Source: an uncultured Fibrobacteraceae bacterium (GTDB lineage Bacteria; Krumholzibacteriota; Krumholzibacteriia; LZORAL124-64-63). Taken from it: a DNA stretch of 64,000 bases. The stretch's first letter is position 1. Each line of letters begins with the position of its first letter. The stretch is taken from assembly GCA_964476155.1 (NCBI GenBank), contig CAYYYS010000012.1, positions 6,475 to 70,474 of the forward strand, read 5' to 3'. The notes below the pieces were generated by a model, which worked only from the letters and a program-made list of their open reading frames with translations, did not search any database and was not told where the DNA came from. Below, one piece after another: positions 1 through 64,000 of the stretch. A program made the translations under genes and the position numbers.

Positions 1-3000
1 TAGAGATACATGCCCGACGGCATGGCGTCGCCGTTGTCGTTGCGACCGCTCCAGATCACGGTGTGGGTGCCGGGAGCGTATTCGCGGTTGGCAAGCATCG
101 CCACGAGCTGGCCCTTCAGGTCGTAGACACCGAGGCGCACGTGGCCGTCACGGCCGGTCGTGAACTCGATGGTGGTCTGCGGATTGAAAGGGTTTGGCAT
201 GTTCTGGGCCAGAAGAGGCGCACCCGGCACGCCGTCGGCGACCGGGGTCAGGCCGCTGAGATCAACAACCAGGGCCGCTTCGGCATTGACGTAGAAGTCG
301 GCCTGATCCTCGCCCCAGACCATCGCGAAGTCCATCGTCAGCGAATCGCCGACGGCGATGGTGAACGGGCCGGTCGAAGCCGTGACCGACCAGTCGTCGC
401 CGGTCAGGCCGGTGGGCGTATTGATCTGCCCCGAGAGTGATTGCCATTTGACTCGGTCGGTGACAAAGCCGTTCGGGTAGACATCCGTGGGATTGTTGAT
501 GCAGTGGAGGTTGGCCACGGGGCCGTCACCCAGCACGGTGATGCCGTAGTGCGGAGTTCCGGCATTGGTGAACATGACACTCGACCGTCTGGCCGGCAGC
601 GTCGTGGACGAGTTGGCGCCGGCGTCGTCGATGTCGAAGTCGCAGAAGATGCCGCCGTAGTAATCGACGATATCGACCGCACTGTTGTTCCGCACCGTGT
701 AGCGCATGACGACGAAGTCGTCGTTGGGCGCGTCGGTAAAGGCGAAACTTTCCTGGGTCACCACGACATCCAGGGGCGTGAGGTTGCCGCTGTCGTCGAA
801 GATGGCCTGGAAATCCTGGTCGGAAACATCGTTTCCGGCATCCATGACGCGTCCGTTGGGCGTGGTCGTCACGACCCACTCGTAGGGATTGGTCTCTGCG
901 TAGTCGTGGTTGCACAGCGTACCCCGACTGTTGCCACCCCAGAAGGAGCCGATGTACAACCCGTTCTGGCCGGCGGGTCCAAAGCCGTCGCCTTCGGACT
1001 GGTCGGAGCTCATGAAGCCCAACGAGCCCATGTCCGTGACCGTCAGCAGGACGTTGTTCGCGTCATGGGTCTTCCACTCGGGCAAGCCCACGAAATACTC
1101 CACGTCGAAGATCTTTTCGTAGCCGTTCTGGGCGGTAACCGTCAGCAGCATGGTGAAGGCTTCGCCCTGCGCGGCGCCCCCGTCGGCGGTCAGGCTGAAG
1201 ACATCGCCGGTGTTGTCGGCAGTGCCGCCACCCTGGACGATGGTGCCGTAGGCCGCTGCCCCGTCAGTAACCGTCACCGGGTCGCCGGCTTCCACGGCCA
1301 AGGCGCCCGCGACGCTCGTGCCGTCGGTGTTGGGGCTGTTGTTGACCAGCGTGAAGACGATGTCGAAATCCTCGCCCGGATCGATAACGCCGTCGGCGTT
1401 GTTGTCGAGGATCTCATAGCTCAGCCAGGACAGGTGGGGGGTCGTCGGCAACGGCACGGCGATGACCGCGGCGTTACAGTCGATGCGGCCCGAACCATAT
1501 TGGTTGTCTTTGCCGGCGGCACCCAAAGGCAACGCGGTCTGTTCCATGATCGAGTCCATGCCCGCGGGCGACAGGCTCGGATTCTTCGACAGCATCAACG
1601 CGGCGAGACCCGCAGCGTGCGGACACGACATCGAGGTGCCGCTCCAGGAGTTGCCGGAGTAGCCGTTGGGAATGGTCAGGGAGTTGACGTTCACGCCGGG
1701 CGCGCACACGTCGGGCTTGATCAGGCCGTCGCCCGGGTTGTAGGGCCAGTCATACCACGGCGCCACGTTGCCCCAGTGCACGGGGCCGGTCGAGGACGAG
1801 CCGTAGGGGCCGTCGCTATAGTAACCCGTGCCGCCCACGGCGACCACGCCGCCGGTCGACGTGTAGGGCGTCCCGGCCAGGGGATTCCAGGGCGCGGGAC
1901 AACGCGCGGTCAACCCCAGTTCGATGGGCGGGTTGTAGGCGTAGTGGTCGTTGCCCGCGGAGTTGAAGAGCAGGATGCCCGCCACGCGCAGCACGTTCGT
2001 GTTCACGCGCTCGGCCCTCATGTACGAAGCCGGCAGGTCGCCGGGCACGCCCAGCGACATGGTGATCACGCGTGCGCCGTTGATCAGCAGATAGTCGTAG
2101 CCTTCCCAGATCATGCCCAGGGTGCCGCTGCCGCTGCTGTCCTGCGACTTGATGGCCATGATCTTGGCGTCGGGCGCGACACCGGTCACGGTACCGTTGG
2201 TGCCGTCGCCGGCGACGGTGCCCGCGGTGTGGGTGCCGTGGCCCGGACTGGCGGAATCGTCGTTGGGATCGCCGTCATCGTCGCCCACGTCGTAGCCGTG
2301 GATGTCGTCGACGTAGCCGTTGCCGTCGTCGTCGATGGCGTTGCCGGCGATCTCACCAGTGTTGGTCCACAGGTTGTTGGCGATGTCGGGATGGGTCAGC
2401 CAGACACCAGAGTCGATATGGCCCACGACAATGTCGGTGCCCGTGTAACCCAGGTCCCAGGTATGGTCGGCGTCGATCCACTCGATGCTCCAGGCGTTGC
2501 CCTTCTCGGTGGCATCGGCGGCCGCGTCTTCGGGCGGCTTACTGACGCAACTGCCGAGAGTCAGGGCCGTCGGATCGAAGCTCTTGTCGTGATGCAGGAC
2601 ACCGGACACGGCCTTGTCGGCCGCCAGCGCCTCGAGAGCCGCCGCGTCGGCGCGGAAGTTCACGGCGTTGGCCACCAGCAGGGTACGAACCTGCTCGATG
2701 CGGCCCAGGCCCTTCGCGGCCTCGAGACCGGCGAGCGTGCCGGCATGGACGCGATCAAACTGGTGGCGCAGAACGTCGACGACGGCCGCGCGGCGCTCCT
2801 GATGCGTGGCGCCGGCCAGGTCGGCGTCCAGGGCCGCCATGTCGGGGCGATCATCAAGCAACAACAGGACCCGGACAGTCTCACCGGCAGCCTTGCCGGC
2901 CAGGATGTCCTGGAGGTCGGGGGCGATTTCCGCGGCGGGCGCGACGGCGGTCACCGTCAAAGCCAGCAACAGGAACAGGGGCGTGATTAGCCTACGCAAC

Positions 3001-3002
3001 AT
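1..3002 (-). CDS. Secreted subtilisin-like serine protease (peptidase S8) with propeptide and C-terminal T9SS/FlgD-Ig-like sorting domain. It is partial: the 3' end runs off the window start.
   Basis: Minus-strand frame is open from ATG at 3002 (RBS AAGGAG 8 nt upstream) to the window edge, so it is absent from the ORF track. Signal peptide MLRRLITPLFLLLALTVTAVAPA. Catalytic motifs HIDSGV and GHGTHTAGTVAG. C-terminus ...FNPQTTIEFTTGRDGHVRLGVYDLKGQLVAML... matches the CTD seen on other genes here. Confidence 0.85.
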   Translation of the reverse strand, partial: MLRRLITPLFLLLALTVTAVAPAAEIAPDLQDILAGKAAGETVRVLLLLDDRPDMAALDADLAGATHQERRAAVVDVLRHQFDRVHAGTLAGLEAAKGLGRIEQVRTLLVANAVNFRADAAALEALAADKAVSGVLHHDKSFDPTALTLGSCVSKPPEDAAADATEKGNAWSIEWIDADHTWDLGYTGTDIVVGHIDSGVWLTHPDIANNLWTNTGEIAGNAIDDDGNGYVDDIHGYDVGDDDGDPNDDSASPGHGTHTAGTVAGDGTNGTVTGVAPDAKIMAIKSQDSSGSGTLGMIWEGYDYLLINGARVITMSLGVPGDLPASYMRAERVNTNVLRVAGILLFNSAGNDHYAYNPPIELGLTARCPAPWNPLAGTPYTSTGGVVAVGGTGYYSDGPYGSSSTGPVHWGNVAPWYDWPYNPGDGLIKPDVCAPGVNVNSLTIPNGYSGNSWSGTSMSCPHAAGLAALMLSKNPSLSPAGMDSIMEQTALPLGAAGKDNQYGSGRIDCNAAVIAVPLPTTPHLSWLSYEILDNNADGVIDPGEDFDIVFTLVNNSPNTDGTSVAGALAVEAGDPVTVTDGAAAYGTIVQGGGTADNTGDVFSLTADGGAAQGEAFTMLLTVTAQNGYEKIFDVEYFVGLPEWKTHDANNVLLTVTDMGSLGFMSSDQSEGDGFGPAGQNGLYIGSFWGGNSRGTLCNHDYAETNPYEWVVTTTPNGRVMDAGNDVSDQDFQAIFDDSGNLTPLDVVVTQESFAFTDAPNDDFVVMRYTVRNNSAVDIVDYYGGIFCDFDIDDAGANSSTTLPARRSSVMFTNAGTPHYGITVLGDGPVANLHCINNPTDVYPNGFVTDRVKWQSLSGQINTPTGLTGDDWSVTASTGPFTIAVGDSLTMDFAMVWGEDQADFYVNAEAALVVDLSGLTPVADGVPGAPLLAQNMPNPFNPQTTIEFTTGRDGHVRLGVYDLKGQLVAMLANREYAPGTHTVIWSGRNDNGDAMPSGMYL

Positions 3003-3356
3003 GGCGGCTTCTCCTTAAGTCAGGGGCAGGGTCCGTACGCGAGACGCACGGATCCTAGTGCAGGCATCTGGATGGCGGGGCGGGATGGAGTCTGTCTATC
3101 TCCCTCTCAGACGCATTTCTCCCAAATTTCTCGTATAGGATAGCAAATTTGAGGGGGGAATACAACGGGGGCGCTCTTCGGGGGCGCTCTTCGAAACGAT
3201 TCAGGAAGGTGCGGGCGGCGGCGTTATCACATCACTCGGCCGCCAAGGAGACACGCAGAATGTGTTCTGTGAACATGCGTGAGATCTTTCCCACCTGTTG
3301 CCATCAAAACGTCCAAATAAGCAAAAGTCTACACGCGTACGCTTTGAAATCGAATA

Positions 3357-3615
3357 TCACCCGTCAGCCAGGCGAGCCGCTTCCACAAACCTGCCCAGCT
3401 TCTCGATGTCCAGTGCTCCATTCGTACGAACGCCGGAGTCGAGCAGCAGGGCGTCGGCGGTCTCGGCTGCGCGCACAGCTTCGTTGATCGAATCGTCGTC
3501 GCGGACATGAACAACCTGCACCAACGAAACGCCGGGCATCGGCGCCCAGGCGCACGGCCCGGCCGGCTTCCTCGACCGAGGCAATGCAGCAGATCTTGAC
3601 GCGGGTCATGTTCAT
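3357..3615 (-). pseudogene. trpF: Degenerate phosphoribosylanthranilate isomerase (TrpF) remnant with a frameshift and internal deletions
   Basis: N-terminal frame MNMTRVKICCIASVEEAGRAVRLGADA (TrpF N-terminus). It then shifts frame to ...SLVQVVHVRDDDSINEAVRAAETADALLLDSGVRTNGALDIEKLG...*. Total is under 100 aa versus about 210 aa for intact TrpF. Confidence 0.45.
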
Positions 3616-3675
3616 ACTCCGAGTTGTGTGAGCAGGCCCGTCCCGTCCCACTCACCCCGGCGCTCGACGCTCCGA

Positions 3676-4221
3676 TCAGGCCTCGGCCTCAGCCGGATAA
3701 AGCGCGTCGTTCTTGAACGGTATGAGCGCCATGATCACGCCGTGCTCATAAAGTCCCCGGCGATCGATCACGTTTCCGGTCAACAAACCGATGGCGCCGT
3801 CCTTCTGCTTGGAGTTCTCGCGGCCGAACGCGATGTCGTCGGCCGCGCCCAGTTCCAGGCCGCCGCGCACGAGGTTGGCCACGTCGTCGGGTAGGAAGAA
3901 CGAAGCGGTCTTGCCTTGGCCAAAGCCGCGTGTCGACAAGGCGACGATCCACGCGAAGGCCTCCATCCCGGCCGGCGAGTCCTCGATACCGCCCTCGATG
4001 CCGACCCAGTAGTCGGCGTCCGGCAGAGCCGCCTTCGCGGCCCGCGCCCGGTTGACGGCGCCCTTACGCGTCTCATCGCTGGTATCCGGCTGATCGGAAA
4101 CGCCCGACTCGACACTCACCGGTCGAATCTCAACATCCCGCTCGGGAAACATGCACCGAAAGGCCTGTTCGACAGCCAGGGCCTTGATGGGGTTATGCGA
4201 CGCCACCGCCACGCGTGTCAT
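3676..4221 (-). CDS. yjjX: Inosine/xanthosine triphosphatase (non-canonical purine NTP phosphatase, YjjX family)
   Basis: Internal Met of the 283-aa track ORF. The 182-aa product MTRVAVASHNPIKALAVEQAFRCMF...WVGIEGGIED...FGRENSKQKDGAIGLLTG matches YjjX. The upstream 100 aa of the track ORF is low-complexity extension. Confidence 0.8.
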   Translation of the reverse strand: MTRVAVASHNPIKALAVEQAFRCMFPERDVEIRPVSVESGVSDQPDTSDETRKGAVNRARAAKAALPDADYWVGIEGGIEDSPAGMEAFAWIVALSTRGFGQGKTASFFLPDDVANLVRGGLELGAADDIAFGRENSKQKDGAIGLLTGNVIDRRGLYEHGVIMALIPFKNDALYPAEAEA

Positions 4222-4372
4222 AGGTCTCTCTTTCGGTTCGTATCCAGGATCCGCGCAAGAGCAATGAAAACCGCGTCGCGAACCTCTTCGATACGCAACG
4301 CCTCCCGATATCCGAGAATCACCCGATCCCGATCCGCAAGGCGCGCCGGCTCCACCTGAAGCGCGTAGGCAT

Positions 4373-4636
4373 TCACGTGGCGATCCGATAGTCGACCACG
4401 CCGACACCGTGATCGGGCAGCGGTGCAAGATTCCCCGGACCGGATTGCGCATCGTGTACGAAATGCCCGCAACAACACTGGAGCGTGAAGCAGCACGGAC
4501 GGTCGTTGAAACGAGCGCCGAGGTCACGGATAGGCGCGTCGATCAGCGACGGTTCGAGCTCCGAGAGCTCATGGATGCGCGCCTCGGTAAACCGGGGATC
4601 GTCGACCAGGGGCTTGGCCGGTGCGAAGGTCTCCAT
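4373..4636 (-). CDS. Small Cys-rich hypothetical protein (Mss4-like/Gfa- or MsrB-like Cys cluster RPCCFTLQCCCGHFVHD)
   Basis: High GC3 on the minus strand. It overlaps other short ORFs (4543..4731 with a signal-peptide-like N-terminus in another frame), so the region may be frameshifted. Confidence 0.3.
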   Translation of the reverse strand: METFAPAKPLVDDPRFTEARIHELSELEPSLIDAPIRDLGARFNDRPCCFTLQCCCGHFVHDAQSGPGNLAPLPDHGVGVVDYRIAT

Positions 4637-4902
4637 GTGGTCCACTCTACACAATCAGCGTCTATCACGGCAAGGGCGGCTTGGGTCAGGATCACCATGG
4701 CGGCGATGGTCATCAGGGATAGTGTCTTCATCTGATAATCCTATTCTTCGACAGGACCGTGATCTGATCGGCTTAATCGCATTGTGATCATATCGCGAAC
4801 AGAATCCACATCCAGCCGAGCTTCAAGGGCCCGCCGGATGACTCCGGCGGGCCCCGCGTTGAGATGATTCATGGCGAATCACCCGCTCATGACGATGGAC
4901 CG

Positions 4903-5328
4903 TCAGGAGCCTTTCTTGCCGCAGCCGCTGTGGGCCTTTCCGTGGGACGAACAGCCCGCGGACTTCTTGGCGTGGGCGGAACAGCCCTTGCCGCCATCGG
5001 CCTTGACGCTGCATCCATCGGCCTTGTCGCCATGGGCACAGCAGCACTTGCCGTCCTCGGCATGCGGACAGTTCGCCATGTCTTCCTTGCTGCACGGCTT
5101 GCCCTTCTCGGCCTTGGCGCAGCAGCATTTGCAGGTCTTGCCGTCGGTGGACTTGCATATCTCCGCGCAGGTCTTTCCCTCGGCGTCACAACACTTGACG
5201 GCCGCGGCCTTACACGCCTCGGACTTGGCCTTGGCACGGCAGTCGTCCCCGGCCAGGGCCGAGAATCCGGTCATCAGGATCACGGCCGCCATGAATACGG
5301 CCATCAGGTTTCGCTTGGTCGTCGGCAT
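4903..5328 (-). CDS. Secreted Cys/Lys-rich metallothionein-like metal-binding protein
   Basis: RBS GAGGAG 6 nt before ATG at 5328. Signal peptide MPTTKRNLMAVFMAAVILMTGFSALA. The mature region has about 30 Cys in CKCCC / KCCC / GC repeats interspersed with Lys and His. Confidence 0.7.
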   Translation of the reverse strand: MPTTKRNLMAVFMAAVILMTGFSALAGDDCRAKAKSEACKAAAVKCCDAEGKTCAEICKSTDGKTCKCCCAKAEKGKPCSKEDMANCPHAEDGKCCCAHGDKADGCSVKADGGKGCSAHAKKSAGCSSHGKAHSGCGKKGS

Positions 5329-5377
5329 TGCCGACTCCTCTCGGTAATGGGTTGGTATTACACGATGAATCGAGGAG

Positions 5378-5806
5378 TCAGGCCGACTGCGGAGGGGGCA
5401 CCGGCGGCTTGAAGAGATTGACGGGAGCCGCCTGGTCGGGCGGCGGAATCAGCGGGTCGGCAAGTGCGAAGTCGAAGTCGAAACAGCCGGGGTTGACGAA
5501 GACGAGATGGTCACCCGCCGTGAGACACCGGCTGCAGGTGCGCGGAGAAGGGCAATCCCGTGATGGGCGCTCGCCGCAACCACCGGTCGATGTGCCACAG
5601 CAAACGTCCGGTGGCGTTGTCGCGCAGCTCGTGGCACAGGACTGCTCGCAGGCGTGAGGGGCGTGGCGCGCCTCGGCGGTCTGCCGACAGGCGTCGATGA
5701 TGATGTCCGGAACGGCGTCGGGCATCTCGAGCAGGGGGATACACACGGCCCAGACGGCCAAGGTCAGCTGGAAAATGCGTTTGGTGGTTTTCGTGATCCG
5801 TGTCAC
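5378..5806 (-). CDS. Cys-rich membrane-anchored hypothetical protein (first gene of the metallothionein-like operon)
   Basis: GTG start at 5806 downstream of an extended -10 element. N-terminal TM/signal anchor IFQLTLAVWAVCIPLL. Cys-rich segment CEQSCATSCATTPPDVCCGTSTGGCGE...CSRC. Same strand as, and 50 nt upstream of, 4903..5328. Confidence 0.5.
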   Translation of the reverse strand: MTRITKTTKRIFQLTLAVWAVCIPLLEMPDAVPDIIIDACRQTAEARHAPHACEQSCATSCATTPPDVCCGTSTGGCGERPSRDCPSPRTCSRCLTAGDHLVFVNPGCFDFDFALADPLIPPPDQAAPVNLFKPPVPPPQSA

Positions 5807-5850
5807 GCGATTCCCTGCGTTATATGAAGTCGCTCCCGGGTTGAGACATA

Positions 5851-5859
5851 ATTATAGCA
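5851..5859 (-). promoter_or_regulatory. Extended -10 promoter element TGcTATAAT (minus strand) for the 5806..4903 Cys-rich operon
   Basis: Minus-strand sequence ggtgTGcTATAATtatg lies about 45 nt upstream of the GTG at 5806, in an AT-rich intergenic stretch. Confidence 0.35.
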
Positions 5860-5929
5860 CACCACAGGTATATAGGTTCCCGAGAATCCAGGGCTCAGAT
5901 CGACACCTTCAACGCCGATTGAAACGCAA

Positions 5930-6160
5930 TTGAACCAGGCCCAGGACCAAGCGTGCAACATCATGACGTTGATCGGTCGGAAAAATCAACAGATCTCGGA
6001 CAATGTTCAGGGCAATCTCGGACTGGTTGCCATGCCCCTGATCGATCAGCTGCGGACGACCGCCACGGATGTCCAGATGGAAATCCTCGATGTCCTGGAG
6101 AACCGGATCAAACATGTGACCCGCAAACTGGGCCTCACGACCGGGTCCGGCCTGCTCTGA
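5930..6160 (+). CDS. Small hypothetical protein (76 aa)
   Basis: ORF with fairly high GC3 in a lower-GC intergenic region. No clear RBS. The overlapping antisense ORF 5909..6187 is equally possible. Confidence 0.25.
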   Translation: MNQAQDQACNIMTLIGRKNQQISDNVQGNLGLVAMPLIDQLRTTATDVQMEILDVLENRIKHVTRKLGLTTGSGLL

Positions 6161-6244
6161 ATGAGCCGACTCTGATAACCTGGACACGTTACTCGACAGT
6201 CTTATTTGACGCGTATATTACACCGTGTGAATCTCGGCCGCGAT

Positions 6245-6655
6245 CTACTCCACAACATATTCGTGCGAAATCTCCGCCGTCTTTTCCAGCATCCGCCCCA
6301 CCGAACAAAACGTCTCCGCCGACAGCTTGATCGCCCGCGCCAGCTTCTTCTCCGGCACTTCGCCGGTCACCAGGTACTTCAGTCGAATGGCCGTGAATAC
6401 CTTGGGGTGATTTTCCGCCCGCTCGAACTCGATCTCCACCCGCAAGGACTCGGCCGGACAGCGCATCTTCTCCAGGATCGCCACCACGTCCACGCAGGAA
6501 CACGCCGCCAGGGAATGCAGCACGGCTTCTATCGGAGTCGGCGCGGTGCCCTCTCCTCCCTGTTTGACGGGAATGTCGAATTTCGATTCCAGCCCCGTGG
6601 GCGTGATCCCGGTAAACCTGCGATTCCCATCCCAGGTCACCATATGTTTGCTCAT
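6245..6655 (-). CDS. osmC: OsmC/Ohr family peroxiredoxin-like protein
   Basis: RBS AAGGAG 7 nt before ATG at 6655. MSKHMVTWDGNRRFTGITPTG...GGEGTAPTPIEAVLHSLAACSCVDVV...AIRLKYLVTGEVPEKKL is typical of OsmC. Confidence 0.85.
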   Translation of the reverse strand: MSKHMVTWDGNRRFTGITPTGLESKFDIPVKQGGEGTAPTPIEAVLHSLAACSCVDVVAILEKMRCPAESLRVEIEFERAENHPKVFTAIRLKYLVTGEVPEKKLARAIKLSAETFCSVGRMLEKTAEISHEYVVE

Positions 6656-6665
6656 CGATGTCTCC

Positions 6666-7553
6666 TTATTTGTGCACGCGATCACGGATGCGACCCCGCA
6701 CGCGGGGCAGGTCCTCGTAATGATCCATCCGCCGCATCAGCGCGTTGATCTCGGCGCCCAGCAGGAAGATGAACCCCGACAGCCACAGCCAGACCATCAT
6801 GATGATGACCGCGGCGATCGATCCGTAGGTCACGTTGTAGGCGCTGAAGTTGCGCAAGAAGAGGCGGAACAGGGACGAGACGACGAACCAGCCGACCGTG
6901 GCGAAGACCGTTCCCGGCAGGATCCACACGTAGCGCTGTTTCGCTTCGGAGGCGAAGTGGTAGAGGATCGACACGGCGCCCAGGTTCAGCAGCAGGACCA
7001 GGGGCAGGCGCAGGGTCGTCCAGAAATTGTGGCTGTCGCCGGCAAGGCCGAGGAACTGGAAAAACTTGTGGGACAGACCCGGGCCGAGCAGCACCAGCAG
7101 GGTCGACAGGATAACGAAGCAGCTCAGCACCAGGGTCAACAGGATGGAGATCAGTTTCTGATAGGCGATGTTGCGCTTGGGATGAATATTGTAGACGCGG
7201 TTGATCGTTGTGATCAGCACGCCCACCCCCATCGACCCCGACCACAGCGCGGCCAGCAGACCGAACCCGAGAATGCTGCCCTCACGCTCGCTCAACACGG
7301 TGCGAACGGTACCCGAGACCAGGTCGAAGGCGGGCGGCGGCAGGGCTTCCTGCAGGCTGTTCAAGACCTGGTCGGGCTCGAGAATGGGCAGAAAGCTGAT
7401 CAGGCTCAGGATGAACAGCAGGAACGGGAAGATGGCGAGCATCACGAAGTACGCGATCTGCGCGGCCATGCCCATGCAGTCGTCGTAGCCGATCTCGCGT
7501 TGGAGGCGGCGCAGGAACAGGCCCGCCCTGGTTAGTCTTCTCTGGTAGTCCAT
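6666..7553 (-). CDS. yihY: YihY/BrkB (virulence factor BrkB) family inner-membrane protein
   Basis: 295 aa with multiple TM helices and the YihY signature region ...AAQIAYFVMLAIFPFLLFILSL...GSIAAVIIMMVWLWLSGFIFLLGAEINA. Same strand as the OsmC gene, 11 nt upstream. Confidence 0.85.
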   Translation of the reverse strand: MDYQRRLTRAGLFLRRLQREIGYDDCMGMAAQIAYFVMLAIFPFLLFILSLISFLPILEPDQVLNSLQEALPPPAFDLVSGTVRTVLSEREGSILGFGLLAALWSGSMGVGVLITTINRVYNIHPKRNIAYQKLISILLTLVLSCFVILSTLLVLLGPGLSHKFFQFLGLAGDSHNFWTTLRLPLVLLLNLGAVSILYHFASEAKQRYVWILPGTVFATVGWFVVSSLFRLFLRNFSAYNVTYGSIAAVIIMMVWLWLSGFIFLLGAEINALMRRMDHYEDLPRVRGRIRDRVHK

Positions 7554-7789
7554 GGTGGAATAGAATGAGGGGTTGTTGGGGAAAAATCAATGGTGGGCCG
7601 AGGTGAGGTGTGGGGGGCGCTCGCCGAGACGGTCGCTACGCCTCGGCAAGCGCCCCTCACACCACACCTCTCCGCATCGATAATTCCCAACAATCCCGTA
7701 TTCTATTCCGTATGGGTGGAGCTTGCCCAAGATCCACTTGCGTGGCAGAATGGCGCGACTGTTCCCTACGACCCTACCTGGAGGCTTTC

Positions 7790-10327
7790 ATGAGGATCGC
7801 TGCTGTCGTCCTTTTGGTTATTTTGTTGTTCAGCGTCGCTTCGCTCGCTGAGGAGGTGGAGGAGGAGGAGGAAAAGCCGACACTGTCCATCGATACTTGG
7901 CTGTACAAGGCTCCCGTGAAGCTTGACTTGCCGGCCTTCCACGACGAGAAGCCGGGCGAGTTCACGGTAGACGATTTACTCGAAGCGCCGACGCCCGGCG
8001 CGGCCTCCCTGCGGCCCGCGGCCAAGACGAAGGGCTGGTCCAGGGACGACGGCACCATCGCGCTCGACTACCAGGGCGTGGTGGAAACCTGGCTGGCCAC
8101 CTACGTGACGGCCGATCGCTTTCTCGCAGTGCAACTGCAGCTACCGTTGGCCTGCAAAGCCACAGCCTGGTTGGATGGCGAAGCCGTATCCCTGTCGGGC
8201 GACGAACCCGCGGGCGAGCTCTCGCTCCAGAGCGGCACGAGCCTATTGCTGGTGCGCGTGATCCTGGGCGACGACGTGGCGGCCAAGGCGAAGCTGCAAG
8301 CCGACCTGAAGGGCGAGTTGGTCTTCGAGGACGAGGCCTTGCTCGAAGCCGTCACCTTCGACACCGACCCCACCCGCCCGGTCGACATCAACGACATCCT
8401 CGACGCCCCCAGGATCTCTTCGATCGCCCTGTCGCCCGATGGCGCCCATGTGGCCGTTTCCCTCGGCGCCTACGGACCCGGCGGCGAGCGCGAGACCTGG
8501 CTGGAGATTCGCGATACCAAGGACGGCGACCTGATTCGCTCCTGGCGCGGTGTCGACGGTCCCGGTCGCGTGCAGTGGCTGCCCACGACGCGAGCCGTTT
8601 CCTATACTTCCAACGACGACGACAAGACCACCGTGTGGGTCTACGACCTGGAGAAGGAAACCGTCACACCCGTCTTGCGCGGTGTCGAGGACTTCTCCCG
8701 CTACGCCTGGAATCCCGACGGCGAGTCGCTCGTCTACGCCTTCAGCGTCGAGGCCGAAGACGACGACCGTCAGGTCAAACGCCTCGAGGCCATCGAAGAC
8801 CGCTGGCCCTGGTGGCGCGGCCGCAGCTACCTGGTGGAGGTCGCCTATCCGGGCGGCGAGGCGCGGCGCCTGACCGCCGGCGACGTGAGCGCGTCGGGCT
8901 GGGCCTTCAGTCCCACCGGCAGCCACCTGCTCTTCTCGCGCACCTGGCCCGATCCGCAGAACCGGCCCTACTCGCGCACCGAATGGTACGAGATGACCCT
9001 CGACAACCTGCGCGTGGAAACCGTGCTGGCCGAACGCTGGATCAGCGATGTGAGCTACGGCCGGGATCGCGACACTTTCGTGCTGATCGGCTCGCCGTCC
9101 GCGTTCGACGGACTCGGACGCGACCTGCCCGAGGGCGTCATCCCCAACGATTACGGCGGACAGCTTTTCCTTTACGACCGCAAGACATCCACCCCCACAC
9201 CGCTCAGCCGCGACTTCGACCCCACCGTGCAGGGCGCGGTGTGGCACGACAGCGGCCGTATCGTCACGCGGGTTCTGGACAAGCAGTACCAACGCATCGC
9301 CATCTGTTCGACCCGGGGCGATTGGGAAATCTACGACACGGGTGTCGACGTGGTGGCCAACTGGGAAGTCTCGCGCAGGGCCAAGACCGTGGTCACCGTC
9401 GGCACCAGCGCCACCGGTCCGCAGCAGCTCACGGCCTTCGCGCTGAAAGGTCGCAAGCCGCGCGTGCTGCTCGACCCCGGCGCCGAGCGCTACGAGCCCG
9501 TAGCGTTCGGCAAGGTGGAGCCGTTCGTCGCCACCCTGTCCGACGGCATGGAACTCGACGGCCGCGTCTACTATCCGCTCGACTATGATCCCGCGCGCAA
9601 GTACCCGGTGATCGTCTACTACTACGGCGGCACCTACCCCATCACGCGTGACTTCGGCGGCCGTTATCCCAAGAACATCTGGGCGGGCCACGACTACTTC
9701 GTCTACACGCCCAACCCGAGCGGCGCCCTGGGCTACGGACAGGAGTTCGCGGCACGACACGTGAACGACTGGGGCAAGCTCACCGCGGGTGAAGTGATCG
9801 CGGGCACCGAGGCCTTCCTGAAGGCCTACCCCGCGGCCGACGCCGACGCTGTCGGTTGCATCGGCGCCAGCTACGGCGGTTTCCTCACCATGTACCTGGT
9901 CACCCAGACCGACATGTTCTCCGCGGCGGTCGCCCACGCGGGCATCTCCAACATCAGCAGCTATTGGGCCGAGGGATACTGGGGCTACGGCTACGGCGCG
10001 CGGGCGCTGGCCAACTCGTTCCCCTGGAACGCGCGCGATCTGTACGTGGAGCAAAGTCCGCTCTTCCACGCCGACAAGATCGACACGCCGCTGCTCCTGC
10101 TGCACGGTTTCGACGACACCAACGTGCCCAAGGGCGAGAGCGACGGTCTGTACATCGCCCTGACAATGCTCGGCAAAGAGGTCGAGTACGTGCAGGTCGA
10201 GGGACAAGACCATCACATCCTCGAGCACGACCGGAGGGTGGAATGGAACGATACGATCCTGGCCTGGTTCGCGCGGGAATTAAAAGCGCGACCCGGCTGG
10301 TGGGATGACATGTATCCATCTGAATAA
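7790..10327 (+). CDS. Secreted S9 family serine peptidase (prolyl oligopeptidase/acylaminoacyl-peptidase-like) with N-terminal beta-propeller
   Basis: RBS GGAGG 6 nt before ATG at 7790. Signal peptide MRIAAVVLLVILLFSVASLA. Catalytic Ser in GASYGG, Asp in HGFDDTNV, and a C-terminal His. The upstream 60 aa of the track ORF (GTG start) is unsupported. Confidence 0.9.
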   Translation: MRIAAVVLLVILLFSVASLAEEVEEEEEKPTLSIDTWLYKAPVKLDLPAFHDEKPGEFTVDDLLEAPTPGAASLRPAAKTKGWSRDDGTIALDYQGVVETWLATYVTADRFLAVQLQLPLACKATAWLDGEAVSLSGDEPAGELSLQSGTSLLLVRVILGDDVAAKAKLQADLKGELVFEDEALLEAVTFDTDPTRPVDINDILDAPRISSIALSPDGAHVAVSLGAYGPGGERETWLEIRDTKDGDLIRSWRGVDGPGRVQWLPTTRAVSYTSNDDDKTTVWVYDLEKETVTPVLRGVEDFSRYAWNPDGESLVYAFSVEAEDDDRQVKRLEAIEDRWPWWRGRSYLVEVAYPGGEARRLTAGDVSASGWAFSPTGSHLLFSRTWPDPQNRPYSRTEWYEMTLDNLRVETVLAERWISDVSYGRDRDTFVLIGSPSAFDGLGRDLPEGVIPNDYGGQLFLYDRKTSTPTPLSRDFDPTVQGAVWHDSGRIVTRVLDKQYQRIAICSTRGDWEIYDTGVDVVANWEVSRRAKTVVTVGTSATGPQQLTAFALKGRKPRVLLDPGAERYEPVAFGKVEPFVATLSDGMELDGRVYYPLDYDPARKYPVIVYYYGGTYPITRDFGGRYPKNIWAGHDYFVYTPNPSGALGYGQEFAARHVNDWGKLTAGEVIAGTEAFLKAYPAADADAVGCIGASYGGFLTMYLVTQTDMFSAAVAHAGISNISSYWAEGYWGYGYGARALANSFPWNARDLYVEQSPLFHADKIDTPLLLLHGFDDTNVPKGESDGLYIALTMLGKEVEYVQVEGQDHHILEHDRRVEWNDTILAWFARELKARPGWWDDMYPSE

Positions 10328-10343
10328 TACCCTGTTACGCGAT

Positions 10344-10380
10344 CAGGGCGGGCTTATGTCCGCCCCGGTTCTTCAATCTT
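10344..10380 (+). terminator. Rho-independent terminator after the S9 peptidase gene
   Basis: GC hairpin cagggcgggcTTATgtccgccccgg followed by a T-rich run ttcttcaatcttgtcgcttt. Confidence 0.45.
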
Positions 10381-10404
10381 GTCGCTTTGTGTTATGGTTA
10401 GATT

Positions 10405-10415
10405 TGTGTTATAAT
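10405..10415 (+). promoter_or_regulatory. Extended -10 promoter TGtTATAAT upstream of 10465
   Basis: Perfect TATAAT with TG at -15/-14, about 50 nt upstream of the ATG at 10465. Rare in this 68% GC DNA. Confidence 0.4.
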
Positions 10416-10464
10416 TATACGCAGAGGTTGACGCTAACCGCAGACGGAGCTTAGTTATCTGCCT

Positions 10465-11181
10465 ATGAAGCTGAACCGGTTATTGACCATTCTGCTCATG
10501 ATGATCCTCGTCACCACCGCCCATGGCGGTATACATAGGGGATCATCCGCTTCCATGCGCCTGGACGCCGAGCCGCCCCAGATCGGGATCGTCACCGCGC
10601 CCGAGGGCGAAACCTTCATCGCCGGCGACACGCTGCACTTCGCCTGGTGGGCGAGCGACAGCTACCCCGCGCTCCACGATTCGAACCGGGTAGCCGCCGT
10701 GCTGGTGCGCGAAGCGCTTCAGGATTCCACTACCTACACCGTCACCCTCGACCACACGTGGGACTGGATCGCCCCGGAGGTGAGTTCCGCCAATTGCGTT
10801 TTTGAAGTGACCGTGCGCGACGAGTTCGGCAACACCGCCACCACACGCAGCGACGTCTTCCGCCTCCTGCGCTCCGACACCGCGGCTCCCGATACACCCG
10901 CGACGATACGTTTGGCCGCACCCGCACCCAACCCATTCAATCCGCAGACGACTATCACCTTCGCGCTGCCCGAATCGGGACCGGTCGACCTGTCGGTCTA
11001 CGATCTGCACGGTCGGCTGGTGCGCCGTCTGCATCAGGGCGCGCTGCCCGCCGGCTCCCACACCCGCACCTGGAACGGCCGCGACGACGACGGACGCCGC
11101 GTCGCCGGTGGTCCGTACATGGTTCGCCTATTGGCCGGCGGCGGCTTCAACGAGGCCCGAAAAGTGGTGTTGTTACCATGA
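10465..11181 (+). CDS. Secreted hypothetical protein with C-terminal T9SS/FlgD-Ig-like sorting domain
   Basis: Signal peptide MKLNRLLTILLMMILVTTAHG. CTD ...APAPNPFNPQTTITFALPESGPVDLSVYDLHGRLVRRL...GPYMVRLLAGGGFNEARKVVLLP. Confidence 0.75.
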   Translation: MKLNRLLTILLMMILVTTAHGGIHRGSSASMRLDAEPPQIGIVTAPEGETFIAGDTLHFAWWASDSYPALHDSNRVAAVLVREALQDSTTYTVTLDHTWDWIAPEVSSANCVFEVTVRDEFGNTATTRSDVFRLLRSDTAAPDTPATIRLAAPAPNPFNPQTTITFALPESGPVDLSVYDLHGRLVRRLHQGALPAGSHTRTWNGRDDDGRRVAGGPYMVRLLAGGGFNEARKVVLLP

Positions 11182-12677
11182 CGATCCGACTGCTCACCAT
11201 AGCGCTGTTGATGATGGGCGTCGCCGCGTACGCCGCCGATCCGGTAGTGAGCAACATCTCATCCGCACAGCGGACCGACGGCAGCATGCTCGTGGACATC
11301 TACTACGACCTGGCCGACACCGATACCTGTCGTGTCAGCATCAACATATCCGATGACGATGGTCAGACCTGGCTCTATCCCGGTATCACGCTGACCGGCG
11401 ACGCTGGCGACGGCGTCGCACCGGGCGTCGGCAAACACGCCGTCTGGGATTTCGGCAGGGATCACGCGGGGACCTGGGGCGACGGCTTCCAGGTACAGGT
11501 GATCGCCAGTAACACACGCCTCGACTGGCGCGCCCACTCGCCGAACACCTACGCCGCCCACCACTGGGGACCATCCGGTTGGGAATCCTCGGAGCTGCCC
11601 GAACAGCTCGCGCGCGCGGACGTGGTAACCATCACCGCACGCGTCTACTGGGACAACGGCCCCATGGAAGCACTCGGGATCGTCGATGCCATCAAGGCCA
11701 TCAATCCCGACTGCACGGTGCTGGGCTATGTCCCGGTCCATGGCATCCCGCATTTTTACGGGACCGAACCCGAAGGATCCTTCGGCAGGCAGCTCTACGA
11801 CGCTACCCTGTCCTACTGGTCATACACGACCACCGGCGACACGCTTTCGAGCTGGCCGGCCGTGGTGGAGGTGAACATTCTCGACCCGGACTGCCGCGCG
11901 GCCATGGTCTCGACCTACGTCGACTATTACGCGCAGAGTGTGACCAAATTCGACGGCATCTTCTGGGACTACTTCCCCGACGCTGTCTGGATCCCGGATT
12001 TTGTGGGCTGCGAGGGTGAAGCCGACATGGACGAGGACGGCATTCCCCAACAGGAGGACCCCGACGAGATGGCCGCCTACGACGCGGCCCAGGAAGACTT
12101 CATCGCACTCATGCGCGGCGCCATGGGCGACACCTTTCCGCTGGTCTTCAACGGTGTGCGCGCCCAGCGAGACTCCGTCTTCGCGGCTTTGAGCGACGGC
12201 ATCAACTACGAGATCTTCCCGACCCTGCGCTTCCCTGAACCCCGCACCGACGCGGCCATGGATGTCGATCTGGAGTACAGCCTGTGGCACTCCACCACCT
12301 GGCCACGCACGCAGGCCGGAGGACCGTTCATCCTGCTCGAGGACATCCAGCGCTACAATTATGTGGACCACGAAGGACAGATCACCCGACTCGAGTCCGG
12401 CAACATCTTCCGTGTGATCGGCCTGCTCATAGACAACATCTACCCGGTATGGGAGCCCGCGGGCAGTCACGCATTCGGCTGGCCCGAGTTACCTTTGAGC
12501 CTGGGCGACCCCCTGGGTCCCACCGTCATCAACGGGGACGTCTACACGCGCCAGTACACCTACGGGGATGTGTGGATGGAGATGAAGGGCGGAGATTGGC
12601 CGGATCCATTCCGATACCGGATCACCATCGACGGCGAGATCGTCGAGGAACTCGACAGACCCTACCACCATCCATAG
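11178..12677 (+). CDS. Secreted hypothetical protein, possibly a TIM-barrel glycoside-hydrolase-like fold (GH114-like; speculative)
   Basis: ATGA overlap with the previous gene. Signal peptide MTIRLLTIALLMMGVAAYA. The N-terminal domain PVVSNISSAQRTDGSMLVDIYYDL is followed by about 400 aa with no recognisable catalytic motif. Confidence 0.7.
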   Translation: MTIRLLTIALLMMGVAAYAADPVVSNISSAQRTDGSMLVDIYYDLADTDTCRVSINISDDDGQTWLYPGITLTGDAGDGVAPGVGKHAVWDFGRDHAGTWGDGFQVQVIASNTRLDWRAHSPNTYAAHHWGPSGWESSELPEQLARADVVTITARVYWDNGPMEALGIVDAIKAINPDCTVLGYVPVHGIPHFYGTEPEGSFGRQLYDATLSYWSYTTTGDTLSSWPAVVEVNILDPDCRAAMVSTYVDYYAQSVTKFDGIFWDYFPDAVWIPDFVGCEGEADMDEDGIPQQEDPDEMAAYDAAQEDFIALMRGAMGDTFPLVFNGVRAQRDSVFAALSDGINYEIFPTLRFPEPRTDAAMDVDLEYSLWHSTTWPRTQAGGPFILLEDIQRYNYVDHEGQITRLESGNIFRVIGLLIDNIYPVWEPAGSHAFGWPELPLSLGDPLGPTVINGDVYTRQYTYGDVWMEMKGGDWPDPFRYRITIDGEIVEELDRPYHHP

Positions 12678-12680
12678 ACC

Positions 12681-13412
12681 CTATAGACCTTCACCACCGT
12701 CGATATTGATCGTCTGCCCCGTGACCGCCGGACAGCCCAGCAGGAACTGCAGGGCGTCGGCCGCGTCTGCGGGCGTGGGAAAGCGGTCGAGCGGAAGCTC
12801 GGCACGCGCGACGTGCTCGTAACCCTCGGGCGGCACGACCGGCGGCAACACCGCGCCCAGGGCGATCTCGTTGACGCGGATCCGCGGCGCCAGGGCGGTG
12901 GCCAGGTTGCCGGTCAGCACGTGTAGCGAGGCCTTGCTGTGCGTGTAGGCGAAGTAGTCGGCGCGCGGGTTCAGGGCATGAATGTCGTTGAGGTTGATGA
13001 TGTCACCCTCCCGATCGGCGGGCAATGCGGCGGCGAACACCCGGCTCAGCAGCAGCGGCGCGCGCAGGTTGATCCGCTGCATACGGCTCCATGACTGGAG
13101 ATCGAGGTCGGCAAAGCCGCCCTGTTCGAAGATGGACGCGTTGTTCACCAGGATGTCCAGGTGACCAAAGGCCTCGACGGTCTCGGCGATGGCCCGGTCG
13201 GCCGTCTCCGCCTCGATCAGGTCGCCGGTCACCAGGGCCGCACGCACGCCGAGCGCCGCGATCTCGCGGGCGGTCTCGTCGGCCGCGCCGCTCTCGTCAC
13301 GCGACAGGATGGCCACATCGGCGCCCAGTTGCGCCAGTCGCAACGACAGGGTTTTTCCCACCCTCACGCCGCCGCCGGTTACCAGGGCTGTGCGTCCCTT
13401 CAAATCGTTCAT
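12681..13412 (-). CDS. SDR family NAD(P)-dependent oxidoreductase
   Basis: MNDLKGRTALVTGGGVRVGK (TGxxxGxG Rossmann motif), the NNAS segment and the YTHSK active-site motif. The internal Met at 13412 is preferred over the longer track ORF. Confidence 0.85.
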   Translation of the reverse strand: MNDLKGRTALVTGGGVRVGKTLSLRLAQLGADVAILSRDESGAADETAREIAALGVRAALVTGDLIEAETADRAIAETVEAFGHLDILVNNASIFEQGGFADLDLQSWSRMQRINLRAPLLLSRVFAAALPADREGDIINLNDIHALNPRADYFAYTHSKASLHVLTGNLATALAPRIRVNEIALGAVLPPVVPPEGYEHVARAELPLDRFPTPADAADALQFLLGCPAVTGQTINIDGGEGL

Positions 13413-13792
13413 CGCTTGCCTTTCTGCAGCACGATCACCAACGCGCCCTCGCCGCCCCAATCGCGCGGGGCCGGGCGCCAGCTCGCGATCGCTTCGGGAT
13501 GCTCTTTGATCCAGCGTCGGGTCAAGTCGCCGAGAATCGGTCCATGCTCGGAGCCCATCCCCTTGCCGTGGACGATCAGCAGTTCGCGCGTGCCTTGGCG
13601 ACGATGCGCCTCGACCTCACGCGCCAACAGCGCCAGCGCCTCGTCGGCACGTAACCGACGCAGGTGCACGCTCGCCGGCGGTTCGCCCGACGGATAGCCG
13701 CGCTGCGCTTCGTCCGACTCGTGTCGGATCGAGCGGCCCATGCCCTTGGTACGGCCGGTCTTGCCGGGTCGTCTATTCTTGAACCGTCCCAC
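13409..13792 (-). CDS. Smr domain protein (MutS2-C-terminal-like small nuclease domain), first of two tandem paralogs
   Basis: ...LRADEALALLAREVEAHRRQGTRELLIVHGKGMGSEHGP... Smr signature. The start is uncertain (13792 or 13741). Confidence 0.65.
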   Translation of the reverse strand: MGRFKNRRPGKTGRTKGMGRSIRHESDEAQRGYPSGEPPASVHLRRLRADEALALLAREVEAHRRQGTRELLIVHGKGMGSEHGPILGDLTRRWIKEHPEAIASWRPAPRDWGGEGALVIVLQKGKR

Positions 13793-14048
13793 TGTCGTCC
13801 TTTGGCTTCAAGCGAACCACGGTCGCTCCCCAGGAACTCGCGTCGCCGGGGTGGCCGTATCCAGCCACGTCCGCGCGCCTGTCCAGCACCGCGCGAACCG
13901 TCTCGCGTAGCGCGCCGCTCCCCTTGCCGTGAATGATGCGCACATCGAGAATCCCGCGCTCGCGGCACTCGTCAAGATAGTCGCCGACGAGGTCCTTCAC
14001 ATCCTTCGGCCGGAACATGTGCAGATCCAGCACGCCGTCGATGTCCAT
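13773..14048 (-). CDS. Smr domain protein, second tandem paralog
   Basis: Internal Met after the DASS transporter stop. MDIDGVLDLHMFRPKDVKDLVGDYLDECRERGILDVRIIHGKGSGALRETVRAVL. The N-terminal 120 aa of the track ORF overlap the transporter gene and are spurious. Confidence 0.7.
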   Translation of the reverse strand: MDIDGVLDLHMFRPKDVKDLVGDYLDECRERGILDVRIIHGKGSGALRETVRAVLDRRADVAGYGHPGDASSWGATVVRLKPKDDSGTVQE

Positions 14049-14056
14049 CTCATCGG

Positions 14057-15577
14057 TCACGGCGTCACCGCCCACGTCGGTGTTACGTCCATGGCGCCGC
14101 CGAAGGCCGCCGCGCCCAGCAGGTAGATGGCCACGGTGATCACCAGCGCACCCACGATGTTCAGCAACAGGCCGGCGCGCGCCATCTCGCGGATCGTGAC
14201 CATTTCGGTGCCGAAGATAATGGCGTTGGGCGGCGTCGCCACCGGCAACATGAAGGCGCACGAGGCCGACAGGGTCGCCGGCACCATCAACAGCAGCGGA
14301 TTCATGTCGACCGCGATCGCAACGCTCGCCACCACCGGCAGCGCCATCTGGGTCGTGGCGGTGTTGCTGGTCAGCTCGGTCAGGAACGTCATGATCAGGC
14401 AGATGCACAGAATCATCAGCACCGGCGGCAGGTCCGACAGGCCGGTCATACGCTCACCCAGCCAGTCGCTCAAGCCCGCGTCGACGAAACCCTTGGCCAG
14501 GGCGAACCCGCCGCCGAAAAGCAGGACGATCGCCCACGGCAGCTTGCGCGCGGTGCGCCAGTCCATTACGCGCCGGCCGGCGATGTTGTGGCTGGGGACA
14601 ACGAAGAGCAGGAGGGCCATGACGATCGCGACGGTGCCGTCATCGACGAGCGTGCCGTCGGGCAGAAGCGCCGACCAGCCGGGGATGTCGATGTCGCCGA
14701 TGCGCAATCCGGTACGCGTCAACCACAACGCCGCCAACAGGACGAAGTCGACAAAGACCACCTTCTCCTCGAAACTCGGCGGCCCGAGCACGTCGCGTTC
14801 GCGGGTGAAGACCTGGTGATCGATCAGTCCCTCCATGCGGCGCAACCTGAACATGGCGGTCAGCAACACCCAGATCACCGCCAGCATGACGATGCAGACG
14901 GGCAGGCCGATCACCATCCAGCCGGCAAACGAGATCTCGGGCGCGTCAGGGAAAATCAGGCCGAGGTTGCTGACCAGCAGCGGGTTGGGCGGCGTGCCGA
15001 TCAGGGTCGCCAGACCGCCGACCGAGCAGCCGTAGGCAGTGCCGAGCAGCAGGGCCACGGCAAAGCGGCGGGTTTCGGCCCGGTTGTCCTCGTGCCCCAC
15101 GCCCTTGACCACGGCCAGGGCGATCGGCGCCATCATCATGGCCGTCGCCGTGTTGCTGATCCACATCGATAGAAACGCCGCGGCGAGCATGAACCCGAGC
15201 ACGATGCGGTTGGGCCCGCCGCCGACCAGGGTGATGATGCGCAGCGCGATCCGCCGGTGCAGATTCCAGCGCTCCATGGCCAGCGCCACCATGAAACCGC
15301 CCAGGAACAGGAAGATGATGCTGTTGAAGTAGTACGGCGCGACGGCCTTGCCCGACATGATGCCGAGCAGCGGGTAGAGGGCCACCGGCAGCAACGCCGT
15401 GATCGCGAGGGGCACCGCCTCGGTCATCCACCATACGGCCATCCAGACGGCGACCGCCGCCATGGCCGTTACCGACACGCGCTCGGGGTCGAGGTCGGTG
15501 AACGCGAGGATCAATACGGCAGCAAGGGGTCCCAGCCAAGTGCCGAGGGTCGACGGCCGCCAGCGTGACCACATCAT
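14057..15577 (-). CDS. DASS/ArsB-NhaD superfamily anion (di/tricarboxylate or sulfate-type) transporter
   Basis: 506 aa with about 12 or more TM helices. ...AVPLAITALLPVALYPLLGIMS...SNTATAMMMAPIA...GTPPNPLLVSN.. motifs are characteristic of the SLC13/DASS family. Confidence 0.85.
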   Translation of the reverse strand: MMWSRWRPSTLGTWLGPLAAVLILAFTDLDPERVSVTAMAAVAVWMAVWWMTEAVPLAITALLPVALYPLLGIMSGKAVAPYYFNSIIFLFLGGFMVALAMERWNLHRRIALRIITLVGGGPNRIVLGFMLAAAFLSMWISNTATAMMMAPIALAVVKGVGHEDNRAETRRFAVALLLGTAYGCSVGGLATLIGTPPNPLLVSNLGLIFPDAPEISFAGWMVIGLPVCIVMLAVIWVLLTAMFRLRRMEGLIDHQVFTRERDVLGPPSFEEKVVFVDFVLLAALWLTRTGLRIGDIDIPGWSALLPDGTLVDDGTVAIVMALLLFVVPSHNIAGRRVMDWRTARKLPWAIVLLFGGGFALAKGFVDAGLSDWLGERMTGLSDLPPVLMILCICLIMTFLTELTSNTATTQMALPVVASVAIAVDMNPLLLMVPATLSASCAFMLPVATPPNAIIFGTEMVTIREMARAGLLLNIVGALVITVAIYLLGAAAFGGAMDVTPTWAVTP

Positions 15578-16410
15578 GGCGCGTCTCCGTGGACAGCGAC
15601 TTTGTAGCCGGTGAACTTGCGCACGTTGATCACGCCCGTGTCGAAGATCAGATACTGCCCCTTGATGCCCTGCAGAACGCCGCCGACCGTGGGCGTCTTG
15701 TCCAGGTTGTGACTCTTGACCTTATCCGGGTAGGCGAGCACCGGGTAACGGAAGACGTGTTCGATACGGTCGTCCTCGGGCAGTTCGTCGACGCCCATCT
15801 CCTCCAGTTCATCCAGGACGGTCTCGGCCATCTCGGCCAGATCGCCTTCGGGCGCCTCCTCTTTCAGCATACGTATCCAGTGGGTGCGGTCGGCGAAGGA
15901 TTCGGCCAGTTCATGTTCGACAAGCCCGACCTCGCGGCGACTCGGCAGCTCGGCCAGCGGAATCGCACGCACCGCGCCCTGGTCGATCCAGCGCGAGGGG
16001 ATGTTCGTGCGCCGCGTAATGCCCACCTTCAGGCCACTGGTCAGCGATGCGTAAAGAATGTGCGGCGCGAAGCATTTCGACTGGGCGAAGGCGTCATCGC
16101 GGCAGGGGTTGCCGGTGTCGAAGTAATGGCAGAGCTCGGGCTTGACCATGCAGATGTCGGCCTCGGCCCGCGACTGGGCGCAGGGAAAGCAAAAGCCCTG
16201 GTTGAAGGTTTTTTTGGTTTTGCGACCGCAGTAGACGCAATGGATCTCGCCGTCGAAGTACAGGTCGACCGCGCGACCGAGCAGGGCGTTCATGGTCAGC
16301 TCGTCGACGCGCGCGGCGGGATCATGCCAGCCGTCGCGCAGGAAATACGAGACGGGGTCGTCGTGGACGACGCGCATCTTCGTAAGGGAGCCGCGCCAGA
16401 GCTCTGTCAC
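15574..16410 (-). CDS. DUF2797-like zinc-ribbon protein
   Basis: CVYCGRKTKKTFNQGFCFPC...C..C Cys4 cluster. 4-nt overlap with the transporter start suggests co-transcription. Confidence 0.7.
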   Translation of the reverse strand: MTELWRGSLTKMRVVHDDPVSYFLRDGWHDPAARVDELTMNALLGRAVDLYFDGEIHCVYCGRKTKKTFNQGFCFPCAQSRAEADICMVKPELCHYFDTGNPCRDDAFAQSKCFAPHILYASLTSGLKVGITRRTNIPSRWIDQGAVRAIPLAELPSRREVGLVEHELAESFADRTHWIRMLKEEAPEGDLAEMAETVLDELEEMGVDELPEDDRIEHVFRYPVLAYPDKVKSHNLDKTPTVGGVLQGIKGQYLIFDTGVINVRKFTGYKVAVHGDAP

Positions 16411-16412
16411 GC

Positions 16413-16658
16413 TCAGGCTCCCGGCAGCTGATCGACGAAGCTGGGCAGGACGTCCTTCAGGATGTGGCCGAGGATCAACAGCAGGATGCCCTGGAAGAGG
16501 ACCTTCTTGCCCTTGGCGCTCAGACCGATCTGGGGCTTTCGCGTCGGCGAGTGTTCGTCGGCGTGCAGGTGCGTGTTGAGCAGCAGGCTGCGGATGACCA
16601 GGATGCCGCCGCCGGCCACCGCGATCCAGCCGAAAATATCGAGGATGGATCTAGTCAC
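16413..16658 (-). CDS. Small two-TM membrane protein (hypothetical)
   Basis: GTG start overlapping the stop of the gamma-CA gene. VTRSILDIFGWIAVAGGGILVIRSLL...KKVLFQGILLLILGHIL. The N-terminal part of the track ORF is the shadow of the upstream gene. Confidence 0.35.
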   Translation of the reverse strand: MTRSILDIFGWIAVAGGGILVIRSLLLNTHLHADEHSPTRKPQIGLSAKGKKVLFQGILLLILGHILKDVLPSFVDQLPGA

Positions 16659-17229
16659 TGCCGAACATCTTCCGATAGCCGGCGAGCAGTTCCTGGTTCT
16701 CCGCCGCGATGGCGTCGAGCAGGCTGCGCTCGTCGTCGGACACCTTGCGCAGGCCGTCGACCTGCTCTTGCGTCGTGATCGCGGCGCCGGGCGGCACGAA
16801 CACACCGGCGGGCAGGGTCACGTCCTGCACCACGGCGCCGGCCGAGACCATCACCCCCTCGCCCAGGTCGCTCTTGAAGACGACGGCGCCGAAGCCGACA
16901 AAGCCGCCGTCCGACACCGTGCAGGGTCCGTGCACCTTGCAGCCATGCGCGAGACTGCAGCCCGCACCAACGATTGCCGACGTGCCCGCCAGTGCGTGGA
17001 TGATCACACCGTCCTGGACGTTGGTGCCGGGGCCGATCTCCACCGGGGAGACTTCGCCGTTCAACGTTTCGTCCGCGCGCAGGATCGCGTTGGCGCAGAC
17101 CAGCACATCGGCGCCGACGCGTACGTTGCCGATCAGTTGTGCGGTCGGGTGTAGCCAGGCCGCGGCATCGACCATGGGCAGGTGGCCGGTGGGGGCGGGT
17201 TGAAGCAGGGTTTTGAAGACGTCTCTCAT
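16651..17229 (-). CDS. Gamma-class carbonic anhydrase / left-handed beta-helix (hexapeptide repeat) family protein
   Basis: RBS GGAGG before ATG at 17229. Hexapeptide repeats ...IGNVRVGADVLVCANAILRADE...IGPGTNVQDGVIIH... The longer 820-aa minus-strand track ORF here is spurious. Confidence 0.8.
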   Translation of the reverse strand: MRDVFKTLLQPAPTGHLPMVDAAAWLHPTAQLIGNVRVGADVLVCANAILRADETLNGEVSPVEIGPGTNVQDGVIIHALAGTSAIVGAGCSLAHGCKVHGPCTVSDGGFVGFGAVVFKSDLGEGVMVSAGAVVQDVTLPAGVFVPPGAAITTQEQVDGLRKVSDDERSLLDAIAAENQELLAGYRKMFGSD

Positions 17230-17335
17230 GTGTAGTACCTCCAGGGGGAGCATCCCATAATCGGGCCGACATCTCAACAATGACCATGACAGTCCCGGGA
17301 CCCCCCGCTAGACTCGGATCCGAACGGGAGGACTC

Positions 17336-18565
17336 ATGCTCAACAAGATCTGGTCCGGTTTCTTCTTCATCGCCCTGCTCGCCGCCCTGATCCAGGCCAT
17401 CTTCCTGGGCAACCCCGGCGTCTTCGGCGACATGGTCGGCGCCACCTTCGACCTGGCCCGCACCGCCTTCGAGATCGCTCTCGGCCTCACGGGCGTCATG
17501 TGTCTGTGGCTCGGCTTCATGAAGCTGGGCGAAAAAGGCGGCGCCGTAGACCTGCTCACGCGCCTCTTCGCCCCCCTCTTCCGCCGTCTCTTCCCGTCGG
17601 TGCCCGACGGCCACCCCGCCCAGGGTGCCGTCACCATGAACATGGCCGCCAACATGCTGGGGCTCGACAACGCCGCCACCCCACTCGGCCTCAAGGCCAT
17701 GCGCGAGCTGCAGACCCTCAACCCCAGCGACGACACCGCCAGCAACGACCAGATCCTCTTCCTGGTGATCAATACCTCCGCGGTGACCATCCTGCCGGTC
17801 ACCATCTTCACCTACCGCGCCCAGATGGGCGCCGCCGATCCGACCGACGTGTTCCTGCCCATTCTCATCGCCACCTTCTGCAGCACCCTGGCCGGCCTGC
17901 TGGTGACCGGACTGGTCCAGCGCCGCCGCCTGCACGACCCGGTGATCCTGGGCTACCTGGGCGCCATGACCGCGGTGGTTGCCGGGCTGGTGGCCTACTT
18001 CGCCGGCCTCGAACGCGAGGCCGTGCAGACCCAGTCGGCCCTGCTGGCCAACATGCTGATCTTCCTGGTGATCGTGGGATTCGTGGGCGGGGCGGTCCGG
18101 CGCCGCGTGCCGGTCTTCGAAACCTTCGTCGACGGGGCCAAGGAAGGGTTCGGCGTGGCCGTGGGGATCATCCCCTACCTGGTGGCCATGTTGGTGGCCA
18201 TCGGCGTGTTCCGCGCCAGCGGTGCGCTCGACCTGCTGCTGGACGGGGTGCGTCACGGCGCCGCGGCGGTCGGCCTGGACGCGCGCTGGGTCGACGGACT
18301 GCCCACCGCGCTGATGAAACCCCTGTCGGGCAGCGGCGCGCGCGGCATGCTGATCGAGACCATGGAGATCCACGGCGCGGACTCGTTCGCGGGCCGCCTC
18401 GCCAGCGTGGTGCAAGGCAGCACCGAGACCACCTTCTACGTGCTGGCCGTGTACTTCGGCAGCGTCGGCATCCGGCGCACGCGCCACGCCCTGGCCTGCG
18501 GGCTGGCGGCGGACGCGACGGGGATCCTGGCGGCGGTCTTCGTCACCTACCTCTTCTTCGGATAG
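17336..18565 (+). CDS. Nucleoside recognition (Gate) domain membrane protein, fused SpmA/SpmB-like
   Basis: RBS GGGAGG before ATG at 17336. Two Gate-domain halves (...NMLGLDNAATPLGLKAM... and ...MKPLSGSGARGMLIETM...) and 409 aa are typical of the spore-maturation-protein A/B family in non-sporulators. Confidence 0.85.
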   Translation: MLNKIWSGFFFIALLAALIQAIFLGNPGVFGDMVGATFDLARTAFEIALGLTGVMCLWLGFMKLGEKGGAVDLLTRLFAPLFRRLFPSVPDGHPAQGAVTMNMAANMLGLDNAATPLGLKAMRELQTLNPSDDTASNDQILFLVINTSAVTILPVTIFTYRAQMGAADPTDVFLPILIATFCSTLAGLLVTGLVQRRRLHDPVILGYLGAMTAVVAGLVAYFAGLEREAVQTQSALLANMLIFLVIVGFVGGAVRRRVPVFETFVDGAKEGFGVAVGIIPYLVAMLVAIGVFRASGALDLLLDGVRHGAAAVGLDARWVDGLPTALMKPLSGSGARGMLIETMEIHGADSFAGRLASVVQGSTETTFYVLAVYFGSVGIRRTRHALACGLAADATGILAAVFVTYLFFG

Positions 18566-18574
18566 GATTACGGC

Positions 18575-19090
18575 ATGGCTATCGAGCGTCCCGATCCGGC
18601 GACCTACGCCCGGTATTTCCAGCAGTATGTCGACCAGGTGCCCGAAGGGGATCTGCTGTTCACGCTCACCAGCCAGGTCGAAGCCACCTGCGCCCTGGTC
18701 GCGGGGTTCGGCGAGGAGGGGGCGCTGCATCGCTATGCCGAGGGCAAGTGGAGCGTGAAGGAAGTAGTCGGGCACGTGATCGACATGGAGCGGCTCTTCG
18801 GGTACCGCGCCCTGAGCTATGCGCGAGGAGATACGACGCCCCTGCCAAACGTCGAAGAGGACGAGTGGGCCGCCGCGTCCAACGCGAACACTCTCTCCCT
18901 GGCCGACCTGTTGGACGAACTGCTGTCGGTGCGTCGCGCCACGGTTGCTTTCTTCGCCAACCTGGACGCGGCGGCCTTGTCGCGGAATGGGATCGCCGGG
19001 GAGAACAAGTTGACCGTGGCCTGCATGGCCTGGGTTTTGGCGGGGCATGAGATTCATCATGGGGGGGTTGTTCGGGAGCGGTATAAATAG
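18575..19090 (+). CDS. DinB/YfiT-like (DinB_2) metal-dependent hydrolase superfamily protein
   Basis: 171 aa with conserved His residues (HVIDMER ... GHEIHHGG) in the characteristic four-helix-bundle spacing. Confidence 0.75.
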   Translation: MAIERPDPATYARYFQQYVDQVPEGDLLFTLTSQVEATCALVAGFGEEGALHRYAEGKWSVKEVVGHVIDMERLFGYRALSYARGDTTPLPNVEEDEWAAASNANTLSLADLLDELLSVRRATVAFFANLDAAALSRNGIAGENKLTVACMAWVLAGHEIHHGGVVRERYK

Positions 19091-19351
19091 CGTTGGGCAC
19101 ATGAAGAAAAGAACCACAAGGTTGAATCTGGTAGCTGTAAACTGGTGTATATTTTGAGGCCGCGTTTGGAGATGTCGGTGGTCATATGTCTTCCCGCCAC
19201 CTGTCTCCCTCCTTGGATTTCAGGCTGGATCCTTGGCTAAGTGTGAATTGTCGATCCCGGCGTATCCAAGACATAACATGTTGGTATATACCACATTGCC
19301 TCGTTTACCACCAAGCTTCAAGGCCTCAACGACCTAGTTGTCTTGGATAAA

Positions 19352-21018
19352 TCATATCCCGTCGGGAAGATCCCACTCCGGAACTGATCGTGATCCCCTG
19401 TTCTTGAGTAGACCGTCACGGCGAAGTGCCTGTAACAGGTTCTTCACCTTGTACTTCTTCTGCTCCATCGTGAGATGATCGGGCAGTTTCGACAACAAAG
19501 CATCATCGACATCGCGTCGGCCGACTGGCCCATGCTCCCTCACCAACTCCATGATCACGTCCAAGTAGTACTGCCGATCAAAACCTCGTTCACGAATATG
19601 CCGGCCCGCACCACCAGCCGCCTTGGCCACTTCCGCCGCTACAAAGAGGTTTGGGTACCGCCCCTCCACCAACCCCGCTTTCTTTAGCTTTCGATGCTCG
19701 TCCTTGGAAACCCGCACCTTCTTCTGCACCCTGTCCAAGAGCATGACATCAGCCAGATCTAGATCTGTTTGGGCCATCAGGAGCCGGCAGTACTTTTCGT
19801 CGAGGATCTCTCCCCGAATAGTCACAGACACTCTGTCTGCCACCGAGAGGTCATAGTCGGGTAGCGGAAAAACCGCTCCCTCTGGTGGACATACATCTTC
19901 CTGATGCCACCACCCTGAGTGTCGATCATGTTGAGGTTCACCATGGCCTCGGCCAGGAATGGATTCCGATAGGTTTCCTGGGGCGCATCCTGGCGAATAA
20001 CTGACTCCACATCCCCCGGCAGGAAGTCGCCAGCGTTTCTGAACAATACGCGATCGGGCGTTTCCGCGATGTTGATCCGCCCCCTCAGGCCATAATCCTG
20101 ATGCGCGATACAGTTATGCAACGCCTCGCGCAAAACCCATGGCTCGTACTGGGTGAACTCCCTTGGAAACAAAGTGCCGCTGGGTAGCGCCCGCAACGTC
20201 AGGTTCCGAATCTTCCCGGTAACACGGTCGACCTGTAATAGGAACGGCGGGAAGAAGTGCTCGTAGTCGAGATCCAGGTTCTTGCCATCCCTTAGAGTCC
20301 AAGTAATCTTCGCCACGGCCGGAGACAACAGCGTCGAAGATTCGTTCTTGCCGAGCAGAAGCATGGCTGTGTTCGTCACCCGACCGTTAATCGTGAGCTT
20401 GGATTTGTTCAGGAAGACTTCGTCGTCCCAACCGTCGATGTCCTCGCTCTGAGTCGGGTGCTTGATCCTGAACTGCTCACGAGCCTCGGCGATTGCGCTT
20501 GAGTCGAGATGTTCGAGATCAGCTTGCTCGCAGATGTCAGCTGACCAGTCATGGCCACTCGTCAGGATGGCTCTGAGGACTTCGGGGTGGTTGCGCAGGT
20601 TCGTTTTGCAGGAGCCTATGCGGGCGAAGGCCTCACTCTTGAAGTAGACGGGGCGACCTTGCGCTGCTCGGACGGTGAATACGACAACTCGGCCGTCAGG
20701 GTGATCCACGATTTCGACGTTGAAGCCTGGATTCGGATCGAGGCTCGTATTCAACCAGATCAGGAGGTCTTGATTGCCCACGGCCTTGACATTGTAGGGA
20801 TCGAAAACCGAGCCCACAACTTCGTGTGTTCCGTCGTGGATTCCGAAAACGAGGTAACCTTGGGGTTTGCACTTCCACGCGGCTGTGTTAGAGAGCGCAG
20901 ACAGATATTCGCCCAGCTCTTGGGGCTGATATCGGTTCGCCTTGAACTCGAACCATTCGCGCTCGGCGGGCTCAGCACGGAGGCGATCGATGAGGTCGAT
21001 GAGTTGCTGATGGGTCAT
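19352..21018 (-). pseudogene. AlbA_2 (Schlafen-like) + HATPase_c_4 'divergent AAA/RecG-C-terminal' putative transcriptional regulator, split by a 1-nt frameshift
   Basis: ORF 19822..21018 (398 aa; ...HNCIAHQDY...GGGIRKM...) and ORF 19352..19843 (163 aa; winged-helix C-terminus) overlap by 22 nt. The -1 frame gives a seamless ...QRERFFPLPDYDLSVADRVSVTIRGEIL... junction at a T5/A5 run (19868..19872). Sum is about 560 aa, the family's normal length. Confidence 0.7.
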
Positions 21019-21067
21019 GGTCGCCTCCTTTTCCGACTTTGTTTCAGTGTCGCAGATATTCTGATCA

Positions 21068-23116
21068 TCAACGAACCAAAACCGCCTTCATGGTATCGGA
21101 CACTCCCCGATTTCCCCTCACCCGCACGAAATACACACCTGACGGCACATCGCGCCCACGCGCACCTCGTCCATCCCACTTTACCGTGTGAATTCCCGGC
21201 TCGACCAATCCAAGCAAGACGGTCTTGATGAGCCGGCCGGCGACATCGTGGATCTCGAGGATCATCTTATCGGGAACCTGGCTTGTGAAGGCGATTTCGA
21301 TCGACGGGTTAAAGGGGTTGGGAGCCAGGGAATTGATCTCGTGTAGACGAGGGGATGAGATCGCGTGGGGCTCCGGGTCGTTGACTGCGGTCAAAGGGTC
21401 GCGGGTTAGGCCGAGGTTGAGATCAAAACCGGCTTCGACGGATATGAAATGCCAGTTCGCGGGCGGGGACGTATTAACCGCCATGTACATATCTCCCCCC
21501 CAGGCCAATCCTGTGCCGTCGCTCTTGACGGCCAGACTGTGACTCAGCCCCGCTGAGATCGCCACGAAATCGGTATTGGGCTCAGGCACGTCACATTGTC
21601 CAAAATCGTTCCACCCCCAGGCCTCTATCGAGCCGTCCGATCGCAGCGCCAGACTGTGCCCCCCTGCTGCAATTGCCATGTAGCCGGAATTGGGTAAGGG
21701 CACTTCGGCTTGACTATTTTCATGACCCCAAGCCGTGATCGATCCATCGGATTTTAGAGCCATGGCAGTCCCACAGCTTATCGAAATAGCAACAAAATCG
21801 GCATTCGGATCGGGAAGCTCCGACAACGAATGGTTTCCCGGCCCCCATGTCACGATCGTCCCGTCGGATTTCAATCCCACGCTCCAGAAACACGAAGCCT
21901 CAACTGCCACAAAACCCGCATTGGGTTCGGGAATCGTGCCCAAATCTGCGCCTTCTTCCCCCCATGTCACGACCGACCCGTCGGATTTCAGCGCGATGGT
22001 ATGCTCCTCACCCTCGGCGATGGACACGAAGTCGGCGTTCGGCTCTGGGATTTCACACCGGTTGAAATCGCACTCCTCCCCCCAGGACAGGATCGTGCCA
22101 TCAGACTTGAGAACGAAGTAGCGATAGAATCCCGCAGCGATCTCGACGATGTCAGTACTGAGCGGGGGTGCGAGATGCTGACAATTCCATGATTCCCCTC
22201 CCCACCCCATCACGGCGCCGTCGGATTTGATCCCGGCACTGTTCTGGTAACCGGCTGCGATCGTTACAAAATCCGCGTTCGGCTCGGGGACATCACACTG
22301 GCCGAAGTCGTTGCTCCCCCAGACCACGATCGTGCCATCGGACTTGAGTCCCATGCTGTGAAAGGTATACGCGGCGATCTTCACGAAATCCGTGTTCGGT
22401 TCGGGGATGTCACACTGGCCGTATCCATTCCACCCCCAGGCTACGATCGTGCCGTCGGACTTCAGACCGAGGCTATGGGCGCCACCCGAGGCGATGGCGA
22501 TGAAATCAATATTGGGCTCGGGGACATCACCTTGGCCGTATCCATTCCATCCCCAGGTCACGATCGAGCCGTCGGGCCTCAGACCCAGGTTGGAGGAACC
22601 GCAGGCCGAGAAAGCCGTGAAGCCCAAGTTCGGTTCGGGAATGTCGAGTCGCCCATATGTGCTATCGCCCCAGGCGACGATCGAACCGTCTGTTTTGAGC
22701 GCAAGAATGTGTTTGTAGCCGGCGTCGATATCGACGAAGCCGGTGTTCGGTTCGGGAACATCACTCACGTCGATGACTATGCTGTTGGTCCAGACCTCGA
22801 TCGAACCGTTCGTTTTCAAGCCGGCGCTGAAACGTTGACCCGCCGCGACTGCCGAATAACCAACGGCCGGGATCGGCAGATCGCACTGGACATCAGAGTT
22901 CGCGCCCCAGGCCACGATCGAACCATCGGAATTCAAGGCGATGGAGTGACCCTCGCCCATATCGATGTCGACGGGATGGGTGAAGAGTGTGGCATCCGCG
23001 ATGATGAAACGCGGCCATGCCACAAGGGAGCCGTTCTCCTGACCGAGAGCAAGGTTACCGACGATAAAAAACAGGCACAGAGTCAGTGAAGATATAGACA
23101 ATACGGATCGCCTCAT
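21068..23116 (-). CDS. Secreted RCC1 (regulator of chromosome condensation)-repeat beta-propeller protein with C-terminal T9SS/FlgD-Ig-like sorting domain
   Basis: Signal peptide MRRSVLSISSLTLCLFFIVGNLALG. About 10 repeats of ...SDGSIVAWGWNGYGQCDIPEPN.... CTD ...LAPNPFNPSIEIAFTS...IHDVAGRLIKTV...GVYFVRVRGNRG...KAVLVR. Confidence 0.85.
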   Translation of the reverse strand: MRRSVLSISSLTLCLFFIVGNLALGQENGSLVAWPRFIIADATLFTHPVDIDMGEGHSIALNSDGSIVAWGANSDVQCDLPIPAVGYSAVAAGQRFSAGLKTNGSIEVWTNSIVIDVSDVPEPNTGFVDIDAGYKHILALKTDGSIVAWGDSTYGRLDIPEPNLGFTAFSACGSSNLGLRPDGSIVTWGWNGYGQGDVPEPNIDFIAIASGGAHSLGLKSDGTIVAWGWNGYGQCDIPEPNTDFVKIAAYTFHSMGLKSDGTIVVWGSNDFGQCDVPEPNADFVTIAAGYQNSAGIKSDGAVMGWGGESWNCQHLAPPLSTDIVEIAAGFYRYFVLKSDGTILSWGEECDFNRCEIPEPNADFVSIAEGEEHTIALKSDGSVVTWGEEGADLGTIPEPNAGFVAVEASCFWSVGLKSDGTIVTWGPGNHSLSELPDPNADFVAISISCGTAMALKSDGSITAWGHENSQAEVPLPNSGYMAIAAGGHSLALRSDGSIEAWGWNDFGQCDVPEPNTDFVAISAGLSHSLAVKSDGTGLAWGGDMYMAVNTSPPANWHFISVEAGFDLNLGLTRDPLTAVNDPEPHAISSPRLHEINSLAPNPFNPSIEIAFTSQVPDKMILEIHDVAGRLIKTVLLGLVEPGIHTVKWDGRGARGRDVPSGVYFVRVRGNRGVSDTMKAVLVR

Positions 23117-23198
23117 GGAACTCCCTTTCCGTGGCGGTAATATTGCATCGATTTATATGAGATTACATTATCTGCCCTTTCCGTGAAATGGCCTAATA

Positions 23199-23228
23199 CA
23201 AAAACCCCACCTCCAAAGAGGCGGGGCA
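23199..23228 (-). terminator. Rho-independent terminator downstream of the lipoprotein gene 23250..24539
   Basis: Minus-strand hairpin ccccgcctc-tttg-gaggtgggg followed by TTTTT (plus 23200-23204 aaaaa). Confidence 0.55.
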
Positions 23229-23249
23229 CTTTACACGTGTAAAACCGAA

Positions 23250-24539
23250 CTAATCCCGCGGCTTGTCCGGCGGAAAAATCCCGAACCCCACCTGCGTCAT
23301 CGTCCCATCGAACCCGATCAGGTTCAGCATCAGCACCCCTGGTCCATAGAGGCGCATGTACTCACCCCACAGCGGCATCAGATCGAAGACGAATTCGTCC
23401 TCGAACCATGCGTCGCAATCCTCCTCGACCTCGTGCACCAGCACCACATTGATCTGCGGCGGATCTGATTCCATGAATCCGCCGCTCGCATAGAGCGTGA
23501 ACGGCTGGTCCGGCTGGCAGCCCGAGAATCCAACGTGCATCCTCAGATGATGCTCGCCCTCGATCTCGGCGCCGATCAGCACCCAATGGCCGAAGTGCAG
23601 TTCTTCCGGCGGCAAGGGAGTGAACAGGATTTCCGTGTTCTGGGGAGGCCCGGCAGAGCACAGACCGAAGTGGGCCTCGTCGAAACCGTGGGGCAAACCG
23701 TCGGGACCCGGCGTCAACAACACGTCCAGGGGGTTGGGCGTGGTGAAACAGGGGTCCAGGGGCGGCATCCAGGCCCGGTTGCACTGAAGCCGATAGAGAC
23801 CGGCGGTCTCGACCGGCAGGGCCCAATGGCCGTCGGGATCAGTAGCGAGATGGACGACATCGCCGTCGGGTAGCGAGACCGCGATGAAGGCGGGGCCCAT
23901 GGGCGGTTCGGTCGGTTCAGGCCAACCGTTATTGTTCTCGTCCACGAAACAACGGCCGGCGATGCGCGGCCGGTCGGGCTCGGTGCCGAACTCGGCCCAG
24001 CCTTGGAAGGAGAATGACCCCAGGCCGGGATCATGGAAGATCCAGGTCTTGGCGGTCGACGTCTCCCCGTACTCCAGGATGTCGTCGTCGCCCATCAGGT
24101 CCGAGTAGTCGAAACCGAAACGCACGAAGTGGACGAAGGTGTCCTGCTTCCCTTCGGCGGGCGGAACGATGGCATAATCCGCGTTGATCAGACTCACGGT
24201 TTCCGGTACGAAGCGCTCCACCCAGACCACGGCCGGTGCGTATAGCGGATAGGGATGCTGGCTGCGGATGGCCACATCCAGGCTGACCTGCTCGTTGGTC
24301 GGGTCGGCAACCAGGTTGGAGCCGATCAACTCTATCACGGCGGCAGGGCCATCCCAGGGCGGCGGCATCTGCAAGGTTTTCAGGACAAAAGTGCCGTCGG
24401 CGGGATCCATGTCGCCCTCTGCGCCGACGCGCGCCAGGGTGCCATCGTCACCGGACGGAGCTGTGGAGTCGGAACAGCCGGATAGCGCTAAAATCGACAG
24501 CAGCCCCAGAAGGAGCAGGGCGCGAAAAGGTCGCAACAT
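23250..24539 (-). CDS. Hypothetical lipoprotein
   Basis: Lipobox MLRPFRALLLLGLLSILALSGC. 429 aa with no recognisable domain. Co-directional with, and 128 nt downstream of, the PorV-like OMP gene. Confidence 0.75.
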   Translation of the reverse strand: MLRPFRALLLLGLLSILALSGCSDSTAPSGDDGTLARVGAEGDMDPADGTFVLKTLQMPPPWDGPAAVIELIGSNLVADPTNEQVSLDVAIRSQHPYPLYAPAVVWVERFVPETVSLINADYAIVPPAEGKQDTFVHFVRFGFDYSDLMGDDDILEYGETSTAKTWIFHDPGLGSFSFQGWAEFGTEPDRPRIAGRCFVDENNNGWPEPTEPPMGPAFIAVSLPDGDVVHLATDPDGHWALPVETAGLYRLQCNRAWMPPLDPCFTTPNPLDVLLTPGPDGLPHGFDEAHFGLCSAGPPQNTEILFTPLPPEELHFGHWVLIGAEIEGEHHLRMHVGFSGCQPDQPFTLYASGGFMESDPPQINVVLVHEVEEDCDAWFEDEFVFDLMPLWGEYMRLYGPGVLMLNLIGFDGTMTQVGFGIFPPDKPRD

Positions 24540-24666
24540 CGCATGACCTCCGAAGGAGATGTGGGGTACATATGGGCGGGGTGGCGACGACCGGCCCTTA
24601 AAAAGAGCCTAGCCCACACAGAATATCACAGGCAGGGCGGGAATACCACCGAGCCGGAAGCCGGAA

Positions 24667-25749
24667 TCAGAAATCGAGCGAGACTGCAGCACTGTAACGA
24701 TCGAGGCGTTTCTTGACGATCGGGTCACTGCTCTTCAGATCTGGGTCGTACGGTACGCTGGCCCAGTCGGCGCGGACCCCGAAGCGGCCAATCTGTGGGA
24801 AAAGCCGCAAACCGGCTCCATATGTGATGCCATTCTTGACATGGCCTTCGCCCCAATCAACCTGGCCGACCCGACCCGAAACCAGACCGAACATCGTCAA
24901 TTCGGCGCCGTAGCGATTCACGGTCGAGTTTGACCATTCGTTGTCGAGGCGACCCTTTTCCCGGTCGGCGGTGATCAGCCAGCGCAGGCGATGGCCCTGG
25001 CCGTGGTGCCACCCGTGTCGACCTTCCAGCGCGAACCCGGCGCGACCGCGTTGCATAAGGGTGAGGGGGGCGGATTTGGTTTCGATCACCGTCCAGTCGA
25101 TTTCGACCTCGGCCCGATCGGTATTGGTCAGGACACCACCCAGTCGCCAGCCGACCCAACCCCGATGAACGTCGTCGGAGTCGCCCAGGAAGAAACGAGT
25201 GCCGAACATGAAGCCCGCATCCTTGTCAGAGGCTTTGGCAAAGGTCTCGTTTTCCCAGCTGGATTCGAGGGTCTTGAAATTGACGCCCAAGCTGGCGAAG
25301 AGCGTGGTCTCGTCGCCGAAGATCAGCCGCCCCAGATCGATGGCCAGCCCCACGGCGCGTGCGTGAATTCTGAAATCTTCCAATGTGCCCTGATCGAAAG
25401 TGTCGGTCGTAGTATCCCAGGCCAATTCGTTCTGATAAGCCCCAAGACGCAGATAGCCGATTTCAACCGCGGCGCCAAGTGCCGAGAATTTCAGATCATC
25501 GATGAACTGGTCGGCTTGATGGTACCCCACGGCCACCGTATGGCCCTCGAGCTGGGTTGCCGGATTCCAGAAGAGACCCGCCGGGCCTTCCGCCACGGCG
25601 GTGAACGCCATGCCCATCCCCTCGCTGCGGGCATCGGGCGCATAGGCCTGTCCGGTGAATGAGTCCGAGTAGATACGCTCGTACTCGTCCGCACAAGCCG
25701 CGGACACAAGCACCATGGCCATCAAGATCAGAACAACACTCGATTTCAT
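24667..25749 (-). CDS. Outer-membrane beta-barrel protein, PorV/PorQ (LptO)-like T9SS-associated family
   Basis: RBS GGAGAGG before ATG at 25749. Signal peptide MKSSVVLILMAMVLVSAACA. N-terminal ...GMGMAFTAVAEGPAGLFWNPA... resembles the PorV/FadL-like signature. C-terminal ...AAVSLDF ends in Phe, as for OMPs. Confidence 0.6.
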   Translation of the reverse strand: MKSSVVLILMAMVLVSAACADEYERIYSDSFTGQAYAPDARSEGMGMAFTAVAEGPAGLFWNPATQLEGHTVAVGYHQADQFIDDLKFSALGAAVEIGYLRLGAYQNELAWDTTTDTFDQGTLEDFRIHARAVGLAIDLGRLIFGDETTLFASLGVNFKTLESSWENETFAKASDKDAGFMFGTRFFLGDSDDVHRGWVGWRLGGVLTNTDRAEVEIDWTVIETKSAPLTLMQRGRAGFALEGRHGWHHGQGHRLRWLITADREKGRLDNEWSNSTVNRYGAELTMFGLVSGRVGQVDWGEGHVKNGITYGAGLRLFPQIGRFGVRADWASVPYDPDLKSSDPIVKKRLDRYSAAVSLDF

Positions 25750-25926
25750 CGACCTCTCCTGACGATTCATCCAACCATGCGTCGGAAATTCTAATCACTG
25801 GACGGCCGGGGATCAAGTCGGTCCGACCGAGTGCCGAGTAATATGGATGTCTCAGGGGAGTGGGACCTGTATACTCCGGCCCGGTCGACTAATTCCGAAC
25901 GTCACAAGACAAGGGACAGAACCCAC

Positions 25927-26685
25927 ATGACCGACGACATCAAGAAGAAGGAAGCCGAGTACTTCGACGACTACACCGAGTCCCTCGTCCGCGCCCCGCT
26001 GTGGAAATACTATGCCATCAGCCGCCGCAGCAAGGACGACTACCGCCACGCCGAGTTCTCGCGCTGTCCCGGCGCCGAGGTGCTCGACTACGGCTGTGGC
26101 GCGGGCCATCACTCCCTGGAACTGGTCGAGGCGGGGGCTGCGAAAGTGGTCGGTATCGACATCTCGCCGCGGTCTATCGACGTGGCCCGCGAAGGCGCCG
26201 CCAAGGCGGGCGCCGACAACACCGAGTTCCACGCCATGGACGCCGAATCGATGGACTTTCCCGATGACAGCTTCGACCTGATCACCGGCCTGGCCATCCT
26301 CCACCATCTCGATCTCGACGTGGCCGGCCGCGAACTGGCGTGCGTGCTCAAGCCCGGCGGCACGGCCGTCTTCTCCGAACCCCTGGGCCACAACCCGGCG
26401 CTCAACCTCTTTCGCAAAGTCACTCCGTCCATGCGTACCGACGACGAGCATCCCCTGGTGCGCGGCGACGTGAAGATCCTCGAGCGCCATTTCGACCAGG
26501 TCGTGACCCGTTGCTTCCACATGTCCACGCTGCTGGCGGTGCCGGTCTGCAAGTGGCCGCGGATCGCCGAGCCGGTCATCACCATGCTGGACGGACTCGA
26601 CCGCGCCCTCTTCGCGGTGGTCCCGCCCCTGCGCTGGTGGGGTTGGTACGCGACGCTCGAATTCTCCAAACCGCACAAAGCTTGA
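25927..26685 (+). CDS. Class I SAM-dependent methyltransferase (Methyltransf_11/25)
   Basis: VLDYGCGAGHHS (motif I), ...DLITG... and LKPGGTAVFSEP motifs. The internal Met at 25927 is preferred. The upstream 32 aa of the track ORF cannot be excluded. Confidence 0.75.
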   Translation: MTDDIKKKEAEYFDDYTESLVRAPLWKYYAISRRSKDDYRHAEFSRCPGAEVLDYGCGAGHHSLELVEAGAAKVVGIDISPRSIDVAREGAAKAGADNTEFHAMDAESMDFPDDSFDLITGLAILHHLDLDVAGRELACVLKPGGTAVFSEPLGHNPALNLFRKVTPSMRTDDEHPLVRGDVKILERHFDQVVTRCFHMSTLLAVPVCKWPRIAEPVITMLDGLDRALFAVVPPLRWWGWYATLEFSKPHKA

Positions 26686-26747
26686 CCTGGTGGTCCCCAA
26701 GCCTATCTTAGCGCGGCTCGCAACCGAGATGTCACTGGACCGAGAAG

Positions 26748-26843
26748 ATGGACATGAGCCTGAAGATCATCCTGCGCGCCGCGGTATCGATATTCCTGCC
26801 GCTGGCCCTGGCCTTGGCCTCGGCCGCCCTGGCCAACGCCTGA
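26748..26843 (+). CDS. Possible 31-aa hydrophobic micropeptide MDMSLKIILRAAVSIFLPLALALASAALANA
   Basis: Short ORF between the methyltransferase and the bidirectional terminator. Weak RBS. Speculative. Confidence 0.2.
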   Translation: MDMSLKIILRAAVSIFLPLALALASAALANA

Positions 26844-26871
26844 TCGCGTGCGGATTCGCATAGATATATAA

Positions 26872-26910
26872 GACGGGGAAGCCTTGGCAGGCCTCCCCGT
26901 CTTCTTGTCG
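26872..26910. terminator. Bidirectional Rho-independent terminator between 25927..26685(+) and sod(-)
   Basis: Hairpin gacggggaagcc-ttggca-ggcctccccgtc (11/12 bp). T-rich on the plus side (ttcttgtcg) and A/T-rich on the minus side (ttatatat). Confidence 0.5.
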
Positions 26911-26924
26911 AAACCCTGCCGAAA

Positions 26925-27506
26925 CTAGCCGAAGTTCTTGGCCACGAAATCCCAGTTCACCAGATTCCACCAGTTCCCCACGTACTTGGGCCGCGCGTTG
27001 CGCGTGTCCACGTAGTAGGCGTGCTCCCAGACGTCGACCACCAGCAGCGGCGTCACGTCGGAGGTCAGGGCGGAGCCGGCGTTGCCGGTGTTGAGGATCT
27101 CCACGCCGCCGGCGGCGGTCTTCACCAGCCAGGTCCAGCCGGAACCGAAGTTGCCGACCGCGGACGCCGCGAATTTCTCCTTGAACTCGGCGAAGGAACC
27201 GAAGGCCGCGTTGATGGCGTCGGCCACCGCGCCGGTGGGCTCGCCGCCGCCGCTGGGGCTCATGCCGTTCCAGTAGAAGGTGTGGTTCCACACCTGGGCG
27301 GCGTTGTTGAAGATTCCGCCGGCGGGCGCCGACTTGACGATCTCCTCGAGGGACTTGCCCTCGAACTCGGTCCCGGGAACCAGGTTGTTCAGGTTGGTCA
27401 CGTAGGCCGCGTGGTGCTTGCCGTAATGGTAGTCAAGCGTCTCGGCCGAGATGTGGGGCTCCAGCGCGTCCTTGGCGTACGGCAGATCCGGTAGTTCGAA
27501 GGTCAT
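26925..27506 (-). CDS. sodB: Fe/Mn superoxide dismutase
   Basis: [35 protein letters not shown]...DVWEHAYY are unmistakable SOD motifs. 193 aa. Confidence 0.95.
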
Positions 27507-27682
27507 GGCAACGTCCTTTTGTTATCCGTCATGGTCGGTTGAATTCGATTCTGATTGTCAGGATAGTATTACTCCGCGGGGTTCGCCAGTCTTGAAATAC
27601 CATCATCTTTCACCGGCTCCCGTGAGACTTGATGAACCAGATCCTGGCATCCTTTTATGCCATGATCAGGCAATATCAATAT

Positions 27683-27695
27683 CTTGTCTGACAAG
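27683..27695. promoter_or_regulatory. Candidate operator: perfect 6-1-6 inverted repeat CTTGTC-T-GACAAG in the AT-rich sod/27867 divergent intergenic region
   Basis: Seen directly. Located in a 360-bp, about 45% GC promoter region. Confidence 0.25.
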
Positions 27696-27866
27696 TGATT
27701 ACACCCAGGAATGTCGTCATACGGCCTCCATTTCACCTAAATGTATGAAAATGACCTGTAAATATCTCGTGAGACGGGCACACCGGCTAAACAAATCAGA
27801 CGTAATCACTGTGAAACCAGGCCCCATGGAAAACCCGCAACAGTCCGAACCAGGGGAGGAAGCACA

Positions 27867-28127
27867 ATGAAAAGGTCACTGAACTGGAAATGGCTGGCTT
27901 GTCTGACGGTCGTCGTCGTCGCCATGGCCGCCACCGCGCTCGCCCAGCCCGAAATCGATTACGAGCTCGCGAGCGTCGACGTGCTCACCGCCAAGGAGAT
28001 CGGGCAGTTCCAACTGCTCCAACATCCGGAGGGCTCCTTCGTGTCTCGGGGCCGCGCTACCGCCGTAACGCCCTCGCCGTATCGATCGAGTAGAGGATCA
28101 GCGCCAACCAGATCAACCCGAAACTGA
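27867..28127 (+). CDS. Small secreted hypothetical protein
   Basis: Strong RBS GGGGAGGAAG 4 nt before ATG. Signal peptide MKRSLNWKWLACLTVVVVAMAATALA. The 3' end overlaps rarD convergently by 70 nt with a low-complexity tail, so the true end is uncertain. Confidence 0.35.
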   Translation: MKRSLNWKWLACLTVVVVAMAATALAQPEIDYELASVDVLTAKEIGQFQLLQHPEGSFVSRGRATAVTPSPYRSSRGSAPTRSTRN

Positions 28128-28947
28128 TGGCGTGGGTGCGCGTGAAGGGCTCACCGAACGCGAGGGTCGCCAGGAGAAATTGACCGGTGGGCGCCAGGTA
28201 CTGCAGGAAGGCGATCGAGACCAGCCGCAGCCGTCGCGCGCTTTCGGCGAACCAGATCAGCGGCAACGCCGTGACGACACCCGCCGAGATCAGCAGCCCG
28301 TCGATACGCATACCCGCATGCGTGAAGTGCAGCAGGCCCTGGGACTCGCGCCAGATCAGCCAGGCCACGGCCGGCGGCGTCAACAGGAGGGTCTCGACGG
28401 TGAGGCCCTGCACGCCGCTGGCTCGTGTCCGTTTCCGCAACAGCCCGTAGAGACCGAAGCTCAGGGCCAGCACGATGGAGATCGCGGGCAGCTTGCCGTA
28501 CGCGACGGTCAACCACACGATGCCGGCGGTCGCCAACACCACCGCCGCGATCTGCAGGGGGCGCAGTCGCTCGCGCAGGAAAACGAAGCCTAGCGCCACG
28601 TTGACCAGTGGGTTGATGAAATAACCGAGGCTGGCCTCGAGCAGACGATCGTTGGCGACCGCCCAGATGAAGATCCCCCAGTTCAGGGCGATCAGACAGG
28701 TCGTGTAAGCCAAGGTCAGGCGTAAGCGCGCGTCTCGGAGCAGGTCGATCAGTTCGCGCAGCCCGCCGCGCAGGACCGTCACGATCCCCAACAGGACCAG
28801 TGACCACACGATACGGTGGGCGAGCACTTCCAGGGGCGGCACGGACACGACGGCCTTGAAGTACAGGGGCGACAGGCCCCAGGCCCCGAAGGCGGCAATA
28901 CCGTAGACAACGCCGAGGCGTGTCTTGCCGGTGAAGTCGTTGTCCAT
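28057..28947 (-). CDS. rarD: EamA/RarD family transporter
   Basis: 296 aa, 10 TM helices, duplicated EamA domains. ...GVVYGIAAFGAWGLSPLYFK... resembles the RarD N-terminus. Confidence 0.85.
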   Translation of the reverse strand: MDNDFTGKTRLGVVYGIAAFGAWGLSPLYFKAVVSVPPLEVLAHRIVWSLVLLGIVTVLRGGLRELIDLLRDARLRLTLAYTTCLIALNWGIFIWAVANDRLLEASLGYFINPLVNVALGFVFLRERLRPLQIAAVVLATAGIVWLTVAYGKLPAISIVLALSFGLYGLLRKRTRASGVQGLTVETLLLTPPAVAWLIWRESQGLLHFTHAGMRIDGLLISAGVVTALPLIWFAESARRLRLVSIAFLQYLAPTGQFLLATLAFGEPFTRTHAISFGLIWLALILYSIDTARALRR

Positions 28948-28959
28948 ATGAATGCTTTC

Positions 28960-29386
28960 CTACTTGTACCCGATGAGCCGGATATTGAGGATGGCCCGCA
29001 CGGGGGCGAGATCGGCGAGGGCCCGCCGCGGTTTCGCCGGCAGTCCGCTCAACACGCGCTCCAAGAGGCGGGGGAGCCATGGTCCGATATCCACGTAGCG
29101 GCCCTTGGCGCCGACGCGACAACGCAGTCGCGAAAATCCCACCATGCGGAACATATCCACCAGTTCGGCTACAGTGTACTCCTTGAGATGGAATCCTGTC
29201 GCCACCGTATCGAAATGCCGCGACACGTCGTGGGGGCCGTTGCTCCGCGGGTGACGACTTGCGTATGAGTTGGTAATGATCGGGGACGCGACGGAAAAGT
29301 TCGTCGTAGAGTTCGGAATAGAGCGTACGCCGTTCTTCGACGGCCGCCGAAATAATATGGTATAATAGCCTCGGGAAAAACTCCAT
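28960..29386 (-). pseudogene. Truncated and frameshifted remnant of a class I methyltransferase C-terminal region
   Basis: Two overlapping frames on the minus strand: MEFFPRLLYHIISAAVEERRTLYSELYDELFRRVPDHYQLI... and ...RHFDTVATGFHLKEYTVAELVDMFRMVGFSRL.... No SAM-binding N-terminal domain. Confidence 0.3.
29336..29366 (+). promoter_or_regulatory. Sigma-70-type promoter with extended -10 (TTCGAC-19-TGgTATAAT)
   Basis: Perfect TGGTATAAT at 29358..29366. It lies 37 nt upstream of the TTG-start leader ORF at 29403 and 475 nt upstream of the PLD-like gene. Confidence 0.4.
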
Positions 29387-29840
29387 CAACCTGGCGGTTT
29401 CCTTGCAAGACCCGATAGCGGAACACACCGTATTGACGCACCCCGACGGCCGCGCCCTCATGACACCCCTGGCCGACGGCCGCTGGCGTTTGGCTATCGA
29501 AACAGATACGCCTTTCGCGTGGCCGCGGCCCGTGGCCTGGGAGACCGGTTACCCGCCAGCCTTGGTCAAGACGCTGATGAATGTGAAAGGCCCACGCCGG
29601 GTCATCGACGAGATCCGCCGCGACGAGGATCCCATCTATGTGGAGAACGACCTCAGGCACGACCTCTTCTCCTTCGTCGCGCCCGAGGACCTGGTCGGCC
29701 GAACAGCGCGCGGCCCGGCGTTTCTCGCGCTACGATCACCGCGGCGACACCTGGCCCGAATTGCTGCGCGCGGGCGTGCGCGGCGGCACCGGTGGCGAGA
29801 CGCTGGCGTTTCGCAAGGAGTCTTAACGAGAGAGTCTAAA

Positions 29841-32273
29841 ATGCGTACTATGCTTATTGCCGCCGTCGTCCTGCTGGTCGCCGTGTCCGCCGCGGCCATC
29901 CCCATCTCCGACCTGCACGTCAACTACGCCAACGGCACGCCGACCCTGCTGGGTCAGACGGTCACGGTGAGCGGCGTGGTCACGGTACCCACGTACCTGC
30001 TCAACGGCTATACGCTCGAGGTGTTCGTGCAGGACGACACGGGCGGCATCAACGTCTACGTGACCGGCGGCGCGTCGAGCTGGAACCTGGCCCTGGGCGA
30101 CAGCGTGACCGTCACCTCACGTGTGGCCCAGTACAACGGGCTGACCGAGCTGGGCACGGCCACCAGCTACACGACCATCACGAATCACGGCCCGGCTTCG
30201 GCCATACCCGAGCCACAGGCCATGAGCTGCACCAGCGTGAACGACGCCTTCCTGGCCAACAACCGCGACCCGGACGAGAGCCGGCTCGTGCGCCTGGACA
30301 ACCTGAACATCACCAGCGGCGCGTGGCCGGTGACCGCCGGCGGCAACACGGTACTCACGGTCAACGACGGCGGCGGGTCCTGTCTGCTGTACATCGACCA
30401 GGACACGGACCTGAACGGCAGTCCCGATCCCGGCGCCAACTTCTCGGTGATCGGCGTGATCAAGCAGTACGACTACTCGAGTCCCTACACGACGGGGTAT
30501 GAGGTCATGCCGCGCTACCTGAGCGACGTGTTCCCCACGAGCTCGGGTCCCGTGGTGACCGGCGACGTTACCGTGATGAACATCACGTCCACCGGGGCCG
30601 GCGTCCTCTTCTTCACCCAGGGCGACGGCAGCACCGAGGTGGAATACGGCCTGACGCCGAGCTACGGTCAGACCGCCGGCTTTCCCGACGTTCGTGTCAC
30701 CGCCCACGTGGTCACGCTGACCGACCTGGTGCCCAACTCGGTCTACTACTTCCGCGCCAAATCCACCAACGACTACGGCACCTCTTACGGACCCGACCAG
30801 GTCTTCGTGACCCCGAGCGAAATCCCCGGCGAGATCCACGTCTACATGAAAGGCTCGGCCGATCACGACTATTCCCTCGACGGCCTCACATTCGTGAACG
30901 ACAACGAATCCCTGTCGGGACGCCTGATCGACCTGATCGGCGACGCCGAAGCCTCGGTGGACGCCTGTCTCTACAGCTTCAGCCTGGACAGCGTGCGCGA
31001 CGCCCTGATCGCCGCCCACAACCGCGGTTGCCAGGTGCGCTTGATCATCGACCAGGACAACTCGCACGCCGACGCCGATGTCTGCCAGGCGGCGGGCATC
31101 CCCTACATCGACAGCGGCTTCGGGGGCAACCACGCCAGCGGCGCCATGCACAACAAGTTCGTGGTGATCGACGGACGCGACGTGGACAAGTACAACGACT
31201 GGACCTGGACCGGCAGCGCCAACATGAGCATCTCGGGCGACAACGACCTGAACAACGCCCTGGCCATTCGCGACTTCGGCCTGGCCCAGGCCTACACCCT
31301 GGAGTTCAACGAGATGTGGGGCAGCGACACCCAAACCGCCAACGGAACCCTGGCCCGCATGGGCGACGCCAAGCTGGACAACACGCCGCACGTGTTCACC
31401 ATCAACGGTCTCGACGTCGAACAGTACATGAGTCCCAGCGACGAGGTGACCGACCGCGTGATCGAGGCCATCGGCACCGCCGAGCAGAACATCTACTTCG
31501 CCATGCTGGCGTTCACCCACAACGACATTTCCGACGCCATGCGCGACCAACGCGACGCGGTGCCGACCCTGGGCCTGGCCGGTGTCTTCGAACAGGATCA
31601 GAGCGATTGCACCAGCGGCGGCGAGTACTGGCGCATGCATGGCGACGCCTGCGCGCCCGACCCCTGGTCGCCGGCGGCCGATGTGTGGCTGGACACCGCT
31701 CTGCCGGGCAGCGTCCTGCTGCACCACAAGTACCTGCTGATCGACGCGCCCGGCGATCCCCAGACCAGTCTGCCGAAAAGCGGCGGAGCCTTCGACGCGA
31801 TGGTCTTCACCGGCAGCCACAACTGGAGCTACAGCGCCGAATCGATCAACGACGAGAACACCCTGGTGATCCACGACTATGTAATCGCCAACCTGTTCCT
31901 GCAGGAGTTCGCGGCGCGTTACGCCGAGTCCGGCGGGTCCGAGCACCTGGGCTGGGCCACCGGTGTGGAGGACGGCCCCGACGCGGCGCCCCGACTGCTC
32001 GCCGGCCTGCGCGCCTGGCCGAATCCCTTCAATCCCCAGGTGAGTTTCTCGTTCATGACCGGCACGACGGCCCGGGTCGACGTGAGCGTGCACGACGCGC
32101 GGGGGCGGCTTGTGCGCTCGCTATACGGCGGGAAGGACCTGGCGGCTGGACTGCATGTGCTGGGGTGGGATGGACGCACCACTGACGGGCGGGCGGCCGC
32201 GAGCGGCGCCTATTTCCTGCGCGTGAGTGGCGGCGGGGAAACGATCACCGAACGGGTGACGTTGGTTCGCTGA
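29841..32273 (+). CDS. Secreted phospholipase-D superfamily enzyme (two HKD motifs) with FN3-like domain and C-terminal T9SS/FlgD-Ig-like sorting domain
   Basis: Signal peptide MRTMLIAAVVLLVAVSAAA at an internal ATG. HKD motifs AMHNKFVVIDG and LLHHKYLLIDAP. FN3-like ...VYYFRAKSTNDYG.... CTD AWPNPFNPQVSFSF...VSVHDARGRLVRSL...GAYFLRVSGGGETITERVTLVR. The in-frame upstream 146 codons (29403..29840) look like a decayed leader ORF. Confidence 0.85.
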   Translation: MRTMLIAAVVLLVAVSAAAIPISDLHVNYANGTPTLLGQTVTVSGVVTVPTYLLNGYTLEVFVQDDTGGINVYVTGGASSWNLALGDSVTVTSRVAQYNGLTELGTATSYTTITNHGPASAIPEPQAMSCTSVNDAFLANNRDPDESRLVRLDNLNITSGAWPVTAGGNTVLTVNDGGGSCLLYIDQDTDLNGSPDPGANFSVIGVIKQYDYSSPYTTGYEVMPRYLSDVFPTSSGPVVTGDVTVMNITSTGAGVLFFTQGDGSTEVEYGLTPSYGQTAGFPDVRVTAHVVTLTDLVPNSVYYFRAKSTNDYGTSYGPDQVFVTPSEIPGEIHVYMKGSADHDYSLDGLTFVNDNESLSGRLIDLIGDAEASVDACLYSFSLDSVRDALIAAHNRGCQVRLIIDQDNSHADADVCQAAGIPYIDSGFGGNHASGAMHNKFVVIDGRDVDKYNDWTWTGSANMSISGDNDLNNALAIRDFGLAQAYTLEFNEMWGSDTQTANGTLARMGDAKLDNTPHVFTINGLDVEQYMSPSDEVTDRVIEAIGTAEQNIYFAMLAFTHNDISDAMRDQRDAVPTLGLAGVFEQDQSDCTSGGEYWRMHGDACAPDPWSPAADVWLDTALPGSVLLHHKYLLIDAPGDPQTSLPKSGGAFDAMVFTGSHNWSYSAESINDENTLVIHDYVIANLFLQEFAARYAESGGSEHLGWATGVEDGPDAAPRLLAGLRAWPNPFNPQVSFSFMTGTTARVDVSVHDARGRLVRSLYGGKDLAAGLHVLGWDGRTTDGRAAASGAYFLRVSGGGETITERVTLVR

Positions 32274-32339
32274 GACGATAAATGTCGTACGTTCCACAAT
32301 ACTGACGGGGCCGCCCGAATGCGGCCCCAACGCTCCAGA

Positions 32340-33647
32340 TCAGGGCTTCCCCAGCAATTTGAACATCTCTTTTTTATAAGCCTCAACCCCCGGCTGATCA
32401 AAGGGATTGACCCCCAGCATTCGTCCGCTCACCGCCACGGCCTTCTCGTAGAAGAAGAGCAGGCCGCCCAGGGACCACTCGTCCAGGGCCTGCATCTCCA
32501 GGGAGAGCACCGGCACGCCGCCGGCGATATGCGCGGCGCGAGTGCCTTCGAACGCCTTGCGGTTGATGTCGTCGAGGCTGCGACCGACCAGGTAGCCGAG
32601 ACCGTCGCGATTCAGGTCCGCGCCATCGGGGCCGGGATCGGCCGGCACCACGAGCTCCGGTGCGCCGGAATCGACCACCAGGAAAGTCTCGAAGAGCTCG
32701 CGACGTCCGTCCTGTATGTACTGCCCCAGGCTGTGCAGATCGGTGGTGAAGCGACAGGACGCGGGGAAGATACCCTTGCCCTGCTTGCCTTCGCTCTCGC
32801 CGAAGAGCTGCTTCCACCACTCCTGCACGTAGCCCAGGTCGCTGTGGAAGGTGCTGAGCACCTCGGTGGTGTAGCCCTTGTTGTAGAGAGCGTTGCGGAC
32901 GGCGGCGTAGAGGTAGGCGGGGTTGGCGTCCTGGATGTCGTTCTCGCAGACCACCGACATGTCGCCGGCGCCCTCGAGCAGGGCGTGCAGATCGAGACCG
33001 GCCACGGCCAACGGCCACAAGCCGACCGGCGTCAGGACCGAGAAGCGGCCGCCCACGTCGTCGGGGATCACGTAGGTATCGTAGCCTTCCGCGTCAGCCA
33101 GGGTGCGCAGGGCGCCACGCGAGGAATCGGTAACCGCGGTGATGCGACGGCGCGCATTGTCCGTCCCATAGCGCTCCTCGAGCAGGCCGCGGAAGAGCCG
33201 GAAACTCACGGCCGGCTCCAGGGTCGTTCCCGACTTGGAGATCACGCAGAGACGCAGGTCGCGGTCACCGATGCTCTTAATCAGACGGGTCAGGCCCGCG
33301 GAGCACAGGTGGGTGCCGGCGAAGATGATCTCGGGACCGGAGGTGCGATCGGCCAGGGCCGACAGAACGGCCCGGGCGCCCAGGTATGAACCGCCGATTC
33401 CGATCACCACGACCACGTCGCAATCCTCGCGGGCGTGCTCGGCGGCGTCCTCGAGGCGTTGCAATTCTGGTCCAACCATGATCCGCGGCAGGTCCAACCA
33501 GCCCAGATAATCGGCGCCCGGGCCCTCCTTGCGACCGAGCTCCGCTCCTGCGGCCCGGGCCAGACTGGACAGGGCGGACACGTCCTCGTCCGCGATAAAG
33601 TCCTGTAAGCCCTCGATTTGCAGATTGAAAGCGCCCTTATTGGACAT
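32340..33647 (-). CDS. pgi: Glucose-6-phosphate isomerase
   Basis: 435 aa. ...VVVIGIGGSYLGARAV..., ...CVISKSGTTLEP... and ...GGRFSVLTPVGLWP... are classic PGI motifs. Confidence 0.95.
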   Translation of the reverse strand: MSNKGAFNLQIEGLQDFIADEDVSALSSLARAAGAELGRKEGPGADYLGWLDLPRIMVGPELQRLEDAAEHAREDCDVVVVIGIGGSYLGARAVLSALADRTSGPEIIFAGTHLCSAGLTRLIKSIGDRDLRLCVISKSGTTLEPAVSFRLFRGLLEERYGTDNARRRITAVTDSSRGALRTLADAEGYDTYVIPDDVGGRFSVLTPVGLWPLAVAGLDLHALLEGAGDMSVVCENDIQDANPAYLYAAVRNALYNKGYTTEVLSTFHSDLGYVQEWWKQLFGESEGKQGKGIFPASCRFTTDLHSLGQYIQDGRRELFETFLVVDSGAPELVVPADPGPDGADLNRDGLGYLVGRSLDDINRKAFEGTRAAHIAGGVPVLSLEMQALDEWSLGGLLFFYEKAVAVSGRMLGVNPFDQPGVEAYKKEMFKLLGKP

Positions 33648-33812
33648 ATTTGGTCACCTTTGCTGCGTTCTGTTCTCGCCAGATCAGAGCTTTTAGTCCA
33701 TTGTGTGCTACTCGATTCCCGTGAGCTACCGCCCTCATTTTGTGCCCAAAACGAATGAGAGACAACCCGGTTCTTTGTGAACGCAACGCGTCTTCGAGAC
33801 GACGGCTTGGAC

Positions 33813-35969
33813 ATGACACACGATCGCCCCACACACAGCGCGCTTGCCGCCGGCCTGTTGTTCGTATGGATGCTGATACCTTGCGTCGTGTTTGGCGTGT
33901 CCAACGGCGAGGTGCCGATCGACTCGTGGATGCTGGAGGGCAAGGGCATCCCCTGTCGCGGTCACGCCAAGGGCCTGGGACCGAACAAGGCCCCCGAAAA
34001 CCATCCGTCCCAGGACCTGATCGATGTCCTGCACTACGCGAATTATTTCATGCTGAATTTCGCCACCCAGGACATCCAGGGCGCACAGCTGATCACCTTC
34101 TCTCCTCTGCAGGGGGCCGTGACCGAGCTGGTCCTGGATTTCGTTGACGAGATGTCTTTTACGTCGGCGGCCCTGAACTCCTCCAATTACGCGCCTCTCC
34201 CTTTCGTTCACGCCAACGACCGCGTGACGATCTCACTGCCCTTTGAGGGCCAGGCCACCACCGATACGATCACGGTCATACTGACCTTCGAGGGCGCGCC
34301 GCAGCCTGACGGAATCTACGGTTTCCGGTTCGTCGAGCGCGAAGACGGTAAACTGGTGGCGGCCAACGTCAGCGAGCCCTGGAGCGCGCGTTCATGGTGG
34401 CCCTGCAAGGACGACCCGCGCGACAAGGCCACGTTCGGCACATCCCTCTATTCGCCCGCCGGCGTGACCGGTGTCTCGAACGGAGTAGAGCTTTCCTCGG
34501 GGCCCGTAAACCCGTACCTGGACGATGACGAGAAAACACGTCTCGAAGATCACCTGGCGGTTCTGCTCGGCGACAAGACCGAGTATGTGGCCGCGTACTG
34601 GCAGGAAACACATCCCATCTCCACGTATCATTTTTCGGTGGCGGCCTCCGAGTACACGCGCCTGGACGACATCTACATCGACGCCCAGGGCGACACGTTG
34701 CAGATCACCAATTACATCTATCCCGATCTGGTCCCCCAGGCCGAGATCGACTTCGCGCCGCTGTCGGACATGCTCGCCTGGTGCGAGGACACGTTCGGGG
34801 CCTACCCCTTCCCTGGCGAGAAATACGGTCATGCCCTCTTCGAGTGGGACGGCGCCATGGAGCATCCCACCGTCGCCACTTATTCGTCCCACTTTGTGAC
34901 CGGCGACAACAATTTCGACTCGATTGTCATGCACGAACTGGCCCATCAGTGGTTCGGCAATCTCGTCACCTGCGCCGACTGGTCCCATACCTGGCTGAAC
35001 GAGGGGTTCGCCACCTACGCCGAAGGTCTCTGGCGCGAGCACTCCGTGGGCGGGAGTTCGCTGAAATGGTTCATGTACCAGCGCAGCATTTTCACCTGGT
35101 GGGGGGGGGCCCTGGTCCGCGACATCCGCAATGACGACCCCTGGTACTTCTTCGCCAACATGGTCTACTACAAGGGTGCCTGGCTGCTGCACATGCTGCG
35201 TCGCGAGATCGGCGACACGGATTTTTTCGAGATTCTCAGACTCTATCCCCACGCGCGCGGCATGTCCTACGGTACCGCGACGACCGACGAATTCGTGCGC
35301 TTCTGCGAGGTATACCTGCGACGCAGCATGTCGACGTTCTTCAACCAGTGGCTCTACCGCGAAACCTATCCCGAACTGAACGTGCAATGGATGAATACCG
35401 GAACCGGGGGCGCTTCGAGCATATGGCTCGACATCAACCAGATCCAGCCCACCGACCCCTATGCCGGTGACGAACCTTTCCTTTTCAAGATCGACGTCCG
35501 CCTGGAAACCGCCGGCGGCAACGTCACCCACGTCGTCGAAGTGGACCGCCGCCACATGTTCGTGACGCTGGACGCACCGGCCAACGTGGACAACGTGGTC
35601 CTCGACCCCGACGGCTGGATGCTCTTCACTGCGGACGTGACCACGGCGGTGGATCCCCTCGCTTCCACCACCCGCGTATTGCGCCTGCGCAAGCCGGAGC
35701 CCAACCCCTTCACCGGACGCGGCATCATCGCCTGGACGACGCCCTTGTCCGGCGGCGACGAGCTGGCCGTCTACGACACGCGCGGCCGGCGCCTGCGCGA
35801 CTGGAAACTCTCCCCCGCCGAACCCGGACAGCGCAGCATCGCCTGGGACGGTCGCGACCGTAACGGTCGTCGCGTGTCGGCGGGCACCTATGTCTACACC
35901 GTCATCTCCCGCCCCACCGACGGCGGCGCGCCCCTGCGCGAAACCGGCAAGATCACACTCGCGCGCTGA
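33813..35969 (+). CDS. Secreted M1 family aminopeptidase (aminopeptidase N-like) with C-terminal T9SS/FlgD-Ig-like sorting domain
   Basis: Signal anchor MTHDRPTHSALAAGLLFVWMLIPCVVFG. GAMEH exopeptidase motif, HEXXH zincin motif VMHELAHQWFGN and the downstream LNEGFATY Glu. CTD ...PEPNPFTGRGIIAWTT...ELAVYDTRGRRLRDW...GTYVYTVISRP...GKITLAR. Confidence 0.9.
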   Translation: MTHDRPTHSALAAGLLFVWMLIPCVVFGVSNGEVPIDSWMLEGKGIPCRGHAKGLGPNKAPENHPSQDLIDVLHYANYFMLNFATQDIQGAQLITFSPLQGAVTELVLDFVDEMSFTSAALNSSNYAPLPFVHANDRVTISLPFEGQATTDTITVILTFEGAPQPDGIYGFRFVEREDGKLVAANVSEPWSARSWWPCKDDPRDKATFGTSLYSPAGVTGVSNGVELSSGPVNPYLDDDEKTRLEDHLAVLLGDKTEYVAAYWQETHPISTYHFSVAASEYTRLDDIYIDAQGDTLQITNYIYPDLVPQAEIDFAPLSDMLAWCEDTFGAYPFPGEKYGHALFEWDGAMEHPTVATYSSHFVTGDNNFDSIVMHELAHQWFGNLVTCADWSHTWLNEGFATYAEGLWREHSVGGSSLKWFMYQRSIFTWWGGALVRDIRNDDPWYFFANMVYYKGAWLLHMLRREIGDTDFFEILRLYPHARGMSYGTATTDEFVRFCEVYLRRSMSTFFNQWLYRETYPELNVQWMNTGTGGASSIWLDINQIQPTDPYAGDEPFLFKIDVRLETAGGNVTHVVEVDRRHMFVTLDAPANVDNVVLDPDGWMLFTADVTTAVDPLASTTRVLRLRKPEPNPFTGRGIIAWTTPLSGGDELAVYDTRGRRLRDWKLSPAEPGQRSIAWDGRDRNGRRVSAGTYVYTVISRPTDGGAPLRETGKITLAR

Positions 35970-36030
35970 CCGCTGGCGTCTCCCCGCAGCCCTGTTACAT
36001 TTGTCCGGTGACCAACACTGGAGGATAGCC

Positions 36031-37269
36031 GTGCCCGAAGCCCAGCCCGCGTCCACAGCCTTGTCCGTAATCGCCGCCCATTACGCCGAGATCGCCCTCA
36101 AGGGGCGCAACCGGAACATGTTCGTCAAGCGCCTGAAGAACAACATGTTCACGGCCCTGCGTGGCGAACCCGTCCGTGCCATCAATCACGTGGAGAGCCG
36201 GTTGCTGGTGAGGTTGGAGGACCACGAAGCCGTCGAACGGGTCGTCGACAAGCTGGGCCGCGTGTTCGGCATCCAGTGGCTGTCGGCCGCGACGCCGGTC
36301 TTGCGCACCGATGATCACGAGGCCGACCTGGACCGCGTCACCGAAACGGCGATCAATCTTGCGCGTCGCGACGCCGCCGACGCCACCAGCTTCCGCGTGG
36401 ACGCCCGTCGCTCGGACAAGTCCTTCCCCATGAACTCGCAGGCCATCAACACGCGCGTGGGCGGCGCCCTGCAGCCGGTCCTCGATTTGCCCGTCAATCT
36501 GAAGCACGCCGACTTTGCGGCCCACCTGCTGGTGCTGCAAAAGGAGATTCTGGTCTTCACCGCCCGGATCCGCTGCGGCGGCGGTCTGCCCGTGGGCGTG
36601 AGCGGCCGACTCGCGGTCCTCCTCTCGGGCGGCATCGACTCGCCGGTAGCGGCGTGGATGATGATGAAACGCGGCTGTCGTCCCGAGTTCGTGCATTTTT
36701 TTCCCGGACGCTCGCGCGACGAGGCCGTCGTCGACAAGATCATACGGGTGGCGTCCATCCTCGCGACCTGGTCGCCGCGACCGATCACCCTGCACCTGGT
36801 GCCGGCCTATCCCTACGAGTCGCGCGCGGTCGGCGTGGTGGAGGACGCCTTCGACATGGTGCTCTTCCGCCGCTACATGGTGAAGACGGCGGAGCGCATC
36901 GCCCGCCGCGAGAACTGTCTGGCCCTGGTGACCGGCGACAGCGTCGGCCAGGTGGCCAGCCAGACCCTGCACAACCTGCGCGCCATCAGCCCCGACCTCA
37001 CGCTGCCGATCCTGCGGCCGCTGGTGGGGCTGGACAAGATCGAGATCACCGACCTGAGCCGTCGCATCGGCGTCTTCGAGACGTCGATCGAACCGTACCG
37101 CGACTGCTGCTCGATCCGCTCGCCCAAGCCCGTGCTCAACGCGCATCCCAACGAGGTGCTGGCACAATCCGAGACGATGGGGATGGACGAGGCGGTGGAC
37201 GAGGCGGTCAAGACGTCGGAGAAGATCAAGGTGGGGCCGGAGGGAATCGTCGAAGCTAACTCGCAATAA
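36031..37269 (+). CDS. thiI: tRNA 4-thiouridine(8) synthase ThiI
   Basis: GTG start with RBS GGAGG 6 nt upstream. THUMP-domain N-terminus ...AAHYAEIALKGRNRNMF.... PP-loop SGGIDSPVAA. C-terminal ...CCSIRSPKP.... Confidence 0.9.
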   Translation: MPEAQPASTALSVIAAHYAEIALKGRNRNMFVKRLKNNMFTALRGEPVRAINHVESRLLVRLEDHEAVERVVDKLGRVFGIQWLSAATPVLRTDDHEADLDRVTETAINLARRDAADATSFRVDARRSDKSFPMNSQAINTRVGGALQPVLDLPVNLKHADFAAHLLVLQKEILVFTARIRCGGGLPVGVSGRLAVLLSGGIDSPVAAWMMMKRGCRPEFVHFFPGRSRDEAVVDKIIRVASILATWSPRPITLHLVPAYPYESRAVGVVEDAFDMVLFRRYMVKTAERIARRENCLALVTGDSVGQVASQTLHNLRAISPDLTLPILRPLVGLDKIEITDLSRRIGVFETSIEPYRDCCSIRSPKPVLNAHPNEVLAQSETMGMDEAVDEAVKTSEKIKVGPEGIVEANSQ

Positions 37270-37861
37270 CGCGTCTGACCGCCTTCACCCGCTGCCGCCA
37301 CCACCCGTTGTCGATGCTGTCGATGCGAATGTGCTTGCCCGTACCCGGCGCGTGGACGAACTGGCCCTTGCCCACATAGATGCCCACGTGGGAAATAACA
37401 TCCCGATCGATACGGAAGAAGATCAGGTCGCCCCGCAGCATGGTGCGCAGGGTCGTGGTGCGGCCGGAGCGCGACTGGTTGCGCGCGGTGCGCGGCAGAT
37501 TCACGCCCACTTCGCGATAGACGTACTGGACGAGGCCGCTGCAGTCGAAGCCCTGGGGCGTGGTGCCGCCGTAGACGTACGGGACGCCCAGGAACGACAG
37601 GGCCATGTCGCAAACCAGGTCGGACGGGGGCTGGGTGCGGTCGATGTCCTGCCACTGGATCCGTGAAGTGGGACGATCCTGAGCGGGGGGGGGGATAATG
37701 CGATCGCGGGCCGGGGGGGCCGGATCCGTCCGGGAGACGGGGGTGGACGCGGGCAGCTTGCCACGCCAATGCGGGGCGCATCCGGACAGCAAAAGCAGTG
37801 CGGACAACAGGATAACCGTTGCCGCCGCCAGGGACGTCCGTGTCCGCTTGCCAGCATCCAT
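37256..37861 (-). CDS. NlpC/P60 (C40) family cell-wall peptidase lipoprotein
   Basis: Lipobox MDAGKRTRTSLAAATVILLSALLLLSGC. C40 catalytic region ...GVPYVYGGTTPQGFDCSGLVQYVY...H.GIYVG. Confidence 0.8.
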   Translation of the reverse strand: MDAGKRTRTSLAAATVILLSALLLLSGCAPHWRGKLPASTPVSRTDPAPPARDRIIPPPAQDRPTSRIQWQDIDRTQPPSDLVCDMALSFLGVPYVYGGTTPQGFDCSGLVQYVYREVGVNLPRTARNQSRSGRTTTLRTMLRGDLIFFRIDRDVISHVGIYVGKGQFVHAPGTGKHIRIDSIDNGWWRQRVKAVRRVIAS

Positions 37862-37988
37862 ACTGGAGAGTGTAGATAAAGTCCGGTTCATTGTCACGGC
37901 CTGGACTTGCAAGAATCGTGCACGGGGTAAATACGGTCGACCCGCCTTGGCAGCAAGGGCGGGGGCTGTTAGATTCAAACTCGGATTA

Positions 37989-38145
37989 TTCATGAATGAG
38001 CGTGGCGAGGGTGTGTATGCTCAAGTCTGACAGGGCGCCCGCAAGGTTTTGGGACCGAGGCGTGCCTGTAGGCACGTTGAGGGAGCAAAACCGAGGACGT
38101 GCTGTCAGACTTGAGCATACGCGACCGCAGTAGCTCATTTATGAA
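37989..38145. repeat. Long structured inverted-repeat element: perfect 19-bp arms GTATGCTCAAGTCTGACAG (38015..38033 / 38102..38120), extended imperfectly to about 45 bp, enclosing a 68-nt core with an inner palindrome CGTGCC-TGTA-GGCACG
   Basis: Seen directly in the intergenic region between the NlpC/P60 gene (-) and the rlmD-like gene (+). No coding potential. Compatible with a MITE, a cis-regulatory RNA or a protein-binding site. Confidence 0.55.
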
Positions 38146-38183
38146 TAGTCCGGGTTAGCCACCTTTCAACTCGAGGAGTCAGG

Positions 38184-39548
38184 ATGAACGAGACCACCGG
38201 CCCGACCGGCACCGACACCGGCCCGCAGCCCGGCGACATCGTCGAGATCACCATCGACAAGCTGGTGACCGGCGGCAACGGCCTCGGCCGTACCTCCGAA
38301 GGCCTGGCCGCTTTCGTACCGGGCACCATCCCCGGTGAACGGGCGAGCGCGCGTGTGATCCGTTGCAAGAAGGGATTCGTGCAGACGGACCTGATCGAAA
38401 TCCTCGAGGCCTCCCCCGATCGCATCGAGCCGCCCCTGGGCGAGATCGGCGCCCTGTCCGGCTGCGACCTGCAGCACATGAGCGACGAAGCCCAACGTCG
38501 TGCCAAGACGGACATCGTCCGCGACTGTTTCGAACGACTGGGCAAGCTGGAAATGGGCGACAAGCTGACCGGCCCCGAACCCGCCGGCCCTCCGCTCGGC
38601 TACCGCAACAAACTGCGCCTGTGGCGGTCGCCCACCGGCCAGTACGGCGTGCGACGCAAAGGCAGCCACGACATCCTGGAAGTCACAACCCACGGACTGA
38701 TGCCCGATCTGTTCAACGAGCAGGTCATGCCCTTCCTGCGGACCATGCCGCCGGTGGACGAAGCCGTCGCGCGGTTGGACGGACAAGGCGGCTTCCTGTT
38801 GGCGCTCTTCGGACCGCCGGAACGCCTGCGTACCTTGAAGGCCATACTCAAGGCCTTGCCCGACGGCGAACCGCCCCACCCGGCCTGCGTCGGCATCCTC
38901 TACAACAATCGGCCCGCCTGGGGACGCGATCATCTGCTGGCCAAGACGGCCGGCCACACCTACCGCGTGCAGGCCGGCAGTTTTTTCCAGGTGAATTACG
39001 CCGAGGCTACGGCGGCCGTGGCCCTGGCGAGCACCTGGCTCGACGAAGCCGGCGTCACACGGGACGCGCGTGGCGGCGCCCTGGCCGACCTCTATTGCGG
39101 TGTGGGTTTGTTCGCCCTGGCCCTGGGCGACCGGTTCGAGCGGGTAATCGGCATTGAAAACGACGAGCGTGCCGTGCGCGACGCCCTGAACAACCTGAAA
39201 CGCGCCGACCGCGAAGCCGAGATCGTCAAGGCCGACACGACGAAGGTGTTGTCCCGTTGGCGAGAGGGTCCATGGCGTGACGGCGACCGTCGTTTTGAGG
39301 CCCCGGACTGGCCGAACACCACGATCATGCTGGACCCCCCGCGCACCGGACTCGGCGACGCGGCGACCGGCCACCTGGCGGACATGTCCCCCGCCCGCAT
39401 CATCTATATGAGCTGCGATCCCGCCACCCTGGCGCGCGACTGCGGTAAGCTGTGCGGCAGCGGTTACGATTTGAAGCGGGTCCGGGTCATCGACATGTTC
39501 CCTCAGACGGGGCACATAGAATGCCTGGCCGAACTGGTGCGCACATAA
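38184..39548 (+). CDS. rlmD: TRAM-domain class I SAM-dependent RNA (uracil-5-)-methyltransferase, RlmD/RumA-like
   Basis: RBS GAGGAG. N-terminal TRAM (...GDIVEITIDKLVTGGNGLGR...). C-terminal MTase with ...DLYCGVGLFAL.., ..MLDPPRTG.. and ..YMSCDPATLARD.. motifs. Confidence 0.85.
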   Translation: MNETTGPTGTDTGPQPGDIVEITIDKLVTGGNGLGRTSEGLAAFVPGTIPGERASARVIRCKKGFVQTDLIEILEASPDRIEPPLGEIGALSGCDLQHMSDEAQRRAKTDIVRDCFERLGKLEMGDKLTGPEPAGPPLGYRNKLRLWRSPTGQYGVRRKGSHDILEVTTHGLMPDLFNEQVMPFLRTMPPVDEAVARLDGQGGFLLALFGPPERLRTLKAILKALPDGEPPHPACVGILYNNRPAWGRDHLLAKTAGHTYRVQAGSFFQVNYAEATAAVALASTWLDEAGVTRDARGGALADLYCGVGLFALALGDRFERVIGIENDERAVRDALNNLKRADREAEIVKADTTKVLSRWREGPWRDGDRRFEAPDWPNTTIMLDPPRTGLGDAATGHLADMSPARIIYMSCDPATLARDCGKLCGSGYDLKRVRVIDMFPQTGHIECLAELVRT

Positions 39549-39570
39549 GCATGACGGGGGTCGAGCGGCC

Positions 39571-41157
39571 TTGCCTGCAAGCCGACTTCGCGAATACAAA
39601 CCGGCCCTCCTGTTGGCGGCAGCCGCCCTGCTCCTGCGCATCGCGGTCCTGCTCTGGCGGAGCCAGAACGACCCCCTCTGGCACGAACCGCTGAACGACG
39701 CCGCCCACTACGACGCCTGGGCGAAAGCCCTTGCGTCCGGCCTCGGCCACGGCCCCGCCCACGCTCCCTATTACATGCCGCCCCTGTATCCGCACCTGCT
39801 CGTCCTGCTCCAGCGGATCGGCGGCGCGTGGGGACCGACGATCTTCCAGATGCTCTGCGGCGTGGCGACCGTCGTCGGGATCCAGGATCTGGGCCGACGC
39901 CTCTACGGAGCCCGCGCAGGACTGTGGGCCGGACTCCTGGCCCTGTACTTCGCGCCGTCCATCTGGTTCGAGGGCTGGCTCCTGCCGACCACGCTCAACC
40001 TGTTCCTGCTCGTGGTGATCCTGGACCTGGCTGTCGCGTGTCGGCAACGCGGCGATGATCGGCGACTGCTGCCCTGGCTGGGCCTGCTGCTCGGGTTGGC
40101 GATCATCAACCGTCCCCAGCATCTGCTGTTGCTGGCCGGCGTGCTCGTCTGGCGTGGCTGGTCGGCGCGACGGCGACCGGTCGAAGCGTTCGTGCCGCTC
40201 CTGTTGATCGTGCTGGGCGCGGTCATCGTCATCGCGCCCGTGACTCTCCGCAACATCCGGGTAAGCGGCGAACCGGTGCCGGTGTCGGTCAACGGCGGGA
40301 TCAACTTCTACCTGGGCAATTTTCAGGGGGCGACGGGCCGCTTCGATCTCCCCCCCGATTTACCGACGGACATCGCCGGCCAACAGGAGGCATCCCTGCG
40401 TCTGGCCCGGGCCGGCGCGGGTCGCTCTCTCGACTGGCGCGGCGCGTCGACCTACTGGTTCGAGCGGGGAATCCGCGAGCTGACCGCCGACCCCACGGGC
40501 ACACTGCGCCTATACGCGCGCAAGCTGCGCCTGATCTTCGCCTGGCGCGAGATGGAGCACAATTTCCTGGCGAGCTGGGTGCATCGACACACCGGCCCGG
40601 GACGCTGGTTGATTCCCTCGTTGGGCCTGTTGTGGCTGCTGGCGATTCCGGGATTGGCGGCGGCCCTGCGCGAACGACGCGGCGAGATCGTCCCCCTGCT
40701 GCTGCTGACCGGCACCACCGTGCTGACGTGTCTGCTTTTCTGGGTCAACACACGCCACCGCCTGCCGCTGATAATCCCGTTGAGCGTGTTCGCGGGTGCG
40801 GCGCTGGCGACGCCGAGGACGTGGCTCTCGAAGATCGCGGTGGTGACCGTGCTGGTCGTCGCGGTGACGGTGTTCTGGCCGACCGGCGACCACGAGGGGG
40901 CGTCCTTCCACGCGAGCCTCGGCCGGGTGTACGCCCAGCGCGGAGCGTTCACCGAGGCGCGTGGAGCCTACGAAGACGCCCTGGCCCTGCAGCCCGGCCA
41001 CCCCCAGGCCCGCAACGGTATCGCACTGACCTATATGGAGCAGGGGGACGCCGCAACAGCCGAGCGGCTGTTGCGAGAACTGCTGGACGATCATCCGGGC
41101 TATGGGATCGCGCGCCGCAACCTCGAACTCATCCTCCAGGGTCGCAACCGTCCCTGA
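39571..41157 (+). CDS. Glycosyltransferase family 39-like (PMT_2/ArnT-type) membrane glycosyltransferase with C-terminal TPR repeats
   Basis: Multi-TM N-terminal region with the extracytoplasmic loop motif ...DAAHYDAWAKAL.... C-terminal TPR ...YEDALALQPGHPQARNGIALTYMEQGD.... Start codon is uncertain (TTG in track). Confidence 0.7.
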   Translation: MPASRLREYKPALLLAAAALLLRIAVLLWRSQNDPLWHEPLNDAAHYDAWAKALASGLGHGPAHAPYYMPPLYPHLLVLLQRIGGAWGPTIFQMLCGVATVVGIQDLGRRLYGARAGLWAGLLALYFAPSIWFEGWLLPTTLNLFLLVVILDLAVACRQRGDDRRLLPWLGLLLGLAIINRPQHLLLLAGVLVWRGWSARRRPVEAFVPLLLIVLGAVIVIAPVTLRNIRVSGEPVPVSVNGGINFYLGNFQGATGRFDLPPDLPTDIAGQQEASLRLARAGAGRSLDWRGASTYWFERGIRELTADPTGTLRLYARKLRLIFAWREMEHNFLASWVHRHTGPGRWLIPSLGLLWLLAIPGLAAALRERRGEIVPLLLLTGTTVLTCLLFWVNTRHRLPLIIPLSVFAGAALATPRTWLSKIAVVTVLVVAVTVFWPTGDHEGASFHASLGRVYAQRGAFTEARGAYEDALALQPGHPQARNGIALTYMEQGDAATAERLLRELLDDHPGYGIARRNLELILQGRNRP

Positions 41158-41240
41158 TATCAGCATTTCATGGATATAAAAATGGCGGCGGCCCCTTCAG
41201 CCCAAAGTAAACCCCCCAATCAACAAGGGATGTACAGATT

Positions 41241-41269
41241 TTGCAGATAGGTGCTGGCTGTGGTATAAT
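41241..41269 (+). promoter_or_regulatory. Near-consensus sigma-70 promoter TTGCAG-17-TGgTATAAT
   Basis: The -35 TTGCAG (41241-46), 17-nt spacer ending in TG, and -10 TATAAT (41264-69). A hairpin-plus-T-run (41273..41300) follows immediately, about 100 nt before the ATG at 41369. Confidence 0.5.
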
Positions 41270-41368
41270 TAAGCAAGCGGACCGGAGTTTTCCGGCCGCT
41301 TTTGTATCCCGTACCTTGATTCAGGGGCCTCCCGCTATCCCCGACCCCAAGCCCGAGGAAGTGTCCGC

Positions 41369-43396
41369 ATGATCGATCGCACTCGTCGTGTCTTCACAGC
41401 CACGCCGCTCTTTGCCCTGACGCTGCTGGTCGCATCCGCGTCCGCCCAGACCCCGCTGGACATCGGCAACTGGACGCTCGATCAGGAAAATTCGACACAA
41501 AGCTACACGATCCCCGGCGGCACCATCGTGCAACCCGGCGGCTACGTGATCATCTGCCGCGACCAGGACCAGGCGGCCTTCGAGAGCTACTACGGCGTGT
41601 CGTTGGGTTCGAACGTGACCTACCTGCGCTCGAACAACTCGGCGCCCATGATCAATGGCGACGAGACCTACGAACTGCGCAACGCGTCCAGCGGTCTGGT
41701 GGACGGGCCCACCGACGCGATCACGACCACGCGACGCTCGTACCATCGCGCCAATCCCGAGAGCCAGGCCTGGACGGCCACCAACGAGGTCCCGTCCCCC
41801 GGCTCGGGAGTCGAGGCGCCGGACGGCGTGATGTCGGGCCTGGTCATCAGCGAAGTGACCGACCCCGACTCGTATACGTACGAGTTCGTGGAGCTGTACT
41901 ACGACGCGTCCACCGGCAGCGGCAACCAGGTGCCGGTGATCAGCGGCGCCGGCGTCGTGCCGACCGATCCCGTGCAGTACGACGACCTGACCGTCTCGGC
42001 GACGGTGACCGACAGCGACGGCACGGTGACGGCGGTCACCTGCTACTACCGCACCGACGGCGGCACTTTCCTGACCCAGACGATGACCAACACCGGCGGC
42101 GACACCTACGCGACCACGTTCTACAGCCAGCCCGGCAACGTGGACTTCGACTACTACCTGCGCGCCCAGGACGACGAGAGCGGCGTGTCCTACGCCCCGG
42201 CCGGCGCCCCCGCGAGCTACTACACGGTGTGGATCGAGGGCCCGCCCACGGCCGATCGCGTGGTGCTGTTCGACCATTCACACGACCAGGACGCCGGCAG
42301 CAACGGCAACTGGCGCGTCGACAACAACTATCCCGATCCCTACCCCACCGATCCCACGAGCGAGACCGCGTGGAGCGGCCAGCTTTCCGAGTGGGGCTAT
42401 GAGCTCTATCTCGCGGGACATACGGTGCAGAGCAACACGGCGGCCCTGAGCACGTCGGTTCTGTCGGGCGTCGACCTGCTGATCATCCCCGAGCCCCAGA
42501 ACCCGTTCACCGCCGCCGAGAAGGAAGCGGTGCGGCAGTTCGTCTACGACGGCGGCTCGCTGTTCATGGTCGCGGACCACAATTCGAGCGACCGCAACAA
42601 CAATGGCTGGGACAGCCCGAGCATCTTCGGCGGCTACTCCGTACCGCACATCACCGTGCCGGTAGGCGGCGACACCGAGACCTTCGCCGGCGCCCTTTTC
42701 GGCCTGCACTTCCACGTGAAGGACGAGGGCAACAACTCGATTACCGGCACCTTCACCAACATCACCGCCGCCACGGGCAACCCGGTCATCGAGGGCGACT
42801 ACGGCGACGTGAACGCGGTCATCTACCACGTGGGCAACGTCATGACCCTGTGGCCGACCGCCAACCCGTACCTGACCGATGTGGGCTCGTTGATCAGCAA
42901 GGCCGAAGGCTCACCCCACGTGGCGGCCTGGTCACGCTACGGCAGCGGCAAGATCGTGGGTTACGGCGACTCGTCGAGCATGGCCGACGGGACCGGCACC
43001 GAATCCCACGAGGACAACTGGACCGAAGCCGGCAGCAACAACCGGGAATTTTTCCTGAACGCTTGCGTGTGGTTGTTGGATGATCCGGGGACCGGGGTTG
43101 AGGACGAGGTGCCGTATAACCTCGGATTGGGTCTGCGGGTTTATCCGAATCCGTTCAATCCGCGGACGACGGTTTCGTTTGTGATGCCTCGGGATGGGGT
43201 TGTCGAGGTTACGGTGCATGATTTGCAGGGACGGAATTTGCGGACTTTGCATAGCGGATACTTGACGGCCGGGGCGCAAGGGATGACCTGGAGCGGGATG
43301 GACAACGCGGGGCTACCGATGGCCAGCGGCGTCTACCTGGTGCGAGCGACAGGAGTGGGGCTGGTCAATTATACAAAGGTCGTGCTAGCCCGATAG
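41369..43396 (+). CDS. Secreted protein with N-terminal lamin-tail-like domain, central ThuA/GATase1-like region and C-terminal T9SS/FlgD-Ig-like sorting domain
   Basis: RBS GAGGAAG. Signal peptide MIDRTRRVFTATPLFALTLLVASASA. LTD motif GLVISEVTDPDSYTYEFVELYYD. CTD ...YPNPFNPRTTVSFVMPRDGVVEVTVHDLQGRNLRTL...GVYLVRATGVGLVNYTKVVLAR. Confidence 0.8.
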   Translation: MIDRTRRVFTATPLFALTLLVASASAQTPLDIGNWTLDQENSTQSYTIPGGTIVQPGGYVIICRDQDQAAFESYYGVSLGSNVTYLRSNNSAPMINGDETYELRNASSGLVDGPTDAITTTRRSYHRANPESQAWTATNEVPSPGSGVEAPDGVMSGLVISEVTDPDSYTYEFVELYYDASTGSGNQVPVISGAGVVPTDPVQYDDLTVSATVTDSDGTVTAVTCYYRTDGGTFLTQTMTNTGGDTYATTFYSQPGNVDFDYYLRAQDDESGVSYAPAGAPASYYTVWIEGPPTADRVVLFDHSHDQDAGSNGNWRVDNNYPDPYPTDPTSETAWSGQLSEWGYELYLAGHTVQSNTAALSTSVLSGVDLLIIPEPQNPFTAAEKEAVRQFVYDGGSLFMVADHNSSDRNNNGWDSPSIFGGYSVPHITVPVGGDTETFAGALFGLHFHVKDEGNNSITGTFTNITAATGNPVIEGDYGDVNAVIYHVGNVMTLWPTANPYLTDVGSLISKAEGSPHVAAWSRYGSGKIVGYGDSSSMADGTGTESHEDNWTEAGSNNREFFLNACVWLLDDPGTGVEDEVPYNLGLGLRVYPNPFNPRTTVSFVMPRDGVVEVTVHDLQGRNLRTLHSGYLTAGAQGMTWSGMDNAGLPMASGVYLVRATGVGLVNYTKVVLAR

Positions 43397-43457
43397 GGCC
43401 CGGTTCTGGAGAAGGCCCAGAACCCGCCGGAGAGTACGCCTTCAACTGGTTATCCAC

Positions 43458-43537
43458 ACCCACGGCCCCACGTGGGACCCCGTTTTTGATGTGGGGGGCT
43501 GCCCACGGCCCACCGGGTGACCCTATTTTTGATGCGG
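43458..43537 (+). repeat. Two imperfect direct repeats (about 36 bp each) each containing a GC palindrome followed by TTTTTGATG; probably tandem intrinsic terminators
   Basis: cccacggccccacgtgggaccccgtttttgatgtgg and cccacggcccaccgggtgaccctatttttgatgcgg, separated by 8 nt and lying 60 nt after the stop of 41369..43396. Confidence 0.4.
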
Positions 43538-43715
43538 AATAAGCTTCTTGCTATGCCATCCCTTCACAACCCCATTCAAGTGCGGATAAGACACGCCCAA
43601 ACGAATTTCTAATTCGCTTTGGGTCCGCCCATGCGCCCGAATTAATAATGAAGAAATACCACCCCCCCCGCGTCTATATGGGTGACGATGGTAATCGAGG
43701 TGATACTCTGGAGGC

Positions 43716-43902
43716 ATGATGCTCACGCAACCGCAACAAGCCCCGACCCGGATCCCGACCGAAGACGCCTTCGCGGCTCTTGTCGACCGCGATCTGGATC
43801 GCCGAGGTCCTGGATATTCCGCCCGGTACCGTCGCCTCACGCAAACACACGGCGACGCAACGTCTGCGTCGCGAGCTGGAGAGGACCGGCCATGCGTTGT
43901 GA
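43716..43902 (+). pseudogene. Degenerate ECF sigma-70 factor remnant: N-terminal fragment and region 4 only, in different frames
   Basis: Frame A is MMLTQPQQAPTRIPTEDAFAALVDRDLD... Frame C is ...LSTAIWIAEVLDIPPGTVASRKHTATQRLRRELERTGHAL* (sigma region 4.2 HTH), and its stop overlaps the anti-sigma start. About 100 aa of sigma region 2 is absent. Confidence 0.5.
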
Positions 43903-44368
43903 AGACCTGCGTTGTGAAGACCTGCGCGACAAGCTGATCGCCTATGTGGACGGGGAGCTGCCCGAATCCGAGACCGAGGCCTGTGACGGACACATCGCCG
44001 AGTGCGACCCCTGCGCCGACCTCGTCGCCAAGCGGCAAAACGAACGGGATCGATGGCGTACGGCGCTGCGTGACGACGCACCCGCCGACCTGCGCCAAGA
44101 GATCCTCGCCGGGCGCGCCCCCCGCAAGACGCTCCGCTTCGATCGCAAACACACCGGGCGCAAGTCCATGTGGCCCGTTTGGGCGGCGGCCGCGGTGCTC
44201 GCGGTCATCGTGATCGGGCAGGTCGTCACGCGGCTCGACGTTCAGCGCGAGGGCGACGACGTATTCAACAGCCCGGGCGCCGTGGCGTACATCGTGGACG
44301 GCGAGATCATCGGCGCGTTCACCGAGCTGGAAGAAGATTGTCTGGTTCTCGACGGCGGCTTCCTGTAG
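43892..44368 (+). CDS. Anti-sigma factor with zf-HC2 zinc-finger and one TM helix
   Basis: RBS GGAGAGG. MRCEDLRCEDLRDKLIAYVDGELPESETEACDGHIAECDPCADLV (H-x3-C-x2-C). TM helix MWPVWAAAAVLAVIVIGQVV. Contains a perfect 15-bp in-frame tandem duplication (43894..43923). Confidence 0.75.
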   Translation: MRCEDLRCEDLRDKLIAYVDGELPESETEACDGHIAECDPCADLVAKRQNERDRWRTALRDDAPADLRQEILAGRAPRKTLRFDRKHTGRKSMWPVWAAAAVLAVIVIGQVVTRLDVQREGDDVFNSPGAVAYIVDGEIIGAFTELEEDCLVLDGGFL

Positions 44369-44379
44369 GAGGAGACGAC

Positions 44380-45141
44380 ATGTTCATCCGTAATACATTG
44401 ATCATCCTGGCCACGACCCTTCTCGCGACCGCCTGCCTGGCGGCGGACACCAGCGAGGTGGAGCTGACCGGCGGCAAGACCCTGACCGGCGTCCTGCGTC
44501 CGGTGCTCGAAGGACTCTACCTGTTGCAGACCGACGAGACCCTCTATGAGTTGAGCGGCGGCGAGATCAAATCGGTCGATGGCCGTGCGGGCGCGCCACG
44601 GATCGATAACAGCAAGAAGTTCGCTCATTCCAACTCGTACCGCCGACTGCTGCCGAACGGAAACATGGAGATCAGTCAATCCATGACCATCCGCAACCGG
44701 GGCAAGAAGATCCAGACCACCGTCCGGTGGGGCGCGGCGCCCCACGAGCTGTACATGTACGAAGCCATGACGACGCTGGACACCTACGGCAACACCCTGG
44801 ACTACCGGCTCGAGCCCCGGCCCGGTACCGTCAACCACAACATCATCGTCATGCTCGCCGTGCCGGTGATGCCCGGCGAAGACACGGAGCTGATGGTCAA
44901 GACGACACATCGCGACGCCGCCTCCGTCGAGGACGGCGTCTGGAGCTATACCCATTGGGGAGACTACTCAGAAGATCGGCTGCAAAACCTCAAGGTTGAG
45001 CTGCCTGCCGGAGCCGAAGTTCTGTCGGTCAATCCGCCGGTGCGGGTGGTGGAGTACGACGGCAAATCGCTGGTCTTCTGGCGCCGCTACTATCCCAAGC
45101 ACACGCGCTTCCCGTTGACGGTGACCTACAAGTTCGACTGA
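44380..45141 (+). CDS. Secreted hypothetical protein, downstream partner of the anti-sigma factor
   Basis: RBS AGGAGG 8 nt before the internal ATG. Signal peptide MFIRNTLIILATTLLATACLAA. The N-terminal 70 aa of the track ORF (Arg-rich) is spurious. Followed by a terminator. Confidence 0.7.
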   Translation: MFIRNTLIILATTLLATACLAADTSEVELTGGKTLTGVLRPVLEGLYLLQTDETLYELSGGEIKSVDGRAGAPRIDNSKKFAHSNSYRRLLPNGNMEISQSMTIRNRGKKIQTTVRWGAAPHELYMYEAMTTLDTYGNTLDYRLEPRPGTVNHNIIVMLAVPVMPGEDTELMVKTTHRDAASVEDGVWSYTHWGDYSEDRLQNLKVELPAGAEVLSVNPPVRVVEYDGKSLVFWRRYYPKHTRFPLTVTYKFD

Positions 45142-45379
45142 CGCCGCGATCCACAAGGGAACGCGCCGGCTCCCAAACCGGGGGCCGGCACCTTTTTTCC
45201 TGGCTTGCCGGCCAGTCCTTCTTGCGCTCGGCTTCGCGCCACATGGTCACGCCCACCCAGATCAAGGCGATCGGCCACAGCTTGGTCAGATCGCCGATGT
45301 CGAACAGGCCGAGACCGAAATTATCCAGCAGGAAATTGATGCCGACAAGGATGACGAATATGGCGATCAGGCGGTCCAT
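45029..45379 (-). CDS. Small membrane protein (DUF5668/LiaF-N-like two-TM N-terminus) with a low-complexity tail
   Basis: MDRLIAIFVILVGINFLLDNFGLGLFDIGDLTKLWPIALIWVGVTMW is convincingly membrane-embedded. The remaining 65 aa overlaps the convergent gene and terminator and may not be real. Confidence 0.3.
   Translation of the reverse strand: MDRLIAIFVILVGINFLLDNFGLGLFDIGDLTKLWPIALIWVGVTMWREAERKKDWPASQEKRCRPPVWEPARSLVDRGVSRTCRSPSTGSACAWDSSGARRPAICRRTPPPAPAD
45165..45198 (+). terminator. Rho-independent terminator
   Basis: Hairpin gccggctccc-aaac-cgggggccggc followed by cacc-TTTTTT. Confidence 0.55.
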
Positions 45380-45502
45380 GGAGTCCCCTCTCCGGTACGG
45401 TTCTCATGTGCCATGAACATAACCTCTCCCCAGAAACGTGACAACAGCCCCTCGCGGGACGATATTTGAAGCTATACGACAAACCCGAACCGGAGATTCA
45501 CA

Positions 45503-46321
45503 GTGACCGACGATACTCAGGCCGCAACGCCGAACCTCGACAACATCACCTTCGTGCTGAGCCGCACGACCGAGCCCATGAACGTCGGCGCGGCCGCACG
45601 TGCCCTAAAAACAATGGGCCTGTCCAAGCTCACGCTGATCAAGCCGCGCGAGCCGTTCAGCCATCGTTCGCGCGTGGTGGCCCATGGTTCCGAGGACGTG
45701 CTCGACAATGCGCGCGTGGTGCTTGATCACAAGGCGGCCATCCGCGAAATGATCGTCGTGGCCGGTTCGACGGCCCGGCCCCGCGAGCTGCGCAAGGGCG
45801 CCCTGCTCGCGCCCCACGAACTGGCGCGCAAGCTGGTCGATGCGTCCGCCGAGGGACCCGTCGCCATGATGTTCGGCACCGAACGGTCGGGTCTGACCAA
45901 CGAGGAAGTCTACGACTGCCGCTACGTCTCGCGCATCGACGCCAGCGCCGAGCACACCTCCCTGAACCTGGCCCAGGCCGTGATGATCTACGCCTACGAG
46001 ATCCGCAAGGCCTGGCTCGAAACACAGGCCAAGCCGGCGCGGCCCAACAGTCGCCCGCCCGAGATGCGCGTGTCGCATCCGCACCGTTCGACCAAGCTGC
46101 CCGCCCAGGCCGACCTGGACATCATGTACGGCCACGTGGGCGCGGCCATGGACGCGGTCGGTTACGAGCCCGACGAGCGCGACAAGTTCGTCACCTACCT
46201 ACGTCACATGCACATGCGCGCGGGGATCGTGGACTGGGAGATGCAGATCTATCACCTGTTCGCCCGCAAGATCCTGCGCGCCGTCGGCGCCGAGCCTTTC
46301 ATGAGGAGAAACAACAGATGA
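45503..46321 (+). CDS. trmJ: SpoU-class tRNA (cytidine/uridine-2'-O)-methyltransferase TrmJ
   Basis: GTG start. ...ITFVLSRTTEPMNVGAAARALKTMGLSKLTLIKPRE... SPOUT N-terminal motif. C-terminal extension typical of TrmJ. Confidence 0.8.
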   Translation: MTDDTQAATPNLDNITFVLSRTTEPMNVGAAARALKTMGLSKLTLIKPREPFSHRSRVVAHGSEDVLDNARVVLDHKAAIREMIVVAGSTARPRELRKGALLAPHELARKLVDASAEGPVAMMFGTERSGLTNEEVYDCRYVSRIDASAEHTSLNLAQAVMIYAYEIRKAWLETQAKPARPNSRPPEMRVSHPHRSTKLPAQADLDIMYGHVGAAMDAVGYEPDERDKFVTYLRHMHMRAGIVDWEMQIYHLFARKILRAVGAEPFMRRNNR

Positions 46322-47109
46322 CCGCGCGTCGATATCTGCTGCTGATTTTCGCGACCGCCGTGACGAGCGCCCTTGTCTTCGGCCTGATCCGGCGCGACGA
46401 GACACCGGTGCCGCCGGCCGCCGAGACGGCTGCCGCGCCCGTGGATCCCGCCAAGGAGGAAGCCGCGGCGGCGCATATCCTGATCGCCCACGTCGAGAGT
46501 ACCCCGTCCATCGCAGGCGTGACGCGCACCCGCCTGGAAGCCCAGGACCAGGCCCTGCGGGTCGCCGCGGCCCTGCAAAGCAAGCGGGCCCCCTTCGCGG
46601 ACCTGGCCCGTCAGTATTCTGATGATCCCAACGTGGAGATCAACGACGGCTACCTGGGCATCTTCAAGCGCGGGGATCTGCCTCTGCCCCTGGAGGTTCC
46701 CCTCTTCGAGCTGGCCGTGGGACACTTCGACGCGACCGTCGAGACCAGGCGCGGATTTCACCTGCTCATGCGGCAACCCGTGCGACGGGCGGTCGCTCGC
46801 CACATCCTGATCTCCTGGTCGGGCGCCCGCGACGCGACGGCCGGCTTGCGACGCAACCGCGCCCAGGCCGAACTGCTCGTCGACGAAGTGCTGGCCATGT
46901 TCGCCACCGACGAAGTGGATTTCTGCGATCTGTCGTCACGGTTCTCCGACGATCCGGAGAGTCGCTTCGAGTGCGGGTTGCTTGGCGTGATCGAGCCGGC
47001 GGTTCTTCCCCGACCCATGGAAGCGGAGTTGTTCAGTTTGAGGCCGGGTGAAGTATCCGGAAAGATCGAGACGGAGTTTGGCTTCCATATCCTGAAACGA
47101 GACGATTAG
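46318..47109 (+). CDS. Periplasmic parvulin-type peptidyl-prolyl cis-trans isomerase (PpiC/SurA-like, two PPIase domains)
   Basis: ATGA overlap with trmJ. N-terminal TM/signal MTARRYLLLIFATAVTSALVFG. Two PPIase domains ending in GFHLL / GFHIL. Confidence 0.85.
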   Translation: MTARRYLLLIFATAVTSALVFGLIRRDETPVPPAAETAAAPVDPAKEEAAAAHILIAHVESTPSIAGVTRTRLEAQDQALRVAAALQSKRAPFADLARQYSDDPNVEINDGYLGIFKRGDLPLPLEVPLFELAVGHFDATVETRRGFHLLMRQPVRRAVARHILISWSGARDATAGLRRNRAQAELLVDEVLAMFATDEVDFCDLSSRFSDDPESRFECGLLGVIEPAVLPRPMEAELFSLRPGEVSGKIETEFGFHILKRDD

Positions 47110-47127
47110 CAGCTTGAAACGGCGCAC

Positions 47128-47163
47128 AAAAAGTAAGTGGGAGAAGCCATTGGCTTCTCCCAC
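47128..47163 (-). terminator. Rho-independent terminator (perfect 12-bp stem) downstream of 47228..48190
   Basis: gtgggagaagcc-att-ggcttctcccac with a T-rich run on the minus strand (plus aaaaagtaa). Confidence 0.6.
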
Positions 47164-47227
47164 TTCACCTCTACGCCGTCCCGCGAGCCTTGGGGGAGGG
47201 CACTCGGACCGTCGCAGGGGGTCCGAT

Positions 47228-48190
47228 TTACCGGTACAGACTCTTCACATCGCCCCAGGCCTTTTCATCGGTCGGGATGACGATGGTCAGGTACGCAACC
47301 CCACCATCGGAGTCGAACTGGTAGGCGTTGTTGTCCGCCACCATCGGGGCACCGTAGGCCGGGTGGCTCGTGATTGTCAGAGGCGCGTCCGTCATGAGGT
47401 TGTCGAACGTCATCAGGTCCAGGCTGTAGAGCAGACCCACGTTGCCACCGAAGACGGGCAGGTAGGAATACAGACCCATCTCGACGCCGGTGGTCAGCGA
47501 ACCCAGAACCAGGGCGTCGGCGTGCACGGCGTTGCCGAGCATGATCAACGGATCCAGCTCCAGCTTGAAGGCGGCGCCGCCAACCAGCATCTCGGCGTTC
47601 GAGACGAGGATATAGGCCTGGTGGATGACACCGACACCACCGTTGGTAACCAAGGCAGGCTCGGTACCGGCCTCATTGAAGTACACACTGATCTTCGGCG
47701 TACTGTGGATGGTCAGGCACGAGGTCAGACCCTCGGCATCGTACTGGACGCCACCGCTATCGGCGACCTTGGGAGCATCATAGTTGGGATGGGCACCCAC
47801 GGTGATCGTGCCGCCCAGCACGGACGTGGGCGAGTAGAAGTTGAACGTGGCCAGGAGGGCCGTGTCCGTGGGGTCAAAGACCGGAATAAAGCTGTACAGA
47901 CCGACTTCACAGCCGCTCTCGTCGCCGAGATACAGACCCTGATCCGTCATCGGACTCCAGCTGTACATAAGGTCCGGATCGATGTCGACGGAGAACGCGG
48001 CACCACCGACCAGCATGTCGGCGTCCTTAATCATGACATAACCCGTACACATGTCGGGCAAGAGCTCGACGGCGTAGTCGAGGTTGGTGCCGGCTTCGTC
48101 GAAGTAGACACCGATGGTGGGCTGGGCGACCGACAGGCTCGCGAAGGCGAGGACCGCAACGGCCGCGAAGGCACATTTCCAATTCTTCAT
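47228..48190 (-). CDS. Secreted protein with internally duplicated about 150-aa domain and conserved C-terminal ...AWGDVKSLYR tail (paralog family A)
   Basis: Signal peptide MKNWKCAFAAVAVLAFASLSVAQP at an internal ATG (RBS AAGGGA). Repeats start IGVYFDEAGTNLDY... and ISVYFNEAGTEPAL.... The C-terminal motif is shared with 56536..57123 and 59634..60044. Confidence 0.8.
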   Translation of the reverse strand: MKNWKCAFAAVAVLAFASLSVAQPTIGVYFDEAGTNLDYAVELLPDMCTGYVMIKDADMLVGGAAFSVDIDPDLMYSWSPMTDQGLYLGDESGCEVGLYSFIPVFDPTDTALLATFNFYSPTSVLGGTITVGAHPNYDAPKVADSGGVQYDAEGLTSCLTIHSTPKISVYFNEAGTEPALVTNGGVGVIHQAYILVSNAEMLVGGAAFKLELDPLIMLGNAVHADALVLGSLTTGVEMGLYSYLPVFGGNVGLLYSLDLMTFDNLMTDAPLTITSHPAYGAPMVADNNAYQFDSDGGVAYLTIVIPTDEKAWGDVKSLYR

Positions 48191-48571
48191 CCCTGATTCC
48201 CTTTCATTTGGTCCGTCCTGGACCAGTGACCGAGCGGGCCGGTCGAGCCGGACCCTGGTGAACTCCAATGAAGTCCTTCGGCAAAGGGCATGCCCGCTTT
48301 AGGGATTTTTGTCAGCAAGTGATCAGGTTGCGAAGCACCCTGGGATCCGCGCCCATCCCACGAGCTGGCGCGATTGTAACTGCTTTAATATCAAATTATT
48401 AAAGGAGCCGCCACTACGCCAGTTATTCTCCGGGTGATGGGACGGGCGATCAAATTCGAAATGATTTATTGAACCCGATTCCGGGGACCCGGTCCTTGAA
48501 AACGCAATATGCCATGTCAGCGACGCCGGCGGTTGGCAGATCGAAGGAACGGAAGGGTGTCGATCAGAAAG

Positions 48572-49423
48572 TCATACCAGATACAGGTCGATCAGAACGC
48601 AACCCAGCACGGCCGCGCCGATCCACGAGTTTATCGCGAAGAAAGCCTTGTCGATGCGGCTCAAATCGCCCCCCCGCACCAGCCGATGTTCCTGGATGAG
48701 CAGGGTCGCCATCACGCCGGCGCCGGCCAGAGACGCCGGCCCCAGTACCGATATACTCGAAAAAGCCAGGGCCAGACAGGCCACCGACAACACATGTAGC
48801 GCACGAGCTGTCCGGAGGGCGCCCGTCACGCCGAAGGCCACCGGTATCGAATGCAACCCTTCGCGACGATCGAAGTCGATATCCTGGCAGGCGTAGATCA
48901 CGTCGAAGCCGCCCACCCAGAGCATGACCGCGGCCGCCAGCCACAGGGGAAACGTCGCGAAGGAGCCGGTGGCGGCCAACCAGGCCCCGACCGGCGCCAC
49001 GGCCAGCCCCAGTCCCAGAATCAGATGGGCCCAGCGGGTAATACGCTTGGTGTAGGAGTAGCCCAGCACCACCAGCAAGGCCACCGGCGACAGGGCGAAG
49101 CAGAGCGTGTTGAGCCGACTGGCCGCGAACACCAGAACCGCCGCGGCGACAAACGTGAAGACGGCGGCGCCGCGCGGCGACACCTCCCCCGCGGGAATGT
49201 GACGCGCGGAGGTGCGGGGATTCTGGGCGTCGAGGTGGCGGTCGGCCAGACGGTTGAAAGCCATCGCCGCGCTGCGGGCGCCCACCATGGCGACAACCAC
49301 CCACAGCATGGTGTGCGGACTGGGCCGACCCTGTGTCGCCACGAGCAGCGACACCAGCGCGAAGGGCATGGCGAACAGCGTGTGCTCGAACTTGACGAGC
49401 CCCAGGTAGCGACCGGCGATCAC
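48572..49423 (-). CDS. ubiA: UbiA family polyprenyltransferase (4-hydroxybenzoate polyprenyltransferase-like)
   Basis: GTG start. 9 TM helices. ...FNRLADRHLDAQNPRT... and ...YACQDIDFDRREG... Asp-rich motifs. Confidence 0.85.
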   Translation of the reverse strand: MIAGRYLGLVKFEHTLFAMPFALVSLLVATQGRPSPHTMLWVVVAMVGARSAAMAFNRLADRHLDAQNPRTSARHIPAGEVSPRGAAVFTFVAAAVLVFAASRLNTLCFALSPVALLVVLGYSYTKRITRWAHLILGLGLAVAPVGAWLAATGSFATFPLWLAAAVMLWVGGFDVIYACQDIDFDRREGLHSIPVAFGVTGALRTARALHVLSVACLALAFSSISVLGPASLAGAGVMATLLIQEHRLVRGGDLSRIDKAFFAINSWIGAAVLGCVLIDLYLV

Positions 49424-50019
49424 GCGTCGCCTCCCCAGCGCGGGGTCAGGTCGACGTCCACGCCGAGTTGATCGCAGACGCGCTGCACCACGAAGTCGAC
49501 CAGGTCGTCAACGCTTTGTGGGCCATGATAGAAACCGGGCATGGCCGGCAGGATGATCGCGCCCTCGGCGCTCAGGCGGGTCATGTTCTCCAGATGATGA
49601 GTGGCCAAAGGGGTCTCGCGCGGCACCAGGATGAGCGTGCGCCGCTCCTTGAGACTAACGTCGGCGGCGCGGTGCAGCAGGTCGTCGCCCGAGCCGGTGG
49701 CGATGCGCCCGAGCGTACTCATGGTGCAGGGGCAGACCACCAGGCCACTGCCCTGGGCTGAACCGCTGGCCACCGGCGCGGTGAATTCTTTCGGTCCGTA
49801 CTCGGTGAGGGTCGTGCCGTGTTTCTCGGCGGTGAGGCACAGATCCGCGATGATCTCCGCGGGCGGACGCCCCATTTCCACCGGTGCGGTCTGCTCGACG
49901 GCCTCGCTGCGCAGCAGGGTCACATCACGGTCAGCTTGGAGCAGGACCTCGACGAGCCGAACGCCATAGGCGAGCCCGCTGGCGCCGGTCCAGGCCACGG
50001 TGATGGTGCGGTCTTTCAC
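49420..50019 (-). CDS. ubiX: Flavin prenyltransferase UbiX
   Basis: GTG start with RBS GGAGG. ...ITVAWTGASGLAYGVRLVE... and ...LVVCPCTMSTLGRIA... The N-terminal 100 aa of the track ORF is spurious. Confidence 0.85.
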   Translation of the reverse strand: MKDRTITVAWTGASGLAYGVRLVEVLLQADRDVTLLRSEAVEQTAPVEMGRPPAEIIADLCLTAEKHGTTLTEYGPKEFTAPVASGSAQGSGLVVCPCTMSTLGRIATGSGDDLLHRAADVSLKERRTLILVPRETPLATHHLENMTRLSAEGAIILPAMPGFYHGPQSVDDLVDFVVQRVCDQLGVDVDLTPRWGGDA

Positions 50020-50765
50020 GCCAACCTCCCCCCTACCAGATGCGAAATGCCGAAGGTCTGTCTCTCTACGAAGGTATCGACGAAACCGTGTGCCACCAGA
50101 AGATCCACGAACCCGTCCGGCGTGACGAAGCGTGCCATGCTCTCGGTCAGGTAGGCGTAGGCGGCGCGATCGCGGCCGAGCAGGCGACCGGCGGCCGGCA
50201 CGGCGCGGTCGAGCCACCAGTGCAGCGGCGCCGGCTTGCCGCGGGAGTCGCCGGTCGAGGCGGGATCGTCGCGGAAGAATTCGAGCAGCAGCAGCCGTCC
50301 GCCGGGGCGCAGCACGCGAGCGCACTCGCCAAGCCCCAGACCCAGGTCGGCCCAGTTGCGCACGCCGAAACCCACGACCACCGCGTCGACGCAGGCGTCG
50401 CGCAGGGGCAGGCTCTGGGCATCGGCGCCGAGGGCGGGCACACGGTCGACCAGGCCCTTGTCCCGACCGGCGGCCATCATGTCAACGCAGAAGTCGGCGG
50501 CGAACGCGTTGCGGGCCCGGCCGGCGCCAAGGGCCGCCAGGGCCAGGTCGCCGGTGCCGGCGCAGAGGTCGAGCAGGTCCCGGGTGTCGGGATCGAGACG
50601 GCGCACCAGGTTGCGACGCCAGGCGCGGTCGCGGTTGAAGCTCAGGGCGTGGTTCATGAAGTCGTAGACGCCGCTGATGCGCGAGAACATGGCGCGCACG
50701 GCCTGGTCGTGGGCGGTCGGGTCGTTGACCGAACCGTCGGTGCCGCGCTGGTGGATGCGACTCAC
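50016..50765 (-). CDS. ubiE: Ubiquinone/menaquinone biosynthesis C-methyltransferase UbiE/MenG
   Basis: GTG start overlapping the ubiD stop (GTGA). ...AVRAMFSRISGVYDFMNHALSFNRDRAWRR...LDLCAGTGD.... Confidence 0.85.
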   Translation of the reverse strand: MSRIHQRGTDGSVNDPTAHDQAVRAMFSRISGVYDFMNHALSFNRDRAWRRNLVRRLDPDTRDLLDLCAGTGDLALAALGAGRARNAFAADFCVDMMAAGRDKGLVDRVPALGADAQSLPLRDACVDAVVVGFGVRNWADLGLGLGECARVLRPGGRLLLLEFFRDDPASTGDSRGKPAPLHWWLDRAVPAAGRLLGRDRAAYAYLTESMARFVTPDGFVDLLVAHGFVDTFVERQTFGISHLVGGRLA

Positions 50766-52303
50766 TGTTTCTCCAGACGGGACAGCAGGTCGCCCCACTC
50801 GCGGTCCACGTCGGCCCGCACGTCTTCGCTCATGCGGACGATGGGCGGCCACTCGCGCTCGAACCCCTCTTCGCCCGCGAGCTTGCTCGTGGCGTCGAGG
50901 CCCATCTTGCCGCCGACGAACTGGGTGCTCACCGCGTGGTCCAGGTGATCGACCGGTCCGTCCACGAAGAAGGTGTCGCGCCTGGGGTCTATGGAATTGG
51001 TCACCCGCCACAGCACCTGGTTCATGTCGTGCACGTCGACATCCTCGTCCACCACGATGATCGTCTTGCAGAACATCATCTGGCCGAGACCCCACAGGGC
51101 GTGACACACCTTGCGCCCATGTCCGGGATACTGCTTGCGGATCGCCACGACGGCCAGGTTGTGGAAGCAGGCGGCCGGCGGCAGATGATAGTCGACGATC
51201 TCGGGCAGGGTCTTCTGTAGCAGGGGCAGGAAAAGGCGCTCGGTGGCCCATCCCAGCACCGCGTCCTCCATGGGCGGCACACCCACGATGCACGTGGGAT
51301 AGACCGGCTTGCGGCGCGAAGTGATGGCCGTCACGTGCAGGACGGGAAAGTCTTCCGGCAACGTATAGAAACCGGTGTGATCGCCGAACGGTCCTTCGCT
51401 ACGCCGCTCGCCGGGCTCCACGAACCCTTCGATGACGAACTCGGCCTCGGCCGGCACCTGCAGGTTGTTGGTCACCGCTTTGGTCCAGGTCACGGGCCGC
51501 CCCGTGACGAATCCCGTGAAGAGCGCTTCGTCCACATCGGGCGGCAGGGGCGCAGTGGCGCCGTAGATCAGCGACGGCGGGCCGCCCAGGGCCACACACA
51601 CGGGCATGCGTTCGTTGCGCGCCTCGTGCTCGCGATAGTGATCGGCGCCGGTCTTGTGTAGCTGCCAGTGCATGCCGGTGGTCCGGCCGTCGTAGACCTG
51701 CATGCGGTACATGCCGATGTTGCGGCGGCCGTTTTCGGGATTGCGGGTGATCACCAGCGGGTAGGTGATAAAGGGGCCGCCATCCTCGGGCCAGGTCTTC
51801 AGGACGGGCATCATGTCCAGCAAGCCGCGGCGTTGCAACGCCTCACCCTGGATCACGACCTCCTGGCAGGGGCCGCCCTTGACCTCGCGAGGCATCCCGG
51901 CACTCCAGTCCCGCGCCTTGCCGAGCATTTTGAATTTATCCCAAAGACCGTCCGGCGCGCCGAGGTTCAGGGGCTCGCGGATACGGGCGACGGCGTCTTC
52001 GAGATCCTCACACCCCATCGCCCAGGCCAGCCGACGGCGCGAAGCAAAGAGGTTGATCACCAACGGCACGGGCCGGCCGTCACCATCGACGGCAGGCGTC
52101 TCGAGACCGGCGGCGCGGCCGTACTTGCCCGGAACGGGGTTTTCGAAGAGCAGGGCCGGGGTCTCACCCGCCTTCACGAAGCGGTCCGCGATCTCGGTCA
52201 CTTCCAGACAGGGATCGACCGGTTTGCTTACGCGCACCAGTTCGCCGTTTCTTTCCAGATGGGCCAGGAAGGATTGCAGATTGTCGCCGGGAATGGTGGC
52301 CAT
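50762..52303 (-). CDS. ubiD: UbiD family (prenylated-FMN dependent) decarboxylase
   Basis: 513 aa. ...GGPFITYPLVITRNPENGRRNIGMYRMQ... and ...GVPPMEDAVLGWATERLF... First gene of the ubiD-ubiE-ubiX-ubiA operon. Confidence 0.9.
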   Translation of the reverse strand: MATIPGDNLQSFLAHLERNGELVRVSKPVDPCLEVTEIADRFVKAGETPALLFENPVPGKYGRAAGLETPAVDGDGRPVPLVINLFASRRRLAWAMGCEDLEDAVARIREPLNLGAPDGLWDKFKMLGKARDWSAGMPREVKGGPCQEVVIQGEALQRRGLLDMMPVLKTWPEDGGPFITYPLVITRNPENGRRNIGMYRMQVYDGRTTGMHWQLHKTGADHYREHEARNERMPVCVALGGPPSLIYGATAPLPPDVDEALFTGFVTGRPVTWTKAVTNNLQVPAEAEFVIEGFVEPGERRSEGPFGDHTGFYTLPEDFPVLHVTAITSRRKPVYPTCIVGVPPMEDAVLGWATERLFLPLLQKTLPEIVDYHLPPAACFHNLAVVAIRKQYPGHGRKVCHALWGLGQMMFCKTIIVVDEDVDVHDMNQVLWRVTNSIDPRRDTFFVDGPVDHLDHAVSTQFVGGKMGLDATSKLAGEEGFEREWPPIVRMSEDVRADVDREWGDLLSRLEKQ

Positions 52304-52499
52304 CGGCCCCGCCTTTCCGCGCGGGTGTGAAATGTGTTATGATCAGGACGCCAAGTTAGCAGACCCTTCCGGGGGGGGCAAGACGGCGACGAGGCTGTCG
52401 AGGCGATTGCGGGTCAAATAATATGCCCTTCGCCAACTCGGTGCCTACCCGTCGGTATGAGCGTTCCGGGTCTCCTATACGGCCTTCTCGGGAGAAATA

Positions 52500-53195
52500 A
52501 TGCACTGGTCTGCAAAGAAACTGCTCGACTGGTATTGTACCGTGCGCTGGGTAGACCCCAAGTCGGAGGGGTCGTCTGAGAGCGCACCCACCGAAGCGGG
52601 GGCGTTTCCGAACGAACCCGAGTTGGCTATCCAGAAAGAGAAGATCCGGCTGGCCAAGATCGATCCCGAAACATTCGATTTCTTTTATGTGCACTACTAC
52701 CACCGGATCTTCAGTTTCTGTTATGGGCGGACCCGGCATCGAGACGTGGCGGAAGACCTGACATCCGAGACCTTCACGAAGGCGCTCGACAACATCGGTA
52801 AATACCGCTGGTCCGGAGTGAGTATCGGAGCCTGGCTCTACAGGATCGCCGCAAACGAGATCAAGGGGTACTACAGGACCAGGGCCCGGCGACCCGAAGC
52901 AGAGATACCGACCAACGTTCTGGGCGAGGATCTGCTGGTGGGCAACGAACCGAGCCCGGAACGAAGAGTGGAATTGGCGCAGGAGCGGGCCAAGCTCGCT
53001 GAATACGCGTCGCGACTCGATCTCGACGAACAGAACTATCTGAACCTGCGCTTTCGCGAGGGTTTGTTGATCCGGGAGATCGCGGCGATCGCAGGGAAAC
53101 CCGAAGGATCCATCGCCGCACGAATACACCGAAGTCTTGTCAAGATGCAGAAGATGGGGGAAGAGGAAGCGGAGCAAGGTAATGAGAACCGTTAG
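52500..53195 (+). CDS. ECF-type RNA polymerase sigma-70 factor
   Basis: RBS GGGAGA. Region 2 ...FYVHYYHRIFSFCYGRTRHRDVAEDLTSETFTKAL.... Region 4 ...LNLRFREGLLIREIAAIAGKPEGSIAARIHRSL. Confidence 0.85.
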   Translation: MHWSAKKLLDWYCTVRWVDPKSEGSSESAPTEAGAFPNEPELAIQKEKIRLAKIDPETFDFFYVHYYHRIFSFCYGRTRHRDVAEDLTSETFTKALDNIGKYRWSGVSIGAWLYRIAANEIKGYYRTRARRPEAEIPTNVLGEDLLVGNEPSPERRVELAQERAKLAEYASRLDLDEQNYLNLRFREGLLIREIAAIAGKPEGSIAARIHRSLVKMQKMGEEEAEQGNENR

Positions 53196-53895
53196 CGACA
53201 TGGAGCAGAGACTGCGGGCCACATCCGTGGATCCCGGCGTTCGACAGGAACACTTCGACGCTTTGCGCGCCGAGCTGCAGTCTCGTATGCGCACACGTCG
53301 ATATCGACCGCTGTTTGTGGCGGCTGCTTCGATTGTCTTCATATGCCTGGTGACGTTCCAGGATCAGCCGCTGGAGAGCTTCAACTATCGGCTCGACTAC
53401 TTCGCGGGCGAGGAAAATTCAATTTATTCGTTCATGTCCCACAGGGATGCGTCAACGTCGTGGGGATTTTCCAAATCTGTCGGAGATCTCGAGGCATATG
53501 AACGAGCGCCTATGACCCCGGAAGAGATCGCCCACCGAATACACAAAACTGAAATCAGCCAGGCCATGTTCGAGGCCGGACTCCTCGAGCCGACAAGAGC
53601 ATATGGGCACACCTGGAAAGGACAAACGACGTATTCTGTAATCTTTACAGGTGAATCCGGAGGGCTCGAATTGCAATACACCTCATATATAGATGATATC
53701 ATCCACCCCGAACATACCGACTTCATGGTCAATCATTATGGCGATATCTACATGGCGGCCTTCCGGGGAGAGCTTTCGCCATACGCTTCACAGGTTATTG
53801 CCCATGATAGCCGCGAGTTCATCCTTCACGGCTGGCGTCACGAGGATCCCGTTTACGGCGAAGTCATTATCTGGACAACCCAAGATTTTAACTAA
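53182..53895 (+). CDS. Putative anti-sigma factor-like membrane protein (single TM, periplasmic domain)
   Basis: Overlaps the sigma stop by 14 nt. TM YRPLFVAAASIVFICLVTF. 170-aa periplasmic region with no recognisable domain. Confidence 0.5.
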   Translation: MRTVSDMEQRLRATSVDPGVRQEHFDALRAELQSRMRTRRYRPLFVAAASIVFICLVTFQDQPLESFNYRLDYFAGEENSIYSFMSHRDASTSWGFSKSVGDLEAYERAPMTPEEIAHRIHKTEISQAMFEAGLLEPTRAYGHTWKGQTTYSVIFTGESGGLELQYTSYIDDIIHPEHTDFMVNHYGDIYMAAFRGELSPYASQVIAHDSREFILHGWRHEDPVYGEVIIWTTQDFN

Positions 53896-55351
53896 CAAAA
53901 GTCGATTTCAGGAAGTCGAGGCTCCGCGGGTTGCGTGCCAGGAGCTCTACGTACATGCGCAGGGTTTCCGCCTGGCCGGTCCGCACCGTGGTGCAAACGG
54001 AATCCACCGCTTCCGGCTTCATTCCCCCCCGCTCCCAAGATTCGGCCAACACCGAGAAACAAGCCGAGCAGAGTCGACACGCCCAGCAATCCAAACAGTG
54101 TTCGCCGAATGATTGCTTGAAGCGACTCCAGAGGACTTCCACAGCCTCCAGGTCGAGACCTTCGCTCACGTGACCGATGATCAGCCCGTCTCCCACCCGC
54201 TCACACGGTTGATAGGCCCCATCGGCACGCACGTGCAGGCGACGTTGGCCGGGCCGGCAGCAACCGCCTGGTGAGATCGCGTCGCCCAGCGTCTCGCGGA
54301 AACGATGATAGAAGGAAACCAGTCCATCGTCGAAAAGAGCAGCCAAAATGGGGCCGGGAGTCCGACCGGCCACACGGGTATCGACATAACGCTGTCGAGC
54401 TGCGAGCAGATCGTCACGAAAACGACCCTTGTCTTCCGTCGTGATGCCGATATCGCCCGGATTGATCCCGGTGAGGTCGACGATGCTGGCGCCAACAGAC
54501 GGCGCCTCTTTGATTCCCGCCTTCCGGTAGGGCGGAAAGTCCGCAAAGTAGGTGTCGACACGCTCAACCTCTGTGGGCGGCGCCAGGGTTACCTGGAAGC
54601 GCAACTGCTCGTGGGCGCGCGATGAAACGGCCAGGAGTCGGCCTATTCCCGCTTCGACTTCGGCATGTGACGGGCCTCCGCCCCGATGAGATCTATGTCG
54701 GTCATGAATGTCCGTGGGGCCGTCAAGACTGATCTGCAGATGGACGCCCTCGGTCACGATGAAAGCGCAGACCTCTTCACTGAGCAGGGTGCCGTTCGTG
54801 TCGATTATGAAGCGGTAGTCGTCGCACGGTCCCTCTCGACGCACCAGATCGACGATCTCGCGGATCAGATCGAACTCGAGAAGAGGTTCACCGCCGTAGA
54901 ACGAGATGGACGGTGTTTCCACATCGCGGCTGCGCGTCAGAAACTCGCGCACGGCCTTGCGTGCCACACTCGGTGACATCCGTTCATCCTGGTGAGATCG
55001 AATCCAGCCCAACTCATGGCCGTGGGGACAATATCCGCACCGCAGGTTGCATTGCTCGCTCACCGAGAGCGTAAGCTGCCCGACCTGGCCGTCGTACCCA
55101 TTCACATCGTGGCAGGCCGGGCATGTGTCGAGGGCCGTTGGTCGGTGAGACAGGAAGAGATTGTGGGCCTCGCGAGCTTCGGCGATTTCACGGTGGGCCG
55201 CCTGCAGGTCTTCGGCCGAAACCCCGGCACCGGCAGGACCGCCAAGCGCGACGGCCATGGCCGAATCGACGGAGATCACATCGCCCGAGTTTACATCATA
55301 GGCATATCGATCTTCATCATGGTCGAAAACGAAGCAAAAAGCGTCTGGCAT
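53888..55351 (-). CDS. Radical SAM / SPASM-domain peptide-modifying enzyme with N-terminal RRE-like extension (putative RiPP maturase)
   Basis: CNLRCGYCPH (CxxxCxxC) about 100 aa from the N-terminus. C-terminal SPASM Cys clusters CCRPG...C...CLDCWACRLCSACFS. Located 12 nt downstream of the Cys-rich precursor ORF. ATG at 55351 (track uses TTG at 55360). Confidence 0.9.
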   Translation of the reverse strand: MPDAFCFVFDHDEDRYAYDVNSGDVISVDSAMAVALGGPAGAGVSAEDLQAAHREIAEAREAHNLFLSHRPTALDTCPACHDVNGYDGQVGQLTLSVSEQCNLRCGYCPHGHELGWIRSHQDERMSPSVARKAVREFLTRSRDVETPSISFYGGEPLLEFDLIREIVDLVRREGPCDDYRFIIDTNGTLLSEEVCAFIVTEGVHLQISLDGPTDIHDRHRSHRGGGPSHAEVEAGIGRLLAVSSRAHEQLRFQVTLAPPTEVERVDTYFADFPPYRKAGIKEAPSVGASIVDLTGINPGDIGITTEDKGRFRDDLLAARQRYVDTRVAGRTPGPILAALFDDGLVSFYHRFRETLGDAISPGGCCRPGQRRLHVRADGAYQPCERVGDGLIIGHVSEGLDLEAVEVLWSRFKQSFGEHCLDCWACRLCSACFSVLAESWERGGMKPEAVDSVCTTVRTGQAETLRMYVELLARNPRSLDFLKSTFVS

Positions 55352-55363
55352 GTCTACCAAGGT

Positions 55364-55561
55364 CTACGTTGGTACGGTGGATTCGAACATCCTGGTATCT
55401 ACTTCATTCCCGGGCGTTCGAGTCGGCGAAGCGGCGGCTTGATCCCCCGTCCTGCAGTTGCAGTTGCATGAGCAGGTGCAGCTGCATGCCATTGCGTTGG
55501 GCTGTTCTTCGGTTGCCGTAGTGGGCTGATGGCCCGGATCCACTTTTTTGTACATAGTCAT
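55364..55561 (-). CDS. Candidate RiPP precursor peptide with alternating Cys core CSCTCSCNCNC
   Basis: MTMYKKVDPGHQPTTATEEQPNAMA-CSCTCSCNCNC-RTGDQAAASPTRTPGNEVDTRMFESTVPT, 65 aa. GGGAG RBS is placed 6 nt before the second ATG (55555). Preceded by an AT-rich promoter region. Confidence 0.6.
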   Translation of the reverse strand: MTMYKKVDPGHQPTTATEEQPNAMACSCTCSCNCNCRTGDQAAASPTRTPGNEVDTRMFESTVPT

Positions 55562-55810
55562 CTCCCTTTTTGTATGGGATATACATCCGTCACTATTGAA
55601 GATACCAAATCTTCCGCGCTTTTTTATTGATTTTTTTAATATTCAATGCAAAGAAATCACTCCCCCGGCATTGTAGCGGATGGACGGAGTAGCGTTGTGG
55701 GGGGTTCTCGATCAATAATCGATTTCTACAACGGCAAGGGCGTGCAAGTTAGCTAAATATTTCCTCCCGCTACAGTCGGGGGACGCCGTATTAGTTTCGC
55801 TCTTTGGGCG

Positions 55811-55842
55811 AGGGGCGACGAGCGTCTCCCGGCGTTTTTTTT
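55811..55842 (+). terminator. Orphan plus-strand hairpin + T8 terminator-like element (no annotated plus-strand gene upstream)
   Basis: gggcgacg-ag-cgtctccc with 7 of 8 bp paired, then ggcgTTTTTTTT. Lies in the 310-bp AT-rich gap between the methyltransferase and the precursor gene. Confidence 0.3.
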
Positions 55843-55869
55843 AGGGAAGAGTCGAATCGAGCCGGATAA

Positions 55870-56529
55870 TTAGCGACGGCGGGCTGCCAGCTCCACATCG
55901 CCGTGCCGATGCTCCGGTCCATCTCCGTGTCGATGCACGGGGCCCAAGGTCTCGTCGTGGCTCAGGATCTCCCACCCACGCAGCAGATCACGGATTTCCC
56001 GACGCGCCAGATAGGTGCGGTAGTCACCGTCCGGACTGCGGAAGCTATGGCGACCAGCCGGCGTCCACGTGTCCCGGTAGGTCTCGTACGAGGGATCGTC
56101 CACGTGCCAGGCGACCAGCAGAAGGATCGCGCCAGGGGCGGTCCAGCGCTGGAAACGATACAGGAGGCCGGCGATCTCGGCGCGTGAGAGGATCTGTAGC
56201 AGACCGAAGCATAGCACCGTGTCGAAGGGCGCCGACGGCTCGTAAGCCAGGACCCCTCCCCGCCACAGTTCGAGATCGAGACCCGCCTCGCGAGCCCGGC
56301 GCTCGGCCTGGGCGATGGACGCGGCTGACGGGTCGATCCCGGTCACACGCATGCCGGCCGCGGCCAGGGGCAGCGCGTTGCGTCCCTGTCCCACACCCAG
56401 GTCCAGCACGCGACCGCCAGGCTCGAGGTCTCCGGCGAAGCGCGTCAGGAGCGGCGCGGGTTCGGAGCCGAAATAATAGGTGTTGTCGCCATAGGCTTTG
56501 TCGTAATCGTCGGTGCGTTTATCCGCCAT
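55870..56529 (-). CDS. Class I SAM-dependent methyltransferase (TehB/TPMT-like)
   Basis: ...GRVLDLGVGQGRNALPLAAAGMRVTGIDPS... motif I. 219 aa. Co-directional and immediately upstream of the precursor/rSAM pair. Confidence 0.8.
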   Translation of the reverse strand: MADKRTDDYDKAYGDNTYYFGSEPAPLLTRFAGDLEPGGRVLDLGVGQGRNALPLAAAGMRVTGIDPSAASIAQAERRAREAGLDLELWRGGVLAYEPSAPFDTVLCFGLLQILSRAEIAGLLYRFQRWTAPGAILLLVAWHVDDPSYETYRDTWTPAGRHSFRSPDGDYRTYLARREIRDLLRGWEILSHDETLGPVHRHGDGPEHRHGDVELAARRR

Positions 56530-56535
56530 GGGACG

Positions 56536-57123
56536 TCAATCGCCATAGATGGTTTTTACGTCGCCCCAGGCCCGGGGCTCGTCTTCGGCGGCCGAGTTGA
56601 TGGTGAAGGAGGGGAGGTCGTCGGCGCCACAGGGGCTACAGGGGTGCACCATACCGACATCCGAGGCGTAGCCGGGATTGTCCGGCAGGTCGAGGGAGCC
56701 TGGAACCGGTTTGATGTAGAAACGGATGGAATCTTCGTTGAAGGTCAAGACTGAGATCGAGAGCAGCGGAATCACATTGGCGCTGTTGGGCGTGAGGGGA
56801 CTCAGGGCCGTCCCGACCTGGTATTCGGGGCTCGAAGCGAAGTTGAGAGCGCTCTCGCCCAGAATCTGCCAGGTCGCCGACATGTTCTCCTCGCCCGCGA
56901 CCTCGATATAGGCTTGCCAGCCCAGCGCCTGGGATTGCGAAGGATTGACGACGCACAGATAGATCGTCTGCTGCGTGAAGGCGGCGAGGTCGATATTGCC
57001 GCCACACGTGGACTCGGATTCGTTATCCGCGCAGAAACACATGACGTCGGACTGGGCCACCGCGACGGTGGCGAAGACGAGAACGAACAGGCATGTCGAA
57101 AGCACGCCATATACACGATTCAT
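56536..57123 (-). CDS. Secreted Cys-containing domain protein with C-terminal ...AWGDVKTIYGD tail (paralog family B)
   Basis: Signal peptide MNRVYGVLSTCLFVLVFATVAVA (RBS AAGGGAA). Domain QSDVMCFCADNESESTCGGNIDL... is paralogous to the N-terminus of 57277..59595. Confidence 0.75.
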   Translation of the reverse strand: MNRVYGVLSTCLFVLVFATVAVAQSDVMCFCADNESESTCGGNIDLAAFTQQTIYLCVVNPSQSQALGWQAYIEVAGEENMSATWQILGESALNFASSPEYQVGTALSPLTPNSANVIPLLSISVLTFNEDSIRFYIKPVPGSLDLPDNPGYASDVGMVHPCSPCGADDLPSFTINSAAEDEPRAWGDVKTIYGD

Positions 57124-57276
57124 CACGGTATTCCCTTCTGCGATCTGCGAGCGGAGCCCCGGTCGGTTTCTCACGACCGGGGCGAGTCCTTGTATCAGGA
57201 TAAAAGAACCGCCTGCAGGAAACAAGGCCCAGCCGTGGGGCCGGGCCTGTTTGTGGGCTGTTTGCTGCCCTGGCTA

Positions 57277-59595
57277 CTACTTCACCAGGGTCAATTTGGC
57301 CATGGTGTCGGTCCGGACACCATCCAACAGGAGTACGGCGAAGTAGGTTCCGCCGGCGAGTTCGCGACCGGTGTCGTCCAGGCCGCGCCAGGTCTCTGTG
57401 TAAGTCCCTGCCGTTTGTGTGCCCAGATCAAATGCGCGCACGCGGCGGCCACGCAGATCGTAGATCTCGAGGCCGAGCCGACCGGGTAGGCTGCTGGTCA
57501 GCTTGATCTCGGTGCTGGGGTTGAAGGGGTTCGGGTGACTGGTGATGGCGTGGGCGACGGGTCGGTCGGGAGCCGCGGTCAACGCGTCCGGGGAGCGGAA
57601 GGTCACCAGTAAGGGTTCATCGCCTACTTCCAGTACGACCGAGGACTCGTCCTGCATGGACATCACGACCACGCGGTTTTGGTGGGGTAGGTAGATCTGG
57701 GGGTCGGTTTTGTCTGGTAGGGCCGTGCTGTCCCAGTTCAAGACGACCGGGCCGGGTTCCGGGGCTGTTAAGGTGGCGGTCCAGTCGTAGGGCTCCTCGA
57801 TGGGGGCGCGGATGTCGGTGAGGAAGGATGAGCCTACGGCGAGGTCCCATTCGGGGTGTTCGAAGCGGAGTTTGGCCGCGCTTCGGGGGACTGGGGACGC
57901 GGGGGGTTCTGGGAGGTCGTAGCGGGCGTCGAAGGATTCCCGGGCTTGGGAGTTGAATCCCAGGGAGACGCCTTCGGAGCGGCCGTCTACAGAAAAGGCC
58001 AGGCGCCAGGCGTCTGGAGAGTCGAAATCGTCTGTCTTGGGGGTTGTGCCTGGGGGGATTACGGTGGCGTAGTTGAACTTGAGCTGGATGTAACTATCGT
58101 GACAGGCCACCCAGTATCCATACCATGTGTCGAATGTCACTGCATCTACATATGACTCCGAGGCTGAATCGTAGCCGAAGGGGAAGGCCGAGACCCAGCC
58201 TGCGCTCACGGCTTCGCCCCAGGTACGTATATCGTATCCGGATCGTGTCACCATAACACCGTCAAGATCCGTCGAAATCCATAACGGATAGCTAACCATG
58301 TTCCAACCGGGGGTCAGCGGAACGTTGACCTCACTGGTATTCAAGGTTCCACCAGGGATATCCCAGGTGTACGCCTGTGTCGCACCAATCCAATAGGCCT
58401 TGAGCAGGTCGGCCGCATCGCCGAGCTCAAGGAGTCTGTATCCGTTGCCGGGATCATGATCGTAAATGAAAGTCGACCACGCCGCGTTTTGCAGAAACGC
58501 CTGGGAGATAGTCCCGGGACTTGGCGGGATCATCGGCAGGCCGGCCAAAGACCAGCCCGCCGGCAGGTCCCGGGACTGGGGCTCCGGCCCGACCATACCA
58601 GGGGGCCCCACCCACAACTCCAGAGTGCGTGGGATGCCGGGAGTCGGCATATAGTTGAAGCTGTAGCCGATCATACGGACATCCACGGTCCAATCGTCGA
58701 CGGGATCATGGAGATACAAGCCCCAGCCATCATCGAACAAGTCATCCGGCGCGAAATCGAGAGTCATTTGCTGGCTGCGATCGGTCAGGACTTCGAAGGA
58801 CCAGACCTTGAGGTTGTCCAATGGATTATAGGGCTCGCGGTAATCGGTCATGAAGCGGTCGCCCAGGGGTGATGCCCATTCGGGATGCGGGAAATAGAGG
58901 GTCACGTATTCGCTTGGCTGTATCGGCGGTTCGGGGGCATCAAAGGGGGGATCATAAATGTCGGTCGCATTGGTGATCGCGCCGGCGATATTGCCGTTGT
59001 CGTCAAGATTGTCGACATGAGCGCTTAGCTCGACGGAGAACTGCGGAAAGGACGGAGGGGGATCTTCGCCGTTGATGGTGAAGACTGGGATGTCGGGATC
59101 GCCGGAGCAGGTTACGCAAGGAATAGAGAAGCCTGCTTCCGGAAAATAGCCCGGGCTGTCAGGGTAAGACGACGAATCCGGTACTCGCCGAACATGGATA
59201 TTGATTGGGGCGGACGTGTCGATCACCGTAAGCGCTATTTGCAACAACACCATACTTCCATCTGCGTTGGGATGCATCGGGCTCGCGCCAAGTCCGACGA
59301 TATAATTGGAGCCATATCCGATATTGAGGCCTCCGCCAAGAACCTCCCAATCACCGAAGTAGGTCACCGTCGTTACGATCTCGACTTGGGCCTCCCAGGC
59401 CGAAACCTGATAAGCACTTGGATTAGTAATGAGCAGATACAGATTCTGCGTGTGGTACATGTCGACATCCACATTTCCGCCACAAGAGGAATAGCTCTCG
59501 CTATCGGTGCATACACACATCACATCCTGCTGGGCAACGGCGACACCGAAAGCCACGAGACTGAACAGGCAAATAGTGGCTACTAGATTTCGCAT
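57277..59595 (-). CDS. Large secreted protein: N-terminal family-B Cys domain, internal repeats, C-terminal T9SS/FlgD-Ig-like sorting domain
   Basis: Signal peptide MRNLVATICLFSLVAFGVAVA. N-terminal domain QQDVMCVCTDSESYSSCGGNVDV.... CTD ...HPNPFNPSTEIKLTSSLPGRLGLEIYDLRGRRVRAF...GTYFAVLLLDGVRTDTMAKLTLVK. Confidence 0.8.
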   Translation of the reverse strand: MRNLVATICLFSLVAFGVAVAQQDVMCVCTDSESYSSCGGNVDVDMYHTQNLYLLITNPSAYQVSAWEAQVEIVTTVTYFGDWEVLGGGLNIGYGSNYIVGLGASPMHPNADGSMVLLQIALTVIDTSAPINIHVRRVPDSSSYPDSPGYFPEAGFSIPCVTCSGDPDIPVFTINGEDPPPSFPQFSVELSAHVDNLDDNGNIAGAITNATDIYDPPFDAPEPPIQPSEYVTLYFPHPEWASPLGDRFMTDYREPYNPLDNLKVWSFEVLTDRSQQMTLDFAPDDLFDDGWGLYLHDPVDDWTVDVRMIGYSFNYMPTPGIPRTLELWVGPPGMVGPEPQSRDLPAGWSLAGLPMIPPSPGTISQAFLQNAAWSTFIYDHDPGNGYRLLELGDAADLLKAYWIGATQAYTWDIPGGTLNTSEVNVPLTPGWNMVSYPLWISTDLDGVMVTRSGYDIRTWGEAVSAGWVSAFPFGYDSASESYVDAVTFDTWYGYWVACHDSYIQLKFNYATVIPPGTTPKTDDFDSPDAWRLAFSVDGRSEGVSLGFNSQARESFDARYDLPEPPASPVPRSAAKLRFEHPEWDLAVGSSFLTDIRAPIEEPYDWTATLTAPEPGPVVLNWDSTALPDKTDPQIYLPHQNRVVVMSMQDESSVVLEVGDEPLLVTFRSPDALTAAPDRPVAHAITSHPNPFNPSTEIKLTSSLPGRLGLEIYDLRGRRVRAFDLGTQTAGTYTETWRGLDDTGRELAGGTYFAVLLLDGVRTDTMAKLTLVK

Positions 59596-59633
59596 TTCGA
59601 TCTCCCTCCCGGAGACTGGTCATGAATATTCGA

Positions 59634-60210
59634 TTATCTATTCGTATCAAAGAGCGCCTTTACCTCCCCCCAGACCGCATCGTGTGACGCGGTTGGATCG
59701 TCCCAGATCAAGGTCACGATGAGTTCCATATGTGCGGAATCCAGCGGCACGAAAATATCCGCCGGCAAACTGTCTCGCTTGGGCCGCCCTTCGGTCGGAG
59801 TGACGATAACCGCCAGTGGCAGATCCCAGCCCTCCAAGGCCTCGAACGACAGGTAGGCGGTTTGGCCGACCTGATCGGTGTCGATGATCAGCATCCAGTC
59901 CTCGGTCTCGTCTTCCATCTGCAGGGTCGGCCGGAATTCGTCACGCCAGAGGTTGGGAAAGGGTCCCGCGTAACCCGTCATTACAAAATCCAGGCAGAGA
60001 TGGTCTGACGGGGGGGGGCGGTGGTTGGGGCTGATCGTATCCATCGACCAACATCAGGGCGTCGTTGTATACGCCGAAGTGCTGGAGGTCGGAGTCGATG
60101 GCGCCGGTCGTCGCCTGTAGGGAGATGACGATGGATTGGGCGGTGGCGGGCGCGATCAAGCACATCGCGCTCGCGAGCAGGACCGAGACAAAAACTACGA
60201 ATCTATTCAT
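59634..60210 (-). pseudogene. Secreted family member ending in ...AVWGEVKALFDTNR, interrupted by a frameshift at a poly-C/G(9) tract (possible phase-variable gene)
   Basis: ORF 59941..60210 (signal peptide MNRFVVFVSVLLASAMCLIAPATA ... QPQPPPPP) and ORF 59634..60044 are in different frames and overlap at the G9 run 60010..60018 (coding PPP). Confidence 0.5.
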
Positions 60211-60496
60211 GTCGATAATCCGCTTATACGTTTTGGGCGATCCGCGTCTGATTATAGCAGATCTGTGGATTATATGCGTATCGATTTACCTAATAATGGG
60301 GGTGTTTGTACGGGAGGCATTTCTGTGCTTGGTTGGAGGCTTTCGGTGCGCATAAATCATACCCGCGTGCGCCTGTAACTTATAACATAGCATGATGTTA
60401 GCGCTTGCGCTGCTGGTGTTTTTCGGCTATATTGTCTCCATCGAATGCATCCGTTTCGACCTCCCGCGAAACGCTCGTTTTCTGGGAGGTTTTTCT

Positions 60497-61522
60497 ATGT
60501 CAGCCAGCGAAATCCATGCTCGTCTTCAAGCGGCTTTGAGTGAACTTCAGCGGGCGGAGAAGAACGCCGTTCTGTTGTTCGGCGAGATTCTTCGGCGCAA
60601 GTTGTATCGGGATCTTGGTTACTCATCTATTCAGGTTTATGCCGCCGAAGCGCTCGGGTTCTCACCGAGTAAGACTTCGCAGTTTGTGCGACTGGCGGGG
60701 GCGCTCGAAGAGCTGCCGCAGCTGCGTCGATCGGTGGCGGCCGGTGAGTTGGGGTGGACCAAGGCGCGGGAGGTGGCCAAGGTGGCTACGCCCGAAAGTG
60801 AAGAGAGATGGATCGCCGAGGCGGAGCGGTCGAGTAGTCGCAAGTTGGAGCAAACGGTGCGGGCAACACGCAAGCGGGCGCGCCTGGCGCCGCAAGTTGC
60901 GGAGCTGCCTGCGCTGGACCTGGGCGAGCCATCGCCAGCGCTGCCCACGGACGCTCCGCTCTCGGTGAGTACAAAACTCACGGCCGAACAGTACGCCCGC
61001 CACGAGGCTCTGTTCGAGACGATCCGCAAACGAGGCAACCGAAAAAACTCGACAGTACGGGGTATGGACCGCGCCGAGTTGTTGCTCGTCGCGCTGAACG
61101 ATCTGGCGGAGAAGCTCGCGCAAGAGCCGGAAACCAAGATCGTCTCCAGCCCGCCTTATCAAGTCGTAGTTTACACGTGTAAAAAGTGTGGCAAGTCCGA
61201 GGTGCAAACCGACCGCGGTCCAAAGCCCATATCAACTGAAGTTGTGCATTGCGACGCCGTCATCCATGAGCCTAGCCAGCCCAATCGCTCGACCATCCCG
61301 CCGAAAACCCGTCAGGCTGCCATGATCAAGGCCAACCATCGTTGCGAGACACCGGGATGCGGGCGGACACGGTTCCTGGAGGTTCATCATCGGCGTCCGC
61401 GATCGCTGGGGGGCAGCAACGAGGTGACCAACCTCCAGGTGCTATGTTCGAGTTGCCACCAGCTGGTCCATCAACGAGGACAATCGCAACCGGCACAGCA
61501 TCAATATGAGAAAACGGGGTAA
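60497..61522 (+). CDS. HNH endonuclease (DUF222-HNH type)
   Basis: RBS GGGAGG before the internal ATG. C-terminal ...CETPGCGRTRFLEVHHRRPRSLGGSNEVTNLQVLCSSCHQLVH (HNH with Zn Cys). Confidence 0.8.
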   Translation: MSASEIHARLQAALSELQRAEKNAVLLFGEILRRKLYRDLGYSSIQVYAAEALGFSPSKTSQFVRLAGALEELPQLRRSVAAGELGWTKAREVAKVATPESEERWIAEAERSSSRKLEQTVRATRKRARLAPQVAELPALDLGEPSPALPTDAPLSVSTKLTAEQYARHEALFETIRKRGNRKNSTVRGMDRAELLLVALNDLAEKLAQEPETKIVSSPPYQVVVYTCKKCGKSEVQTDRGPKPISTEVVHCDAVIHEPSQPNRSTIPPKTRQAAMIKANHRCETPGCGRTRFLEVHHRRPRSLGGSNEVTNLQVLCSSCHQLVHQRGQSQPAQHQYEKTG

Positions 61523-61587
61523 CCCGTTTCCGGAATACCCCGCCTCTCGCATGTTGATGATCGGTCCGGTGATCCAGGTCTGGCCTG

Positions 61588-62355
61588 CTAGTCACCGCTC
61601 AATAAATCCCCAAGAATCCCCTTCTTCCCCACCAGGCCGCCCACGCCGCGGTGTTCGCCCTTGTTGCGGCCTACCGCCGTGCTGATGCGGTCGACGAGGC
61701 GGCTGAATGGCAGGGTCTGCAGCCAGACCTTGCCCGGACCGGAGAGCGAAGCCAAGAAGAGGCCTTCGCCGCCGAACAGGGCGTTCTTGAAGCCGCCCAC
61801 GAACTGGATGTCGTAGTCGACCGATTCCTGGAACGCCACCAGGCAGCCCGTGTCGACGCGCAGGGTTTCTCCCGGCGCGAGTTCGCGCTCCATGACGGCG
61901 CCGCCGGCGTGGCAGAAAACCATCCCGTCGCCGGTCAGGCGCTGCAGGATGAAGCCCTCGCCGCCAAATAAACCAGCGCCGAGGCGTTTGGTGAAAGCCA
62001 CGTCTATGTCGAGACCATAGGCGCAACAGAGGAAGGCGTCCTTCTGGCAGAGCATGCGGCCGCCGAGGGCCGACAGATTCATGGGGATGATCTTGCCGGG
62101 GTACGGGGCGGCGAAGGCCACGTGGGCCTTGCCCTGGCCGGTGTGCTTGAAGGTGGTGATGAAGAAGCTCTCGCCGGTGAACACGCGTTTGAGTCCGCCG
62201 AAGATGCCGCCTTCGGCGCCGGTGTTCATCTGCACGCCCGGTTCCATGTAGAGCATGGCGCCGGCTTCGGCCTGCACCGCCTCGTCCGGGTCCAGTTCCA
62301 CGATGACCGCCTGCAGGTCGTCGCCCACCAGTTCGTAATCTATCTCGTGCGCCAT
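61588..62355 (-). CDS. TIGR00266/AIM24 (DUF124) family protein
   Basis: 255 aa. ...GAMLYMEPGVQMNTGAEGGIFGGLKRVFTGESFFITTFK... is characteristic. Confidence 0.8.
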   Translation of the reverse strand: MAHEIDYELVGDDLQAVIVELDPDEAVQAEAGAMLYMEPGVQMNTGAEGGIFGGLKRVFTGESFFITTFKHTGQGKAHVAFAAPYPGKIIPMNLSALGGRMLCQKDAFLCCAYGLDIDVAFTKRLGAGLFGGEGFILQRLTGDGMVFCHAGGAVMERELAPGETLRVDTGCLVAFQESVDYDIQFVGGFKNALFGGEGLFLASLSGPGKVWLQTLPFSRLVDRISTAVGRNKGEHRGVGGLVGKKGILGDLLSGD

Positions 62356-62374
62356 GGGTTATCCCTCCGCTTGG

Positions 62375-63949
62375 TTATTGTCGTGTGATGCGGCCGCCCT
62401 CGGCCGCTTCGATCGTGCCTGCTTTTTCGATCGCCTCGATGACCACGTCGGTGATCGAGCCGCCGGCGTTGCGCGTCTCGGGCCGCGCCATGTCCAGGTA
62501 GACTGCCGACTGCATGGCCACGTAGTCGGGACACGCCACCGTATAGACGCGATCGGGATCGACAGGTTGCCCGTCGATGGTCGCTTCGATGATCTCCACG
62601 CCCGCCTCGTCGCCCGAATAGACATAGCGGAGGCCGGCCACCTGCAGGATGCCGTGCTCACCGGACTCGGCGGCCATGGCATTGACCCGCGCGATGTGCA
62701 TCAGCCCGGCTCCGTCTATCTCGAAGGTCACGAGCATGTTGGAGAACGGCAGCATGGTGTGGATGTCCAGCAGGGTCAGGGGGCCCGGCGGGAAGTTGGT
62801 GCGGATGGTGCCCGAGTTGAGCAGGGCCGCGTCGGCATCGGCCGCGGCGCGCAGGGCGTCGCAGATCCAGTCGCCCACGTTGCTCTCCTGGCGGCTGCTG
62901 CGGCGCCAGTTCACGGCGAGTTCGCCGATAACACGACCGTACTCGGCGTCGACGCGCGCGGTGGCGGCGGCCACAGCGGCTTCCAGTTCCGGTGCGGCAG
63001 TGCGCCCCTCGGCCATCAGCGTGATCAGGCGTCCGTCGTACTCGACGATGCGGTCGTCGGACACCTGCAGGTCGAGTCGGCCCAGGTTCTTCATTTTCGA
63101 GCCGGCCTGGACCACCAGGATTTCGCCGATCCGTACCGGGCGGTTCAATCGCGTGTGGGAGTGGCCGCCAACGATCAGGTCGATGCCCGAGCCGTTCAGG
63201 GCCCGAGCGAGCGTGGTATCGGTGTTCGCGCCGTTGTGGGTGATCAGCACGAGCAGGTCGGTCCGGGGGTCGAGCTCGGCGGCCCAGCGGCGCGCGGTCT
63301 CGGCCTGGTCGTCCAGGCGCAGTCCCTTCACGCGCGGCTCGGCGCAGACCTCGAAGAGCCCCTGGCAGGACACGCCCATCACGCCCACGCGCAGGTCGCC
63401 GCGTTCGAGCAGCAGGGGCTCGGCCGGAAACTCCAGATCGCCTTTTTCGTTGCGCAGGTCCAGGGCCATCAAAGGGAAATCGGCACGGCCGGCCAGGGCG
63501 CGGATGTTGGCGCGACCCAGGTCGAACTCGTGGTTGCCGATCACGCCGGCGTCGAAGCCCAGCAGGTTGAGCATATCGATCCAGGCGGCGCCGCGGATTC
63601 CGTCGTCCATCATCTCGCCGAAGGGGTTGCCGGTCATGAAATCGCCGCCGTCCAACAGCAGCGACGGGGCGGCGTCCCGGCGTTGCTCCGTCAGATGCGC
63701 GGCCAATGCCACAACACCGCCCACGGGAGCGCGGTCGTCTCGCCACGTGGCGGGCTCGGGCAGGAAGGTACAGTGGCTGTCGTTGACGTGGAAGACGGTC
63801 AGGTTCCAGGGGCCGTCACCCGGAACGGGGAGCGGCGGGGGCGGCGGCGCATCGCAGACGTCGGTCTTGCAGTTGGGGGCGCAGCCGATTGCGAGTAACG
63901 CGGCCAAGGTCACCAGTATCAAGAACACATGCGGGAATCGGTGTTTCAT
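62375..63949 (-). CDS. Bifunctional metallophosphatase/5'-nucleotidase (UshA family) lipoprotein
   Basis: Lipobox MKHRFPHVFLILVTLAALLAIGC. Metallophos motifs ...VFHVNDSH..., ..GDFMTGNP.., ..GNHEFD.. and ..GGHSH... C-terminal 5'-nucleotidase domain. Confidence 0.85.
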   Translation of the reverse strand: MKHRFPHVFLILVTLAALLAIGCAPNCKTDVCDAPPPPPLPVPGDGPWNLTVFHVNDSHCTFLPEPATWRDDRAPVGGVVALAAHLTEQRRDAAPSLLLDGGDFMTGNPFGEMMDDGIRGAAWIDMLNLLGFDAGVIGNHEFDLGRANIRALAGRADFPLMALDLRNEKGDLEFPAEPLLLERGDLRVGVMGVSCQGLFEVCAEPRVKGLRLDDQAETARRWAAELDPRTDLLVLITHNGANTDTTLARALNGSGIDLIVGGHSHTRLNRPVRIGEILVVQAGSKMKNLGRLDLQVSDDRIVEYDGRLITLMAEGRTAAPELEAAVAAATARVDAEYGRVIGELAVNWRRSSRQESNVGDWICDALRAAADADAALLNSGTIRTNFPPGPLTLLDIHTMLPFSNMLVTFEIDGAGLMHIARVNAMAAESGEHGILQVAGLRYVYSGDEAGVEIIEATIDGQPVDPDRVYTVACPDYVAMQSAVYLDMARPETRNAGGSITDVVIEAIEKAGTIEAAEGGRITRQ

Positions 63950-64000
63950 ATCCACTCCGTAATTTCGGGTATCTTCATTGGCCGGCGCAGACCTGGGCCT

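Follow-up and report, generated by a model that had tools for sequence, protein, structure and literature searches.

Within the window, the 64,000-nt stretch of DNA that we analyzed, a spacer separates two divergent genes: an NlpC/P60 lipoprotein gene on the minus strand and a gene for a TRAM- and U5-methyltransferase-domain, RlmD-like protein (hereafter rlmD) on the plus strand. The spacer holds a 179-nt element (37978-38156) that forms a single hairpin nearly end to end, as delimited by a repeat scan and by comparison with empty sites (Table 1). A preliminary description had recognized the divergent gene pair and had placed an inverted-repeat element with imperfect outward extensions at 37989-38145. 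The outer arms listed there, TTCATGAATGAGC / GCTCATTTATGAA, are present, each within 24 nt (37978-38001 and 38133-38156), but the pairing reaches further than described. The perfect 19-bp arms GTATGCTCAAGTCTGACAG are found as reported, at 38015-38033 and 38102-38120, and can be extended to 26 nt at 88%. This 19-mer matches twice in the window, against 0.01 matches expected by chance. The reported 68-nt core, with its CGTGCC-TGTA-GGCACG palindrome and GGGAG stretch, likewise lies between the arms.

Table 1. Positions in the window of the hairpin element, its parts and neighboring sites.
Feature	Position	Strand	Basis or remark
Whole mobile hairpin element	37978-38156	+ (better-pairing strand)	L015 empty sites; homology to copy 2 and the short copy
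Left terminal inverted repeat, outer stem 5′ arm, AACTCGGATTATTCATGAATGAGC	37978-38001	+	Repeat scan; pairs with 38133-38156
Asymmetric internal loop, left side, GTGGCGAGGG	38002-38011	+	Not palindromic with right side (fold)
22-bp uninterrupted helix, 5′ arm, including the 19-bp perfect arm	38012-38033	+	Columns 35-56 with 125-146
Core, 68 nt	38034-38101	+	Apical hairpin CGTGCC-TGTA-GGCACG (38061-38076); two GGGA-containing internal loops
22-bp helix, 3′ arm	38102-38123	+	Fold and helix table
Asymmetric internal loop, right side, within GCGACCGCAGTAGCTCATT	38124-38132	+	Three-copy alignment
Right terminal inverted repeat, outer stem 3′ arm, GCTCATTTATGAATAGTCCGGGTT	38133-38156	+	Repeat scan and fold
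Host rlmD promoter-like site, outside the element	37947-37975	+	-35 TTGGCA, 17-nt spacer, extended -10 TGtTAGATT (consensus scan)
Original short rlmD leader, RBS GAGGAG at 38173-38178, ATG at 38184	38157-38183	+	One substitution relative to the L015 leader
Empty target site GAAGCT^AACTCG, junction after 37257	37256-37259		Short copy here in L015 and L031

The same element sequence occurs in at least six independent assemblies and is therefore not an assembly artefact. It is the sole long inverted repeat in the window, as judged by a scan of the entire 64 kb, and neither that scan nor an arm search allowing up to 3 mismatches detected a further copy there. The element had been described as free of ORFs. 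Mechanical ORFs of 42-50 aa do exist in it, and none has a relative among 5.8 billion or 1.84 billion predicted proteins. Searching predicted proteins for element-derived peptides as a route to more copies gave no candidates, the single low-complexity hit being due to chance.

Upon RNA folding, a check that had been proposed for the element, both strands gave structures far beyond chance: -116 kcal/mol for the plus strand (z = -14.6) and -90 kcal/mol for the minus strand (z = -12.5). The 24-bp terminal repeats pair through 21 Watson-Crick and three G:U pairs, and the left repeat AACTCGGATTATTCATGAATGAGC includes a small palindrome, ATTCATGAAT. The proposed comparison with Rfam matched no family. 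The whole window gave no match at gathering thresholds, and at the locus itself, with E values up to 10, the best sub-threshold hit was Clostridiales-1 (19 bits compared to the 48 required). We thus rejected the 6S RNA, riboswitch and sRNA families of Rfam, none of which scored at the gathering threshold. No tRNA or tmRNA was found in the window.

Contigs encoding an identical RlmD protein fall into three groups. The first represents the same locus as the window (L001-L003, L007), the second begins inside the element (L005, L006, L009), and the third (L004 and L008, from independent JGI assemblies) differs in the gene upstream and has a left arm that has diverged. Five contigs from different assemblies terminate within the element. 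Breaking or joining inside the element is behavior typical of a repeat or a palindrome. The upstream gene of L004 and L008 is the C-terminal piece of an ATP:ADP-antiporter-like protein, and tracing this gene led us to two further contigs (L011 and L012), which carry a complete second copy of the element at 1638-1817. This copy, hereafter copy 2, is 180 nt long and is identical to the window copy at 162 of 180 positions (90%) without indels. Its locus is unrelated to rlmD: it is co-oriented with the upstream antiporter-like gene and overlaps the stop codon of that gene inside its left arm.

The contigs with copy 2 co-occur with the window lineage in the same samples, and copy 2 is placed in the window genome solely by this co-occurrence and by the hybrid contigs L004 and L008. 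In L004 (1638-1817) and in L008, the left arm of copy 2, on the antiporter side, is joined to the right half of copy 1, on the rlmD side, with the crossover within 70 identical central nucleotides. Because L011 and L012 hold copy 2 in full, L004 and L008 are joins across the repeat, which would be either real recombinants between copies or repeat-induced assembly chimeras. The antiporter-like gene (L004/L011, 372-1659) is called as two ORFs of 244 and 166 aa about 50 nt apart and so may be frameshifted or pseudogenized. All contigs with this gene are shorter than 6 kb, suggesting that the region assembles badly, and a 26-aa ORF lies in the lower-GC stretch after copy 2. Antiporter homologues in two relatives (L014 and P0002) leave no room for the element 3′ of the gene.

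A covariance model built from the copies identified a third member, a 93-nt short copy in the sister lineage L015 (1811-1903; 70 bits), which we found again in an independent sample (L031, 9164-9256). Its terminal repeats are perfect (24/24; AACCCGGATTATTCATGAATGAGC). A deletion between two GCG triplets has removed its centre; the core at 38034-38101, which is deleted in the short copy, is nearly invariant between the long copies. The 19-nt segment GCGACCGCAGTAGCTCATT, which holds the element's single GTAG, is identical in all three members. In L015 and L031, the short copy sits between the thiI and NlpC/P60 genes, inside their convergent overlap. These genes overlap by 14 nt, and both ORFs remain intact after the insertion, with stop codons provided by the terminal repeats; ThiI ends in ...EAANPDYS* instead of ...EANSQ*, and the NlpC/P60 end, ...VIAS*, is unchanged. 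The additional copies that the preliminary description had asked for as a sign of a MITE-like element, and whose lack it had named among its grounds for refutation, are thus at hand. Three insertion sites of the family are known, two of them attributed to the window lineage; this is a minimum for the two sister lineages, which belong to an uncultured marine bacterium.

We compared the NlpC/P60-rlmD spacer with its orthologues. The nearest named relatives by RlmD are Candidatus Krumholzibacteriota, at 46-54% identity. We read the orthologous spacer in L015, whose RlmD is 91% identical, and in L016, L022 and L019, where the identity is 71-73%, and in all four the rlmD promoter motif and the short leader are kept and the hairpin is absent. 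The L015 spacer reads ...GTTAGATTGA^AGCCTCCTTTCAAC..., with GATTGA^AGCC where the window carries the 179-nt element (...GTTAGATTCA[AACTCGG...CCGGGTT]AGCCACCTTTCAAC...). In P0243, a lineage within the 90% cluster for which the gene table was used, the spacer measures only 143 nt, indicating that it is empty as well. Besides L015, the rlmD insertion is therefore absent from four more distant relatives (L016, L022, L019 and P0243). Reciprocally, the window is uninterrupted (GAAGCT^AACTCG) at the site of the short copy, where the stop regions of thiI and NlpC/P60 overlap by 14 nt (37256-37269). As the sister lineages are reciprocally empty and filled and the outgroups are empty, the insertions are gains rather than losses, and the comparison dates the gain of the window copy to after the split between the window and L015 lineages.

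Both filled and empty pairs allow a parse without any mutation, in which a symmetric AACYCGG...CCGGGTT is inserted with no duplication or, equivalently, with a 1-nt duplication of A. At the thiI site, but not at the rlmD site, the duplication could be TA (or TAA); the rlmD site allows 0-1 nt (A). The ancestral rlmD site TTGAAGCC has no TA, and copy 2 is flanked by GA...TA. We did not adopt a TA-duplicating (IS630/mariner-type) insertion because the rlmD empty site lacks TA.

Taken with the copies at unrelated loci and the clean empty orthologous sites, the earlier suggestion of a MITE-like element stands in its main part, with the reservations that the rlmD site shows a duplication of only 0-1 nt and that no partner transposase was found. 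We consider it likely that the spacer carries a copy of a small "foldback" mobile repeat, non-coding and non-autonomous, that pairs over its whole length and is of the MITE, REPIN or Correia kind.

The two long copies differ at 18 positions, which we sorted on the 72-pair fold common to both. Ten differences make up five doubly changed pairs (AU/GC, UA/AU, UA/GU, AU/CG and CG/UA), six are single changes that each yield a G:U on the plus strand, and the remaining two fall in a loop, so that no pair is broken between the two paralogues. The two loop differences are both in the left internal loop, 38002-38011 (columns 27 and 34). Within the 22-bp helix, two changes relative to copy 2 are fully compensatory, A:U to C:G and C:G to U:A. 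Each copy forms 63-64 Watson-Crick and 8-9 G:U pairs on the plus strand, with a single C.A opposition, and distinct wobble sites number 12 G:U on the plus strand compared to one C.A (binomial p = 0.003). In strain variants L030 and L010, A40G converts an A:U into a G:U pair; one C.A mismatch is found in L010 only. Across the alignment, 99.5% of cells pair compared to 29-40% with slid partners, although a shuffle control on only three sequences was weak (20/500).

The strand bias is also seen in the folding energies. With RNA parameters, the plus strands of the two long copies reach -119 and -126 kcal/mol compared to -91 and -95 kcal/mol for the minus strands; with DNA parameters, the values are -58.6 and -47.4 kcal/mol. 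The advantage of the plus strand is thus about 26-31 kcal/mol as RNA and about 11 kcal/mol as DNA. The covariance model R1 scores the window copy at 208 bits on the plus strand and 97 bits on the minus strand. As no difference between the long copies breaks the hairpin, we infer strand-specific selection on structure, in RNA or in single-stranded DNA, with the hairpin of the plus strand alone apparently kept by selection. The plus strand is favored under both sets of parameters, and hence the data do not separate RNA from single-stranded DNA.

Divergence is distributed unevenly along the element, with one difference in the 94 central columns compared to 17 in the 86 outer columns (Fisher p = 1.9e-5). 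The conserved centre could reflect purifying selection for a sequence-specific function or gene conversion between copies. If recognition by a transposase were the only constraint, the terminal repeats would be expected to be better conserved than the centre, the opposite of what is seen. What is most interesting in the remainder is this combination of structural conservation on one strand, an almost invariant centre and no clear target duplication.

These same features would suit a family of structured non-coding RNA genes, paralogous sRNAs or a protein-binding RNA, in which the 94-nt centre is functional and the element merely spreads or duplicates: the centre is almost invariant (1/94 compared to 17/86), the stems covary through five compensatory pairs, pairing is kept on the plus strand only, and two GGGA-containing internal loops are exposed. 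We find this reading improbable, as the element has no promoter or terminator of its own and no Rfam match, and its copies lie in unrelated contexts (a 5′ leader, over a stop codon, and in the overlap of two convergent genes). They are also present or absent between lineages at about 91% RlmD identity, and one member has lost the whole centre yet retains perfect terminal repeats. Recent gene conversion explains the invariant centre as well, and hybrid contigs (L004 and L008) exist. A stand-alone sRNA gene is accordingly unlikely. A variant in which the element is a mobile RNA module, with its 94-nt centre selected for a sequence-specific job and spreading to new transcripts in an uncultivated phylum, would be a long shot. 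For example, RNase III might cut the 22-24-bp helices and so free a protein-binding or trans-acting RNA from host transcripts, or the centre might serve as the structure recognized by an undescribed transposition system that acts on single strands and inserts without target duplication.

A strand-specific hairpin that tolerates G:T and has no evident target duplication could also be a recombination site read as folded single-stranded DNA, either integron attC-like or a tyrosine or serine recombinase site. We hold this to be very unlikely: the right ends GTTAGCC, GTTAACT and GCTAAAC misfit the attC R''/R' consensus (RYYYAAC...GTTRRRY), no integrase or cassette array lies nearby, and the insertions carry no cargo. 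An integron attC site, defined by R''-L''...L'-R' with RYYYAAC and GTTRRRY ends together with cassettes or an integrase, was rejected on the same grounds. An element derived from IS200/IS605 is ruled out by the 24-bp terminal inverted repeats. Such elements are expected to have no terminal repeats, to have subterminal hairpins and to insert 3′ of a fixed tetra- or pentanucleotide, and the left flanks of the three members (TTCA, CCGG and AGCT) share no motif.

Returning to the mobile repeat that we favor, the window copy is placed such that it could affect its host gene. The promoter-like site upstream of rlmD contains TTGGCAG-N14-TGTTAGnTTG, which is invariant in five lineages spanning 71-100% RlmD identity. 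The element starts 2 nt past the -10 hexamer and ends 27 nt before the start codon. A scan detected no promoter-like site within the element and no terminator-like site after it or elsewhere in 37800-38300. The rlmD RBS lies outside the long hairpin, and in the minimum free energy fold of the leader, part of it is paired in a small local stem.

The upstream block CTTGGCAG-N14-TGTTAGnTTG is invariant even where the upstream neighbor of rlmD differs (L019). A similar block, TTGGCAG...GATAGGCT, lies upstream of a PMT_2/TPR gene in L019 (about 8250-8290), and blocks of the TTGGCAG-N14-TGTTAGnTTG type may be the housekeeping promoter consensus of the clade. The window and L015 share a small hairpin with 11-nt arms (CCCGCCTTGGC-A-GCAAGGGCGGG; 37941-37963 in the window) that overlaps the rlmD -35 hexamer and is not evident in more distant relatives.

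Lying 2 nt after a conserved promoter, the element should form the 5′ end of the rlmD mRNA. At the usual distance from the -10 hexamer, transcription would start at about 37981-37985, inside the left arm, and the element would be transcribed as the first ~175 nt of the message. Judging from the fold, a hairpin of about 72 base pairs, within which two helices of 24 and 22 bp run without interruption, most probably forms the start of the rlmD mRNA. The proposal of a long stem-loop RNA, made in the preliminary description, therefore gains indirect support from the position just downstream of a conserved promoter and from stem changes that preserve pairing on the plus strand, with transcription itself predicted from the layout.

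The stability of the hairpin, and the location of two of the three family members at gene 3′ ends, might suggest an intrinsic or bidirectional terminator. We regard this function as highly improbable: the stem is not followed by a U tract on either strand, the position of the window copy between the promoter and rlmD means that termination would silence the gene, and terminators are far smaller than 179 nt and 72 pairs. The preliminary description had also suggested a large operator for the divergent genes, and a palindrome in the spacer between NlpC/P60 and rlmD might invite such a reading, or that of a regulatory site used by both. It is refuted and deserves next to no weight because relatives with the same gene pair and promoter lack the element, and homologous copies lie beside unrelated genes.

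Duplexes of 22-24 bp are typical RNase III substrates, and 5′-terminal stems shield E. coli mRNAs from 5′-end-dependent decay. With the repeat inserted between the promoter and the coding region of rlmD, we hypothesize that transcription from the rlmD promoter would place it at the 5′ end of the mRNA and that its RNA would fold into the hairpin of about 72 bp ahead of the rlmD RBS. The long duplex could then alter the fate of the message, as either a protective 5′-terminal stem or an RNase III substrate. By analogy with Correia elements located between a promoter and a gene, a changed fate of the rlmD message is the most likely consequence. For Correia elements (CREE) in this position, experiments have shown transcription as well as RNase III cleavage; they belong to the mRNA, and their hairpin is bound or cut by RNase III (PMC2649163).

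For the mobilization of the element, presumably an enzyme encoded elsewhere in the genome acts in trans. A classical transposase that duplicates TA fits less well with a target duplication of at most 1 nt at both empty sites and with pairing preserved on only one strand, which hint at a non-DDE mechanism, either single-strand (HUH/RAYT-like) or other. No transposase was found in the low-GC parts of the window, and neither those parts nor the genome and viral pattern scans yielded a transposase or parent IS with matching terminal repeats.

To look for further members, we scanned 185,579 GTDB species genomes for the exact pattern of both inner arms and obtained no matches; in a single scan of metagenome contigs, the inner-arm pattern returned solely the same locus in another strain (L010). 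The conserved right segment gave one chance match among the GTDB genomes, in a low-GC Gastranaerophilales MAG that was negative with the covariance model. Three scans of IMG/VR (arms, terminal repeat and centre) and a plasmid blastn gave no matches. Apart from one of the IMG/VR scans, the genome and viral pattern scans used segments other than the terminal repeat. Covariance-model searches detected no element in about 80 kb from the relatives at 71-73% or in 20 kb from an antiporter-bearing relative, no copy in about 57 kb of L024-L029 (7 kb of it past the right edge of the window), and known sites only in L030 and L031. The scans suggest that the family is narrow or is poorly assembled in public data.

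We then compared the element with known systems. MITEs are defined as small, non-coding, dispersed elements with terminal repeats of at least 10-15 bp and a target duplication of 2-10 bp (PMC11602168, PMC3184786), and they classically fold into long, very stable RNA stem-loops (PMC3184786). At 179 nt and without a transposase gene, the element lies in the MITE size range of 50-800 bp; its terminal repeats of 24 bp exceed 10-15 bp. It is dispersed and polymorphic, with three unrelated loci and reciprocal empty sites in the sister lineages and four outgroups.

Like the Correia (CREE/NEMIS) elements of Neisseria, the element is small and non-coding, with terminal repeats around a directional core. 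Both families have long and short (internally deleted) size classes, adjoin or overlap gene ends and vary in presence between strains, and the window copy shows the same promoter-element-gene layout. Unlike CREE, which number about 120-250 per genome, our family is known from two or three sites, has no sequence similarity to them and occurs in an unrelated phylum; in addition, pairing in the window element spans nearly its entire length, and conservation is higher in the centre than at the ends. The target duplicated by CREE is TA, whereas a duplication of at most 1 nt fits both empty sites here. The CREE core ends CCGGTACGG / TCAGGACAA and IHF site CTTCAGCACCTTA (PMC2649163) are absent from the element. 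CREE are confined to Neisseria and the host is a high-GC marine lineage near Krumholzibacteriota; we thus rejected membership and take the resemblance to be functional only.

REPINs are non-autonomous, extragenic elements that form a hairpin over their whole length "in ssDNA or mRNA", with common compensatory changes (PMC3116915). The element resembles them in its whole-length hairpin and compensatory changes. A single-strand HUH mechanism would agree with its strand-specific pairing and with the absence of a clear target duplication. REPINs differ in being about 70-110 nt long, with conserved REP ends and a variable spacer, the opposite of the element. REPs are typically tagged with GTAG or CGTC at each unit (PMC3733652), while the element has a single GTAG (38130-38133), on one side only. 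A REPIN also combines two inverted REP units, each with a short G+C-rich palindrome, and is mobilized by a RAYT transposase, whose gene is flanked by REPs; no RAYT gene was seen.

ERIC/IRU, RU-1/RU-2, RUP, Chunjie and Nezha are, like the element, imperfect palindromes (about 100-170 bp) in transcribed intergenic regions (PMC3184786, PMC2759123). As RNA, these repeats likewise form stem-loops that are long and very stable, and at times they overlap the ends of genes (PMC3184786, PMC2759123). They differ from the element in sequence and in having recognizable target duplications and, for several, a known related IS, neither of which was found here. As it has no sequence similarity to the named families, the element is not a member of any of them. 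It represents a new family within a familiar class of small mobile repeats, whose way of working it shares, and not a regulator built for the flanking genes.

To our knowledge, no such elements have been described in lineages near Krumholzibacteriota. Hairpin-forming mobile repeats that are active or recently active are documented here in this uncultivated marine lineage, with filled and empty sites on both sides. The substitution pattern provides unusually clean evidence for selection on the fold of one strand in a mobile repeat. Because all stem changes are compensated or yield G:U on one strand, the family could help to separate constraints at the RNA level from those at the level of single-stranded DNA. 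The insertion also constitutes a natural experiment on leader structure and expression in a gene for an RlmD-like 23S rRNA methyltransferase. Furthermore, the element breaks (five contigs) or mis-joins (two hybrids, if these are chimeras) metagenome contigs, which matters for binning and for synteny claims in the source datasets.

We noted several other loci in the window and its relatives. Compared to a GC content of 0.63 overall, the island at 19000-23200 has a GC of 0.53-0.59. Horizontal acquisition is possible for this island, which encodes a Schlafen/AlbA_2 and HATPase_c_4 protein (19822-21018, minus strand) and an RCC1-repeat protein of 682 aa whose C-terminus carries a FlgD_ig domain (21068-23116, minus strand). 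The low-GC parts of the window also hold a radical SAM protein and others. An HNH endonuclease with a DUF222 domain is encoded at 60392-61522 (plus strand), in a lower-GC stretch at about 58-61 kb. Contigs from other assemblies (L026-L028) end in or beside this gene, suggesting a strain-variable or mobile region.

Three contigs (L025, L027 and L028) end within about 100 nt downstream of an Iso_dh gene (isocitrate/isopropylmalate dehydrogenase family), and their sequence near the ends differs from that of L024 (about 2250-2370). This junction is strain-variable, lies beyond the right end of the window and is unrelated to the hairpin element; as L024-L029 contain no copy, the contig ends near Iso_dh have another cause. 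Finally, the covariance model assigned 34 bits, by structure alone and with no sequence similarity to the element, to a 75-nt, G+C-rich, nearly perfect hairpin in L019 (15395-15469). It lies just after an LTD/FlgD_ig gene and probably marks the end of a transcript.

Follow-up and report, generated by a model that had tools for sequence, protein, structure and literature searches.

A short C-terminal tag on secreted proteins of uncultured bacteria and its possible role in the cell envelope

Three proteins encoded on the 64,000-nucleotide stretch of DNA analysed here (the window) end in nearly the same short peptide, and this raises the question of whether the peptide is a signal in its own right and what in the cell envelope might read it. 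An earlier note on this DNA had regarded the three as secreted proteins of unrelated appearance, and had suggested a second sorting, anchoring or recognition signal beside the C-terminal domain (CTD) of type IX secretion (T9SS).

The three proteins and their shared tail

A six-frame regular-expression scan of the whole window with WG[DE]VK[STA][LI][YF] gave three matches, each on the minus strand and one to four residues before a stop codon; the shared C-terminal motif of the earlier note is real. The proteins, their tags (located by the regex scan and codon comparison) and the gene between two of them are as follows.

47228..48190, minus strand: protein 1, 320 aa, with signal peptide MKNWKCAFAAVAVLAFASLSVA followed by QP, two cohesin-like beta-sandwich domains and the tail
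47231..47275, minus strand: tag of protein 1, PTDEKA-WGDVKSLY-R, in which the core motif follows an acidic linker
47234..47257, minus strand: tail site of protein 1, in the protein end …PTDEKAWGDVKSLYR*, one residue before the stop
56536..57123, minus strand: protein 2, 195 aa, with a clear signal peptide, one predicted Cys-containing beta-sandwich domain and the tail
56539..56589, minus strand: tag of protein 2, AEDEPRA-WGDVKTIY-GD
56545..56568, minus strand: tail site of protein 2, in the protein end …AEDEPRAWGDVKTIYGD*, two residues before the stop
57277..59595, minus strand: 772-aa protein between proteins 3 and 2, with a signal peptide and a FlgD_ig/T9SS-type CTD where the tail would be
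59634..60210, minus strand: interrupted gene of protein 3, made of a signal-peptide ORF (59941..60210) and a tail-bearing ORF (59634..60044)
59637..59696, minus strand: tag of protein 3, PTASHDAV-WGEVKALF-DTNR
59649..59672, minus strand: tail site of protein 3, in the protein end …TASHDAVWGEVKALFDTNR*, four residues before the stop
60010..60018, minus strand: C9 homopolymer at the frame shift of protein 3, where one C fewer or two more give a single ORF

A looser pattern, WG.[VIL]K..[YFW], matched nothing beyond these three sites in the six-frame scan of the window. From the six-frame residue frequencies, 1.3e-5 strict and 0.03 loose matches are expected in the window by chance, and 60 first-order Markov simulations produced none. 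Synonymous codons vary among the three copies; therefore, it is the protein that is conserved, and an explanation at the RNA or DNA level is ruled out. The full tag comprises about 16 residues, [VI]-[AP]-[TN]-[ED]-x-x-[ST]-W-G-x-[VIL]-K-x-L-[YF]-(0-3 aa)-COOH, with WG(D/E)VKx(L/I)(Y/F) as its core, and the acidic residues noticed earlier ahead of the motif are present in all three proteins. Past the aromatic residue there are zero to three residues, rarely up to eight, without a hydrophobic stretch; the aromatic itself is terminal in just 14 of 54 and 10 of 60 tails, usually being followed by R, Q or other residues. The most invariant position is the lysine (54/54 and 59/60), which stays in variant tails where W or G is changed.

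That all three proteins are secreted holds for proteins 1 and 2, whose signal peptides are clear, whereas the ORF first assigned to protein 3 (59634..60044) has no signal peptide itself, this being in the overlapping ORF. Deleting one C from the C9 run restores an intact protein of 191 aa with both signal peptide and tail; the shift may be genuine, and perhaps phase-variable, or else a recurring error of assembly. Intact orthologues with signal peptide and tail have 185 aa (L123, 3404..3961) and 192 aa (L125, 1931..2509), and in the public database protein 3 is present solely as a 115-aa 3' fragment, on nine contigs.

The AF2 model of protein 1 has a mean pLDDT of 89 and two beta-sandwich domains. 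A helix is placed at residues 312-319, and the mean pLDDT is 72 over residues 301-310 and 52 over residues 311-320; this low confidence over linker and tail indicates that the tail is neither packed on the preceding fold nor part of it. In Foldseek, the modelled body shows the nine-stranded jelly-roll beta-sandwich of cohesins, and the top PDB matches of its single domains are cohesins (6kgf, 6kge and 5n5p; TMt 0.62-0.67, rmsd about 3.6 A, 11-18% identity); the cohesin HMM PF00963 gave no Pfam match to protein 1 at E<=1. The comparison with solved structures covers the protein 1 model; that of protein 2, a beta-sandwich with a C-terminal helix at residues 182-193, was kept out of it because of its low confidence (pLDDT 64).

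Nearly all of the 55 homologues of protein 1 end in [ST]WGxVKxLY, and the gene order UbiX-UbiA-gene-PpiC-SpoU around it, with PpiC at 46318..47109 of the window, is kept in L120, L121 and L128; the PpiC/UbiA synteny belongs to closer relatives and is gone in distant ones. A word-indexed search returned seven matches for protein 2 and one for the repaired protein 3, and the larger set needed an exhaustive profile search; all seven orthologues of protein 2 end in EDExRAWG[DE]VKx[LI][YF]xx. The three proteins are not wholly as unrelated as they had seemed. Proteins 2 and 3 both resemble parts of the 772-aa neighbour, whose N-terminal domain is 40% identical to protein 2 over about 170 aa and which has an internal module resembling protein 3 (E=2e-5), and proteins 1 and 2 are both predicted beta-sandwiches. 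The order small-big-small-methyltransferase is kept in L123, L124, L125 and L120.

The tail in other genomes and its relation to the T9SS domain

The earlier note had proposed a pattern search in related MAGs and had named two outcomes that would speak against a C-terminal signal, namely a motif as common internally as at the C-terminus and family members without it. Such a search, made as a DNA-pattern scan, found the C-terminal tail in at least 28 BLAST-distinct protein groups. Among 212 related proteins collected, the tail is C-terminal 126 times and internal not once, the opposite of the first outcome. In tail-positive loci, the pattern is C-terminal 56 times versus twice internal; in other loci, 41 of 42 occurrences are internal, largely in one unrelated peptidase-like family. 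As for the second outcome, orthologues of all three window proteins keep the tail even where identity falls to about 30%, its W and K being invariant. The MAGs with carriers are labelled Fibrobacteraceae, Krumholzibacteriia, Latescibacterota, Eisenbacteria, Zixiibacteriota and Coatesbacteria among the matches listed; these labels are coarse and, among syntenic relatives, inconsistent (Latescibacterota or Latescibacteria for the L004 and L120 relatives, Fibrobacteraceae for L123), and the taxonomic range is a sample.

Cargo families and differently labelled phyla have almost the same consensus. Carriers include proteins with Beta_helix/NosD, Trypsin_2 and Laminin_B domains, together with two choice-of-anchor proteins (L079, choice_anch_W, 184.7 bits against a cutoff of 45; L042, choice_anch_R, 33.2 bits against a cutoff of 30). 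Choice-of-anchor domains are so named because the C-terminal surface anchors of their members differ by species (bioRxiv 10.1101/2023.03.06.531300). In the L079 carrier, the NCBIfam model of this domain stops just ahead of the tail; the NCBIfam choice-of-anchor HMMs gave no match for the three window proteins. Signal-peptide-like N-termini are present in 115 of the 124 carriers, and some carriers have lipoboxes; in some of these lipoproteins the residues at +2 to +4, S/G-D-D-D, resemble the surface-export signal of Bacteroidota. No Pfam or NCBIfam model covers the tail in the three window proteins and 20 other carriers, and neither the motif strings nor C-terminal sorting in these phyla yielded anything relevant in our literature search, full text included. 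Widespread in several uncultured lineages of the Fibrobacteres-Chlorobi-Bacteroidetes (FCB) group, the tail is a C-terminal tag that has apparently not been described before.

The earlier distinction between the tail and the T9SS-type CTD is borne out in two ways. First, the three proteins have no Pfam or NCBIfam match at E<=1 to the type A CTD (TIGR04183/PF18962/FlgD_ig); the 772-aa neighbour, as a positive control, matched FlgD_ig (5.7e-9 in Pfam) and, weakly, Por_Secre_tail. Second, the two endings exclude each other on one domain family. A profile of the protein 2 domain without the tail returned 99 short homologues and 51 long ones. Among the short homologues, the strict tail is present in 71 and a variant of it in about 11; no long homologue has the tail, and FlgD_ig is present in 46 of them and Por_Secre_tail in 33. 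No homologue of the domain carries both tail and CTD, and in the loci examined all 20 ORFs with it are either short with the tail or long with the CTD, the domain being N-terminal, sometimes in two or three copies, in the long CTD-anchored proteins.

Tail genes and CTD genes are found together in the same genomes. The window has five CTD proteins and one weak PorV/PorQ-family match (24667..25770; 38.7 bits against a cutoff of 90). Carrier genes are scattered genome-wide among housekeeping genes, and a neighbour analysis, noisy in that it used a crude ORF-based list, found no constant partner gene.

Possible roles of the tail

We propose that the tail is a modular localisation tag that acts after Sec export and is read by a conserved factor of the envelope, and we give this reading an even chance on the comparative evidence. 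The protein would be exported by Sec, through a signal peptidase I or a lipoprotein signal, and its body would fold, leaving the tail exposed as a short, N-capped amphipathic helix in which S/T-W-G-E reads as a helix capping box. A conserved envelope component could bind the invariant Trp/Gly/Lys/Leu/Tyr face of the tail and then guide the protein to its destination, by passing it through the outer membrane or by keeping it at the surface. The tag, joined via its short acidic linker, would serve as an alternative address to the CTD of about 80 residues in the paralogues, a domain that it probably replaces in directing proteins to, or attaching them in, the cell envelope. The earlier proposal of a second sorting, anchoring or recognition signal outside any known system gains support here, considering that the tail is strictly C-terminal and sits on unrelated folds.

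A near-invariant consensus across cargo and phyla is more easily reconciled with a single conserved reader than with partner modules that evolve fast, and scattered carrier genes without a constant neighbour fit what is usual for the cargo of a general sorting system. Against sorting, in lipoprotein carriers with surface-export-like residues a further export signal would be redundant, and known outer-membrane translocation signals are all much longer than 8-16 residues.

A possible but unlikely alternative is that the tail is a dockerin-like peptide, whose helix docks non-covalently on a surface-anchored partner module; the cohesin-like domains in T9SS-CTD proteins, the 772-aa neighbour among them, would be one example. 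An anchored scaffold would in this case carry small subunits and enzymes, which either assemble on it or are exported piggy-back with it. Indeed, the solved structures closest to the protein 1 domains are cohesins determined with dockerins, the same domain occurs either short with the tail or N-terminal in long CTD-anchored proteins, and the tail is also found on enzyme-like cargo (protease, beta-helix). The conserved operon, in which small tail proteins flank a big CTD protein that holds the domain types of both, suggests co-assembly rather than independent sorting. However, the tail is almost invariant, yet the putative acceptor domains of families 1 and 2 have no BLAST similarity, and the hhalign match between these families (90.6% probability) spans the last 71 columns only, tail included. 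AF2 leaves the tail undocked from protein 1's own domains, the Pfam Cohesin and Dockerin models are unmatched, and docking leaves unexplained how proteins with only a signal-peptidase-I signal cross the outer membrane.

A broader version, which we consider quite unlikely, sees in uncultured FCB phyla a system that assembles surface structures, with the tail as its docking or acceptor end. Tagged subunits and enzymes would be joined to T9SS-CTD scaffolds made of the same cohesin-like modules, either by a mini-dockerin helix or through the lysine by PorU-type transpeptidation, and the outcome may be a cellulosome- or pilus-like structure or piggy-back T9SS export.

Taken separately, a covalent role for the tail is improbable. 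In this case, the invariant lysine would be a nucleophile or acceptor, for instance in linkage to peptidoglycan or in sortase-like transpeptidation of the PorU type that joins CTD-cleaved cargo to tail proteins. The exceptional invariance of the lysine, in variant tails too, agrees with this, as does the donor/acceptor-like arrangement of tail and CTD, which are mutually exclusive and paired in operons. The ending K-x-L-Y-R-COOH is also loosely like the C-terminus of Lpp (…K-Y-R-K), but the lysine of the tail is three to six residues from the C-terminus, whereas that of Lpp is terminal. No association with a ligase or an L,D-transpeptidase was seen, and the idea is conjectural.

Three further explanations have little to recommend them. 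It is very improbable that the tail is an amphipathic anchor at the membrane interface, holding periplasmic proteins on the membrane surface as the C-terminal helix of E. coli PBP5/6 does. A helix is predicted for the tail, and the interfacial residues W, Y, K and R are present; nevertheless, the Wimley-White interfacial sum is 0.06 to 2.39 kcal/mol for the tails versus -5.03 for the PBP5 helix, and on this partitioning energy the anchor is rejected. The tail has just 8-10 residues, and its position-specific invariance, Gly included, is atypical of a generic lipid-binding helix. The chance is slimmer again that the tail is no separate module and is merely the best-conserved end of one homologous C-terminal domain in all carriers. 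Beta-sandwich proteins of about 200 aa are frequent among the carriers, and the hhalign match of families 1 and 2 would agree with common descent of their ends. This explanation is largely refuted by the unrelated Pfam domains ahead of the tail, which follows beta-helix, trypsin-like, laminin-B and choice-of-anchor W domains alike; moreover, the 772-aa protein has the domain of protein 2 without the tail, and pLDDT falls over linker and tail in the confident protein 1 model. Scarcely credible, finally, is a streptide-like Trp-Lys cross-link made by a nearby radical SAM/SPASM peptide maturase (53888..55360), rejected despite the invariant W and K at i and i+4 and the shared conserved gene neighbourhood, since a precursor of its own, 65 aa long with a CxCxCxCxCxC core (kept in L120), is encoded next to the enzyme, tail genes also lie at loci that lack this kind of maturase, and the carriers are themselves large substrates of Sec.

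Comparison with known systems

LPXTG, PEP-CTERM and the T9SS CTD each led to dedicated envelope machinery and are now routine for the prediction of surface proteomes. As in LPXTG/sortase, PEP-CTERM/exosortase and GlyGly-CTERM/rhombosortase, the tail is a short motif with which many unrelated secreted proteins end, also after choice-of-anchor domains. However, the motif of those tripartite signals precedes a hydrophobic transmembrane helix and a basic cluster, whereas the tail is followed by no hydrophobic segment and, as described above, by only a few residues. Its likeness to the dockerin-cohesin pairs of cellulosomes lies in a helical C-terminal tag on diverse enzymes and in cohesin-fold modules, which occur on small adaptor proteins as well as on anchored multi-module proteins. 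A dockerin, in contrast, is species-specific and consists of a duplicated Ca-binding module of about 60-70 aa; the tag, of at most 16 aa and predicted to form one two-turn helix, hardly varies between lineages and has no Pfam match to Dockerin PF00404.

Two further systems share features of the C-terminus itself. As in Lpp, a Lys is conserved in the tail and Tyr-Arg stands close to the end of an exported envelope protein; in Lpp the terminal Lys is the cross-linked one, whereas in all members with the tail the Lys is followed by x-L-[YF] and the extra residues, and the carriers are large and globular. The beta-signal of outer-membrane proteins, recognised by BAM, is likewise an aromatic-containing C-terminal motif on exported proteins, but it forms the final strand of a beta-barrel and has the aromatic as its terminal residue, which the tail mostly does not, and the carriers have soluble beta-sandwich, beta-helix and protease folds.

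The regex or an HMM of the tail could annotate many exported proteins now called hypothetical, and the tail offers a basis for phylogenetic profiling toward its reader and may connect small cohesin-fold proteins with T9SS-anchored scaffolds. In its setting the tail is like the T9SS CTD, since both are modular C-terminal addresses on Sec-exported proteins of the FCB group, in the same domain families, genomes and operons. The CTD folds as an Ig-like beta-sandwich of about 70-100 aa (PMC11285876), unlike the tail, which comprises 8-16 residues and one short predicted helix. A tag this short that lacks a transmembrane segment and can be exchanged for the T9SS CTD would point to a route or mode of attachment not recognised so far, in lineages that are almost entirely uncultured.

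The motif and its three genes in the window

A six-frame regular-expression scan of the 64-kb window (63% G+C) returns exactly three matches to WG[DE]VK[STA][LI][YF], all on the minus strand and only one, two and four residues from a stop codon; a looser pattern adds no match in the same scan. A chance origin is unlikely, as 1.3e-5 strict matches are expected from six-frame residue frequencies and none of 60 Markov-simulated windows contains one. The synonymous codons differ among the three copies, thus indicating selection on the peptide and not on DNA or RNA.

Tail copies (six-frame regex) and reading frames of the tail-bearing proteins
47234..47257, minus strand: tail of protein 1, …PTDEKAWGDVKSLYR*
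56545..56568, minus strand: tail of protein 2, …AEDEPRAWGDVKTIYGD*
59649..59672, minus strand: tail of protein 3, …TASHDAVWGEVKALFDTNR*
47228..48190, minus strand: ORF of protein 1, 320 aa, clear signal peptide at start
56536..57123, minus strand: ORF of protein 2, 195 aa, clear signal peptide at start

The earlier note had described all three products as signal-peptide proteins, which stands for proteins 1 and 2 and fails for the third ORF as then delimited (59634..60044). The signal peptide of protein 3 is encoded outside it, in the overlapping ORF 59941..60210; when the C9 run at 60010..60018 is shortened by one C, the two ORFs join into a 191-aa product with both signal peptide and tail, and related contigs contain intact orthologues (185 and 192 aa) that have both features. 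The frameshift is reproducible, because the 115-aa 3' fragment is the sole form in the public assemblies of the organism (9 contigs); it reflects a systematic homopolymer error or, if real, a pseudogene or phase-variable tract. Beside it, an HNH endonuclease/DUF222 gene (60392..61522, plus strand), flanked by an AT-rich stretch at ~60220..60400, separates AIM24 (61588..62355) from the protein 3 gene. In the syntenic contigs L123 and L124 from other genomes AIM24 directly adjoins the protein 3 orthologue with no gene between, and the endonuclease gene looks like an insertion.

Housekeeping genes surround the three loci (SpoU, a double-parvulin PpiC, UbiA/UbiX/UbiD, a TehB-like methyltransferase and AIM24). 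The membrane-anchored double-parvulin gene (PpiC/SurA/PrsA-like; 46318..47109, plus strand) converges with that of protein 1, and this arrangement, UbiX-UbiA-protein 1 followed by convergent PpiC-SpoU, is kept in the comparison contigs L120, L121 and L128 and absent from L126 and L127, which are more distantly related. The second order, AIM24, small tailed family 3 protein, big CTD protein(s), small tailed family 2 protein and methyltransferase, is shared by L123, L124 and L125 and, in part, by L120. No constant non-cargo neighbour of the tail genes emerged across the loci compared. L123 (CAZSNA010000023.1), from a MAG labelled 'uncultured Fibrobacteraceae bacterium', has the gene order of the window, and its homologues of proteins 1 and 2 are apparently 60-66% identical to those here; since other syntenic relatives go under Latescibacterota, this lineage has inconsistent public taxon labels. 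The window also holds a RiPP-like cassette (53888..55561, minus strand), made up of a 65-aa ORF (55364..55561, core ACSCTCSCNCNC) and, immediately downstream of it, a 490-aa radical SAM/SPASM peptide maturase that resembles CcpM/RumMC/QhpD (223 bits, under equivalog cutoffs); the pair is kept in L120, with the precursor core SCNCNCICSC.

Conservation and distribution of the tail

Alignment of family members bears out the conservation that the earlier note had supposed. Database searching gave 55 homologues of protein 1, with either one domain (~180 aa) or two (~320 aa), and all except one fragment end in [ST]WGxVKxLY plus 0-2 residues, down to 28-31% identity; just ten alignment columns are invariant, and W312, K316 and L318 belong to them. 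All seven retrievable protein 2 orthologues end in EDExRAWG[DE]VKx[LI][YF]xx, and both intact protein 3 orthologues in AAWGE[VI]K…. Anchored on Trp, the tails give the consensus [VI]-[AP]-[TN]-[ED]-x-x-[ST]-W-G-x-[VIL]-K-x-L-[YF], with 0-3 further residues, often R or Q, past the aromatic; E/D at -4 and S/T at -1 are conserved, though positions -7 to -1 were absent from all search patterns.

The back-translated motif was scanned against one genome per GTDB species and hit at least 119 loci. Among the matches listed, ~45 lie 0-5 residues from the stop in long ORFs, in MAGs labelled Fibrobacteraceae/Fibrobacter, Krumholzibacteriia, Latescibacterota, Eisenbacteria, Zixiibacteriota, Coatesbacteria or simply 'bacterium'; two more C-terminal cases, on short contigs of a Verrucomicrobiia and a Thioalkalivibrio MAG, are suspected mis-binning. 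A looser regex finds at least 60 tail ORFs over the loci listed, some of them in tandem arrays of paralogues whose tails vary (WGxIKGIF, WSEVK and WGRLKGLF, among others). The motif proved confined to C-termini, as had been claimed: C-terminal 126 times and internal never in 212 collected proteins, and 56 against 2 in the tail-positive loci listed, where one 'internal' case has a 9-residue extension and the other has the look of two tandem paralogues fused into one. In the remaining 80 loci listed, 41 of 42 occurrences are internal, mostly in one conserved family, WGEVKPLYD.LHCY, of sphingomonads and gammaproteobacteria (L001, L002, L008 and many more listed). This family, which we take to be an M2/ACE-like peptidase (peptidyl-dipeptidase), has no relation to the tail and accounts for most of the internal pattern matches.

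By a crude test, 115 of 124 tail carriers have a signal-peptide-like N-terminus. Once trimmed of their last 22 residues, the carriers separate into at least 28 BLAST clusters, whose bodies (Pfam, NCBIfam) include right-handed beta-helix/NosD, trypsin-like peptidase, laminin-B, choice-of-anchor R and choice-of-anchor W; the last of these covers its domain model end to end and passes directly into …GTESSSWGEVKALYR. Genuinely unrelated bodies precede the tail, so it is a module and not the end of one domain, and a shared terminal domain is unlikely. 'Choice-of-anchor' domains are so named because the surface anchors of their members vary by species among LPXTG, PEP-CTERM and T9SS (bioRxiv 10.1101/2023.03.06.531300). 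The tail carriers that form tandem paralogue arrays in L003 and L011 are lipoproteins, in which S/G-D-D-D or S-E-D-D follows the lipobox Cys, a sequence resembling the surface-export signal of Bacteroidota lipoproteins; in L011, one ORF is apparently two fused paralogues and retains an internal tail.

Relation to the T9SS-type C-terminal domain

At least five window proteins carry a FlgD_ig-type CTD.

Proteins with a FlgD_ig-type (T9SS-like) C-terminus
21068..23116: RCC1-repeat protein
29403..32273: PLD/DUF5689 protein
33777..35969: M1 peptidase
41369..43396: LTD/GldG-like protein
57277..59595, minus strand: 772-aa protein, gene between those of proteins 3 and 2

The N-terminal ~175 residues of the 772-aa protein are 40% identical to protein 2, and the alignment stops where protein 2 enters its tail and the longer protein enters further domains; an internal module of the latter resembles protein 3 (E=2e-5). 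A tail-free profile from the two domain copies (protein 2 and the 772-aa protein) was searched against 1.84 billion representative proteins, and the best 150 matches were split at <=330 aa. Among the 99 short homologues, 71 have the strict tail and ~11 more a variant, always with Lys, the rest being mostly fragments. The tail occurs in none of the 51 long homologues among these matches, whose last 110 residues match FlgD_ig (46), Por_Secre_tail (33) and CHU_C (17), and the tail is thus distinct from the CTD, as first proposed. All 20 ORFs with the protein 2 domain in the collected loci are either short with tail or long with CTD. Furthermore, the CTD signature (PNPFN… to end) is present in 9 of 39 tail-positive loci listed against 0 of 80 others; therefore, tail and CTD are alternative C-termini within the same genomes. 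A hint of T9SS-type outer-membrane shuttle proteins in the organism comes from a 367-aa protein (24667..25770, minus strand) that scores 38.7 bits against the PorV/PorQ family, short of the cutoff of 90.

Proposed role and known sorting systems

Because the tail occurs strictly at C-termini, is a module found on many unrelated signal-peptide proteins in each genome, sits on choice-of-anchor domains and excludes a known sorting domain, and is flexible, exposed and nearly invariant across cargo and lineages, we give an even chance to its being a localisation tag. After Sec export, a putative conserved envelope factor would bind it via the W/G/K/L/Y face, and this binding would set the final location of the protein, as an alternative to the T9SS CTD. 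The second C-terminal sorting, anchoring or recognition signal suggested earlier thus gains comparative support from position, modularity and CTD exclusivity, and its function is inferred from sequence.

The AlphaFold2 model of protein 1 (32 homologues) has two beta-sandwich domains with pLDDT >90, falling to means of 72 for residues 301-310 (including the linker) and 52 for 311-320, where a short helix, W312-Y319, is predicted; protein 2 gives a low-confidence beta-sandwich, likewise ending in a helix. S/T-W-G-E at the helix start reads to us as a possible capping box. The best PDB matches of the modelled single domains of protein 1 are cohesins (TMt 0.62-0.67); Pfam Cohesin does not match protein 1. 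It is this fold, together with the short-tailed and long-CTD split and the small-big-small operon, that suggests the main rival, a dockerin-like docking peptide attaching small subunits and enzymes to cohesin-like modules of CTD-anchored proteins; we regard it as doubtful, however, since the invariance of the tail across lineages fits a single conserved reader better than partner modules that evolve fast. That the invariant Lys has a covalent role is less probable still. A membrane anchor is unlikely: the tails sum to 0 to +2.4 kcal/mol on the Wimley-White scale, compared with about -5 for the anchor helix of PBP5, and have no net affinity for the membrane interface. A radical-SAM cross-link of the tail is also unlikely, since the maturase of the window has a precursor of its own and tail genes are present in loci that lack such an enzyme.

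No Pfam or NCBIfam model matches the tail in the window proteins or other carriers, and a literature text search found no mention of the motif; within these resources, it appears undescribed. That it could not be assigned to a known system agrees with its failing the defining features of every system tested. The T9SS CTD is a folded ~80-aa domain (PMC11285876), which the tail is not; tripartite sortase/exosortase signals have a transmembrane segment, whereas the tail is without one; and the features that define dockerins, the terminal Lys of Lpp and the OMP beta-signal are likewise not those of the tail. We would place it with the C-terminal sorting and anchoring tags, the function that we propose for it.

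Follow-up and report, generated by a model that had tools for sequence, protein, structure and literature searches.

A gene for a 63-aa peptide with six alternating Cys residues, the radical-SAM/SPASM (rSAM) enzyme gene adjoining it, an ECF-type sigma factor gene and a gene for an anti-sigma-like membrane protein appear to form a conserved unit in an uncultured Fibrobacteraceae bacterium. We found this unit in a 64,000-nt stretch of DNA, referred to here as the window (GCA_964476155.1 CAYYYS010000012.1:6475-70474), and computational analysis establishes the peptide-enzyme gene pair, the domains of the encoded proteins and the co-occurrence of the genes across loci. We favor, with some reserve, the interpretation that these four genes, sigma pair included, make up a RiPP module carrying out leader-guided thioether cross-linking of the peptide Cys. 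Judging from sequence comparison, the rSAM enzyme is most likely the cross-linking enzyme of the six-Cys peptide that it adjoins.

A Cys-rich peptide and its neighboring radical-SAM enzyme

The sequence-only reading of this DNA had described three co-directional minus-strand genes, and an ORF listing returned all three where it had placed them: a small peptide ORF (55364-55561, 65 aa), an rSAM ORF opening with TTG (53888-55360) and, further upstream, a methyltransferase. The second ATG of the small ORF, at 55555, is more probably its start than 55561, since it is preceded, at a distance of 6 nt, by a GGGAG Shine-Dalgarno sequence. The preferred precursor gene (55364..55555, minus strand) encodes 63 aa (MYKKVDPGHQPTTATEEQPNAMACSCTCSCNCNCRTGDQAAASPTRTPGNEVDTRMFESTVPT) and is missing from public annotations of the same contigs. 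Public gene calls start the rSAM enzyme at the ATG at 55351 rather than at the TTG at 55360, giving a protein of 487 aa (53888..55351, minus strand). This ATG follows the stop codon of the peptide (55364-55366) by 12 nt, the spacing that had been reported.

By motif scan, the peptide core (55454..55486, minus strand) carries six Cys with strict C-x-C spacing (C24, C26, C28, C30, C32 and C34, reading CSCTCSCNCNC). A peptide profile retrieved 33 representative clusters, all of 55-78 aa, and the cores of the family hold 3-6 Cys that alternate in every member. Only Met1, C26, C28 and C30 are invariant in the peptide alignment, and the leader follows the consensus M-[YFI]-x-[KRI]-[VLIM]-[DE]-P. Leader and core are under purifying selection, with 15 synonymous and 7 non-synonymous codon differences between the window and locus L085; the tail 3' of the core is fast-evolving (17-20 of 27 codons non-synonymous). 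The precursor had been judged unlike named families, and we found no match to it in Pfam or in NCBIfam (at E<=0.01), nor among the clostridial Cys-rich precursor models. It has no signal sequence.

Of 11 informative loci with rSAM homologues, 10 have a peptide of the same type next to the enzyme gene, in four gene arrangements; the homologues total roughly 1,600, and these adjacency counts come from a few sampled lineages. The peptide gene may be upstream of, downstream of, divergent from or convergent with the enzyme gene, and enzyme identities at loci with a C-x-C peptide are 64, 62, 55, 45, 44, 43, 38, 36, 36 and 34%. Locus L093 has the rSAM enzyme and the membrane protein, with the peptide and sigma genes absent within 5 kb. 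A sister enzyme at L006 that is nearer to CcpM (321 bits) is likewise accompanied by a CxCxC peptide. Because the small ORF is conserved beside rSAM homologues and shows a synonymous excess in leader and core, it is a real conserved gene and not a chance ORF. The sequence-only reading had proposed to test its RiPP interpretation by the adjacency of homologues to small Cys-rich ORFs and by conservation of the small ORF; both were seen, and neither test refuted the interpretation.

The enzyme matches Pfam Radical_SAM at 58 bits (cut-off 29.5). The CxxxCxxC motif that had been placed about 100 aa from the N-terminus is C101-x3-C105-x2-C108 of the 487-aa protein (55028..55051, minus strand) and is invariant in 40 homologues. 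The C-terminal SPASM twin-cluster region (53993..54259, minus strand), also proposed earlier, holds by motif: the pattern tested, CX9-15GX4C ... CX2CX5CX2-3C ... C, is present, and exactly seven Cys (C365, C383, C419, C422, C428, C431 and C453) are invariant across the 40 homologues, with no eighth conserved Cys among them. Generic SPASM models fall slightly below threshold (TIGR04085, 25.0 bits against 27; Pfam SPASM, 15.3 against 21.5), and the C-terminal 134 aa match the C-termini of RumMC and CcpM.

The first ~88 residues (55088..55351, minus strand) form a putative RRE-like peptide-recognition domain of three predicted beta-strands followed by helices (E6-11, E14-19, E24-28, H30-35 and H46-63). 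The proposal of a PqqD-like RRE at this end survives in part: profile, fold and predicted topology all indicate an N-terminal domain homologous to that of CteB, but Pfam PqqD was undetected even at E<=10. The profile alignment with CteB opens at CteB residue 3 and covers its N-terminal domain (E 1e-50), and Foldseek aligns the AF2 model (pLDDT 93.5) with CteB over its full length (~510 columns, E 1e-19), making CteB the best solved relative of the enzyme both by sequence and by predicted fold. In NCBIfam, the top match is CcpM (223.4 bits, cut-off 500), followed by RumMC, the lachnocin maturase, QhpD and PapB; all are under cut-off, and no curated family cut-off is reached. These comparisons support the assignment of the enzyme as a putative peptide maturase of the sacti- or ranthipeptide-synthase type. 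The RiPP architecture of that type claimed for the locus is retained for a precursor with an rSAM/SPASM maturase, but not for the methyltransferase as a part of it.

Sigma factor, membrane partner and upstream neighborhood

Directly downstream of the rSAM gene lies a sigma/anti-sigma-like pair (52500-53895, plus strand) that had gone unmentioned in the sequence-only reading. The ECF-type sigma factor (52500..53195, plus strand, 231 aa), encoded convergently to the rSAM enzyme, contains sigma-70 regions 2 and 4 only and matches Pfam Sigma70_r2 and r4_2 as well as TIGR02937 (81 bits, cut-off 42.9). A gene for a single-pass membrane protein (53200..53895, plus strand, 231 aa) begins 4 nt past the stop codon of the sigma gene and, at its 3' end, shares 8 nt with the 3' end of the rSAM gene. 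In the AF2 model, short helices at the N-terminus are followed by one at 37-54 and by a C-terminal alpha-beta3-alpha-beta3 domain modeled with confidence. This protein matches no Pfam or NCBIfam family and no recognizable anti-sigma domain, and the PDB searches run gave no fold match. Both its position (the 4-nt gap) and its predicted topology, with short N-terminal helices, one membrane helix and an outer domain, fit an anti-sigma-like protein. An HMM built from five members and searched against 2789 ORFs found only module partners, in five further loci, and the membrane proteins of the module form one family.

Of 10 informative loci, nine have the sigma and anti-sigma-like pair; its layout takes three forms, and the surrounding genes are otherwise unrelated. 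Sigma genes accompany the module in L085, L086, L087, L088, L089, L090, L091, L094 and L095; the gene is split in L003 and L087. With the pair accompanying peptide and enzyme at 9 of 10 loci, these gene neighborhoods predict a conserved unit made up of four genes: peptide, rSAM enzyme, ECF sigma factor and anti-sigma-like membrane protein. The family shares no conserved ECF-type promoter. Near-consensus sigma-70-type promoters precede the peptide gene in L087, L091 and L095, which are three-Cys loci, and the rSAM-peptide operon in L090. ECF control of the peptide gene is unsupported, given the lack of a shared ECF promoter and the sigma-70-type promoters in these four loci.

The third minus-strand gene (55870..56529, 219 aa) encodes a TehB-like class I SAM methyltransferase that matches Pfam Methyltransf_25/23 and TehB; its NCBIfam matches are all under cut-off. 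It had been counted as a member of the locus, a claim that our comparison does not support. The gene is present in 5 of 12 loci (the window, L004, L085, L088 and L089), only where wider synteny is also kept, and absent from the other seven (L086, L087, L090, L091, L093, L094 and L095). In the window, a 308-nt spacer lies between this gene and the peptide gene, and the gene that precedes it, encoding a secreted protein, ends only 6 nt upstream. Because it is found in 5 of 12 loci and tracks local synteny, the methyltransferase appears to be a lineage-specific neighbor outside the module core. Neither a transporter nor a protease was seen among the adjacent genes, in agreement with the earlier description. 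The 308-nt spacer contains a conserved long-loop hairpin (55777..55831, minus strand) with an invariant loop motif (CCTCGCCC). Alignments show compensatory changes in 5 of its 13 pairs, the two strands pair to a similar extent (67 and 73 of 78 cells), and Rfam gave no match.

Proposed cross-linking and relation to known systems

The chemistry, acceptor sites and direction of regulation that we infer for the module are as follows. The leader (M-Y-x-K-V-[DE]-P-x-H) at the N-terminus of the 63-aa precursor would be held by the CteB-like recognition domain of the enzyme. The radical-SAM cluster would generate a 5'-deoxyadenosyl radical that takes hydrogen from an acceptor residue, while the Cys of the C-x-C core would be offered to an auxiliary cluster with just three protein ligands. 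As in CteB, seven SPASM Cys with no conserved eighth would leave one iron of auxiliary cluster I free to take a substrate Cys. Core Cys would then be bonded to acceptor carbons as thioethers of the sactionine or ranthionine type, at most six per peptide. A candidate acceptor is the Asp four residues past the last Cys in the motif C-x2-[GST]-D-Q-A, which occurs in those members of the family that have at least four Cys. The sigma/anti-sigma-like pair may control the module, or the module product may control the pair. The best family matches of the enzyme (CcpM, RumMC, the lachnocin maturase, QhpD, PapB and the SCIFF maturase) are all thioether-forming maturases, and we counted this in favor of thioether formation. 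Counted against a RiPP module as the best explanation were the lack of a nearby protease or exporter and of a conserved acceptor pattern, a +4 Asp that is not universal (it is absent from the L086, P0127 and P0158 peptides), the fast evolution of the tail, the position of the enzyme under all curated cut-offs, the undetected PqqD domain, the want of an ECF-type promoter common to the family, and L093, without peptide or sigma gene. The product might carry up to six thioethers laddered on alternating residues; we found no description of such a ring topology in the literature searched.

CteB and its SCIFF substrate, the thermocellin ranthipeptide system of Clostridium thermocellum (PDB 5WGG, 5WHY), share with this module a radical-SAM core, a seven-Cys SPASM domain and, as predicted here, an N-terminal recognition domain and a Cys-rich peptide substrate. 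However, identity between CteB and our enzyme in the structural alignment is only ~20-22%, and the peptide differs from the SCIFF precursor in its C-x-C spacing, its long variable tail, its taxa and its gene context. The enzyme scores 100.9 bits against a cut-off of 425 for the SCIFF maturase (TIGR03974), an identity that we rejected. CcpM (TIGR04068, Cys-rich peptide radical SAM maturase), the best-scoring curated family, aligns over the full length (residues 11-471), but its score is too low for equivalog identity. The C-terminus of the enzyme is closest to that of RumMC, the ruminococcin C sactisynthase (178 bits, cut-off 720).

The best precedent for cross-linking a C-x-C run is StsA/StsB, in which alternating C-x-C-x-C donors are modified by an rSAM enzyme. 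The StsA core, CxCxCx4GxGxG, receives three Cys-Gly sactionines, which are nested Cys-to-C-alpha thioethers in a hairpin (PMC10288494). The peptides described here differ in having up to six Cys and no GxGxG acceptors: the motif is absent after the core in all of ~40 peptides, and their tails hold no acceptor pattern conserved in the way that GxGxG is in StsA. StsB is MftC-like and works with a separate RRE protein, whereas our enzyme resembles CteB and CcpM and has its putative recognition domain fused to it. The StsB model is outside the 25 best families, and we do not regard the module as a sactipeptide system of this type. PapB/freyrasin and QhpD/QhpC, which form thioethers from Cys to Asp or Glu, are both among the matches of the enzyme (PapB, 123 bits against 340; QhpD, 130 against 453). 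The C-x3-D that starts at the last Cys of C-x2-[GST]-D-Q-A is similar to the CX3D unit found in PapB substrates (PMC9413430), but the peptides here offer a single Asp of this kind to as many as six Cys, and some members lack it.

Sigma/anti-sigma pairs are also known to regulate RiPP clusters, among them lantibiotic-type clusters cited in PMC7113386, and bufferins are linked to SigF/NrsF (PMC11626156). Such clusters resemble our module in the genetic linkage of a Cys-containing RiPP, predicted in our case, to an ECF sigma factor and a membrane protein, an anti-sigma in theirs and anti-sigma-like in ours, but differ from it in maturase class, precursor family and phyla, and the membrane partner here has no recognizable anti-sigma domain.

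Competing interpretations and significance

It is possible, though we think it unlikely, that the cross-linked peptide is not an exported natural product and instead serves as a signal or cofactor of an ECF switch, remaining with the anti-sigma-like protein or coming back to it and gating sigma release there. The module would in that case be a device for peptide-dependent signaling and not a cluster of the antibiotic type. In keeping with this idea, the four genes stay together in 9 of 10 informative loci with unrelated neighborhoods; transporter, protease and immunity genes are all absent nearby; sigma-70-type promoters serve the peptide gene (L087, L091 and L095) and the L090 operon, with no shared ECF promoter; and the confidently predicted extracytoplasmic domain, for which the PDB searches run gave no fold match, could be a dedicated receptor. 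The cluster-situated sigma/anti-sigma regulators of ordinary RiPPs (PMC7113386) offer a simpler reading. Contact between peptide and receptor is without any support, a peptide with no signal sequence leaves its route to the extracytoplasmic domain unexplained, and two loci, L003 and L087, have a split sigma gene.

We give little credence to a second proposal, in which the enzyme converts the Cys otherwise, for example to thio-oxazole-type heterocycles, yielding a metal-binding peptide that acts as a metallophore or metal buffer, with its module tied to an ECF stress response. The C-x-C runs of the core do resemble classic metal-binding motifs, as known from metallothioneins, and a tail lacking conserved acceptors fits chemistry limited to the Cys. 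Bufferins are Cys-containing RiPP metallophores under the ECF factor SigF and the anti-sigma NrsF, but their precursors carry signal peptides and their enzyme family is different (PMC11626156); an rSAM enzyme making thio(seleno)oxazoles is cited in the same source. Against this chemistry, the closest characterized enzymes all form thioethers, and no metal-handling gene is among the called genes around the examined loci. A non-RiPP enzyme, either an anaerobic sulfatase maturase (anSME) or one of cofactor biosynthesis, beside a fortuitous small ORF is very improbable and effectively refuted. Although anSME is among the structural and sequence matches and the rSAM protein is below every curated threshold, the anSME model (TIGR03942) scores 74.1 bits against 349, no sulfatase lies nearby, and 10 of 11 loci retain the peptide, whose coding frame is under selection. 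The anSME alignment begins only at residue 113, so anSME lacks the N-terminal domain. Grouping with sulfatase maturases, named in the sequence-only reading as a test of its RiPP interpretation, did not occur.

We return to the thioether-forming RiPP module as our preferred interpretation. In uncultured bacteria, the sigma factor and the membrane partner accompany the peptide and enzyme, which on this basis appear to represent an unnamed peptide natural-product family of an already well-known type, the rSAM RiPPs. The general picture of rSAM/SPASM RiPP biosynthesis is unchanged. If the interpretation is correct, rSAM RiPPs would gain an unnamed precursor family with strict C-x-C repeats and 3-6 Cys, from phyla with almost no characterized natural products, and a compact two-gene system of a 63-aa peptide and one enzyme in which to study the cross-linking of closely spaced Cys. 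Should the four genes instead be a self-contained RiPP-gated switch, with the cross-linked peptide as dedicated ligand or cofactor of the sigma pair, which we consider doubtful, ECF sigma factors would have a type of input that is new for them, distributed among uncultured relatives of Latescibacterota, Krumholzibacteriota and Gemmatimonadota. For the RiPP module that we favor, its conserved association with an ECF sigma factor and with a membrane protein left without a fold match by the PDB searches run would make it a testable example of a modified peptide that is tied into signaling of the envelope-stress type.

Small C-x-C peptide genes beside the maturase

The sequence-only reading proposed a RiPP locus of three minus-strand genes, and all three ORFs were confirmed: a methyltransferase gene (55870-56529, 219 aa), a small Cys-rich ORF (55364-55561, 65 aa in its longest reading) and a radical-SAM (rSAM) gene with an ORF extent of 53888-55360. 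Inspection of the DNA revealed a GGGAG ribosome-binding site 6 nt ahead of the small ORF's second ATG, so the precursor peptide probably starts there and is 63 aa long (55364-55555, minus strand; MYKKVDPGHQPTTATEEQPNAMACSCTCSCNCNCRTGDQAAASPTRTPGNEVDTRMFESTVPT). For the rSAM protein the likeliest start is the ATG at 55351, giving 487 aa; public annotation of identical metagenome contigs also uses this start, and the 12-nt spacing reported between the peptide stop and the rSAM ATG is correct. The peptide gene is uncalled in the public annotation of those same contigs.

Homologues of the rSAM gene adjoin a small Cys-rich ORF across a broad range of divergence (rSAM identities of 64, 62, 55, 45, 44, 43, 38, 36, 36 and 34%), in the compared contigs L004, L085, L086, L087, L088, L089, L090, L091, L094 and L095. 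The rSAM protein has roughly 1,600 homologues; among relatives, organism labels point to Latescibacterota, Krumholzibacteriota and Gemmatimonadales, and the window itself derives from metagenome assemblies. The window-type layout has the peptide gene directly upstream of the rSAM gene on the same strand; it lies directly downstream in L090, is divergent from the rSAM gene in L091, L094 and L095, and in L087 sits on the opposite strand past the sigma genes, 1.6 kb beyond the end of the rSAM gene. A peptide went undetected in L093 only, and L092 is truncated by the contig end. The L093 locus (5001-7448), which shares its sample series with the window, is of a paralogue type with 42% rSAM identity; it keeps an anti-sigma-like gene directly downstream of the rSAM gene, and neither a C-x-C peptide nor a sigma gene is detectable within 5 kb.

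A profile built on 16 peptides and searched against 1.84 billion proteins found 33 representative clusters of peptides, each 55-78 aa, whose named members are all annotated ‘hypothetical protein’. The precursor itself has no Pfam or NCBIfam match, in keeping with the proposal that it is unlike the SCIFF, subtilosin, thuricin, PQQ and mycofactocin precursors. The family shares a leader of the form M-[YFI]-x-[KRI]-[VLIM]-[DE]-P and a core in which 3-6 Cys follow one another in strict C-x-C spacing, with only Met1 and three core Cys invariant. Peptides with at least four Cys carry a C-x2-[GST]-D-Q-A motif, and the C-termini differ by subfamily (...PT, ...PG(GG) or ...[FWY][DE]ING). Between the window and L085, the leader and core differ by 15 synonymous and 7 non-synonymous codons and the tail by 7 synonymous and 17 non-synonymous codons, which argues that the frame is under selection while the tail is free to vary. 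With a conserved family and a selected coding frame in relatives, we conclude from these comparisons that the small ORF is a real gene with its own peptide family.

The radical-SAM enzyme and its relation to known maturases

Peptide maturases that form Cys thioethers make up the top NCBIfam matches of the rSAM protein, every one below its curated cut-off. CcpM is the best (223 bits, cut-off 500, with residues 11-471 in the alignment), followed by RumMC (178), the lachnocin maturase (154), QhpD (130), PapB (123) and the SCIFF maturase (101). Grouping with the anaerobic sulfatase maturases, the outcome that would have spoken against a RiPP role, was not seen: that model scored 74 bits (cut-off 349). 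The CxxxCxxC motif noted about 100 aa from the N-terminus is C101/C105/C108 and is invariant in an alignment of 40 homologues, in which exactly seven further Cys of the SPASM pattern are also invariant (C365, C383, C419, C422, C428, C431 and C453). The proposed C-terminal SPASM region thus holds at the level of these seven Cys and falls short of the models, with the generic SPASM model at 25.0 bits (cut-off 27) and Pfam SPASM at 15.3 (21.5). Pfam detects the radical-SAM core alone; searched by itself, the C-terminus matches RumMC and CcpM.

CteB, the SCIFF/thermocellin maturase, ranks first in a profile search of solved structures (E 1e-50), and the alignment starts at CteB residue 3 and therefore spans its N-terminal peptide-recognition domain; the anSME and ChlB alignments begin only near residue 106-113. 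AlphaFold modelled the protein with high confidence (pLDDT 93.5), placing three beta-strands and helices within the N-terminal ~65 residues, and CteB again comes first when this model is searched with Foldseek (~510 columns). Pfam PqqD went undetected in the N-terminal 89 aa. The RiPP recognition element (RRE) claimed for the enzyme is accordingly a predicted one, supported by homology and modelled fold to CteB and without an independent RRE model.

A scan of genome contigs with the single rSAM protein returned one relative, L004. A scan of metagenome contigs with the rSAM alignment settled on generic rSAM patterns and gave distant rSAMs only (<=31% identity), a set that served solely as a source of other CxC-peptide loci. 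These are small C-x-C ORFs by more distant rSAM/SPASM genes in L006 (1711-1929), L030 (1011-1268) and L040 (1780-2007), with the runs CKCTCWC, CSCGCSC and CACACECVCAC...CACACYC, respectively. The L006 rSAM is CcpM-like (321 bits) and those of L030 and L040 are FibroRumin-like (285-295 bits), none reaching its family's cut-off. Because it also occurs beside these unnamed rSAMs, the C-x-C core motif as such is recurrent.

Conserved partners and syntenic neighbors

Two genes convergent with the rSAM gene had been overlooked: an ECF sigma factor (52500-53195), assigned by Pfam/NCBIfam, and, beginning 4 nt past it, a 231-aa membrane protein (53200-53895). The pair co-occurs with the rSAM gene in 9/10 informative loci. 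It is retained in wholly different surroundings, such as the PrkA/SpoVR/DUF444 genes of L090 and L095, and under the changed order of L091, L094 and L095, where sigma gene, membrane protein gene, peptide gene (opposite strand) and rSAM gene follow one another. When five of the membrane proteins were used to build an HMM, it recovered, among 2789 ORFs, only the partners in L093, L094, L095, L087 and L090, so these proteins form one family. The window protein has no Pfam or NCBIfam match, and structure searches gave no credible relative; in its model, short helices at the N-terminus and a single long hydrophobic helix precede a C-terminal alpha-beta3-alpha-beta3 domain that is confidently predicted. 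We call it anti-sigma-like from its position and topology. Its gene and the rSAM gene overlap tail-to-tail by 8 nt (53888-53895), leaving no terminator space between the convergent genes; the overlap is 8 nt in L001, L085, L086 and L089 and 4 nt in L088. The sigma gene is broken into two ORFs in L003, a contig with an identical rSAM (5689-6462; 125 + 93 aa), and likewise in L087 (5658-6263; 43 + 115 aa), which may reflect a frameshift, pseudogenization or an assembly artifact.

The methyltransferase does not hold its place as a member of the locus. Pfam and NCBIfam identify it as a class I enzyme of generic TehB-like type. Its gene follows that of a 195-aa secreted protein at a distance of 6 nt, and 308 nt separate it from the peptide gene downstream. 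The methyltransferase occurs solely in the window, L004, L085, L088 and L089; L086, a locus with a six-Cys peptide, lacks it, as does every distant locus. The wider synteny of L085, L088 and L089 matches the window, as ubiquinone/menaquinone-pathway genes are kept: a UbiE-type methyltransferase in all three, and UbiD and a flavoprotein as well in L085 and L089. The L004 contig is too short for judging wider synteny. From this distribution we conclude that the methyltransferase is a syntenic neighbor, outside the module core.

Other neighbors include a UbiD-family decarboxylase, a UbiE-type methyltransferase and a prenyltransferase-like flavoprotein (50016-52303, minus strand, and upstream), forming an operon divergent from the sigma gene whose layout is retained in L085 and L089. 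The 195-aa protein (56536-57123, minus), encoded upstream of the module in L001, L004, L085, L086 and L089, and a 772-aa protein (57277-59595, minus) with a FlgD_ig-type C-terminus have a common N-terminal domain with the motif MC[FV]C-x-D-x-ES-x-S-x-CGGN and no family match. A 376-aa ORF (60392-61522, plus), flanked by the AIM24-like gene and the 772-aa gene, has by sequence inspection a C-terminal Cys/His motif of the HNH-nuclease type (HRCETPGCGRTRFLEVHH...CSSCHQLVH). No counterpart occurs at this position in L085 or L086, which suggests a local insertion.

Putative chemistry and regulation

Since all tested cut-offs were missed and the precursor has no model match, we place the system, on sequence grounds, outside every named equivalog; by analogy, it would work like a CteB/CcpM-type sacti- or ranthipeptide pathway. 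Drawing on CteB, RumMC, PapB and QhpD, we propose that the peptide leader would dock onto the rSAM N-terminal domain, that SAM cleavage would yield a radical abstracting hydrogen from an acceptor residue, and that a Cys thiolate, held on an auxiliary cluster with only three protein ligands, would close the thioether. The StsA/StsB study showed three nested sactionines being formed from a CxCxC run (PMC10288494). Unlike StsA, which has GxGxG acceptors for its CxCxC, the peptides here lack that motif; their sole recurrent acceptor candidate is an Asp at +4 from the last Cys, similar to the CX3D unit of PapB substrates.

Upstream of the peptide gene lies a hairpin (55777-55831, minus as written) with an 11-bp outer stem and a ~33-nt loop bearing the invariant motif CCTCGCCC. 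It is conserved in six loci, including the methyltransferase-less L086, with compensatory changes in five pairs; pairing is about equal on either strand (67 vs 73 of 78 paired cells). Rfam gave no match across the whole window, nor in the peptide upstream region with the hairpin. A candidate ECF promoter, GAAC-N17-CGTC (55683-55707), is conserved in the three closest loci only and unenriched in the window, and was set aside as evidence. A conserved TTGCA block upstream of the peptide lacks, by inspection, the GG at -24 of a sigma-54 promoter, and that reading was rejected. Autoregulation of the sigma gene is unsupported, its upstream region having a conserved extended -10 element (TGTGTTATGAT) instead. 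Near-consensus sigma-70-type promoters precede the peptide gene or the rSAM-peptide operon in L087, L090, L091 and L095.

Thioether formation on the precursor Cys is the outcome we modestly favor, on the strength of the maturase analogies. Cys-centered chemistry of another kind may instead, with lower probability, yield a metal-binding peptide; bufferins show that Cys-containing RiPPs can be linked with metal stress and ECF control (PMC11626156). The promoter findings lend no support to transcription of the peptide gene by the ECF sigma. Sigma/anti-sigma pairs are documented regulators of other RiPP clusters (PMC7113386), and the pair here may be a cluster-situated regulator of the RiPP module; on a more novel reading, the peptide product may instead feed into the sigma/anti-sigma-like switch.
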